Assembly (NCBI RefSeq): GCF_014280175.1
Contig: NZ_CP047931.1
Location: 60,001 to 92,000 of the forward strand
From: Synechococcus sp. A15-28
GTDB taxonomy: Bacteria > Cyanobacteriota > Cyanobacteriia > PCC-6307 > Cyanobiaceae
DNA length: 32,000 nt
Direction: 5' to 3'
Part shown: in pieces, positions 1-32,000 of the stretch
How the letters are laid out: every line of letters begins with the position of its first letter
How positions within the stretch are numbered: the stretch's first letter is position 1
Position numbers and translations under genes: made by a program
The notes under the pieces: generated by a model
Databases searched by the model: none
What the model saw: only the letters and a program-made list of their open reading frames with translations
Told to the model about the DNA's origin: nothing

Positions 1-68
1 CAGATCGATGCCGTGATGATTGAACAGGCCGTGCTGACGCGGCACCTGCAGGTGGTCAGCGGCAGACA
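1..68 (-). CDS. possible 5' end of an unidentified CDS running off the left edge
   Basis: ATG (cat at 66-68) 12 nt downstream of the clpX stop on the same strand. The frame stays open to the window edge (MSAADHLQVPRQHGLFNHHGIDL...). No family is recognisable from 23 residues. Confidence 0.25.
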
Positions 69-79
69 TGCGGCAGGCT

Positions 80-1429
80 TCAGGCGGTCTTCTGCTGTTC
101 GTTGCCCGGCAGCGGCAGCACCTTGCCACCGGTGTGCTGCTCCACCATCGCCTGGGTGATGGTGAATTCCTTCACCGTCGTCTGGGAGGGGAGGTCGTAC
201 ATCAGATCCAGCATCAGTTCCTCCACGATCCCCCGCAGGGCGCGGGCGCCGGTCTTGCGCCGGTGGGCCTCCTGGGCGATGGCATGGATGGCTTCCGGTT
301 CGAATTGCAGCTGGACGTTGTCCATGCTCAGCAGGGTGCGGAACTGCTTCACCAGGGCATCGCGGGGCTCGGTGAGGATCGACTCCAGGGCGCTTTCGTC
401 CAGGGGTTCCAGCACGGCACTCACCGGCATCCGGCCGATGAATTCCGGAATCAGGCCGTATTTCACCAGGTCGTCCGGCTGCAGCTGGCGCAGCACCTGG
501 GAGGCCTGCAGCTCGCGGTTGGCCCGGCTGCGGCCTCGACCATCGCTGGGCATGAAGCCGATGGCATTGCGGCCCATGCGTTTCTGCACCACCTCATCGA
601 GGCCGACGAAGGCACCTCCGCAGATGAACAGGATCTGGCTGGTGTCGATCTGGATGCAGTCCTGGTAAGGATGCTTGCGCCCCCCCTGGGGTGGAACGTT
701 GGCGACCGTTCCCTCCAGCATCTTCAGCAGGGCCTGCTGCACCCCTTCGCCGGACACATCCCGGGTGATTGAGGGGTTTTCGCTCTTGCGGGCGATCTTG
801 TCGATTTCATCGATGTAGATGATGCCCCGCTGGGCCTGATCCACATCCATGTCGGCTTTCTGCAGCAGCCGCAGCAGGATGTTTTCCACGTCCTCGCCGA
901 CATAGCCGGCTTCGGTGAGGGTGGTGGCATCAGCCACGGCGAAGGGCACATCCAGCATCTCGGCCAGGGTCTGCGCCAGAAGGGTCTTGCCGCAACCGGT
1001 GGGACCGATCAGAAGGATGTTGCTTTTGTGCAGGCGGGTGGCCGTCTGTTCGGTTTCGCCCTGGCCGTCTCCCTGCCAGGCCAGGCGTTTGTAGTGGTTG
1101 TAGACCGCCACCGACATCACCTTCTTGGCGGCCTCCTGTCCCACCACCTGCTCATCCAGGAAGCTCTTGATCTGCTGAGGCTTGGGGATCGAGGCCAGGG
1201 TCGGCGCGGGCTTGCCGCTCTTCTTGGCCGCTGGTGCTGCCTTGCGGCTGGTGTCGGCGGTCTGCCCCCGGTTGCCCTGGCTGTCCACCAGTTCCTCATC
1301 CAGGATCTCGTTGCAGAGATCGATGCACTCGTCGCAGATGTAAACGCCCGGACCCGCAATCAGCTTGCGCACCTGATCCTGGGATTTGCCACAGAAGGAG
1401 CACTTCAGATGGGCATCGAACTTGGCCAT
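80..1429 (-). CDS. clpX: ATP-dependent Clp protease ATP-binding subunit ClpX
   Basis: 449-aa ORF with an N-terminal C4 zinc-binding motif (CSFCGK...CDEC) and Walker A GPTGCGKT. It resembles ClpX over its full length and lies directly downstream of clpP on the same strand. Confidence 0.97.
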
Positions 1430-1510
1430 CGAACGCCGGGCACATCAAGAGAACAGGAAGCGACCGGGCGGTCATCCTGAAACTCAGGATCGGGACGGGA
1501 GGACGGCTTG

Positions 1511-2134
1511 TCAGCCCTCCGTAACGATTCCTTTGTCCCCGGAGCTGTCCACCACCCGATCGATCAGGCCGTATTGAACCGCTTCTGCCGGGGAAAGGAA
1601 GTAGTCGCGGTCTGTGTCTTCAGCGATCTTGTCGAGTGGCTGACCGGTGTGGTCGGCCATCAAGCCGTTGAGGGTTTCCTTGAGGAAGAGAATTTCCTTG
1701 GCCTGGATCTCGATGTCCACTGCCTGTCCCTGGGCTCCGCCGAGGGGTTGGTGGATCATGATCCGGGCATTCGGCAGGGCCAGTCGCTTGCCCTTGCAGC
1801 CACCGGACAGCAGGAAGGCGCCCATGCTCGCGGCCAAGCCGTAGCAAATGGTGACCACGTCGGGGGCCACCTGCTGCATCGTGTCGTAGATGGCCAGGCC
1901 GGCGGTCACCGAGCCTCCCGGTGAGTTGATGTAGATCTGGATGTCCTTTTCCGGGTCCTCGGCTTCAAGGAACAGCATCTGGGCCACCAGGGCATCGGCC
2001 ACGGCGTCATCCACACCGGTGCCGAGAAAGATGATGCGTTCCCGGAGCAGCCGTGAGTAGATGTCGAAGGCGCGGTCGCCACGGCCGGACTGTTCGACCA
2101 CGGTCGGCAAGGGGCCAGGGGAGGAGATGGGCAT
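1511..2134 (-). CDS. clpP: ATP-dependent Clp protease proteolytic subunit ClpP
   Basis: ClpP signatures are present ([38 protein letters not shown]). The track ORF starts at 2185, but the ATG at 2134 (MPISSPG...) gives a typical ~207-aa ClpP. The start is uncertain. Confidence 0.93.
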
Positions 2135-2228
2135 CTCAGCCCGCCAGCGGTTCTGTATCGGGTGGTGGCTGCGGGCGTCGATCACGCGCTTGCTGTCCTG
2201 TTGCGTGGGATCAATCTATGGGCCCTGT

Positions 2229-3569
2229 TCATTCCTTGACGTCCGTCTTGGACTCGGCTTCTTCGGTGAGGCTGCTGTTGGCCTCCAGCCAGTTCATCAG
2301 CTCGTCCTGCATCAGGTCATCCATCACCGCCTGACGCAGGCGTTGAGGGTCGATCTTGGCGTCTGCAGCCAGGTCCTTTTTCACCTCCTCGATCTTGGCG
2401 TCCACGGCGTCGTCCTCGACGGAGATCTCCTCGGCTTCCGCCAGAGCGGTGAGGGCAAAGCTGCGGCGCAGACGCTCCTCGGCTTCGGGCCGTGAGTTCT
2501 GCATCAGGTTGCGAACCAGGTCTGGCGTGAACAGTGATTTCACATCCATGCCCTGTTGGGCGAACTGAGCAGCGGTCTGCTCGAGAAGGTTGCGGCTCTC
2601 CTGCTGGATCAAGGCCTCCGGCAGTTCCACCTCCAATTGCTCCACCAACGCTCCCAGCAGGGCATCGCGGCGGTTGCTGGTCTGGCGCCGTTCAGCGTCA
2701 TCCTTCAGCCGTTGCTCGAGGTCCTTGCGCAGATCGGCAAGGGTCTCCTGCTCGCTGGCCTGCTTGGCGAAGGCGTCATCCAGCTCCGGCAGCTCACGGG
2801 TTTTGAGGTCCTTCAGGTCGATCTCGAAAGCCGCCTTTCGGCCGCGGGCGTCTTCCTTGGGATAGTCATCCGGGAACTGGCAGTCGACGGTTTTGCTCTC
2901 GCCCGCCTTCATTCCGATCACCCCTTCGATGAAGCCGGGGATCATGCGGCCATGCTCCAGGTCCACATCCATCGAGTCGGCACTGCCGCCTTCGATCTCC
3001 GAGCCGTCATCGCTGTAGGTGCCCTTGAATCCGAGCAACGCGATGTCGCCTTGTTCTGCAGCGCGACCCTCCACGGGCACCACCGTGGCCAGCTGTTTGC
3101 GGGAGTCCTCCAGCATCTCGTCCACCTTGGCGGGGTCGTAGGACACCGGTTCAAAGCTGGCCTTCAGCCCCTTTGTGCTCTTCAGCTTTGGTGTGGGGGC
3201 AACGTCCGCCTCGAGGGTGATGGTGACGCTTTCGCCAGGGGTGAAGGCGTCCAGCAGCCCTTCGAAGCCCCCGCTCAGTTCCGGCTGGCTGATCGGTTCC
3301 AGGGATTCCTGCTGAATGGCATCCCTCCAGGCCCCATCCACCATGGTTTCAAGGGCTGATGCCTTGATTCGCACAGCACCGAGCTGCTGAATCACCACCG
3401 TCCGCGGCACCTTGCCCTTGCGGAATCCCGGCAGGTTGATGCTGCGGCTGAGGCTGGTGATCGCCTCCTCGTAGCTGGCCTTGGTGCGCTCAGCCGGGAC
3501 CGTCACGGTCACCGCCAGACGGCTGCCGGGGCGGCTTTCAGTGGTCACCTTCAAGGCGGCAGCGCTCAT
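2229..3569 (-). CDS. tig: trigger factor
   Basis: N-terminal ribosome-binding signature GFRKGKVP, a central FKBP-like region, and an acidic C-terminal chaperone arm. The ATG at 3569 ([11 protein letters not shown]...) is preferred over the track start at 3599. The clpP-clpX neighbourhood is typical. Confidence 0.93.
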
Positions 3570-3697
3570 GGCGGAATTCAAAAACAACAGGCCAGCCAAA
3601 CAGTTTAAGAAACGGTTGGCGATTCACCCTCCCCGGTAGGGTGTCATCACGGTTCCGATGTGAACGTCACGTTCTCCACGGGTGACGCACAGTCCAG

Positions 3698-4756
3698 TTG
3701 AGCCGACAGCCTGCTGTCCCGTTCACCCCCCGCTTGTCCTCGTCCTTTCCAGCCCGTCCCCTCAACGTTGCTGTTCTTGGTGCCAGTGGCGCCGTCGGTC
3801 AGGAGTTACTGCTTCTGTTGCAAGAACGCAACTTTCCGGTTGCTGAATTGAAGCTGCTGTCCTCGGCGCGCTCCGCCGGGACCACTCAGCAGTGGAATGG
3901 CCGAACCATCACTCTTGAAGAGGTGAGCGCTGCAGCGTTCAACGGGGTGGATCTGGTGCTGGCCTCCGCCGGTGGTTCCGTCTCTCGGCAGTGGCGTGAT
4001 GCCATCACCGCCGCAGGTGCAGTGATGGTGGACAACTCCAGTGCTTTCCGCATGGAGAAGGGTGTTCCCCTCGTGGTGCCGGAGGTCAATCCCGACGCAG
4101 CCTTCGCCCACAACGGGGTGATCGCTAACCCCAACTGCACCACGATTCTGCTCACGCTTGCTTTGGCTCCTCTTGCAGCCAAACGCGCCATGCGCCGGGT
4201 GGTGGTGAGCACCTATCAGTCCGCCAGCGGGGCTGGTGCCCGGGCGATGGAAGAGCTCAAAACCCTTTCTCAGACCGTGCTTGATGGCGGCATCCCCAAG
4301 GGTGAGGTGCTGCCTTACTCCCTGGCCTTCAATCTCTTCCTCCACAACTCTCCTCTGCAGGAGAACAGCTACTGCGAGGAGGAGATGAAGATGGTGAACG
4401 AGACCCGCAAGATCATGGGTCTGCCGGACCTGCGCTTCACCGCCACCTGTGTGCGGGTGCCGGTGCTGCGGGCCCATTCCGAGGCCGTCAACATTGAATT
4501 CGAGCAGCCGTTCCCTGTTGATGAGGCCCGTGCTCTGCTCCGCGCAGCTCCTGGGGTTGAGTTGATCGAGGATCCCGCCACCAACCGCTTTCCCATGCCC
4601 ACCGATGTCACGGGACGCGACCCCGTCGCGATCGGTCGCATCCGTCAGGACATCAGCGATCCGAACGCTCTGGAGCTGTGGCTCTGCGGTGATCAGATCC
4701 GCAAAGGGGCGGCCCTCAATGCCGTTCAGATCGCTGAACTGCTGCTGCCGTCATGA
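3698..4756 (+). CDS. asd: aspartate-semialdehyde dehydrogenase
   Basis: Rossmann motif [13 protein letters not shown] and active-site NPNCTTI. It starts at a TTG with no in-frame ATG nearby, so the exact start is uncertain. The stop overlaps the dapA start (ATGA at 4753-4756). Confidence 0.93.
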
Positions 4757-5661
4757 CCTCTCCCGCCGCGCTTTCCCCCACCCCGTTCGGCCGTGTGGTC
4801 ACGGCGATGGTCACCCCGTTTGATGCATCCGGGGCGGTGGATCTCCCCCTGGCCGGACGGCTCGCCCGTCATCTGGTGGACCAGGGTTCCGATGGCCTGG
4901 TGGTGAGCGGCACCACTGGTGAATCCCCCACCCTGAGCTGGCAGGAGCAGCTGCAGTTGCTGCAGGCCGTGCGCGAGGCGGTGGGTGCTGATGCCCAGGT
5001 GCTGGCCGGCACCGGCAGCAACTGCACCGCTGAGGCGGTGGAGGCCACCCGAGAAGCGGCCGCCGCCGGTGCCGATGGCGCTTTGGTGGTGGTGCCGTAC
5101 TACAACAAGCCGCCTCAGGACGGCCTGGCCGCTCATTTCCGCGCCATCGCCGAGGCCGCTCCTGAGCTGCCGTTGATGCTCTACAACATCCCAGGCCGTA
5201 CGGGCTGCAGCATGGCACCGGAAACGGTGGCGCAGCTGATGGACTGCCCCAACATCGTCAGTTTCAAGGCCGCCAGCGGCACCACCGAGGAGGTGACGGC
5301 CCTGCGCATGGCCTGCGGCTCGAAGCTGGCCATCTACAGCGGTGATGACGGCCTCACCCTGCCGATGATGTCCGTCGGTGCCGTGGGCGTGGTGAGTGTG
5401 GCCAGTCATGTGGTTGGCCTCCAGATCCGCGCCATGATTGATGCCTACCTGCAGGGCGACGCTGCCGTTGCCCTCGCCCTACACGAGCAGATGCAGCCCT
5501 TGTTCAAGGCTCTGTTCGCCACCACCAATCCGATTCCGGTCAAAGCCGCGCTTCAACTCAACGGCTGGCCCGTCGGCGCTCCACGACTACCTCTCACCCC
5601 TTTGTCAGACGAAATGACATCAACCCTTGCTCAAACCATGGCTGCCCTTCGTCAGACCTGA
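4753..5661 (+). CDS. dapA: 4-hydroxy-tetrahydrodipicolinate synthase
   Basis: DapA motifs [10 protein letters not shown] and YNIPGRTG, plus the Schiff-base lysine context FKAASG. Translationally coupled to asd. Confidence 0.95.
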
Positions 5662-5710
5662 CGGTCCGGCTTAACGGCTTACGCAAACAGCTTTTCAACA
5701 ATTTTTCTTC

Positions 5711-7711
5711 ATGGCTAACAACGCACGATCCGCCAAGGAACAGGAGCCTTGTCTCCGGGTGATTCCCCTGGGGGGATTGCATGAAATCGGTAAGAACACC
5801 TGTGTGTTCGAGTACGGCGACGATCTGATGCTGGTGGATGCCGGTCTGGCGTTTCCAAGCGATGGCATGCACGGCGTGAATGTGGTCCTGCCGGACACCA
5901 GTTTTCTGCGGGAGAACCAAAAACGCATCCGCGGCATGATCGTGACCCACGGTCATGAAGATCACATCGGTGGCATCTCCCACCACCTCAAGCACTTCAA
6001 CATCCCGGTGATCTACGGGCCCCGTCTGGCCCTGTCGATGCTCACCGGAAAGATGGACGAGGCCGGCGTCAGCGACCGCACCACGCTCCAGACCGTCAGT
6101 CCTCGCGACGTGGTGAAGGTGGGTCAGCACTTCTCGGTGGAGTTCATCCGCAACACCCACTCGATGGCGGACAGCTACTCGCTGGCCATCAAGACTCCGG
6201 TGGGAACAATCATTTTCACCGGTGATTTCAAGTTCGATCACACCCCGGTCGACGGCGAGCATTTCGACATGGCCCGGCTGGCCCACCACGGTGAAGAGGG
6301 TGTGCTGTGTCTGTTCAGTGACTCCACCAACGCTGAAGTGCCTGGCTTCTGCCCCCCTGAGCGTTCGGTGTTCCCCAATCTCGATCGCCACATGGCGTCT
6401 GCCGAGGGCCGGGTGATCATCACCACCTTCGCCAGCTCGATCCATCGGGTGTCGATGATCCTGGAACTGGCCCTGAAGAACGGCCGCAAGGTAGGCCTGC
6501 TGGGCCGCTCGATGCTCAATGTGATCGCCAAGGCCCGCGAGCTGGGTTACATGCGTGCGCCGGACGAACTGTTCGTGCCGATCAAGCAGATTAACGATGT
6601 TCCCGATCGTGAAACCCTGCTGCTGATGACCGGCAGCCAGGGAGAGCCCCTAGCGGCGTTGAGTCGGATCTCCCGCGGCGAGCATCCTCAGGTGCGGGTG
6701 AAGACCACCGACACGATCATCTTCTCGGCCAGCCCGATCCCCGGGAACACCATTTCCGTGGTCAACACCATCGACAAGTTGATGATGTTGGGCGCCAAGG
6801 TGGTCTATGGCAAAGGCGAAGGCATTCACGTCTCCGGCCATGGCTTCCAGGAGGACCAAAAGCTGATGCTGGCCCTCACCAAGCCCAAGTTCTTTGTGCC
6901 GGTGCACGGTGAGCACCGCATGCTGGTGCAGCACTCCAAGACCGGTCACGCCATGGGTGTGCCGGAGAACAACACCCTGATCATCGACAACGGTGATGTG
7001 GTGGAGCTGACGCCGGATTCGATTCGTAAGGGGGATCCGGTGAAGGCCGGCATCGAGCTGCTGGATCAATCCCGCAATGGCATTGTTGATGCTCGTGTGC
7101 TCAAGGAGCGTCAGCAGCTGGCGGAAGACGGTGTGGTGACGATCCTGTCGGCCATCAGCACCGATGGCGCGATGGTGGCGCCGCCAAGGGTGAACCTGCG
7201 CGGGGTGGTGACCACCGCCGATGCCCGCAAGATGTCGCTCTGGACCGAGCGCGAGATCACCTGGGTGCTGGAGAACAAATGGAAGCAGCTCTGTCGCCAC
7301 ACCGGAGGCAAGGCGCCGGAGGTGGATTGGATGGGTGTGCAGCGTGAGGTGGAAGTGGGCCTCGGCCGTCGTATGCGACGTGAGCTGCAGGTGGAGCCGT
7401 TGATCCTCTGCCTGGTGCAGCCCGCTCCCGGTGGCACACCTGTTTACAAGGGTCGCGCCGATGCCGAACCCGACGATCGTCCGGCTCCCCGTGGTCGCCG
7501 TGGTGGCGGCGGACCCGGTCGCAGCAACAATGGTCAAGGGCGCAATACACCCGCCCCCGTGCGCACCAATACCGCTCCGGCACCAGCACCGGCAGCGGCA
7601 ACGGCTGTGGTGGAGAAGCCCGACGCCCAGAAAGCTGTCGCATCCAAGCCGGAGCCGGAGCCGGAGATGCCGGCCGGTCGTACCCGCCGTCGCCGCTCTG
7701 CGGCGGCCTGA
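5711..7711 (+). CDS. rnj: ribonuclease J (metallo-beta-lactamase/beta-CASP family) with a ~96-aa Pro/Ala/Arg-rich C-terminal tail
   Basis: HGHEDHIGG (HxHxDH) motif, beta-CASP region and an RNase J-type C-terminal domain. The low-complexity tail runs 7421-7708 and ends GRTRRRRSAAA. Confidence 0.92.
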   Translation: MANNARSAKEQEPCLRVIPLGGLHEIGKNTCVFEYGDDLMLVDAGLAFPSDGMHGVNVVLPDTSFLRENQKRIRGMIVTHGHEDHIGGISHHLKHFNIPVIYGPRLALSMLTGKMDEAGVSDRTTLQTVSPRDVVKVGQHFSVEFIRNTHSMADSYSLAIKTPVGTIIFTGDFKFDHTPVDGEHFDMARLAHHGEEGVLCLFSDSTNAEVPGFCPPERSVFPNLDRHMASAEGRVIITTFASSIHRVSMILELALKNGRKVGLLGRSMLNVIAKARELGYMRAPDELFVPIKQINDVPDRETLLLMTGSQGEPLAALSRISRGEHPQVRVKTTDTIIFSASPIPGNTISVVNTIDKLMMLGAKVVYGKGEGIHVSGHGFQEDQKLMLALTKPKFFVPVHGEHRMLVQHSKTGHAMGVPENNTLIIDNGDVVELTPDSIRKGDPVKAGIELLDQSRNGIVDARVLKERQQLAEDGVVTILSAISTDGAMVAPPRVNLRGVVTTADARKMSLWTEREITWVLENKWKQLCRHTGGKAPEVDWMGVQREVEVGLGRRMRRELQVEPLILCLVQPAPGGTPVYKGRADAEPDDRPAPRGRRGGGGPGRSNNGQGRNTPAPVRTNTAPAPAPAAATAVVEKPDAQKAVASKPEPEPEMPAGRTRRRRSAAA

Positions 7712-8407
7712 TCAGCCCCGCCCGATCAGGGCCAGCAGCTGTTGAATCCATGACGAACGGGGAGGGTCGCTGTTGACCGTCCCCGCTTTGACCTCGCCGA
7801 GATTGATCTTGACCCGCAGCAGACTGCCGGCGAGTACCTCTCGGGGATCCTCCTCAGCGAAGTCGGGTTCAGCCTCGTCGTTGTCGGGTTCAGCGGTGGG
7901 TTCCAGGTTTGGTTCCGGCAGCAGTTCCGCGTCGAGGATGGGAATCTCTGTCGGCGCGGGCGAGGGTTCGGGATTGGTCGGCTCCAGCCAGGGCATGGCT
8001 GTCGCTTTGGACCCGGCCTGTTGATCCGTCAGAAACGGATCCCGCAGCATCTCCGGCAGTGGTTGCCGAGATCGGATCGGTTGGGCTGGTGCCGTGTTGC
8101 TTTGACGGCTGCGTTCAAGCCCCTGCTGTGCCAGTTCCGCCAGGGTGTCCTGCGGTTGGCTGGCCAGCACCTGTTCGTAATAACCAGCCGCTTGACTGGG
8201 ATTGTCGTGGCCATAGAGCTCGATGTGGCCGAGCAACAGCGCCACAAAGGCGCGCCAGCCGAGCACGGCGGCCTGGGCGTCCAAATCCTGGGGTTGGTCC
8301 ACCAGTTGGTCCAGCAGATTGCTGGCCAGGCGCTGGGCTTCGGTGTAGTCGCCCTCGCTGTAGGCCCGTTCGGCGTCCTGATACTGCTGCTGGAAATCGC
8401 CGTCCAC
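7712..8407 (-). CDS. conserved hypothetical protein: TPR-like helical N-terminal half, acidic Pro/Glu-rich C-terminal half
   Basis: Coding-looking ORF with helical-repeat-like segments (AERAYSEGDYTEAQRLASNLL, AAGYYEQVLASQP) and a PEP-rich low-complexity stretch. The track start at 8536 would overlap the lysC 3' end by 95 nt, so I use the GTG at 8407 (VDGDFQQQ...). The start is uncertain. Confidence 0.55.
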   Translation of the reverse strand: MDGDFQQQYQDAERAYSEGDYTEAQRLASNLLDQLVDQPQDLDAQAAVLGWRAFVALLLGHIELYGHDNPSQAAGYYEQVLASQPQDTLAELAQQGLERSRQSNTAPAQPIRSRQPLPEMLRDPFLTDQQAGSKATAMPWLEPTNPEPSPAPTEIPILDAELLPEPNLEPTAEPDNDEAEPDFAEEDPREVLAGSLLRVKINLGEVKAGTVNSDPPRSSWIQQLLALIGRG

Positions 8408-8441
8408 GCGTTGGGAGCCGTTCTCCCACTTGTATCGCCTG

Positions 8442-10244
8442 TCAGCTGTCGAGGGGTGAGGCGCTGCCCTGGGCGGTGTGCTGCTCCTGACCCCCCAGGC
8501 CGAAGCCGGTGTGCACGGCCTGCAGGGCTGCCACACCGTCCTTCTCGGTCACCACGCAACTGGTGCGGATCTCGCTGGTGGCGATCAGGGCGATGTTGAT
8601 GCCGGCATCGGCCAGGGCACGGAACATCCGACCTGCCGTCCCTGGCGTGGCTGGCATGCCGGCGCCGACGGCGCTCACCCGGGCGATGGCCTCCCCTTCC
8701 TCCAGGGCCGCGCCGGGCCACTGGGCCAGCAGTGGGGCTAGGGCCACATCAGCGCGGCTGCGGTCCTCCTTGCGCAGAATGAAACTGATGTCCCGCGAAC
8801 CGTCCCCGTGCTGACGCTCGGACTGGACGATGGCATCCAGGCTGATGCCACGTTCAGCCAGGGCTGAACAGAGGGCCGCTGCGGTGCCGGGGCGGTCCGG
8901 GACGTGGCGCACGGACAGTTGGGCCTGGTCGCGATCGAGGGCAACACCGCGCACTTCCGGTTCGTCGCTGCAGCACAGATCGGGGTTGAGCTCCACCTGG
9001 GCATCGTCCACATCAAAGGCCTCCTGCACCGCCTGCAGGGCCTTGCGGCCGGAATCGGCATCGATCACACAGCTCACCTTCACTTCGCTGGTGGCGATCA
9101 GGCGCAGGTTGATGCCCTGCTGCGACAGGCAGTGGAACAGGCCGGCGGCGATGCCCGGACGCCCCATGATCCCGGCACCACTGATGCTCAGCTTGGTCAT
9201 GCCGCCCTCGGCGGCCAGTTCGCCACCCAGGCTGTCCAGCACGGTCTGACTGACGCGACGGGCGGCGTCCAGATCCGCCTCCGCCGCGGTGAAGGTGATG
9301 TCGTTGCTGCTGCCCTCGTGGGTGGACTGAATGATCAGATCCACGTTGATGCCCGCACCCGAGAGGGTTTCGAACAGGCGGGCGGCAATGCCGGGCTGAT
9401 CCGGGATGTGCGACAGCGCGATCACCGCCTGGTGTTCCATTTGCTCCACGCCGTCCACCGGGCTGCCCAGCTCCAGCCCGGCCCGGTTCAGGCTGCGGCC
9501 GCGGCGGCTGGTGAGACGGGTGCCGGGGGCCTCGCTCCAGCTGGAGCGCACCACCATGAGCACGCCGTAGTTGCGAGCGATTTCCACCGCCCGTGGATGC
9601 AGCACCGAGGCACCGAGGCTGGCCAGCTCGAGCATTTCATCGCAGCTGATTTCATCCATCACTTGCGCATCGGCCACCTTGCGTGGGTCGGTGCTCAGCA
9701 CCCCAGGCACATCGGTGTAGATCTCACAGGCATCGGCGTTCAACGCGGCCGCCAGAGCCACGGCGGAGGTGTCCGAGCCGCCGCGACCGAGGGTGGTGAT
9801 TTCGGCCACACCGCCCACACCACTGCTGGTGCCCTGGAAGCCGGCCACCACCACCACCCGGCCCTCAGCCAGATGGCCGCGGACGCGGTCGGTGCGGATT
9901 TCGAGGATGCGGGCCCGTCCATGGGTTGATTCGGTGACGATGCCCACCTGGGGGCCCGTCATCGAGACGGCCGCAATCCCAAGTTGGTTCAGGGCCATGG
10001 CCAGCAGGGCAATGGACACTTGCTCACCGCTGGCCAGGAGCATGTCCATCTCTCGCTGTGGAGGGGTGTTGGTGATGGCGGCAGCCAGTCCGGTGAGTTC
10101 ATCGGTGGTGTGGCCCATGGCCGAGACCACCACCACCACGTCATGACCATCCTCACGGCTGCGGCTGATCCGCTGGGCCACCGCCTGGATGCGTTCGACA
10201 CTGCCGACGGAGGTGCCGCCGAACTTCTGCACCAGGAGGGCCAT
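8442..10244 (-). CDS. lysC: aspartate kinase, cyanobacterial long form with duplicated ACT-domain regulatory region
   Basis: N-terminal LVQKFGGTSVG kinase motif. The ~600-aa length includes two successive ACT-pair regions (internal duplication visible: ...ISGAGIMGRPGIAAGLF... and ...VSAVGAGMPATPGTAGRMF...). The ATG at 10244 is preferred over 10277. Confidence 0.93.
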   Translation of the reverse strand: MALLVQKFGGTSVGSVERIQAVAQRISRSREDGHDVVVVVSAMGHTTDELTGLAAAITNTPPQREMDMLLASGEQVSIALLAMALNQLGIAAVSMTGPQVGIVTESTHGRARILEIRTDRVRGHLAEGRVVVVAGFQGTSSGVGGVAEITTLGRGGSDTSAVALAAALNADACEIYTDVPGVLSTDPRKVADAQVMDEISCDEMLELASLGASVLHPRAVEIARNYGVLMVVRSSWSEAPGTRLTSRRGRSLNRAGLELGSPVDGVEQMEHQAVIALSHIPDQPGIAARLFETLSGAGINVDLIIQSTHEGSSNDITFTAAEADLDAARRVSQTVLDSLGGELAAEGGMTKLSISGAGIMGRPGIAAGLFHCLSQQGINLRLIATSEVKVSCVIDADSGRKALQAVQEAFDVDDAQVELNPDLCCSDEPEVRGVALDRDQAQLSVRHVPDRPGTAAALCSALAERGISLDAIVQSERQHGDGSRDISFILRKEDRSRADVALAPLLAQWPGAALEEGEAIARVSAVGAGMPATPGTAGRMFRALADAGINIALIATSEIRTSCVVTEKDGVAALQAVHTGFGLGGQEQHTAQGSASPLDS

Positions 10245-10292
10245 GGGCCGCGCTTCAGCAACGCTGGATTTTCTCACCCGAAGGCCTTGGGC

Positions 10293-11258
10293 TTACCCCA
10301 GCAGGCCATCACGGAAGGCATCACCGGGCTGGGCCCCCCGTTTCAGCCGCGCTTCCACTTCTAAAAGTCGTCCCAGTAGGGAGAGGAAGCGCTGGGGTGG
10401 CCGGCCCTGCAGCTGTTTGCGCATCACATAGATCCGTTTGGGGTTGCCGATGCCGGCGGCCTTGGCGATCACCGCCACATCCCGCTCCCCCTGCTGCTCC
10501 ATCAGGCTCACCCAGAGCCAACCGCGGATCTGCCCGGTGAGGGTGGCCATGATGCGCAGGGCAGGCTCACCGGCGTCGATCAGGGCATCCCAGCGGGCGA
10601 TGGCGTCGCCGGGGTTGCCCTCCAGCAGGGCATCGCCCACGTGCAGGGCGTTGGTGGCCAGCCCCCCCACCAGATCGGCCACCAGTTCGGCGCTGATGGT
10701 TGACGACCGCAGCGACAGCTTGCGCAGTTCCGATTCCAGCCGGGCGCTGTCGGTGCCAATGGCGTCCACCAGGGCATCGATGGCGCCCGGTTCCAGGCGG
10801 AGGCCCAGGGCTTCGCCGGTGCGCTGTACCAGCTGACGCTGGCCGGCGCCGTCCCATACCGCTGGCAACGGAAAGCTCTGTTCCTGGTCCAGGCCGGCTT
10901 TGATCCGTTTCTGCAGGGCCTTGGTGGTGCGCAGGCGACCGTCGGGCTTGGAGGCATTCACCAGCACCAGATGGCTGCTGTCGGGGATCAACGTGAGCGC
11001 GGCTTCAAAGCGATCCGCCAGCTCGGTGGGGCAGCCGTTGCAGAAGGGACTGCGCTGCAGCAGCACCAACCGCTCCCCGGCGGCGAAGGGTGGTGTGCGG
11101 GCCTCATCGAGGGCCTGGGCCGCCTGACCGACTTCAGCGCCATCAAGGCGGCTGAGGTTGAGGCTTGCCCAGCTGGGGTCCACCACCGTCTCGATCAACC
11201 CGTTGACGGCCCGATCCCGCGCGGCGGCGTCATCACCCCAGATCAGATGGATCGGCAT
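10293..11258 (-). CDS. holA: DNA polymerase III subunit delta
   Basis: About 321 aa from the ATG at 11258 (MPIHLIWGDD...). N-terminal pattern, length and helical C-terminal domain are typical of HolA. The upstream 70 codons of the track ORF overlap divergent cobH and are rejected. The family has weak motifs, so the call is by overall resemblance. Confidence 0.7.
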   Translation of the reverse strand: MPIHLIWGDDAAARDRAVNGLIETVVDPSWASLNLSRLDGAEVGQAAQALDEARTPPFAAGERLVLLQRSPFCNGCPTELADRFEAALTLIPDSSHLVLVNASKPDGRLRTTKALQKRIKAGLDQEQSFPLPAVWDGAGQRQLVQRTGEALGLRLEPGAIDALVDAIGTDSARLESELRKLSLRSSTISAELVADLVGGLATNALHVGDALLEGNPGDAIARWDALIDAGEPALRIMATLTGQIRGWLWVSLMEQQGERDVAVIAKAAGIGNPKRIYVMRKQLQGRPPQRFLSLLGRLLEVEARLKRGAQPGDAFRDGLLG

Positions 11259-11264
11259 GGGTCG

Positions 11265-11894
11265 ATGATGGCGGCGATGGCCCAGGACCACCCGATCTTC
11301 TCCGAAAGCATCCGGCGGATCCGTGAGGCCCTTGGGCCGACGGATCTTGAGCCACTGCAACAGCAGGTGCTGGAGCGCCTGGTGCACAGCAGCGGCGACC
11401 TTGCGCTGGCGGCCTTGCTGCGGTTCAGTCCCGGCGCCTGCGACGCAGGCCTGACGGCCCTGCAGCAAGGAGCATCTATCCTGACGGACACGGCCATGGC
11501 CGCGGCGGCGGTGGCGCCGATGGCCCAGCGGACCCTTGGGTCATCCGTGCGCACGGTGCTCGAGTGGGCCCCGGATCAAGCGCCGCTGGGGTCGACGCGC
11601 ACAGCAGCGGGGATGGAACGGGCCTGGCGGGAGCTGACGGCCCGCCCGCCCGCTCCCTTGGTGTTGATCGGCAGTGCCCCCACGGCCCTGGAGGTGCTGC
11701 TGGAGCAGGTGGCCGCTGGTGCGCCAGCCCCCAGCCTGGTGATCGGGATGCCGGTGGGGTTTGTCGGGGTGGCTGAGAGCAAGCGCCATCTGGCCAAGAG
11801 CGGTCTGGACCAGATCTGTCTGGAGGGCAGCCGCGGCGGTGCGGGCCTGGTGGCCGCGGCGGTCAATGCCCTGTTGCGGGCGGCCGCAGGCTGA
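11265..11894 (+). CDS. cobH: precorrin-8X methylmutase (CobH/CbiC)
   Basis: CbiC/CobH-like blocks: HPIFSESIRRI, VHSSGD, ILTDTAM, IGSAPTAL, VIGMPVGFVG, GGAGLVAAAVNAL. Possible starts are at 11265, 11268 and 11277. The track start at 10971 lies inside holA and is rejected. Confidence 0.85.
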   Translation: MMAAMAQDHPIFSESIRRIREALGPTDLEPLQQQVLERLVHSSGDLALAALLRFSPGACDAGLTALQQGASILTDTAMAAAAVAPMAQRTLGSSVRTVLEWAPDQAPLGSTRTAAGMERAWRELTARPPAPLVLIGSAPTALEVLLEQVAAGAPAPSLVIGMPVGFVGVAESKRHLAKSGLDQICLEGSRGGAGLVAAAVNALLRAAAG

Positions 11895-12912
11895 GGCAGT
11901 CCCCCTGCCATTGCAGCCGCCAGCCGCCGGGGAGGTCGCAGCCGCTTCCGGCGGCCCCCACGGCCAGTCGTTCACTCAGCTCCTCCAGCAGGGCGGCGTT
12001 GAGTCCAGGAACCCCTTGGTGTTGCAGCCACACCGCGATCAACTGACGGCGGGTGGTGGGTTGCAAGGCTCCCAGCCGGCGCCGATCCAGACCAGTGCTG
12101 GTGCGCAGCGGCTCAAGCGCCAGCAGGCTGAGCTCTTGCTGAGTGTCCCGCAGCTGGGACGTCCGTTCCGCCAGTTCGGCCATCCGTTGACTGCAGCCCG
12201 GATGCAGTTGCTCCAGCACCGGCAGCACCTCGGCGCGGATGCGGTTGCGGGCAAAGGCCGCTGATTGGTTGCTGGGGTCCTCCCAGATCGGGATGGCCAG
12301 ATCCCTGCACACTGCGGCGGTGTCGGTCCGGCTGAAGCACAGCAGGGGCCTCCGCAGTTGCACAACCTCAGGGATGTCGTTGATCAGGGGCCGCACCGGG
12401 CGCAGGGCGCCGAGGCCGGCCAGGTCCGTGCCGCGGGCCAGCTGCAGCAGCAGCGTTTCCGCACGGTCGCTGGCGGTGTGCCCCGTCACCACATCGGCCC
12501 CCAGCTGCGCGGCATGGTGCTGCAGCTGGGAGTAGCGCCATTGGCGGGCACTGGCTTCGCTGGAAACGTCGCCCGCCGGTGCTTGGTCAACCTGAACGGG
12601 TAAGTCCCGCTGTTGGCACCAGCTCCGCAGTTCAGCCGCGATCACCCCTGAACCCGGATGCCAGCCGTGGTCGCCATGCCAGACCCTCAGCGGCCAGTGG
12701 TGCAGTCGCTGCAGCTCCTGCAGCAGCACCAGCAGGGCCATCGAGTCCTGGCCGCCGGACACCGCCAGCAGCAGCGGTCGGCCCTGGGGCAGCAGCTGGG
12801 GTTGCTGCAGCAGCCGCCGGTGCAGGCGGTCGTGCCAGGGGCTCCAGGCCAAAGCGAGTGGGCGTTGTTCCCCCACGGTGTGAGAATTAAGGGATCGCTG
12901 TCCAGTCCCCAT
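11863..12912 (-). CDS. tilS: tRNA(Ile)-lysidine synthase
   Basis: PP-loop ATPase motif LLAVSGGQDSMAL with TilS-like length and organisation. The 3' end overlaps convergent cobH by 32 nt. The start shares CATG with the divergent neighbour, so it is uncertain. Confidence 0.85.
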   Translation of the reverse strand: MGTGQRSLNSHTVGEQRPLALAWSPWHDRLHRRLLQQPQLLPQGRPLLLAVSGGQDSMALLVLLQELQRLHHWPLRVWHGDHGWHPGSGVIAAELRSWCQQRDLPVQVDQAPAGDVSSEASARQWRYSQLQHHAAQLGADVVTGHTASDRAETLLLQLARGTDLAGLGALRPVRPLINDIPEVVQLRRPLLCFSRTDTAAVCRDLAIPIWEDPSNQSAAFARNRIRAEVLPVLEQLHPGCSQRMAELAERTSQLRDTQQELSLLALEPLRTSTGLDRRRLGALQPTTRRQLIAVWLQHQGVPGLNAALLEELSERLAVGAAGSGCDLPGGWRLQWQGDCLSLRPPATGH

Positions 12913-13669
12913 GTCCCGTCTTCAGCAGCTGCCCACCGATTTGCAGCGCAGCCTTGAGCAGCGCTCCACCCTCAAGGTGATCGCTGGCCTGATGAATTTC
13001 GATGCCGCCAGCGTGGAACGCGTGGCCCGGGCCGCCGGTCATGGCGGGGCGGATCTGATCGATGTGGCCTGCGACGCTGAGCTGGTGCGTATGGCGATCG
13101 AGGCCTCTGGCGGTGTGCCGGTGTGTGTGTCCTCGGTGGAGCCGGAACAGTTCTCCGCCGCCGTGGCTGCCGGTGCGGTGATGGTGGAGATCGGCAACTT
13201 CGATGCCTTTTATCCCCAGGGCCGCATCTTCGGTGCTGAGGAGGTGCTGGCCCTCACCCGCCGCACCCGCGAGCTGCTGCCGGAGGTGGTGCTGAGCGTC
13301 ACCGTGCCCCACGTGCTGCCGATGGACCAGCAGGAACAGCTGGCGATCGATCTGGTGGCCGCCGGTGCTGACCTGATCCAGACCGAAGGCGGCACCAGCG
13401 CCAAGCCCTTCAGTGCCGGCAGCCTCGGCCTGATCGAGAAAGCGGCCCCCACCTTGGCGGCGGCCCACAGCATCAGCCGTGTGTCGGAGGCTCCGGTGCT
13501 CTGCGCCTCCGGTCTGTCGGCGGTCACCGTGCCGATGGCGATCGCCGCCGGTGCCGCTGGCGTTGGTGTGGGATCAGCCGTGAACCGCCTCAACGATGAG
13601 CTGGCGATGGTGGCGGTGGTGCGTGGCCTGCGGGATGCCCTTGGCAGCGCTGTCGAGGCTCGCGTCTGA
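12911..13669 (+). CDS. Ycf23-like / DUF561 TIM-barrel family protein
   Basis: LKVIAGLMNFD near the N-terminus and an alternating beta/alpha pattern resemble the cyanobacterial/plastid Ycf23 (DUF561) family, as I recall it. Confidence 0.6.
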   Translation: MSRLQQLPTDLQRSLEQRSTLKVIAGLMNFDAASVERVARAAGHGGADLIDVACDAELVRMAIEASGGVPVCVSSVEPEQFSAAVAAGAVMVEIGNFDAFYPQGRIFGAEEVLALTRRTRELLPEVVLSVTVPHVLPMDQQEQLAIDLVAAGADLIQTEGGTSAKPFSAGSLGLIEKAAPTLAAAHSISRVSEAPVLCASGLSAVTVPMAIAAGAAGVGVGSAVNRLNDELAMVAVVRGLRDALGSAVEARV

Positions 13670-13678
13670 GGCTTTGCC

Positions 13679-14410
13679 TCAGCTCCACTCCCATTCGATG
13701 CCGTAGCGGCTCCGGACGCCGGCAACGGTTTCTGCCAACTGTTGCCTGAGTTGGTGGCGTAGGGCTGGGTCGATTTGGTCACCCAGCCCGTCACCGGCAT
13801 TGGCGCGGAGCAACGTCCCAGGCCAATCGATGGGTTGAAGTGCGAGAAAACTTAGCAGCTGCTGCCAGACGAGCTCCGGGGTGGAGAACAGGTCTTCACT
13901 GCGCAGGATCAGCAGCTGCTCTCGAGGGAACAGGGCCTCGTAGCGGTCCAGCTGTTCGAGGTATCGGCTGCGGCTGAGGTAGCTGTGTTTCTGCAGGCTG
14001 ACGGGATCGCAGCTCTGCAGGCGTTCCGCTTCCGCAGCTAACGCATCGAACGGCTCCAAGGTTTCAAAGCCTCGTTTGCGGGCGTGAAACAGCTGGGAGA
14101 TGGTGCGTTCCACCGGGTCCCTCAGTAGCACCACCAAACGGGCCTTGGGGAGGAGGTTGTGGATGCGACCCGGCACATCGGGGTGGAATAGGTAGAAGGG
14201 TGTGATCTCTCCGCACGTCTGGTGGGGTTCAGCGTTCGTGAAATGGCCTCGGTACCAGCCTTCTCCTGCGTCGTGGTTCTGATCAAAGAAATGAACTTCC
14301 TTGCAGGCCGGTAGATAAACGTCGGGGTGCTGTTCCAGCAAGCGATGCAGTGTGGTGGTGCCGCCCTTTTGGGTGCCGAGACCGAGAAACTCAGGGAGGG
14401 GGGCTGCCAT
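13679..14410 (-). CDS. sulfotransferase family protein
   Basis: PAPS-binding 5'-PSB-like motif GTQKGGTTTL and 3'-PB-like VVLLRDPVERTISQ. The track ORF extends to 14515. The ATG at 14410 (MAAPLPEFLGLG...) is preferred because it leaves room for the divergent psbZ promoter; 14470 is also possible. Confidence 0.75.
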   Translation of the reverse strand: MAAPLPEFLGLGTQKGGTTTLHRLLEQHPDVYLPACKEVHFFDQNHDAGEGWYRGHFTNAEPHQTCGEITPFYLFHPDVPGRIHNLLPKARLVVLLRDPVERTISQLFHARKRGFETLEPFDALAAEAERLQSCDPVSLQKHSYLSRSRYLEQLDRYEALFPREQLLILRSEDLFSTPELVWQQLLSFLALQPIDWPGTLLRANAGDGLGDQIDPALRHQLRQQLAETVAGVRSRYGIEWEWS

Positions 14411-14544
14411 TCCGCTGGTGTGGCCGATTGGCGCCATTGTGCTGGGGGTGCCGGGGCTGAACGCCTTCATGGTGTGAAGAGTGGCTCGCAACGCCCCAAA
14501 GCCATCTGTCCACATGTGAAAATCAAGCCCTGAATTCCAGTTCC

Positions 14545-14733
14545 ATGCAGTTCATCAACACGCTGACCGTTTTGGCCCTGGTGGTGGCGTCCTTCGCTTT
14601 GATCGTTGCGGTGCCGGTGCTGTATGCCTCCAGTGAGGACAGCGGCCGCTCCAACCGTTTGATCCTGCTGGGCAGTGCTGTGTGGGTGGCGCTGGTGCTG
14701 CTGAACTGGGGTGTGAGCTTCTTCGTCGTCTGA
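14545..14733 (+). CDS. psbZ: photosystem II reaction centre protein Z
   Basis: 62 aa with two TM helices. Closely resembles cyanobacterial PsbZ/Ycf9 (AVPVLYAS...LILLGS..W..LVL...FFVV C-terminus). Confidence 0.9.
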   Translation: MQFINTLTVLALVVASFALIVAVPVLYASSEDSGRSNRLILLGSAVWVALVLLNWGVSFFVV

Positions 14734-14796
14734 GCTCTGTCTCAGATAGAACCTGACAGGTGCCACGATGGCTGAGATTCAGTCGGCACCTTCCCA

Positions 14797-15279
14797 ATGG
14801 CCACATTTGAAGGACGTTTCTCTGACGCAGCCGGATTGCGCGTCGGCATCGTCGTGGCCCGTTTCAATGATCTGGTCACCGCCAAGCTGCTGAGCGGCTG
14901 TCTCGACTGCCTCAAGCGCCACGGCGTGGATGTGTCGGAGACCAGCTCCCAGCTGGATGTGGCCTGGGTGCCGGGGTCGTTCGAACTCCCGATCGTGGCT
15001 CAGCAGATGGCTCGCTCAGGCCAGTACCAGGTACTGATCACCCTGGGCGCGGTGATCCGCGGCGACACGCCCCATTTCGATGTGGTTGTGGCGGAGGCCA
15101 GCAAGGGCGTTGCTGCGGTGGCGCGCGACACGTCCGTGCCGGTGATCTTCGGCGTGTTGACCACCGATACGATGCAGCAGGCGCTAGAGCGGGCGGGCAT
15201 CAAGAGCAACCTGGGGTGGAGCTACGGGCTGGAAGCCCTGGAGATGGGCAGCCTGATGCGGGCCTTGCCGTCGGCTTGA
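14797..15279 (+). CDS. ribH: 6,7-dimethyl-8-ribityllumazine synthase
   Basis: 160 aa with [18 protein letters not shown] and [14 protein letters not shown] motifs typical of RibH. Confidence 0.95.
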
Positions 15280-15283
15280 GGCT

Positions 15284-18001
15284 TCACGCCGCCAACTGAT
15301 CGAGCACCTGACGGGCCCGTTGCACCACGGGTTTGGGAACGCCGGCCAGCCGTGCCGCTTCGATGCCGTAGCTGCGGCTGGCTCCTCCGGCCTGCACCTG
15401 GTGCAGGAACACCAGATCCTCGCCGGTTTCCTCCACCAGCACCTGGAAGTTGGCAACGTTGGTGCGTTCCGAGGCCAGGTTGTTGAGCTCGTGATAATGG
15501 GTGGCGAACACGGTGCGGCTGCCCAGATCACCCGCCAGGTGCTCGCTGACGGCCCAGGCGATGGAGAGGCCATCGAAGGTGGCTGTTCCCCGCCCGATTT
15601 CATCGAGCAGCACCAGGGACCGATCGCTGGCGTGGTGCAGGATGTTGGCGGTCTCCGCCATTTCCACCATGAAGGTGGATTGGCCGGCGGCCAGATCATC
15701 AACAGCCCCCACCCGGGTGAAGATCCGATCGGTGATGCCGACAGTGGCGGATCGGGCCGGCACCCAGCTACCGATTTGCGCCATCAACTGAATCAGGCCG
15801 ATCTGACGCAAATAGCAACTCTTACCACTGGCGTTGGGTCCGGTGAGCACCACCAGATCAGTGCCCTCTCCGAGATGGACGTCGTTGGGGGTGAAGGCGG
15901 TGTCCGCAAGCCGTTGCTCCACCACCGGATGGCGGCTGGCCTTGAGTTGCAGGACCCGGCTGTCGCTGATGGCGGGGGCGCAGTAACCGCCGATGGCGGC
16001 CACATCGGCCAGGCCGGTGAGGGCATCCAATGCAGCGATGGCACGGGCGGCCTGCCGGATCGGTGCTGCGTGGGTGCCCACCTGCTCGCGCAGCTGGCAG
16101 AAGAGCTCGTATTCCCGCTGGCAGGCGCGGGCCCGCAGTTGAAAGATTCGCCCTTCCCGTTCCTTGAGATCAGGGGTAATGAACCGTTCCTCATTGGCCA
16201 GGGTCTGGCGGCGGATCCAGTGGTCCGGCACGGCGGTGGCTTTGGCCTTGCTCACGGCCAGGAAGTAACCAAAGGTGCGGTGGTGTTGCAGCTTCAGGGT
16301 GCTGATGCCGCTGTGCTGACGCTCCTGCTGCTCCTGATGGCTGAGCCAGGCGTCCTGATCGTCCAGCTGGTTACGCAGTCCATCCAGCAGGGGGTCGACG
16401 CCGTCATGGATCAGGTCGCCCTCGGAGAGGGAAAGCGGTGGGGCCTCCACCAGCTTGTGGCGAATCGTTCGGGCCAGCTCCGCCAGGGCTGGATCGGGGC
16501 TGAGCAATTGCTGCAACCACTCTGCCCCTGTGCTGATCACAGATTCCAGCCGAGCGGTGAGTTGGGGCAATCGCTCCAGGCCATCGGCGATGGCCACCAG
16601 ATCACGGGCACCGGCATGGCCTGCGCCGGCTCGGCCGGCCAGCCGTTCGAGATCACCCATCGGCCGCAGCAGCTGACGGATCGCGAGCCGCAACTGGCGC
16701 TGGCTCACCAAAGTGCTCACCAGATCCTGGCGTTGTTGGATGGTGCTGCGGTCCATCAGGGGAGCTTCCAGCCAGCGGCGCAGGCAGCGACCACCCATGG
16801 CAGTCAGGGTGCGATCGAGGGCCCAGAGCAGGGACCCCTGCAAGCGGTTGTCGCGCTGGGTGGCTGTGAGTTCCAGGTTGCGGCGGGTCTGGGCATCGAG
16901 CACCAGGGCATCCCCGGGGTGCAGGATGGCTGGCACCTCGAGGGGAATGCTGCTCTCCGCTTCCAACGGTTGGGTGTCCTGGAGGTAATGCAGCAGCCCG
17001 CCGAGGGCCTGCAGGGCCAGAGGATGCTCCGGTAGGCCCAGGCCTTCAAGGCTGACGAGACCGTAGTGCTCTTGAAGGGTGCGCTGCGCTTCCGCTGGGC
17101 TGAAGGGTGTGCGGGCCATGGGGGTGAGCCGCAGTCGTTCGGGGCACCAAGCCGGGCGGATGGCGTCGTCATCACCTGGGATCCACAGCAGTTCGGAGGC
17201 CTCCTGCTGCGCCAGTTGTTGATGCAGGGCGCTGCTTTCCTGCCGTTGCATCACCTGCACTTCGCCGGTGCTCACATCGGCACTGGCCAGGCCCCAGCGC
17301 AGTGGTTGTTTTCCCTGGGCTGGCTCCACCACCACCGCCGCCAGCCAGTTGTTGCGGCGGGCGCTGAGCATGCCCTCCTCCAGCACGGTGCCGGGGGTCA
17401 GCACCCGAGTAATGTCCCGCTTGAGCAGGGCACCCTTGGTGGGGGTGGTTTCGAGTTGATCGCAAAGGGCCACGCTGTAGCCCTGCTTGATCAGTTCGGT
17501 GCAGTAGCGCTCAGCGGCATGGTGGGGGACGCCCGCCATCGGCACCCGTCCGATTGCTTTGCCGCCCTCCTTACCTGTGAGGGTGAGCTCCAGCACTCGG
17601 GAGAGTTCGATCGCGTCTTCGAAGAAGCACTCGAAGAAATCACCGAGCCGGTAGAGCAGCACCCGTTCGGGGTGGGCTGTTTTGAGCTCCACGTAATGGC
17701 GCAGCATCGGGGTGAGTTGCTGCAGATCCACCTGGCTGTGGTGGGCCCAGGCTGGTTCGTCGCTGCTGGGTTCTGAATCGTTTGCAGACAGGGCTTCGCT
17801 GCTGCCCTCGCTTGATGTGGTCTGCCGCGTCCGGGGCCGGGCGGCGGCATCAGCGCCGAGTTCGTCGTCGCTGAGATCGTGGCTTGTTTCGGCAGGCTCG
17901 CGGCTGGCTGACGCCGCTGCGGTTGGTTCTGATGTACCGAACAGATTTCCCTGCAGTGCGTTGTCCTGGGGTTGGGAAGTGGACCGCGGCATCGGAAACA
18001 C
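15284..18001 (-). CDS. mutS: DNA mismatch repair protein MutS, with ~95-aa low-complexity N-terminal extension
   Basis: [11 protein letters not shown] mismatch-binding N-terminal motif at residues ~97-107, Walker [16 protein letters not shown], and full-length MutS organisation. Confidence 0.95.
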
Positions 18002-18045
18002 ACTCGAAACCGGATCGTACCGAGCTTGTCCGGGGGAGGACGGCG

Positions 18046-18525
18046 TCAGCGGCGCAGCACCATCAGCTGCTGGGGCGAGGCGTCCTGGAAGCCCAGTTGG
18101 CGGTAAAAACTGGCACTGTTGGTGGTCATCAGATACACCCGTTCCACGCCAACCACCGGCGGGGCATGGAGCAGTTCATCGATTACGCGGCGGCCGAGGC
18201 CATGGCCCTGCAGATCACCGGCCACGACGATGTCCCAGAGCACGGCTCGGCTGAAGCCATCGGAGGTGGCACGGCCGAACCCCACCAGCCGCTTGCCGCG
18301 CCAGAGGCTCACCACGGCATCGCTGCCGGCCAGCAACCGCCGCAGCTGTCCGAAGCTGCGGCCGCGCGCCCAGAAGGCATGGCGATCGAACAGCCGTTGC
18401 AGCTTGAGTAGGGCCCGGCTGGGGTGCAGATCCGGCCCGAGGCCCAGCCAACGCAGGCCGGGGGCACCGGGGGCGTGGTGAACCAGCCGGATCGGGGTCA
18501 CGGGTTGGAGGCCGCAGCACTTCAT
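18046..18525 (-). CDS. GNAT family N-acetyltransferase
   Basis: Acetyl-CoA-binding motif-A-like [20 protein letters not shown]. The ATG at 18525 is preferred over the track start at 18573, which would overlap the uvrB start. Confidence 0.75.
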
Positions 18526-18571
18526 CTTGCTCCCCGGCGATAATTGACGGCCGCTGTCTGGCCCCGCACCC

Positions 18572-20611
<2,040 letters not shown>

Positions 20612-20615
20612 GCTG

Positions 20616-21455
20616 ATGCATCTGTTACTGGCGCTGGACCGGGGTTTTGAAGCGCTCGGCTCCGTTGCACTTACCTCTTACCTATTGCACCATCGGTTTG
20701 AGTCGGTCGTGTTGGTCACACCGCAGGACCAGCGGCTGGTGCTGCTCGAGGCGGTTGCTGCAGGATTCGGCGTTCCATTGGTGTGGCAACCGATTGGCAC
20801 TGAGGCTGCTTTGCACGGGCTCGAGCCGGCCCTGCAGCCCTACTTTTTTTGCATTGAAGCGCTGCAGCAGCATCCTGGGCGCTATCTCTACGTGGACGCT
20901 GACACCCTTTGCGTGAGCGAGCTTTCGGCCTTGGAGGATCTGCCGTTGGATGCGTCGCATCCTTTGGCAGCCTGTTCCCATGGCCGGCCCATGCCCGACC
21001 GATCTCTGGTGCTTGGCTTGGAATCCCCTTTTCACTATTTCAATGCAGGGGTCATGCTCTTCGATGCTTCCGCTTTGGCCTGCAAGATCACACCTGCTGC
21101 TGTGGTGGATTACTACTTCAAGCACCGGGCGCTATGCCGTTTCAGGGAGCAGTGCTGTTTGAATGGTGTGCTGCGCGGCCAGGTTCAATACCTGCCGGGC
21201 CAATACAACCTGCTCAGCTGGATGCGTGAGCGTCAAGCCGAGGGTCGCTGGCACGATGTCGCTGCCAATCCAATGGCCTATTGCTTGCCGGATGTTCGGG
21301 AGCGGATGGCGATCGTGCACCTTTCTGCTGGCGCTCTCCCGACGCGGGTGGAGCCGACCCGCCATGAACGCGTGGATCGCTATTGGCTCTATCTGGAACA
21401 GGAGCTGCAACAGGGTCAGGCGCTGGCTCAGCTTTTGCGTTTTGCCGACTGGTGA
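20616..21455 (+). CDS. glycosyltransferase family 8-like protein
   Basis: GT8-like blocks: YLYVDADTLC (DxD), YFNAGVMLFD, CLNGVL...YLPGQYN, IVHLSAG. Confidence 0.65.
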   Translation: MHLLLALDRGFEALGSVALTSYLLHHRFESVVLVTPQDQRLVLLEAVAAGFGVPLVWQPIGTEAALHGLEPALQPYFFCIEALQQHPGRYLYVDADTLCVSELSALEDLPLDASHPLAACSHGRPMPDRSLVLGLESPFHYFNAGVMLFDASALACKITPAAVVDYYFKHRALCRFREQCCLNGVLRGQVQYLPGQYNLLSWMRERQAEGRWHDVAANPMAYCLPDVRERMAIVHLSAGALPTRVEPTRHERVDRYWLYLEQELQQGQALAQLLRFADW

Positions 21456-22066
21456 TGGTGGGGGAAGCACCGCTGGGTGATTGAAAAGTGAGGGCTGAGG
21501 AAGCGGTTCAATTTCTTCACTGGTGTGGCTTGGATGTGGAACACCAGCAGTTGCTTGGTTGCTACGCCTTGGAAGTAGCTCAACACCTCGGAATGATGCT
21601 CGTACCAATCGCTGAGCCAGCGGCGCTTGAGTTGGCGTTTGCTGTAAGTGCCTTTGTCTTTTAAGGCGCGCCGGTAGGCCGCGGCGAATTGGCCCTTGTC
21701 ATGTTGCAGGCGGGAGCGCAGCCAATCGAAGGGATCCCGGGTGTTGAGGATAAACAGCGCGTCTGGGTAATCCCGGTGAAGTTCACGGAAGTAGCGGCAG
21801 CCCTCGATCAGCGGGGCGTGATCGCTGTTGCTGCGCCCCCAGGGGGAGCCGGGGATGCAGTTCATATCGGTGTAGGCGGTCCAGAGATCGATGCCTTTTA
21901 GCAGTGGTCGGCCTTCAGCTCGGTTGCGGTGTAGGGCAAGGGCCAGGGTGTTGGCCCGCCAGTGCACCGAAGCGATGCCGTTGGCCGTGAAGTAGTCGTG
22001 AAAGGAGGTGGTGCCGCACTTGTTGAAGCCGATCAGAAAGATGCGGGGTTGCTTGGTGGTGCTCAT
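21428..22066 (-). CDS. sulfotransferase family protein
   Basis: 5'-PSB-like FLIGFNKCGTTSF and 3'-PB-like ILNTRDPFDWLRS. The start overlaps the GT2 stop (ATGA on the minus strand at 22063-22066). The 3' end overlaps convergent GT8 by 28 nt. Confidence 0.7.
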   Translation of the reverse strand: MSTTKQPRIFLIGFNKCGTTSFHDYFTANGIASVHWRANTLALALHRNRAEGRPLLKGIDLWTAYTDMNCIPGSPWGRSNSDHAPLIEGCRYFRELHRDYPDALFILNTRDPFDWLRSRLQHDKGQFAAAYRRALKDKGTYSKRQLKRRWLSDWYEHHSEVLSYFQGVATKQLLVFHIQATPVKKLNRFLSPHFSITQRCFPHHHQSAKRKS

Positions 22067-22875
22067 GCGTCGTTCCAGCGATCGTCTTGCCAGAGGGCCC
22101 GCTGATCGGGGTTGTCCAGCAGGTTGCGGGCAAGCTCTGGTAGCGAGTGAGATCGGATTGCTTCGATGGGAAACGGTTTAACCCCATTGAGCCGTCGCAC
22201 GGTCATCACCGCTTCATGTAATTCGGCCTGGCGACGATTGGTAGTTGCTTTGGGGTGTTTGCGATAGCTCACGTGTTCCTCATCGATGGCGCGGATGGTC
22301 ACGCCTGCCCGGGCCATACGCAGGTAGAGGTCATAATCTTCGGCCAAGCTGAGGCTGGGGCGAAAGCCGTCACCTGCCGCCTCGAAGGCTTTTACCGTGA
22401 AGGCAGTGCCGGGGTTGGTGATGAAGTTGATCATCTCCAGTAAGGCTGCAGTGAAGGGTTGCAGCACTTGTTTAGGACTGCCTGATGGGTGGGTCGCACT
22501 GAACAGGCGCACCCGGGTGTAGATCAACTGGGGGTGGTCAGGATCCAGCAGCTCCCTGCAGCGTGCGGCGCGGTGGGGGTGGTTGAGATCGTCGCTGTCA
22601 AAGGTGAGTAGGCGAGGACTTCGAGCTAGTGCAACGGCTTGGTTGCGAGCTGCGCTTACGCCCCTTTCGCCATCTGGTAGGCGGTAATAGCGCAGGCGGC
22701 TGTCATCGAAGGCTGCGACCAGAGCTAATAGGTCGGCGTTGTCGCTGTGGTCGTCCACCACCACCGCTTCCCAAGCGTCACAGCTTTGGGCCAGGCAGCT
22801 GGCAAGGGCTGCTTTGAGCTCCTCAGGCCGGTTACGGGCCGGGATCAAAAAGCTGACGGCGGGTGTCCAGGGCAT
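22063..22875 (-). CDS. glycosyltransferase family 2 protein
   Basis: VSFLIPARNRPEELKAALASCLAQ...VVVDDHSDN and a DxD-like FDSDD. GT-A fold pattern. Confidence 0.8.
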   Translation of the reverse strand: MPWTPAVSFLIPARNRPEELKAALASCLAQSCDAWEAVVVDDHSDNADLLALVAAFDDSRLRYYRLPDGERGVSAARNQAVALARSPRLLTFDSDDLNHPHRAARCRELLDPDHPQLIYTRVRLFSATHPSGSPKQVLQPFTAALLEMINFITNPGTAFTVKAFEAAGDGFRPSLSLAEDYDLYLRMARAGVTIRAIDEEHVSYRKHPKATTNRRQAELHEAVMTVRRLNGVKPFPIEAIRSHSLPELARNLLDNPDQRALWQDDRWNDA

Positions 22876-22976
22876 CGATGCGGTGGATCAACCAAAGCAT
22901 CATCTAATGCATGGCTGAGCAATTGACCATTGGGACCCTCGTGGGGCATAGTGAATAAGCCCTGAAGAGGACTACT

Positions 22977-23048
22977 GCGGATGTAGCTCAGTGGTAGAGC
23001 ATCTCCTTGCCAAGGAGAGGGTCGAGAGTTCGAATCTCTTCATCCGCT
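22977..23048 (+). tRNA. tRNA-Gly (anticodon GCC)
   Basis: Hand-folded cloverleaf:
- acceptor GCGGATG/CATCCGC
- D arm GCTC-AGTGGTA-GAGC
- anticodon arm TCTCC-TTGCCAA-GGAGA (anticodon GCC)
- T arm GAGAG-TTCGAAT-CTCTT (one G-U pair)
- discriminator T; no encoded CCA. Confidence 0.93.
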
Positions 23049-23177
23049 TATGTTAATAAAGTTATCTCTCTTGACATAGTTAGCTGTTAAGGGCGAGTTT
23101 CCTTTGAAGTATTTTAGACTATACTTAGATCAATTTATCTGGTAACTGTTCTGGCTGACCTAAGTCCAAAAAAGAAT

Positions 23178-24356
23178 TTGAATCTTGCTGATTCAAAAAC
23201 AGCACCTTCAAAATTAACTGCAAAGCAAAAAGCAGGAGATTTTGCTAACAAGTGGTTTGAACGCAACAGATCACTTGTCCTTAGGCAAACACCCTTTTGG
23301 GCTCAAAGCCTGGCAGCAATTTTAATATCCCTCGGTACTTTGAGTATTGTTGGGGGACTTATTTTTAGAATTGACGAGGTCGTCACTGTTACAGGCCAAC
23401 TTAAGTCGATCGGTGGAACTTTTGAGGCAGAGACTCCTGCGGGAGGTCGGATATCAGATGTTTTAGTTAGTAATGGTGATATAGTGGAAGCCGGAACTAT
23501 TCTCGTCAAATTCGATACGAGAAAAGCTGCTAAAGAAAAAGCAACACTAGAGAAGCTAATAAAACTGGAAAAGCTTGAATTGGATTCTCAGCTCAAAACA
23601 TTGAATAGCCAAAAGCTCACTGTTCAGAATAAACAAAATATTTTGGTAAAAAAATTAGATACCAAAACGTTAATTGCTGACGAAATGAAAACTTTGGTTG
23701 AAGTGGGTGGATATCAAAAAATTCAGTACTTGTCACAACTAGACCAGATCTTTGAGTTGAAAGGACAGATCTCTGATATGAACCAACAAATTTCTCGTAT
23801 AGAACTTCAATCCGATCAAATTACTTTGAGATCTAAGAAATCAATTGACCAAATGAACACAAGATTAAACGAAATTAAACTTCAACTTCAATACCAAATT
23901 GTTAAGGCTCCATCTTCTGGTGTGGTTTTTGATTTGAAAGCATCAGAAGGGTCTGTTATGCAACCTGGCGAGAGGATAGTTTCTATTGTGCCTCAGAAAG
24001 GATTCTATGCTGAAATATTTGTCCCTAATCAAGACATAGGCTTTATCAAGCCAGGTCAGTCTGCAAAAGTTCGTGTAGATGCCTTCCCTTTTACCAGATA
24101 CGGTGAGATTGATGGAGAAGTCGATACTATTGGAGCAGATGCCTTAGAGCCTGATAATATAAGGGAGTATTATAAATTTCCAGTTACGCTTTCATTAACG
24201 AAAAATTATCTCGAATCGAAGGATGTTCGAATCCCCTTAAAGTCTGGCATGTCAATCACCACTAATTTAAAATTGCGTGATAAGCGAGTTATTAGCCTTT
24301 TAAGTGATCTTTTAGTCGACCAGACAGATAGCGTTAAAAGCATTCGTCAACAGTAA
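23178..24356 (+). CDS. HlyD-family membrane fusion (periplasmic adaptor) protein of a type I secretion-like exporter
   Basis: Single N-terminal TM segment (SLAAILISLGTLSIVGGLIF), a lipoyl-like hairpin (VTVTGQLKS...GDIVEAGTILVKFD), a long coiled-coil middle, and a C-terminal beta-barrel ending GMSITTNLKLRDKRVISLL. It starts at a TTG with no upstream in-frame ATG. Confidence 0.85.
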   Translation: MNLADSKTAPSKLTAKQKAGDFANKWFERNRSLVLRQTPFWAQSLAAILISLGTLSIVGGLIFRIDEVVTVTGQLKSIGGTFEAETPAGGRISDVLVSNGDIVEAGTILVKFDTRKAAKEKATLEKLIKLEKLELDSQLKTLNSQKLTVQNKQNILVKKLDTKTLIADEMKTLVEVGGYQKIQYLSQLDQIFELKGQISDMNQQISRIELQSDQITLRSKKSIDQMNTRLNEIKLQLQYQIVKAPSSGVVFDLKASEGSVMQPGERIVSIVPQKGFYAEIFVPNQDIGFIKPGQSAKVRVDAFPFTRYGEIDGEVDTIGADALEPDNIREYYKFPVTLSLTKNYLESKDVRIPLKSGMSITTNLKLRDKRVISLLSDLLVDQTDSVKSIRQQ

Positions 24357-25081
24357 TGAACTCTGATTTAATTGATCCCTTGCCGCATGAGTGGATTACT
24401 TCTTCTCGATCTCAATACTTAACTACTTTTATTAATCCACTTGGTGCAATTTTAAAAGATTCAGGTGCTCTTGAGTCAGTTTTGTCTTACTGGATCGTTG
24501 ATGAAATTATATTTGAATATAATGTCAAACATAGTAATTTTAAGTTCTTGACTGATAAAAAGTCTGATCCTTTTGATCAATCGCAAAGCAATGAAGATCA
24601 AAAATATTCAAGGTTAGACACTATACTTCTTTGGTCTAAAGATAAGTGGTATCATCGTGTTGAAACATTATACCTTGAAAATAAAGATAAGTTAGATTTG
24701 ATTAGCTTTAAAATGATTAGAGTGAAGAGCAAAGAATTTGCCTACGAGATTTACCATCGTTTAAAAGCAGATGAAGCTAGCTTTGAGGAATTGTCTTTAC
24801 GCTATGGACAAGGCCCTGAAAAAAGAATCGGGGGCAAATGCAAAATCCAAACATCTGAGTCGATACCAAAAATCTTAGTAGAATCTGTCAAGAAATCATC
24901 TCAGGGTGATATTCTTAAGCCTATCCCCTATGGTAAGCAATTTGCAGTCATCGAATTTGATCAATGGCAGTCAGCCCAACTGGATGAAAAGACGGAATCA
25001 ATTCTGTTGCAAAGCGAATTTGAGAGCTGGTCAAAATCTATTATAAATTACATTTTAAATCATATCTTAATTTTAAATTGA
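24356..25081 (+). CDS. small protein with C-terminal parvulin (PpiC-type rotamase)-like domain, probably degenerate
   Basis: Residues ~115-205 (ISFKMIRVKSKEFAYEIYHRLKADEASFEELSLRYGQGPEKRIGGKCK...GDILKPIPYGKQFAVIEF) follow the parvulin pattern (HILV..A..i...l..G.dF..lA..yS......GG.lG.......G.is.P......G.hii). The first conserved His position is not His. Start and stop overlap both neighbours. Confidence 0.55.
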   Translation: MNSDLIDPLPHEWITSSRSQYLTTFINPLGAILKDSGALESVLSYWIVDEIIFEYNVKHSNFKFLTDKKSDPFDQSQSNEDQKYSRLDTILLWSKDKWYHRVETLYLENKDKLDLISFKMIRVKSKEFAYEIYHRLKADEASFEELSLRYGQGPEKRIGGKCKIQTSESIPKILVESVKKSSQGDILKPIPYGKQFAVIEFDQWQSAQLDEKTESILLQSEFESWSKSIINYILNHILILN

Positions 25082-28041
25082 CTATCATGATTGAAGGAAT
25101 TATTAAGAAACTTTCTTCTCAGCATCCTTATGACAAGCTTGAATCTACGCAAAGAGATTTCTTATTTGCAAATTCTGAACTAGTCAGATATAGACCTGGA
25201 GAGCTTATATTGAGACCTGACGAATTACCTAGTCAATTAGTACTAGTTCTTGATGGAGCCGTAAGGTTACTCTCAAACTCGCCAACTGATGATCAAGATG
25301 TAGTTACTTTAGATATCCGCGGTTCTGGTCAGCTCATAGGTTGGTCTTCATTGTTGCGTGCAGGATCTTGTGAATGGGTTATAGCTTCTCAAGAAACTAC
25401 TGTTGTCAGGTTCGGGGCGTCAAATTTTGTTAGTACGATAATTTCCTCTCAGGTGTTTAGAGAATTCTTTGGTGAGCTTTCCAATATCCATGAATCAATT
25501 TATGTTTTACGACAAATATTTAAATCAAAGTATAAGCTTGCCGAGGGTGCTTTTAAAAACTACTCGGAAATTGTACAAAATGTTCGTGTTATCAGCCTGA
25601 TGCCAGGTTGTAAGTTTAGCTATAAAGACAGTGATTATGAATGGTTTTTAAGTACAGAAAATGTTCCTTCGTTACCCGTTGGTAGTAAAATTGATAACGG
25701 CGACGAGCTAAACGTTAAAGAAGGTTTTAATCTGCCATACAGATTGGTTGGCTTTAGCCTGAAAGTCGATAAGGGTATTGGAAATAATTTAGCTTCGCCG
25801 CATAATGCTGTTATAAATAACTTCGATCTTGAAAGTAAGCCTGGATCTTCTCTCTCTAAATTAGGGATAATTGAAAATGAATCGTTAGAGCTGGAAGATA
25901 AGTTTCCAGCCATCAAAGGCTTCGGTCCTTTGAAAGAAGCCTTGGCTGCGGTGGAAATGGTTGCACTAATGGAGAAAACACCTTTCAAAAGAGATATACT
26001 TGAAAAAATATTAGAAGAACAATTTCGCAGAAATAAGCCATTGTCTTTAGAACTTCTTGCTCGCCTTTGTGAACTTCTTGGATTAACGTGTCAAATAGGT
26101 GGAGTCAATACGAAATATATTGACAGTATTGAACTTCCCTCCCTTATGATGTATGAGGATGTTCCAATTGTTGTTTACTCATTTGTTGGTAAAAAAGCCT
26201 TAATTGGCCATCCGCATAACGGGATTACTAAGGTCGATATAGATGATTTCATAAATAAACTACCTGAGAAATGTCGCTTTGCCACCCCTAAAAGAATTGG
26301 AAGTACGCCCAGAAGTAAGTTTGGATGGAATTGGTTTACACCTCTACTCAGTAAATATAAAAAAGCTTTAACACTGGTTTTTGTTTCTTCATTGCTCGCT
26401 CAGTTGTTTGGCCTTGGTGTTCCGCTTCTAATACAACAAATTATTGATAAAGTCCTTAGTCAGGGAAATTTAAGTAGTCTCAATGTACTTGGCGGGACAA
26501 TGATAGTGCTCGCACTTTTCCAGGGTATCCTTACAGCATTGCGTACATACATATTCGTTGATACAACCGATCGGATGGATTTGACACTTGGAAGCGCAGT
26601 AATTGATCGCTTATTAGCACTCCCTCTTGGATTTTTTGAAAAAAGACCTGTAGGTGAATTAAGCCAAAGAATAGGAGAACTCAACACAATTCGCGGATTC
26701 TTGACCGGCACTGCGTTAGTAAGCGTGTTAAATATAATATTTGCTTCGTTATACTTGGTGGTCATGATAATATACTCGCCTCTTCTGACTGCAGTTAGTT
26801 TAAGCACTTTGCCTGTCTACTTTCTAATTGTTTTTGTTGTAGCCCCTATATATAAGGGTCTTATCCGAAAAAGAGCTATTGCACAAGCAAAAACTCAAAG
26901 TCATCTTATTGAGGTGCTAGGTGGTATTCAAACTGTCAAAGCGCAACACTTTGAGTTAACTGCTAGATGGAAATGGCAAGATCGCTACAGACAATTTGTC
27001 AATGAAGGCTTTAAGAGTGTTGCTCTGGGAACAACCTCAGGAGTAATAGGTTCCTTTTTGAATCAATTAAGCAGTCTATTAGTCCTATGGGTTGGAATGT
27101 GGCTTGTTCTTGAAGGAGAACTCACACTAGGTATGTTGATTGCTTTTAGAATTATAAGCGGAAATGTTACTAATCCTTTGTTGCAACTTTCTGGCCTTTA
27201 TCAAGGTTTTCAAACTGTGCAATTGGCTATGGAGCGACTTTCGGATATTTTGGATCAAAATCCTGAACTTTCTAATGAAGATGATTTAAATCAGATATCG
27301 TTGCCCCCAATTGTTGGTTCTATTAGATATGAAGATGTCTGTTTTAGGTTTGGCAAAAATGGTCCTTATCAGGTAGACAAAGTTTCTTTGTCTATTGCAG
27401 CTGGAGACTTCATCGGAATTGTGGGTCAGAGTGGTAGCGGAAAAAGTACACTTGTTAAATTACTTCCGAGGCTCTATTCTCTTAATCAAGGTAGATTGTT
27501 TATAGATGATTACGATATTGAAAAAGTCAATCTTTCGAGTTTGAGGAGGCAAATAGGAATTGTCCCCCAAGATTCACTTTTGTTTGAGGGTACTGTAGCT
27601 GATAATATAGCCTTGAATGACCCTCAAGCTACTAATGATTCAATAATTGCAGCCGCAAAAATTGCTTGTGCTCATGATTTTATTATGAGTTTAGGACAAG
27701 GTTATGCTACTCCTCTCTCTGAGAGAGGTAGTAACCTTAGTGGTGGGCAACGTCAAAGAATTGCGATAGCAAGAACTATTCTTTCAAATCCTAGACTACT
27801 TATTATGGATGAAGCTACAAGTGCACTTGATTACAATACTGAGAAACAGTTGTGTGCTAATCTTCAAAGTTGGGCTCAAGATCGTACAGTACTTTTTATT
27901 ACACATCGCCTAAGCACTATTCGTAATAGTGACCTTATTCTTGTTATGCATGAGGGAAGACTTGTTGAACAAGGCAGTCATCAGCAACTAATGGATCTTG
28001 GAGAGAGATATTGCGCATTATTTAAGCAACAAGGAAATTAA
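25078..28041 (+). CDS. ABC exporter (fused TMD-NBD) with N-terminal cNMP-binding-like domain and catalytically inactive C39-like domain
   Basis: - Residues ~25-125: CAP/cNMP-type beta-barrel pattern.
- Residues ~276-400: C39-peptidase-like fold pattern without the catalytic Cys or His.
- Six-TM ABC_membrane region.
- NBD with Walker A GQSGSGKST, signature LSGGQRQRIAIAR and Walker B LLIMDEATSALD.
- Start is either TTG at 25078 (overlapping the upstream stop) or ATG at 25087. Confidence 0.88.
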   Translation: MTIMIEGIIKKLSSQHPYDKLESTQRDFLFANSELVRYRPGELILRPDELPSQLVLVLDGAVRLLSNSPTDDQDVVTLDIRGSGQLIGWSSLLRAGSCEWVIASQETTVVRFGASNFVSTIISSQVFREFFGELSNIHESIYVLRQIFKSKYKLAEGAFKNYSEIVQNVRVISLMPGCKFSYKDSDYEWFLSTENVPSLPVGSKIDNGDELNVKEGFNLPYRLVGFSLKVDKGIGNNLASPHNAVINNFDLESKPGSSLSKLGIIENESLELEDKFPAIKGFGPLKEALAAVEMVALMEKTPFKRDILEKILEEQFRRNKPLSLELLARLCELLGLTCQIGGVNTKYIDSIELPSLMMYEDVPIVVYSFVGKKALIGHPHNGITKVDIDDFINKLPEKCRFATPKRIGSTPRSKFGWNWFTPLLSKYKKALTLVFVSSLLAQLFGLGVPLLIQQIIDKVLSQGNLSSLNVLGGTMIVLALFQGILTALRTYIFVDTTDRMDLTLGSAVIDRLLALPLGFFEKRPVGELSQRIGELNTIRGFLTGTALVSVLNIIFASLYLVVMIIYSPLLTAVSLSTLPVYFLIVFVVAPIYKGLIRKRAIAQAKTQSHLIEVLGGIQTVKAQHFELTARWKWQDRYRQFVNEGFKSVALGTTSGVIGSFLNQLSSLLVLWVGMWLVLEGELTLGMLIAFRIISGNVTNPLLQLSGLYQGFQTVQLAMERLSDILDQNPELSNEDDLNQISLPPIVGSIRYEDVCFRFGKNGPYQVDKVSLSIAAGDFIGIVGQSGSGKSTLVKLLPRLYSLNQGRLFIDDYDIEKVNLSSLRRQIGIVPQDSLLFEGTVADNIALNDPQATNDSIIAAAKIACAHDFIMSLGQGYATPLSERGSNLSGGQRQRIAIARTILSNPRLLIMDEATSALDYNTEKQLCANLQSWAQDRTVLFITHRLSTIRNSDLILVMHEGRLVEQGSHQQLMDLGERYCALFKQQGN

Positions 28042-28258
28042 TTGACAGAAATATCCTAAGGGTTTAAAAGCTGCTATGAATAATAATGGCGTAAATCATT
28101 AATCGTTAAGGGAATTATATATAAACATGTCATTAACTTAAGGCTGATATTGATCAAGCCTGGTTGATGTTGATTGTGAAAGGTGTCTTCGAGCTGCACG
28201 TCCCACAATTCCTCGACAAGGGGATATTGAGTGATGATGAAGAGTGAAGAACAAGCAA

Positions 28259-28290
28259 TAAAACCCCCTCTCTTTCTAAGAGAGAGGGGG
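28259..28290 (-). terminator. rho-independent terminator (distal, unit 1 copy)
   Basis: Perfect 10-bp stem CCCCCTCTCT (28264-28273) / AGAGAGGGGG (28281-28290) with a 7-nt loop. On the minus strand it is followed by TTTTATT. Confidence 0.8.
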
Positions 28291-28430
28291 CGAAATCAAT
28301 CAATGATTGATCAGTCTGATATTGATCAAGCCTGGTTGATGCTGATTGTGAAAGGTGTCTTCGAGCTGCACGTCCCACAATTCCTCGACAAGGGGATATT
28401 GAGTGATGATGAAGAGTGAAGAACAAGCAA

Positions 28431-28460
28431 TAAAAACCCCTCTCTGAGAAAGAGAGGAGG
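28431..28460 (-). terminator. rho-independent terminator (unit 2 copy)
   Basis: 9-bp stem CCCCTCTCT (28437-28445) pairing with AGAGAGG-A-GG (28451-28460, one bulged A) and a 5-nt loop. On the minus strand it is followed by TTTTTA. Confidence 0.7.
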
Positions 28461-28603
28461 GGGCGGAATCAATCAATGATTGATCAGTCTGATATTGATC
28501 AAGCCTGGTTGATGCTGATTGTGAAAGGTGTCTTCGAGCTGCACGTCCCACAATTCCTCGACAAGGGGATATTTAGTGATGATGAAGAGTGAAGAACAAG
28601 CAA

Positions 28604-28636
28604 TAAAAAAACCCCCTCTCTTAGAAAGAGAGGGGG
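28604..28636 (-). terminator. rho-independent terminator (proximal, unit 3) downstream of the Ca-binding-repeat protein gene
   Basis: Perfect 10-bp GC-rich stem CCCCCTCTCT (28612-28621) / AGAGAGGGGG (28627-28636) with a 5-nt loop. On the minus strand it is followed by TTTTTTTATT. Confidence 0.85.
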
Positions 28637-28673
28637 AGTTGTATCAATCAATGATTGATCAGGCTGATATTGA

Positions 28674-30089
28674 TCAAGCCTGGTTAATCTCGATTGTGAA
28701 GGAAGAACCTGCTCCCGCGTTAGTACTCAGACCAGTGATGGTTCCACCAATAGTGTTGGAGAACTTGGTAACGATGTCGTCGTTAGTACCACCCTGAACG
28801 AAGAGGTACACAGAGCTAGCATCGCTGCCAGTGAAGACGGCGTACTGTCCTTCGGTTGACAGCAATGCATCAACCTTAGAGATGCGATCAGAAACTGCGC
28901 TTACGCTGCTGAATGTAGCAACACCCGAGGCGATAGTTGCAGAGTTGAGGCTTGGAACACCAGCGGTTTCGGCAGAGCCAAGACCAACCATTGCGATGTT
29001 GAAGGTAACACCACCGGTTGCTCCAGTAACGTCAGTGTTGGAGAACGTGACGATGTCCATGCCATCGGCCGTTGAATCGCTGAAGTCAGCGAAGCCAATG
29101 GTTTGACCCATTGTAAAGCCGGTATCAGCCAGGTCAGAACTGAAGGTGATGCTGTCAGCACCAAGACCACCAATAACAGTACCGAAGGCACCACCAGTGG
29201 TTGCATCAATGTTGAGAGAATCAGCTCCACCACCGAGGTTGACCCGGGTGCCGGTGAATGCACCAGCAACAACGACAGAACCGGTCATGACAATTGTGTC
29301 TTGACCAGCACCACCGCCGATGGTGACGTTGGTGTCAGCGGAGAATTGGTCGTCGATAACGATGCTGTCGTTACCGGCATTGCCTTGGATCAAGGAAGAA
29401 GCAACAAGCTGACTTCCGTTCTCAATGGTGATGATGTCATTACCACCCAGGCCCTTGATGACAGCAGAACCAGCTGTGATTTTCAGACTGAGTGTGTCGT
29501 TGCCGTCGACAGTGTTATTGGTGTCATCCAACAGGATCTGCAGACTGTTCGCGTTGGCAACGCCAGAAATGGTAACGCTGTCGTTGCCGCCGCCGCCAAC
29601 GATCAGGGCAGACACCAAGTGAGCGTCGTTGTCAAACGTCATGGTGTCGTTACCGGCACCAAGAGCGATCTTTGAGGCAGAACCGGAAATGACAGCGCTA
29701 GCAATAATGCTGTCAGCTCCAGCACCACCAGCGAGAGTTCCTGCAATGACACCAGCTGAAAATGTGACGGTGTCGCTGCCGTCGCCTAATTTTGTAACAC
29801 CATCAAAGTGGGAATTGTGGCTGACGATTTTGTCGCCACCAGCACCTGCAATGATTGTAGCGTCATCGAAGTCAGCTGCACTAGCGGTGAAAACGTCGGC
29901 GCCACCAGCCAGATCAACGTAAAACGAGCTGGCGGAAGCTACAGGTCCGTCAACTACTTGAAGAGTGTCATTGCCGGCGAAGCCGTAAATTGTAGACGCG
30001 CTAACAGCTCCTGTATTTACCAGGAACAGCTCCGCGTCATCGGTCCCCGTAGCCACCTGGCCCGCGGAGTTGATCAGATAGTTAGCCAT
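28674..30089 (-). CDS. secreted/surface Ca-binding-repeat (RTX-like, GGxGxD motif) protein, 471 aa; putative T1SS substrate, SwmA/S-layer-like
   Basis: 13 motifs of the G-x-(G/A)-x-D-(T/S)-(I/L/V) type: GFAGNDTL, AGGADVF, GAGGDKI, GDGSDTV, GAGADSI, GAGNDTM, GGGNDSV, VDGNDTL, LGGNDII, NAGNDSI, GAGQDTI, GGGADSL, GLGADSI. The protein has no Cys or Trp and very few Lys or Arg, and is rich in G/A/S/T/D/V. There is no N-terminal signal-peptide-like segment, consistent with C-terminal-signal secretion. Confidence 0.8.
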   Translation of the reverse strand: MANYLINSAGQVATGTDDAELFLVNTGAVSASTIYGFAGNDTLQVVDGPVASASSFYVDLAGGADVFTASAADFDDATIIAGAGGDKIVSHNSHFDGVTKLGDGSDTVTFSAGVIAGTLAGGAGADSIIASAVISGSASKIALGAGNDTMTFDNDAHLVSALIVGGGGNDSVTISGVANANSLQILLDDTNNTVDGNDTLSLKITAGSAVIKGLGGNDIITIENGSQLVASSLIQGNAGNDSIVIDDQFSADTNVTIGGGAGQDTIVMTGSVVVAGAFTGTRVNLGGGADSLNIDATTGGAFGTVIGGLGADSITFSSDLADTGFTMGQTIGFADFSDSTADGMDIVTFSNTDVTGATGGVTFNIAMVGLGSAETAGVPSLNSATIASGVATFSSVSAVSDRISKVDALLSTEGQYAVFTGSDASSVYLFVQGGTNDDIVTKFSNTIGGTITGLSTNAGAGSSFTIEINQA

Positions 30090-30130
30090 GAGAAGAGGAG
30101 AGGGTGATCAATTTTTGAGACACCGCAGTG

Positions 30131-30159
30131 AATCTATGCGGGTGGCCTACACATGTCAA
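30131..30159 (-). promoter_or_regulatory. candidate sigma70-type promoter for the Ca-binding-repeat protein gene
   Basis: On the minus strand: TTGACA (30159-30154), a 17-nt spacer, then TAGATT (30136-31). This predicts a leader of ~35 nt to the ATG at 30089. The -10 hexamer contains the TAG stop of the upstream glycosyltransferase ORF. Confidence 0.45.
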
Positions 30160-31423
30160 CGGATATATGGCCAGATGCAGATGAGACACACCCTGGTTTG
30201 CTGGAAGGAGGGCAAAAAGGCTCGGATATAGTACAATTATACTTGTTATAAATGTTATTTACAAGTTTTTTCCATCTTTTCAGGCATGATTTAATTGAAT
30301 AGGTATCATTAGAGGGGCGTATTCGCTCACTATCTTTGTAACTTTCTTCTTTTATTAATTTGACGACAGAACTAGCTAATTCACCTGGTTTTCGGTGGTC
30401 GATTCTAACCACATTTTCAAAACTTCTTGTAAATTCTGTCACTGGCTTAACATCACTTACGATCATCGGATTATTAATATATAAACTTTCAACTAAACTC
30501 CAGCTCGCTACAAATGGATGCGTTAGGTAAATATGACACCATGAAGATCGCAACCAATTTCTATATGCATCTCCTTGCAAAAAACCAACCCAATTTACAT
30601 TGTTGCTAATATTATGTTTTTCTAGATACATTTCAGCCCAGTTTTTCCAGGTACCTTCTACCGGTTTCATACCTCCGTAGCTGCATCTATCATTACCTGC
30701 AATTTCAATAGTGACTGAAGGCACCTTTTTTACAATCTCGGGGATTTCCCTTATAAATTGCGGAAAACATCTCATCGGTTCCATGCCTCTTGTACCGTAA
30801 GTGATCTTTGGCGTTTCTGATATAAATTTTTGGTCGTTTTGAAAATAATCTGTGTCAACCCCGTCAAAAATGACTTGGCATTTTTCTGCAAAAATCTTCG
30901 GAAGTTGCTCCATCTGCCACAAGGTAGGAGCCACTATATTGTCTGCATGAGAAAGTTCTAGAGCTATATTTTTGTTTCTCAGCCAATATTTACGGACAGC
31001 ATCTTCGCCTATCCTTAATTCCTTATTGGTGTTATCATACCAAAAAAAATCTGACTCCTGATTAAACCACCATTCTAAATAACTTATTTGTTTGCATTTC
31101 GGCCATATTTCTTTGATGTGTAATCCGCAACCCCAAGCAGAATGAGAAATTACGATATCAGGGTAATAATTTTTTTCTTTTAATTTTACAAATGCGGTGC
31201 GATACATTTCACCCATCTTGTCTGCACGTTCAGTAAGTCCAAGACTTTGATTTTCCAAGGTCTCGTGGCTCAGGCTGCCTTTCAAACATATGCGATCGAC
31301 TCCCTTGAGTCTTCTTCCAAAGTGCGTCTGGCATAGAAATTTAATTTCATTCTTTTCTGCGAAGTATTTTGCGACATGTTTGAACTGACCTGGAAAATTT
31401 GGGTGAAGGAAAAGAATTTTCAT
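30134..31423 (-). CDS. GT-B fold glycosyltransferase (group 1 / GT4-like)
   Basis: N-terminus MKILFLHPNFPGQFKHVAKYF and C-terminal block HIYLTHPFVASWSLVESLYINNPMIVSDVKPVTEF match a widespread GT4-like family (E-x7-E-type region). The ATG at 31423 is preferred over the GTG at 31432. The last ~30 codons lie in a GC-richer segment. Confidence 0.75.
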   Translation of the reverse strand: MKILFLHPNFPGQFKHVAKYFAEKNEIKFLCQTHFGRRLKGVDRICLKGSLSHETLENQSLGLTERADKMGEMYRTAFVKLKEKNYYPDIVISHSAWGCGLHIKEIWPKCKQISYLEWWFNQESDFFWYDNTNKELRIGEDAVRKYWLRNKNIALELSHADNIVAPTLWQMEQLPKIFAEKCQVIFDGVDTDYFQNDQKFISETPKITYGTRGMEPMRCFPQFIREIPEIVKKVPSVTIEIAGNDRCSYGGMKPVEGTWKNWAEMYLEKHNISNNVNWVGFLQGDAYRNWLRSSWCHIYLTHPFVASWSLVESLYINNPMIVSDVKPVTEFTRSFENVVRIDHRKPGELASSVVKLIKEESYKDSERIRPSNDTYSIKSCLKRWKKLVNNIYNKYNCTISEPFCPPSSKPGCVSSASGHISVDMCRPPA

Positions 31424-31468
31424 TGACAACACTTTGTACTACAATGGTGTGATTGTTGATTGGTTCTA

Positions 31469-32000
31469 ATGGGACTCAAGTTAGCCCTCAAAGCACACAG
31501 CGAGGGAAATCTTAAGCTTGCAGAGATTCATTACAAGCGTGCTCTCGAACAAGGTGACAAATCGCATATTTTATATCAAAATTTTGGCGCTTTGTTGAGG
31601 AGTCAAGACAAATTAAAGGATGCTCTTCAATGCTATCGCACTGGCCTTCATCATTTTCCTGATAATGTTGACATATTGCTAAATTACGCAAATGCCTTAC
31701 GTGCAGACTTTCCTGCTTCCGCTCTTGAAAACTACTTAAGAATCCTTGGAATAATACTTTCAACTCCTAATTTTAATGAGAAAAAGTATTTAAATGCTCT
31801 TTGTAATATTTGTCAACTTACTCATGATTTAGGTCTTTACAAACTAAATGTTCTGTATCTACGGGCGGCCCTTCCTCCCGTTAAATATAATGCGGGAATA
31901 CTACTAAACATATTACTCCTTCTTGATAAGAATAACAGTTCACAGGATACAAGCTTTTGCTTTGAACAAATATATCAAAGGATACAATCTTCTCTGCTTT
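31469..32000 (+). CDS. TPR repeat protein, 5' part (continues beyond window)
   Basis: Not in the supplied track because no stop lies inside the window. My own translation from the ATG at 31469 is open to the edge. It shows TPR-like 34-aa units: MGLKLALKAHSEGNLKLAEIHYKRALEQGDKSHILYQNFGALLRSQDKLKDALQCYRTGLHHFPDNVDILLNYANALRAD.... It is divergent from the glycosyltransferase. Confidence 0.6.
   Translation, partial: MGLKLALKAHSEGNLKLAEIHYKRALEQGDKSHILYQNFGALLRSQDKLKDALQCYRTGLHHFPDNVDILLNYANALRADFPASALENYLRILGIILSTPNFNEKKYLNALCNICQLTHDLGLYKLNVLYLRAALPPVKYNAGILLNILLLLDKNNSSQDTSFCFEQIYQRIQSSLL

What the first reader, a model, noticed from the sequence alone, without database searches (positions are those of the whole stretch)
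23178..32000. Island-borne export plus surface-protein cassette: HlyD / parvulin-like / cNMP-C39like-ABC facing GT4 -> Ca-binding-repeat protein, with a TPR neighbour
**Seen in sequence**
- Three plus-strand genes are translationally coupled (TAATG junction at 24354-24358; TTGA then ATG at 25078-25089). They encode a membrane-fusion protein, a small parvulin-like protein and a 987-aa ABC exporter.
- Convergent to them, a GT-B glycosyltransferase is followed 44 nt later by a 471-aa acidic, Cys-free protein with 13 GGxGxD-type motifs.
- A TPR protein diverges from the glycosyltransferase.

**Established knowledge**
- Type I secretion systems (ABC + MFP + outer-membrane factor) export Ca-binding repeat proteins through uncleaved C-terminal signals.
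- Exporters of such substrates (HlyB type) carry catalytically dead C39-like domains.
- As I recall the SwmA literature, swimming marine Synechococcus need a glycosylated Ca-binding-repeat S-layer protein, ABC/HlyD-type transporter genes and glycosyltransferases for non-flagellar motility.

**Inference**
- The locus is a self-contained, horizontally mobile cassette for regulated secretion and glycosylation of an abundant surface protein.
- I do not recognise this combination as a characterised system: a sensor-like domain on the exporter, an in-operon parvulin-like gene, a short 471-aa substrate and a triplicated terminator array.
- No outer-membrane factor is present in the window.
Basis: partly seen in the sequence, partly recalled or inferred. 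Interest (0 to 1): 0.8.

Follow-up and report, generated by a model that had tools for sequence, protein, structure and literature searches.

The report
Conserved secretion locus for a SwmA-like surface protein
This low-GC stretch of the Synechococcus A15-28 genome is a fast-evolving version of a locus shared by many marine picocyanobacteria, pairing a HlyB/HlyD-type exporter with a calcium-type beta-helix protein related to the swimming protein SwmA; its parts are known kinds, so it is useful but not exotic.

Summary
The genes, junctions, GC drop, border tRNA-Gly and triple terminator are all real. The window is from Synechococcus sp. A15-28.

The reading [quoted passage not shown] is well supported:
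- The ABC protein is closest to E. coli HlyB.
- The 471-aa protein models confidently as a beta-helix matching Ca-dependent, type I-secreted proteins.
- Its repeat region aligns with SwmA (99% probability).
- The two halves co-occur in 8 of 8 loci, searched from either side.
- The BL107 ortholog was found by mass spectrometry in that strain's exoproteome.

- The HlyD + rotamase-like + cNMP/C39-like ABC trio is not unrecognised. It is the "group I" cluster of Wang et al. 2011, found in nearly all cyanobacteria.
- It is not a self-contained mobile cassette. It is a hypervariable allele at a fixed uvrB-side locus. The three loci that reach the far side end at secA.
- It is not a motility system. 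A15-28 lacks swmA and swmB.

The protein is not a classical RTX protein: there is no HemolysinCabind hit and the repeat period is about 22.6 residues. The C39-like domain lacks its catalytic residues. No double-glycine peptides are encoded, which argues against the "bacteriocin" label. Glycosylation of the protein and cNMP control remain untested.

The parts
22977..23048 (+). tRNA-Gly (GCC) at the left border of the low-GC DNA
   Evidence: ARAGORN and Rfam tRNA at 74 bits. GC drops from 0.59 to 0.37 immediately after it.
23178..24356 (+). HlyD-family membrane-fusion protein (392 aa) with one N-terminal transmembrane segment
   Evidence: PF13437 at 83.5 bits. TIGR01843 type_I_hlyD scores 160.5 bits, below its curated cutoff of 208.65. 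The Kyte-Doolittle 19-residue maximum is 2.32 at residue 45. Orthologs are 53-68% identical.
24356..25081 (+). Small cytoplasmic parvulin-like protein (241 aa), the 'SurA' of group I clusters and probably a pseudo-PPIase or chaperone
   Evidence: PF00639 Rotamase at 25.3 bits (cutoff 21.7). Three orthologs score 21.0-23.8 bits. No hydrophobic segment (KD19 maximum 0.86). Start codon overlaps the HlyD stop (TAATG). Orthologs are only 30-42% identical.
25078..28041 (+). HlyB-family ABC exporter (987 aa from TTG, 984 aa from ATG at 25087). N-terminal extension: cNMP-binding domain (about aa 15-150), second small beta domain (aa 170-230), disordered linker (aa 233-265), degenerate C39-like domain (about aa 272-410). 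Then the transmembrane domain (aa 432-699) and the nucleotide-binding domain (aa 767-915).
   Evidence: Pfam. TIGR01846 at 648.9 bits over aa 289-986, cutoff 725.55. PDB HlyB 7sgr at E = 3e-139, and E = 2.4e-177 with the ortholog profile, reaching HlyB residue 56. AF2 model of aa 1-435 has pLDDT 86.8. Foldseek best hits are tandem cNMP-binding proteins. Catalytic positions: Ala288, Pro363 (59/59), His378.
28144..28700 (-). 173-nt tandem repeat of 3.2 copies. Each unit holds the last ~27 nt of the 471-aa coding sequence (FTIxINQA*), a 37-nt spacer, an intrinsic terminator and about 78 nt more. This gives three consecutive terminators.
   Evidence: TRF score 959 with 94% matches. Repeat families D1 and D2. 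Hairpins at 28636-28612, 28459-28437 and 28288-28264. Sequence read.
28674..30089 (-). 471-aa acidic, Cys-free, Pro-poor secreted beta-helix protein: N-terminal cap, 13 G-x-D turns, and a family-specific C-terminal domain (aa ~330-471). It is the putative exporter substrate.
   Evidence: No Pfam or NCBIfam hit. AF2 pLDDT 89.6 and pTM 0.89. Foldseek: 3p4g Ca-dependent beta-helix E = 4.6e-6, CyaA RTX domain, serralysins. SwmA hhalign 99%. 185 homologs, mostly about 470 aa. BL107 ortholog found in the exoproteome.
30131..30159 (-). Promoter-like site (TTGACA, 17 nt, TAGATT) overlapping the GT4 stop codon, just upstream of the 471-aa gene
   Evidence: Consensus scan, 10 of 12 matches; sequence. 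This is a consensus match only, and the total number of promoter-like sites is not above the shuffled expectation.
30134..31432 (-). GT4-family (GT-B) glycosyltransferase with a PF12000 N-terminal domain. The likely start is the ATG at 31423.
   Evidence: PF12000 at 114 bits and PF00534 at 37.4 bits. An ortholog lies directly upstream of the ~470-aa gene in every locus. Orthologs are 43-50% identical.
31469..32000 (+). 5' part of a divergently transcribed gene with N-terminal TPR repeats. Orthologs are 461-588 aa. It runs off the window.
   Evidence: TPR_14 at 27.1 bits, above the 23.5 cutoff. tblastn to all five loci compared gives 37-53% identity. Start sequence read.

Best explanation
This is the A15-28 allele of a conserved picocyanobacterial surface-protein secretion locus.

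**Proposed mechanism**
- The three plus-strand genes form the inner-membrane part of a type I secretion system: a HlyB-family ABC exporter, a HlyD adaptor and a small cytoplasmic parvulin-like accessory protein. The outer-membrane TolC-like duct is encoded elsewhere in the genome.
- The convergent 471-aa gene encodes the cargo. It is an acidic, cysteine-free, nearly proline-free protein. It would be threaded out unfolded, C-terminus first, and then fold outside the cell into a 13-turn, presumably Ca2+-stabilised beta-helix related to the N-terminal half of SwmA.
- The exporter's catalytically dead C39-like domain would dock the unfolded repeat region, as in HlyB.
- The cNMP-type domain in front of it could gate export.
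- The GT4 and TPR genes, plus the sulfatase and GT genes seen beyond the window in other genomes, either glycosylate the protein or build the surface glycan it binds to.
- The locus is a hypervariable surface-antigen site, probably driven by phage or grazer pressure and renewed by allelic replacement.

**Shown**: gene content, domain identities, the beta-helix fold, similarity to SwmA, conserved co-occurrence, high divergence, and export of the BL107 ortholog.

**Inferred**: that this exporter exports this protein, Ca2+ binding, the docking role of the C39-like domain, cNMP gating, glycosylation, and the selective agent.
For: **Exporter**
- HlyB is the best solved homolog (E = 3e-139; E = 2.4e-177 with the profile).
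- TIGR01846 aligns over aa 289-986.
- HlyD domains are present.
- The three genes overlap at their junctions.

**Cargo**
- The AF2 model is confident (pLDDT 89.6).
- Its best structural matches are proteins known to use type I secretion: the MpAFP Ca-dependent beta-helix (3p4g), the CyaA RTX domain, serralysin-type proteases and RsaA.
- There are 13 invariant Asp turns.
- Similarity to SwmA: 99.0% probability, E = 6.6e-18, and BLASTP E = 8e-16.
- It has no strongly hydrophobic N-terminal segment of the kind a Sec signal peptide would give (highest 19-residue Kyte-Doolittle mean 1.41, at residue 128), and only 2 Pro.

**Linkage**
- The ~470-aa gene and the cNMP-ABC gene are neighbours in 8 of 8 loci with both sides visible. 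These are A15-28, L001, AG-679-B05, MAG L011, Cyanobium Aljojuca 7D2, BL107, P. marinus MIT 1320 and KORDI-49.
- Family membership of the neighbours is confirmed at E = 1e-62 to 1e-103.

**Export**
- BL107 ZP_01468985.1 is identical to the protein encoded at L013:13758-15113 over the stored part of the sequence (about 400 of 451 residues). It made up 1.66% of the BL107 exoproteome, in which only 11 proteins were validated and 96.8% were predicted to be exported.

**Dead C39-like domain**
- Pro363 is invariant where HlyB has His83.
- By motif register, Ala sits at the catalytic Cys position.

**Hypervariability**
- UvrB is 95-97% identical between genomes. The cassette genes are far lower: substrate 33-70%, parvulin-like 30-42%, GT4 43-50%, ABC N-terminal region about 43%, ABC transport core about 79%.

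**Precedent**
- Sll1180 and Sll1181 with TolC Slr1270 export the RTX S-layer protein Sll1951 in Synechocystis (Agarwal et al. 2018, cited).
Against: - No experiment links this exporter to this protein. Presence in an exoproteome does not identify the export route.
- TIGR01846 and TIGR01843 both score below NCBI's curated cutoffs.
- The protein does not match HemolysinCabind and lacks nonapeptide repeats, so Ca2+ binding rests on fold analogy alone.
- No TolC-like gene is visible in the window or in any of the 10-kb flanks retrieved.
- The cNMP domain has Gln where cAMP/cGMP binders have Glu (58 of 59 orthologs), so the ligand is uncertain.
- The divergence of the substrate does not correlate with the divergence of the exporter's N-terminal region across 7 loci (Spearman 0.12, p = 0.59), so there is no positive co-evolution signal.
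- The assignment of the catalytic Cys position comes from motif register, not from a structural superposition.
Confidence: 0.65

Rival explanations
1. Bacteriocin-type export, as in the published annotation. The trio is a "group I bacteriocin gene cluster" whose C39 peptidase domain cleaves double-glycine leader peptides and exports small peptides. On this reading the 471-aa gene is an unrelated neighbour.
For: Wang et al. 2011 classify HlyD + SurA + long-type C39-ABC as bacteriocin machinery. NCBI names the A15-28 protein "peptidase domain-containing ABC transporter". TIGR03796 and TIGR01193 bacteriocin-exporter models hit at 431 and 372 bits.
Against: - Both bacteriocin models score far below their cutoffs and below the HlyB model.
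- Peptidase_C39 is sub-threshold at 17.3 bits.
- The catalytic His position is an invariant Pro, and the Cys position is Ala.
- No small ORF in 23000-32000 carries a double-glycine leader, under either the published consensus or a relaxed one.
- Wang et al. themselves found only 0.35 precursors per group I cluster. For RS9917 they listed the photosystem subunit PsbZ as a precursor.
Confidence: 0.07
2. Linked neighbours, but not an exporter-cargo pair. The exporter serves other cargo, such as several RTX-like proteins encoded elsewhere or a non-protein surface component. The beta-helix protein reaches the surface by another route, and the genes co-localise only because all are cell-envelope genes in one variable island.
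For: - Genomes carry other HemolysinCabind proteins; for example, a 388-aa one lies 8 kb away in MIT 1320.
- WH8102 has three group I clusters.
- There is no co-evolution signal.
- The island is full of envelope genes.
Against: - The tight adjacency is conserved across Synechococcus, Cyanobium and Prochlorococcus, despite 33-40% identity of the cargo and gene shuffling around it.
- The protein has no strongly hydrophobic N-terminal segment of the kind a Sec signal peptide would give, yet its ortholog is extracellular.
- Its fold class is typical of type I cargo.
Confidence: 0.17
3. Swimming-motility cassette. The 471-aa protein is the SwmA equivalent of this strain, and the locus is needed for non-flagellar swimming.
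For: The repeat region is homologous to SwmA. A15-28 belongs to clade III, the motile clade. SwmA is an RTX-type S-layer glycoprotein.
Against: - A15-28 and A15-24 are the only clade III strains that lack swmA and swmB.
- The cassette occurs in BL107, KORDI-49, Cyanobium and Prochlorococcus MIT 1320. None of these belongs to clade III, the only clade in which this motility is observed.
- SwmA is about 835 aa by my recollection. The held text shows only its first ~399 residues and peptides out to residue 643.
- The family's C-terminal domain finds no protein longer than 495 aa among 1.84 billion representatives.
Confidence: 0.03
4. Recent foreign acquisition. The whole cassette is a newly integrated mobile island at tRNA-Gly in A15-28, not an ancestral locus.
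For: - GC is 0.37 against 0.60, with a sharp boundary at the tRNA.
- The closest exporter in the protein collection searched (5.8 billion clusters) is only 66% identical.
Against: - The same gene order occurs at the same chromosomal place in other genomes, with 95-97% identical UvrB.
- GC is native in KORDI-49 and Cyanobium.
- No integrase or transposase domain appears among the genes scanned in the visible part.
- The best reading is replacement of an allele at an old locus, which does involve lateral transfer of the allele.
Confidence: 0.08

Closest known systems
"Group I" cyanobacterial gene cluster of Wang, Fewer & Sivonen 2011 (PLoS One 6:e22384; PMC3140520)
   Same: It has the same three genes: HlyD, a rotamase-domain "SurA", and the long-type ABC transporter with an extra N-terminal CAP_ED (cNMP) domain before a C39-type domain. 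It was reported in marine Synechococcus and Prochlorococcus. The RS9917 example lies next to psbZ, as in the BL107 and KORDI-49 loci.
   Different: That paper interprets it as bacteriocin machinery with an active C39 peptidase and double-glycine precursors. Here the catalytic residues are missing, no such precursor is encoded, and the conserved neighbour is a ~470-aa beta-helix protein.
E. coli haemolysin type I secretion system (HlyB/HlyD/TolC with HlyA)
   Same: It is the best solved homolog of the exporter, aligned from the C39-like domain to the C-terminus. Both have a HlyD adaptor, an inactive C39-like domain, and an acidic Gly/Asp-repeat cargo with no strongly hydrophobic N-terminal segment of the kind a Sec signal peptide would give.
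   Different: This exporter carries about 270 extra N-terminal residues (a cNMP domain and a second beta domain). There is an extra parvulin-like gene and no acyltransferase. The cargo has ~22-residue turns instead of nonapeptides and lacks a toxin domain. HlyB keeps His83, whereas this family has Pro at that position.
SwmA, the S-layer glycoprotein required for swimming in Synechococcus WH8102
   Same: It shares the same type of G-x-D beta-helix turns, co-linear over 282 columns (99% probability). It is exported and abundant in the exoproteome. It is described as an RTX-like glycoprotein solubilised by EDTA. Its island also holds a glycosyltransferase.
   Different: SwmA is about 835 aa by my recollection, and only its first ~399 residues were available for comparison. 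It is specific to clade III and lies in a different island, Syn_GI087. A15-28 lacks it. The 471-aa family has its own C-terminal domain and occurs in lineages outside clade III.
Synechocystis 6803 S-layer system: Sll1951 exported by Sll1180/Sll1181/Slr1270 (Agarwal et al. 2018)
   Same: It is a cyanobacterial HlyB/HlyD-type system shown experimentally to export an RTX surface-layer protein. I recall Sll1180 as a long, roughly 1000-aa transporter of the same type, but I could not check this here.
   Different: Sll1951 is a much larger classical RTX protein and is not encoded next to its exporter. Whether Sll1180 belongs to group I could not be confirmed from the held supplement.
Marinomonas primoryensis ice-binding adhesin region IV (PDB 3P4G), and the Caulobacter RsaA S-layer locus
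   Same: 3P4G is the best structural match: a Ca2+-dependent beta-helix with one Ca2+-binding turn per coil, longer than a nonapeptide. RsaA gives a weak fold match only (E = 0.017, probability 0.20). From my own knowledge, RsaA is also a type I-secreted, Ca2+-dependent surface protein encoded beside its ABC/MFP genes and O-antigen genes, which makes it the closest analog in locus logic.
   Different: Sequence identity is only 13-17%. The C-terminal domains and biological roles differ. The RsaA match is weak.

Membership tests
Type I secretion system (HlyB/HlyD/TolC type) | ABC exporter of the HlyB family (transmembrane domain plus nucleotide-binding domain) | tested here: met
   PDB HlyB at E = 3e-139 and 2.4e-177. 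TIGR01846 is the best NCBIfam model at 648.9 bits, but this is below its curated cutoff of 725.55.
Type I secretion system (HlyB/HlyD/TolC type) | HlyD-family membrane-fusion protein encoded alongside the exporter | tested here: met
   PF13437 at 83.5 bits. TIGR01843 is the best model at 160.5 bits, below its cutoff of 208.65. It is adjacent in 7 of 8 loci.
Type I secretion system (HlyB/HlyD/TolC type) | TolC-like outer-membrane factor | not testable with these tools
   None is in the window or in the flanks of related loci. The rest of the genome could not be read. Such factors are often unlinked.
Type I secretion system (HlyB/HlyD/TolC type) | Cargo exported through an uncleaved C-terminal signal, dependent on the ABC and MFP proteins | not testable with these tools
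   Only indirect evidence exists. The BL107 ortholog is extracellular, the window protein has no strongly hydrophobic N-terminal segment, and the C-terminal domain is conserved.
Classical RTX / HemolysinCabind (PF00353) | Tandem nonapeptides GGxGxDxUx detected by the Pfam model | tested here: not met
   No hit even at E <= 10. There are 4 strict motifs and the turn period is about 22.6 residues. A minority of family members do carry PF00353.
Classical RTX / HemolysinCabind (PF00353) | Ca2+-binding parallel beta-roll or beta-helix fold | tested here: met
   AF2 pLDDT 89.6. Foldseek hits 3p4g, 7rah and serralysins. Ca2+ binding itself was not tested.
Group I cluster (Wang et al. 2011) | HlyD + rotamase-domain protein + ABC transporter with CAP_ED and C39-type domains | tested here: met
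   against the definition given.
Group I cluster (Wang et al. 2011) | Nearby double-glycine precursor peptide | tested here: not met
   0 of 246 small-ORF starts in 23000-32000 match the published or a relaxed leader consensus.
Peptidase C39 (active bacteriocin-processing domain) | Pfam PF03412 score above the gathering cutoff | tested here: not met
   17.3 bits against a cutoff of 22. The 8-sequence profile against the PDB gives only E = 1.1.
Peptidase C39 (active bacteriocin-processing domain) | Catalytic Cys and His | tested here: not met
   The His position is Pro363 in 59 of 59 orthologs, from the HlyB alignment. The Cys position is Ala288 by motif register. No structural superposition was done.
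Parvulin PPIase (PF00639) | Rotamase domain above the Pfam cutoff | tested here: met
   25.3 bits against 21.7. Three orthologs score 21.0-23.8 bits.
Parvulin PPIase (PF00639) | Catalytic His pair, meaning an active isomerase | tested here: inconclusive
   No His is invariant in the 8-ortholog alignment. By my manual alignment to Par10 both His residues are replaced. This was not checked against a structure.
Cyclic-nucleotide-binding domain (PF00027) | Domain and fold | tested here: met
   33.3 bits against 27.5. Foldseek hits PKG and PKA-R cNMP-binding domains at E about 2e-9.
Cyclic-nucleotide-binding domain (PF00027) | Phosphate-binding cassette Gly-Glu ... Arg | tested here: inconclusive
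   Gly84 is present in 59 of 59 and Arg94 in 58 of 59 orthologs, but Gln85 replaces Glu in 58 of 59. The ligand is unknown.
SwmA | Orthology: full-length similarity, the same island, and a role in swimming | tested here: not met
   Only the repeat region aligns. The C-terminal domain finds no protein longer than 495 aa. A15-28 lacks swmA and swmB.
tRNA-integrated mobile genomic island | Compositional shift at a tRNA gene | tested here: met
tRNA-integrated mobile genomic island | Integrase and flanking direct repeats | tested here: inconclusive
   No integrase or transposase domain appears among the genes scanned in 23000-32000 or in the Pfam listings of the related loci. The far border lies outside the window.

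The most novel reading that the evidence does not exclude
The "group I bacteriocin" clusters of marine picocyanobacteria are not bacteriocin machinery. They are dedicated exporters for a family of short SwmA-like, Ca2+-folded beta-helix proteins that form the main variable protein coat of picocyanobacteria outside the swimming clade, including some Prochlorococcus. On this reading the pseudo-parvulin acts as a cytoplasmic holdase, and the tandem cNMP-type domains act as a small-molecule gate on secretion. The locus would then be a major target of phage and grazer selection in the ocean.
Probability: 0.25. Interest if true: 0.6.

Novelty: new member of a known kind. Interest (0 to 1): 0.4.

Why it matters
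Marine Synechococcus and Prochlorococcus are among the most abundant phototrophs on Earth. Their surface molecules decide who can infect or eat them.

This analysis connects three separate pieces of knowledge:
- an in-silico "bacteriocin" cluster type (Wang et al. 2011);
- an unannotated, exoproteome-detected "VCBS/hypothetical" protein (Christie-Oleza et al. 2015);
- the SwmA swimming protein.

Together they form one testable picture: a conserved but hypervariable locus that secretes a SwmA-like beta-helix protein.

It also suggests that the "peptidase domain-containing ABC transporter" annotation, and the bacteriocin label for group I clusters in these organisms, are probably misleading.

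The practical value is a clear knock-out experiment in tractable strains. It is not a new kind of system.

Tried and rejected
- **Exact look-up of the 471-aa protein in assemblies:** not on record.
- **Genome-collection scan with a 19-sequence alignment:** With 7 sequences the single peptide pattern was too narrow and returned one cyanobacterial locus plus unrelated proteobacterial RTX proteins. Synteny was built from encoding-contig look-ups instead.
- **Word-indexed search with the exporter's N-terminal 421 aa:** returned mostly fragments.
- **McCarren & Brahamsha motility papers, and the SYNW0193-0195 tags:** not held and not searchable. I could not test whether the WH8102 transporter needed for SwmA is a paralog of this cassette.
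- **8-sequence profile of the C39-like block against the PDB:** nothing significant. Only the full-length 59-sequence profile extended into the HlyB C39-like domain.
- **Foldseek of the exporter's N-terminal model:** swamped by cNMP-domain hits, so the third domain's fold was not scored.
- **AlphaFold-database fold search:** library unavailable.
- **Rfam scan:** no family in the tandem repeat.
- **Co-evolution test:** pairwise identities across 7 loci are saturated near 35-45% and show no correlation, so the test is uninformative.
- **Other family members in the exoproteome supplement:** motif searches found none in the stored, truncated text.
- **Small peptide in the tandem repeat:** I considered a 21-aa ORF ending in FTISINQA. 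I rejected it because it has only a TTG start, no ribosome-binding context, and is not conserved in other loci.

Full report
**Source and observation**

The window is from Synechococcus sp. A15-28. Both the 471-aa protein and the ABC protein match NCBI entries of that strain at 100% identity.

- HlyD lies at 23178-24356, a 241-aa parvulin-like gene at 24356-25081, and a 987-aa ABC gene at 25078-28041.
- The junctions overlap as described: TAATG at 24354-24358, and TTGA at 25078-25081 with an ATG at 25087.
- On the other strand, a GT4 gene (30134-31432) is followed 44 nt later by the 471-aa gene (28674-30089).
- A TPR-containing ORF starts divergently at 31469 and runs off the window.
- GC drops from about 0.60 to 0.37 at about 23000, immediately after tRNA-Gly(GCC) at 22977-23048.
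- The three strongest terminator-like sites of the region are consecutive minus-strand hairpins downstream of the 471-aa gene. They lie within a 173-nt tandem repeat.
- No outer-membrane factor is encoded in the window. The ORFs scanned upstream of uvrB are clpX, clpP, tig, asd, dapA, RNase J, lysC, holA, tilS, a DUF561 gene, a sulfotransferase, ribH, mutS, a GNAT gene and one ORF without a hit. GT8, sulfotransferase and GT2 genes follow uvrB.

**The exporter**

- Pfam finds cNMP_binding, ABC_membrane and ABC_tran domains.
- The best NCBIfam model is the HlyB-type type I secretion exporter. It aligns from residue 289 to the end, but at 649 bits it is below the curated cutoff of 726.
- The best solved homolog is E. 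coli HlyB.
- An AlphaFold model of residues 1-435, built with 59 orthologs, is confident (pLDDT 86.8). It shows a cNMP-binding fold, a second small beta domain, a disordered linker (233-265) and an alpha/beta domain (272-410).
- Foldseek matches the first ~250 residues to proteins with tandem cNMP-binding domains.
- The phosphate-binding cassette keeps Gly84 and Arg94 but has Gln85 instead of the usual Glu in 58 of 59 orthologs. A nucleotide ligand is therefore possible but unproven.

The third domain is only weakly C39-like by sequence:
- PF03412 scores 17.3 bits, below its cutoff, and a small profile finds nothing in the PDB.
- The full-length ortholog profile does align continuously into the C-terminal half of the HlyB C39-like domain (HlyB residues 56-134).
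- In that alignment HlyB His83, which corresponds to the catalytic His of C39 peptidases, faces Pro363, and Pro363 is invariant.
- By motif register (E-A-L-A-V-C-E-M against D-C-G-x-A-C-L), the catalytic Cys position is Ala288. The conserved His378 sits at the Asp position.

I conclude, as an inference, that this is a catalytically dead C39-like domain.

**The small middle gene**

- It passes the Rotamase cutoff narrowly (25.3 bits), and its orthologs behave the same way.
- It has no signal peptide or transmembrane segment.
- No histidine is invariant among 8 orthologs.
- The presumed cargo has only 2 prolines.

A chaperone-like role for a pseudo-isomerase is more plausible than proline isomerisation. 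This is an inference.

**The 471-aa protein**

- It has no Pfam or NCBIfam match, and HemolysinCabind is not detected even at E <= 10.
- Only 4 strict GGxGxD motifs exist. However, homolog alignments show 13 invariant Asp residues in G-x-D turns spaced about 22.6 residues apart, an N-terminal cap, and a non-repeat C-terminal domain.
- The AlphaFold model is confident (pLDDT 89.6, pTM 0.89) and almost all beta-strand.
- Its best solved matches are the Ca2+-dependent beta-helix of the Marinomonas adhesin/antifreeze protein (3P4G, E = 4.6e-6), the CyaA RTX domain and serralysin-type proteases, with a weak match to the RsaA S-layer protein. From established knowledge, all of these are type I secretion substrates.
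- The first 399 residues of SwmA were recovered from a published supplement. They align co-linearly with the family profile (hhalign 99.0%, E = 6.6e-18, 282 columns), and BLASTP gives 29% identity at E = 8e-16.
- Repeats inflate such scores. Even so, the alignment runs through to the end-of-repeat junction, so I accept a shared repeat class.
- The C-terminal domain is family-specific. An exhaustive search of 1.84 billion representatives found 17 proteins, none longer than 495 aa.

**Linkage of the two halves**

Starting from homologs of the 471-aa protein, three metagenome, single-cell or MAG contigs and Cyanobium sp. Aljojuca 7D2 all show the same core order: TPR genes, then GT4, then the ~470-aa gene, facing the cNMP-ABC and parvulin-like genes, with HlyD beyond them wherever that side is visible. 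The three contigs that extend furthest on the TPR side reach secA (L001, L003, L011). The two that extend furthest on the other side reach uvrB (L003, L011), with mutS beyond it in L003. A fourth, truncated contig (L002) shows secA through GT4 and the ~470-aa gene only.

Starting instead from exporter orthologs in BL107, KORDI-49 and Prochlorococcus marinus MIT 1320, the neighbour is again a 423-500-aa protein. A family profile recognises these at E = 1e-62 to 1e-103. The PF12000 GT4 and two TPR genes are also present.

That makes 8 of 8 loci in which both sides are visible.

**Evidence of export**

The BL107 neighbour is identical to ZP_01468985.1 ("VCBS", 451 aa) over the stored part of that sequence (about 400 of 451 residues). 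Christie-Oleza et al. 2015 detected it in the BL107 exoproteome at 1.66%. In that strain only 11 proteins were validated, and 96.8% of them were predicted to be exported. For comparison, SwmA scored 1.7% in the same shotgun survey although it forms a major gel band.

**Evolution of the locus**

- UvrB is 95-97% identical between A15-28 and two other genomes.
- Cassette proteins are much more diverged: HlyD 53-68%, ABC 61-78%, parvulin-like 30-42%, GT4 43-50%, cargo 33-70%.
- Across seven loci, the exporter's transport core averages 79% identity. Its N-terminal region averages 43%, the cargo 38% and the parvulin-like protein 36%.
- The cassette is low-GC (0.36-0.41) in A15-28, BL107, AG-679-B05, MIT 1320 and two metagenome contigs. 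It has native high GC in KORDI-49 and Cyanobium.
- No integrase or transposase domain appears among the genes scanned in the window or in the Pfam listings of the related loci.

The simplest reading is an old locus whose alleles are exchanged and diversify, much like O-antigen loci. It is not a novel mobile insertion.

**What was already known**

- Wang, Fewer and Sivonen (2011) defined "group I" clusters as HlyD + rotamase-domain SurA + a long-type ABC transporter with an extra CAP_ED domain. They found 57 of them, in all but one of 58 cyanobacterial genomes, including Prochlorococcus and marine Synechococcus.
- They proposed double-glycine bacteriocin precursors as substrates, but found only 0.35 per group I cluster.
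- For RS9917 they listed PsbZ as a precursor. psbZ sits beside HlyD in the BL107 and KORDI-49 loci. Their marine group I cluster is therefore this locus, and that "precursor" is not credible.
- No double-glycine leader ORF exists in the island part of the window.
- A cyanobacterial HlyB/HlyD pair exporting an RTX S-layer protein has been shown in Synechocystis (Agarwal et al. 2018, cited).
- Doré et al. 2020 report that A15-28 and A15-24 are the only clade III strains that lack swmA and swmB. This removes the motility interpretation for this strain.

**Verdict**

The most likely mechanism is a dedicated type I-like export of a SwmA-related, presumably Ca2+-folded beta-helix protein to the cell surface or the medium, with neighbouring glycan genes. 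I put my confidence at about 0.65.

The exporter-cargo relation, Ca2+ binding, glycosylation and cNMP gating are all inferred. The components are known kinds and the trio is already described, so I rate this a new member of a known kind, with moderate interest. Its main value is to correct the "bacteriocin/peptidase" label and to give an uncharacterised, exoproteome-detected protein family a testable role.

Noticed in passing
window 28144-28700; L003 about 11389-11587: The tandem array downstream of the 471-aa gene repeats the gene's last ~27 nt (FTIxINQA*) together with its terminator. The ~78-nt remainder reads in frame as a decayed copy of the gene's C-terminus (NCGTCSSKTPFTISINQA against NAGAGSSFTIEINQA). 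Synechococcus AG-679-B05 has an independent repeat of unrelated sequence (89-nt period, 2.2 copies) in the same position, also starting about 27 nt before the stop codon and also carrying a terminator per unit. L001, L011 and L012 have none. This recurrent duplication of "gene end + terminator" is unexplained. It could give strong termination towards the convergent exporter gene, or it could be scars of allele exchange.
   Followed up: partly
PMC3140520 supplementary file 5; L013 7051-7239; L015 5946-6134: Wang et al. 2011 list PsbZ (ycf9, 62 aa) as a putative bacteriocin precursor of the RS9917 group I cluster. psbZ and ribH simply lie beside HlyD in BL107 and KORDI-49. In A15-28, ribH lies elsewhere (14797-15279), so the flank has been rearranged.
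   Followed up: partly
window 20616-22875; L011 17578-19837; L013 4717-6979: A GT8, sulfotransferase and GT2 trio with native GC sits near uvrB, on the side towards the cassette. It directly follows uvrB in A15-28 and the marine MAG. In BL107, mutS and an acetyltransferase lie between uvrB and the trio, and psbZ and ribH lie between the trio and HlyD. Identity to the MAG copies is 76-82%, so this trio is much better conserved than the cassette. It is absent from AG-679-B05 and KORDI-49.
   Followed up: partly
window 25078-26382 (ABC residues 170-230): The exporter's N-terminal extension appears to hold two beta-barrel units. Foldseek aligns about 250 columns to tandem cNMP-binding proteins such as PKG and PKA-R. 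Pfam detects only the first unit. The second unit carries the conserved motif W-x-LS...VPG-x-PVG...LPYRLIG.
   Followed up: partly
L014 (P. marinus MIT 1320) 8530-9267, 12986-15720 and 21418-22584; L015 8499-9164: The cassette is remodelled in some genomes. A methyltransferase gene is inserted between HlyD and the parvulin-like gene in KORDI-49, and one lies upstream of the parvulin-like gene in MIT 1320. MIT 1320 also has two extra genes (363 and 548 aa, no Pfam hit) after the ABC gene, HlyD on the opposite strand, and a separate 388-aa HemolysinCabind protein next to dTDP-sugar genes.
   Followed up: no
window 31423-31469: The GT4 gene and the divergent TPR gene are only about 36-45 nt apart. 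Their promoters must therefore overlap each other or lie within coding sequence.
   Followed up: no
one search hit list: Apart from the A15-28 entry itself, the closest full-length exporter in the protein collection searched (5.8 billion clusters) is only 66% identical. One fragmented metagenome copy (L001) reaches 78% over part of the gene. The cargo has relatives at 90%, 73% and 70% identity, found only in metagenomes. This particular allele therefore seems rare in sequenced isolates.
   Followed up: no

What the first reader, a model, noticed from the sequence alone, without database searches (positions are those of the whole stretch)
28142..28695. 172-174-bp tandem array duplicating the gene 3' end, a palindrome and an intrinsic terminator three times between convergent operons
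**What each unit contains (minus strand)**
- A copy of the last ~8 codons plus stop of the repeat-protein gene: FTIEINQA* in the real gene, FTINISQA*/FTININQA*-like in the copies.
- A 17-bp palindrome.
- A GC-rich hairpin followed by a T-run.
- About 85 nt of spacer.

**What varies**
- The stems are conserved, while the loops differ (TTCTAAG, GAGAA, TAGAA).
- Unit length varies by single nucleotides and is not a multiple of 3. Selection therefore appears to act on RNA structure, not on coding.

**Hypotheses**
- A fail-safe triple terminator protects the convergent ABC exporter gene (stop at 28041) from read-through of a very highly expressed gene.
- The units are remnants of a former tandem family of paralogous genes sharing the same C-terminal secretion-signal end.
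- The units encode 3'-UTR-derived structured RNAs or sRNAs.
Basis: seen in the sequence. Interest (0 to 1): 0.75.

Follow-up and report, generated by a model that had tools for sequence, protein, structure and literature searches.

The report
Triplicated terminator module after surface-protein gene
The end of a secreted surface-protein gene in a marine Synechococcus, together with its transcription stop signal, has been copied head-to-tail three times, and similar copying has arisen separately in related lineages, most likely to keep transcription out of the oppositely oriented exporter genes.

Summary
The array is real. It spans 28141-28700 on the minus strand: three units of 175, 173 and 172 nt plus a 40-nt partial fourth (TRF score 959). 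Each unit holds the last 8 codons and stop of a 471-aa RTX-like gene, an 8-1-8 palindrome, a canonical intrinsic terminator and an 85-nt spacer. The organism is Synechococcus sp. A15-28.

The main new result is comparative. The orthologous, syntenic gene carries its own tandem duplication of the 3' end plus terminator in five other lineages. Unit lengths are 82-195 nt and left boundaries lie 5-130 nt into the coding sequence, so these are independent events. Two further lineages keep two terminators; stems and T-run of the second are conserved between them while its loop diverged. Local direct repeats in 111 kb of these loci cluster at this gene's 3' end (P about 5e-7).

Best reading: in-situ amplification of the terminator module at a duplication-prone site, acting as stacked one-directional terminators that shield the convergent type I secretion operon. 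Distal copies decay in some lineages, so selection is plausible, not proven.

The paralogue-remnant, sRNA and small-peptide readings found no support. The differing loops do not show selection on RNA structure: one is a hairpin-loop inversion and no change is compensatory.

The parts
28141..28700 (-). Whole tandem array: three full units plus a 40-nt partial fourth unit
   Evidence: TRF period 173, 3.2 copies, 94% matches, score 959; self-BLAST E = 6e-171; unit dissection
28526..28700 (-). Unit 1 (175 nt). It holds the real last 8 codons and stop (FTIEINQA*), the palindrome, terminator 1 and the 85-nt spacer
28353..28525 (-). Unit 2 (173 nt). It holds a gene-end copy reading FTISINQA*, the palindrome, the weakened terminator 2 and the spacer
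28181..28352 (-). Unit 3 (172 nt). It holds a gene-end copy reading FTISINQA*, the palindrome, terminator 3 with an inverted loop, and the spacer. Outside the hairpin region it is identical to unit 2
   Evidence: (pair I2)
28141..28180 (-). Partial unit 4 (40 nt). It holds a gene-end copy reading FTININQA* and 13 nt after the stop, then unrelated AT-rich DNA
   Evidence: (40 nt, 92.5% identity)
28605..28636 (-). Intrinsic terminator 1: 11-bp GC-rich stem, loop of 3, then T7
   Evidence: dG -19.3; the 91-nt stretch that also contains the palindrome folds with z = -5.1 against shuffles
28432..28459 (-). Intrinsic terminator 2: 9-bp stem, loop of 5, then T5
   Evidence: dG -12.4
28260..28291 (-). 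Intrinsic terminator 3: 10-11-bp stem, 7-nt loop that is the reverse complement of the terminator 1 loop, then T4
   Evidence: dG -18.5
28643..28659 (.). 8-1-8 palindrome ATCAATCA-T-TGATTGAT, copy 1
   Evidence: 6 strand matches against 0.06 expected
28468..28484 (.). 8-1-8 palindrome, copy 2
28295..28311 (.). 8-1-8 palindrome, copy 3
28674..30089 (-). Gene for a 471-aa Ca-binding beta-roll (RTX-like) repeat protein, the presumed type I secretion substrate. Its 3' end seeds the array
   Evidence: 100% identical to a Synechococcus sp. A15-28 protein; GGxGxD-type repeats conserved across the family; profile hit to the MpAFP beta-helix 3p4g, E = 3e-7; GC3 0.53 against 0.28-0.34 in neighbouring genes
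30131..30159 (-). Near-consensus promoter TTGACA-17-TAGATT in front of the repeat-protein gene
   Evidence: 10 of 12 matches; TTGAC-type -35 and a CT-rich leader visible upstream of most orthologues (by eye)
25078..28041 (+). Convergent HlyB-type type I secretion ABC exporter with an N-terminal cNMP-binding domain. It is the last gene of the HlyD, PPIase-like, ABC operon (23178-28041)
   Evidence: Pfam; TIGR01846 649 bits and TIGR01843 for HlyD

Best explanation
The array is an in-situ tandem amplification of the terminator module of a strongly promoted gene for an RTX-like type I secretion substrate.

**How it arose (inferred).** A first duplication copied a segment of about 173 bp. The segment ran from 27 nt inside the coding sequence, through the stop codon, an 8-1-8 palindrome and the Rho-independent terminator, to 85 nt beyond the terminator. 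Unequal crossing-over or slippage then raised the copy number to at least four. A later deletion probably truncated the last unit.

**What it does (inferred).** RNA polymerase leaving the gene meets three consecutive one-directional intrinsic terminators before it can run antisense into the convergent HlyD, PPIase-like, ABC exporter operon that presumably secretes this protein.

**Why it recurs (inferred).** This gene's 3' end is a recurrent duplication site across marine Synechococcus. Extra terminator modules arise often, are kept for a time because they reduce read-through, and can later decay.

**Shown here:** the anatomy, in-situ amplification, recurrence in other lineages, and conservation of a second terminator in one sister pair.

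**Not shown:** termination activity, the expression level of the gene, the selective benefit, and the cause of the hotspot.
For: **Anatomy and in-situ origin.**
- The anatomy is confirmed.
- The spacer-to-gene-end junction is identical in all three copies. u2 and u3 are identical outside the hairpin region. Both points indicate amplification in place.

**The terminators act in one direction.**
- T-runs follow the hairpins only on the minus strand.
- No plus-strand terminator is predicted between the ABC stop codon and the array.

**The locus is conserved.** The order GT4, repeat-protein gene, then convergent cNMP-ABC, PPIase-like and HlyD genes is shared by the other lineages.

**Independent duplications of coding 3' end plus terminator in other lineages.**

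| Locus | Period (nt) | Copy identity | Left boundary from stop |
|---|---|---|---|
| L028 | 137 | 100% | -27 |
| L030/L031 | 128 | 80% | -63 |
| L033 | 195 | 86% | -130 |
| L034 | 82 | 90% | -5 |
| L036 | 89 | 2.2-2.7 copies | -22 |

**A second terminator under constraint.**
- L001 and L024 carry two terminators, T1 and T2. The T2 module aligns with the post-stop plus T1 module better than any of 2000 shuffles.
- Between L001 and L024, the T2 stems and T-run are unchanged while 5 of 7 loop bases differ and the flanks differ by about 30%.
- In L036 the hairpin and T-run of copies 1 and 2 match apart from one T in the run. The coding-derived 24 nt differ at 7 positions (Fisher P = 3e-4).

**Clustering.** Seven of eight local direct-repeat families in 111 kb fall in the 9.5% of sequence around this gene's 3' end (P = 5e-7).

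**Promoter.** A near-consensus promoter precedes the gene, and a TTGAC-type -35 is visible upstream of most orthologues.
Against: - No transcript data exist. Terminator 1 (dG -19.3, T7) may already stop nearly all transcription, which would leave units 2 and 3 idle.
- Distal copies have lost the hairpin or the T-run in L030, L033 and the third copy of L036. L029 has a single terminator in 966 nt. The extra copies are therefore not universally maintained.
- There are no compensatory base-pair changes within the array. Its copies are so recent that conservation says little.
- High expression is inferred only from the promoter consensus and from a GC3 value between those of the island genes and the core genes.
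- Two of the comparative cases (L028, L034) sit at contig ends.
- No close relative with an assembled array was found, so copy-number variation is unknown.
Confidence: 0.55

Rival explanations
1. The array is a neutral by-product of a mutational hotspot. Stable GC hairpins, CT and homopolymer runs, heavy transcription and possibly head-on replication conflicts make this 3' end prone to short tandem duplications. The extra copies do nothing and simply decay.
For: - Different boundaries and unit lengths in each lineage, with decayed distal hairpins in L030, L033 and the third copy of L036.
- A single terminator in L029.
- Within the array the hairpin region is the most variable part, with a loop inversion and run-length changes, as expected of a fragile site.
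- Another tandem repeat that does not involve the gene end lies in the same intergenic region of L024 (period 246).
Against: - The second terminator's stems and T-run are conserved between L001 and L024 although its loop and flanks diverged.
- In L036 the terminators of copies 1 and 2 match apart from one T in the run, although the coding-derived part differs at 7 of 24 positions.
- All three A15-28 hairpins are still terminator-grade.
Confidence: 0.3
2. The units are footprints of allele replacement. The hypervariable surface-protein gene is swapped by horizontal transfer with one illegitimate joint. Each swap leaves the previous allele's 3' end and terminator downstream of the incoming gene, and later amplification adds copies.
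For: - The array's gene-end copies (atcaGcatc, atcaAcatc) are closer to the gene end of the 90%-identical relatives L004 and L027 (atcaCcatc) than to A15-28's own gene end (atcGAGatT).
- Divergence between the gene and its copies is concentrated in the coding-derived part.
- The family is highly divergent at a syntenic locus.
Against: - Junctions are identical in all units of A15-28 and of L036. This requires in-situ amplification, not serial independent insertions.
- The pattern is explained equally well by fast evolution of the functional gene's last codons after a local duplication.
Confidence: 0.07
3. Each unit is or yields a small RNA: a 3'-UTR-derived or independently transcribed sRNA of about 90-170 nt ending at its own terminator, in the manner of the NsiR1 tandem array.
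For: - Every unit ends in a terminator.
- A weak NsiR1 hit lies over terminator 1.
- The stretches that contain a palindrome and a terminator fold better than shuffles.
Against: - The NsiR1 score is 23.1 bits against a threshold of 39, E = 0.52.
- No promoter-like site lies in any unit on either strand.
- The spacer does not fold better than shuffles on the minus strand (z = -0.35).
- Units in other lineages share no sequence with this one.
Confidence: 0.04
4. The units are small peptide genes on the plus strand. Each would encode a 38-aa peptide, MIDQSDIDQAWLMLIVKGVFELHVPQFLDKGILSDDEE, lying downstream of the ABC exporter operon and in the same orientation, like tandem bacteriocin or RiPP precursor genes.
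For: - An ATG-initiated ORF recurs in the units on the exporter's strand.
- A GGAGG-like stretch, the purine arm of the hairpin, lies about 12 nt upstream of the ATG.
Against: - A chimeric query made of translated array reading frames matched nothing among 5.8 billion proteins, even at E up to 10.
- There is no Pfam or NCBIfam hit.
- The peptide has no double-glycine leader.
- Repeated units in other lineages carry no corresponding ORF.
- The only difference between ORF copies is non-synonymous.
Confidence: 0.02
5. The array is an assembly artefact, or it is a set of decayed tandem paralogous genes.
For: - Short-read assemblies often mis-handle 173-bp repeats.
- Contigs of close relatives break exactly at the start of the array.
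Against: - Each unit has its own private differences. Diverged duplications of the same kind occur in independent assemblies, L030 with L031 and L036 with L037.
- The spacer has no coding-remnant signal, and its boundary with the gene-end copy is sharp and identical in every unit.
Confidence: 0.02

Closest known systems
Tandem Rho-independent terminators, such as E. coli rrnB T1-T2 and engineered double terminators (from my own knowledge)
   Same: Consecutive GC-rich hairpins with U-tracts follow a strongly transcribed unit and give additive termination and insulation from neighbouring genes.
   Different: Here the terminators are near-identical copies made by duplicating a 173-bp block that includes the gene's last 8 codons. 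There are three of them. The stacked state has arisen repeatedly by separate duplications in related lineages.
Intergenic minisatellites or VNTRs, such as mycobacterial MIRUs (from my own knowledge)
   Same: Head-to-tail units of about 50-200 bp lie in an intergenic region that abuts or overlaps the upstream gene's stop codon. Such arrays tend to vary in copy number and to break assemblies.
   Different: MIRUs are a dispersed family found at many loci and carry short ORFs linked to the flanking genes. This unit is derived from its own gene, is locus-specific, and was not found elsewhere in the window or in the collections searched.
NsiR1 tandem sRNA array of Nostoc/Anabaena (Rfam RF02399)
   Same: It is a cyanobacterial tandem array in which every unit ends in an intrinsic terminator. 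It is the only Rfam family with any score here.
   Different: The score is far below the threshold (23.1 against 39 bits) and covers only the hairpin. NsiR1 units each have their own promoter, and none is detectable here.
REP/BIME-type 3' palindromic elements (from my own knowledge)
   Same: Repeated palindromic structures lie just after stop codons and can stabilise the upstream mRNA and modulate termination.
   Different: REP elements are short, genome-wide dispersed families, often in alternating orientation. This is a direct-repeat amplification of a single locus.
Small hairpin-loop inversions, well known in plastid non-coding DNA (from my own knowledge)
   Same: The loop of terminator 3 is the reverse complement of the loop of terminator 1, between unchanged inverted-repeat stems.
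   Different: This explains only the loop differences, not the array itself.

Membership tests
Rho-independent (intrinsic) terminator | GC-rich stem-loop immediately followed by a T/U-tract on the transcribed strand | tested here: met
   Three minus-strand sites with 9-11-bp stems and T4-T7 tails. Hairpin dG -19.3, -12.4 and -18.5.
Rho-independent (intrinsic) terminator | Lies downstream of a stop codon in the direction of the gene | tested here: met
   Terminator 1 starts 38 nt after the stop of the 28674-30089 (minus strand) gene. Orthologues have a terminator 12-47 nt after the stop.
Rho-independent (intrinsic) terminator | Transcripts actually end there | not testable with these tools
   Needs Term-seq or 3'-RACE.
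Tandem repeat / VNTR minisatellite | Head-to-tail copies of one unit | tested here: met
   TRF period 173, 3.2 copies, 94% matches.
Tandem repeat / VNTR minisatellite | Copy number varies among strains | tested here: inconclusive
   Contigs of the closest relatives (L004, L027) stop at the first branching base of the array. No relative with an assembled array was found.
NsiR1-like tandem sRNA genes | Match to the family covariance model at the gathering score | tested here: not met
   23.1 bits against 39, E = 0.52.
NsiR1-like tandem sRNA genes | Own promoter in every unit | tested here: not met
   No sigma-70-type site inside 28141-28700 on either strand. Only this consensus type was scanned.
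Dispersed palindromic elements (REP/BIME, MITE-like) | Many copies at unrelated loci | tested here: inconclusive
   No other copy of the palindrome or spacer in the 32-kb window. The spacer is absent from IMG/VR, and the whole array has no match in phage records. The rest of the A15-28 genome could not be searched.
Decayed tandem paralogues | The unit retains coding-sequence similarity upstream of the shared gene end | tested here: not met
   The spacer peptide scores -0.1 bits against the family's C-terminal HMM, and 421 of 1000 shuffles do at least as well.
Bacteriocin/RiPP precursor gene array | Recognisable precursor family or leader, conserved ORF | tested here: not met
   No Pfam or NCBIfam hit. 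No homologue in 5.8 billion proteins. No ORF in the units of other lineages.

The most novel reading that the evidence does not exclude
Stacking of terminators by repeated duplication is an adaptive, convergently evolved solution at this locus. In many marine Synechococcus lineages the gene for a secreted RTX-like surface protein independently multiplies its own terminator module to insulate the convergent operon that exports it. Terminator copy number would then be an evolvable trait with turnover by birth and death, rather than junk.
Probability: 0.35. Interest if true: 0.6.

Novelty: new variant of a known kind. Interest (0 to 1): 0.45.

Why it matters
- **Natural evidence on terminator redundancy.** Tandem terminators and intergenic minisatellites are both familiar. 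A terminator module, with a piece of coding sequence attached, duplicated independently in at least six lineages at one orthologous gene is not a pattern I know to be described. If selection maintains the extra copies, this would be natural evidence that read-through between a secretion substrate gene and its convergent exporter operon is costly, and that duplication is the usual route to stronger termination in Rho-less cyanobacteria.
- **A possible natural hotspot.** If selection does not maintain the copies, the locus marks a natural duplication hotspot. It could be used to study instability linked to transcription and replication.
- **Practical points.** The arrays may contribute to the fragmented metagenome assemblies at this hypervariable surface-protein locus. 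They could also serve as strain-typing markers.

Tried and rejected
- **Genome collection scan.** An earlier attempt with a broader alignment failed outright.
- **Metagenome DNA scan.** The gene-end and post-stop 20-mer gave one true relative, L027, whose contig ends at the array, and one chance hit, L026.
- **Exact-protein look-up.** The A15-28 protein is not on record.
- **Search for array ORFs elsewhere.** A chimeric query of all translated array frames against 5.8 billion proteins gave no hit at E up to 10.
- **Phage and viral collections.** Nothing was found with BLAST against phage records, the IMG/VR pattern scan or the IMG/VR protein scan.
- **Paralogue-remnant idea.** An apparent L-S-x-N-x-G-x-x-S-S match between the spacer translation and the real C-terminus scored no better than shuffles. 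By my own count, nucleotide identity there is about 33%.
- **A 55-nt, 100% identical 'duplication' of the ABC gene end in L030.** It flanks a 100-N scaffold gap and was discarded as an artefact.
- **Intergenic regions of different lineages.** They share no sequence beyond generic hairpin similarity, so no cross-lineage RNA model could be built.
- **Literature searches.** Searches on tandem terminators, on collisions between replication and transcription, and on Synechococcus exoproteomes gave nothing specific to this locus.
- **GC skew.** The profile in the window is too noisy to settle whether the gene is head-on to replication.
Full report
**1. Observation**

The reported array exists.
- Tandem Repeats Finder gives one long-period array at 28144-28700: period 173, 3.2 copies, 94% matches, score 959. 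Nothing comparable occurs elsewhere in the 32 kb.
- Read on the minus strand it consists of u1 (28700-28526, 175 nt), u2 (28525-28353, 173 nt), u3 (28352-28181, 172 nt) and a 40-nt partial u4 (28180-28141). AT-rich DNA follows.
- u1 begins with the true last eight codons and stop of the ORF at 28674-30089 (minus strand), FTIEINQA*. The copies read FTISINQA* twice and FTININQA* once.
- Each full unit also carries the 8-1-8 palindrome ATCAATCA-T-TGATTGAT. It gives 6 strand matches against 0.06 expected.
- Each full unit has a GC-rich hairpin followed by T7, T5 or T4. The simple scan scores all three as terminator-like. Their energies are -19.3, -12.4 and -18.5 kcal/mol.
- Each full unit ends in an 85-nt spacer that differs at one position among the three copies.

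**2. Context**

- The gene product is 100% identical to a protein of Synechococcus sp. A15-28. This is a clade III strain that lacks swmA and swmB (PMC7522525).
- The protein is a 471-aa repeat protein with GGxGxD-type motifs. Its family profile matches a Ca-bound beta-helix adhesin domain, 3p4g, at E = 3e-7.
- Convergent with it lies an operon of a HlyD-type adaptor, a PPIase-like protein and a 987-aa HlyB-type ABC exporter with a cNMP-binding domain. Upstream lies a GT4 glycosyltransferase.
- The block is low-GC (0.36-0.44 against 0.59-0.71). It begins just after a tRNA-Gly gene.
- The repeat-protein gene has GC3 of 0.53, between its neighbours (0.28-0.34) and the three high-GC core ORFs sampled (0.77-0.82).
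- It has a near-consensus promoter, TTGACA-17-TAGATT. A TTGAC-type -35 and a CT-rich leader are visible upstream of most orthologues.
- The hairpins have a T-run only on the minus strand. No plus-strand terminator is predicted between the ABC stop codon and the array.

**3. How the array arose**

- The junction between the spacer and the next gene-end copy is identical in all three cases. u2 and u3 are identical outside the hairpin region. This indicates amplification of one unit in place, not separate remnants.
- Homology to the gene begins abruptly at TTCACAATC. The in-frame translation of the spacer scores no better against a profile of the family's C-termini than 421 of 1000 shuffles. The paralogue-remnant idea is therefore rejected.
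- Differences among units cluster in and beside the hairpin. They are of mutational types typical of such sequence: run-length changes in C, CT and T runs, and a flipped loop. The u3 hairpin read on the plus strand matches the u1 hairpin read on the minus strand (25 nt, 96% complementary).
- There is no compensatory pair.
- The gene-end copies (atcaGcatc, atcaAcatc) are closer to the real gene end of the 90%-identical relatives L004 and L027 (atcaCcatc) than to A15-28's own (atcGAGatT). The functional gene's last codons therefore changed, or were replaced, after the duplication.

**4. The comparative result**

The locus is syntenic in metagenomic and single-genome contigs from many lineages. 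Nine lineages have at least 100 nt of DNA downstream of the gene. Six of them carry a tandem duplication of the coding 3' end plus terminator, and each copy matches its own gene.

| Lineage (locus) | Period (nt) | Copy identity | Left boundary from stop | Note |
|---|---|---|---|---|
| A15-28 (window) | 172-175 | 94% | -27 | three intact terminators |
| P0012 (L028) | 137 | 100% over 40 nt | -27 | contig ends inside copy 2 |
| P0015 (L030, L031) | 128 | 80% | -63 | two assemblies; second hairpin decayed |
| P0030 (L033) | 195 | 86% | -130 | second hairpin kept, T-run lost |
| P0045 (L034) | 82 | 90% | -5 | contig ends inside copy 2 |
| P0056 (L036) | 89 | 88-90% | -22 | NCBI assembly GCA_003210795.1; TRF 2.2 copies, a third copy decayed |

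- The different boundaries and unit lengths mean these are independent events.
- Two further related lineages, L001 and L024, have two non-identical terminators. The second module aligns with the post-stop plus T1 module better than any of 2000 shuffles.
- Between L001 and L024 the second terminator's stems and T-run are unchanged, apart from one inserted base. Five of seven loop bases differ, and the flanks differ by about 30%. By my own calculation, at 30% divergence the chance of no substitution in 21 positions is about 6e-4.
- Only L029 shows a single terminator.
- As a control, seven of eight local direct-repeat families in 111 kb of window plus loci lie in the 9.5% of sequence around this gene's 3' end (P = 5e-7). 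One apparent repeat at the ABC gene end of L030 flanks a scaffold gap and was discarded.

**5. Interpretation**

The most economical reading has two parts.
- **A hotspot.** This 3' end is a duplication hotspot. I infer the cause to be a stable hairpin with slippery runs at the end of a strongly transcribed gene that meets a convergent operon, perhaps aggravated by conflicts between replication and transcription.
- **A function.** The product, stacked one-directional terminators, is useful because read-through would make antisense RNA against the exporter operon.

Support for function:
- The conserved second terminator in L001 and L024.
- The near-identical terminators in L036, although the coding-derived 24 nt differ at 7 positions (Fisher P = 3e-4).
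- All three A15-28 hairpins remain terminator-grade.

Against function:
- Distal copies have decayed in three lineages.
- One lineage has a single terminator.
- There are no transcript data of any kind.

I put the functional reading at about 0.55 and a purely neutral hotspot at about 0.3.

**6. Other readings**

- **sRNA genes.** The only Rfam signal is NsiR1 at 23.1 bits against a threshold of 39. No promoter-like site lies in the units. The spacer does not fold better than shuffles on the minus strand.
- **Plus-strand small peptides.** A 38-aa ATG ORF recurs on the exporter's strand. It has no homologue in 5.8 billion proteins and no family hit. Repeated units in other lineages have no counterpart.
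- **Allele-replacement footprints.** This could explain the first duplication and the ancestral-looking gene-end copies. The identical junctions require in-situ amplification afterwards.
- **Assembly artefact.** This is unlikely because each unit has private differences, and similar diverged duplications occur in independent assemblies.

**7. Limits**

- No close relative with an assembled array was found. Contigs of the 90%-identical lineage end exactly where the A15-28 copies first differ. That fits an array there, but it also fits strain heterogeneity.
- Copy-number variation, expression level, termination efficiency and orientation relative to replication remain untested.

**8. Verdict**

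- The fail-safe terminator idea is partly supported by comparative evidence.
- The other two hypotheses are not supported.
- The structure is a new variant of known things: tandem terminators and intergenic minisatellites. Its unusual feature is recurrent independent origin at one orthologous gene.

Noticed in passing
window 22977-23048 and about 23000 onward: GC content falls from about 0.6 to about 0.37 immediately after a tRNA-Gly(GCC) gene, so the secretion and surface-protein block is a low-GC island next to a tRNA. The gene order of the block is nevertheless shared by many metagenomic lineages.
   Followed up: partly
homologue list; L003, L004, L025, L027, L032: Dozens of metagenomic homologues sit on contigs of about 1.45-1.6 kb, barely longer than the gene. 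Assemblies therefore break at both ends of this gene. Several contigs end within 5-70 nt of the stop codon. This fits 3' repeats, strain hypervariability, or both.
   Followed up: partly
L024 7600-7933; similar sequence in L001 about 7640-7940: A second, unrelated tandem duplication (period 246, 82% identity) lies further into the same intergenic region. It carries a recurring motif of the form agataattga...atatagata(a/g)cttccaaga. It may be an unannotated element or a small RNA gene.
   Followed up: no
L030 7138-7237: A run of 100 N (a scaffold gap) is flanked by a 55-nt exact repeat of the ABC gene's 3' end. This is a scaffolding artefact that mimics a duplication.
   Followed up: yes
window 28181-28217, 28353-28389, 28526-28562 (minus strand): The end of the spacer and the start of the next gene-end copy form an inverted repeat, ATTGTGGGA...TTTCACAAT (dG -9.9), that straddles each duplication junction. 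It could be chance or could relate to how the duplication formed.
   Followed up: no
window 30090-30130 (minus strand) and the upstream regions of L001-L036: A TTGAC-type -35 box is visible upstream of most orthologues. A GGTGT motif near the likely transcript start and a pyrimidine-rich leader (ctcttcc, ccctctc) without a Shine-Dalgarno sequence are each seen in many of them.
   Followed up: no
stop codons of window 28674-28676, L025, L030, L034 and near that of L028: The stop codon is often embedded in TGATC, a GATC site. The post-stop region often contains short AT-rich inverted repeats of the form TGAT...ATCA. The 17-bp palindrome in A15-28 is the most developed case.
   Followed up: no
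window 24356-25081 and 25078-28041: The type I secretion operon has two unusual components. A PPIase-like gene lies between the HlyD and ABC genes (weak Rotamase and TIGR04500 hits), and the ABC exporter has an N-terminal cNMP-binding domain. Both features recur in other lineages.
   Followed up: no
L033 4290-4309: The functional gene carries an in-frame 9-nt tandem duplication (TGGAACTGC, 2.2 copies) that is absent from its downstream pseudo-copy. This is another sign of slippage-type change at this 3' end.
   Followed up: no
window 30134-30230 (minus strand): The GT4 ORF is 432 aa, against 391-402 aa in most orthologues. Its low-complexity C-terminal tail runs over the promoter of the repeat-protein gene and ends 44 nt before that gene's ATG.
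   Followed up: no
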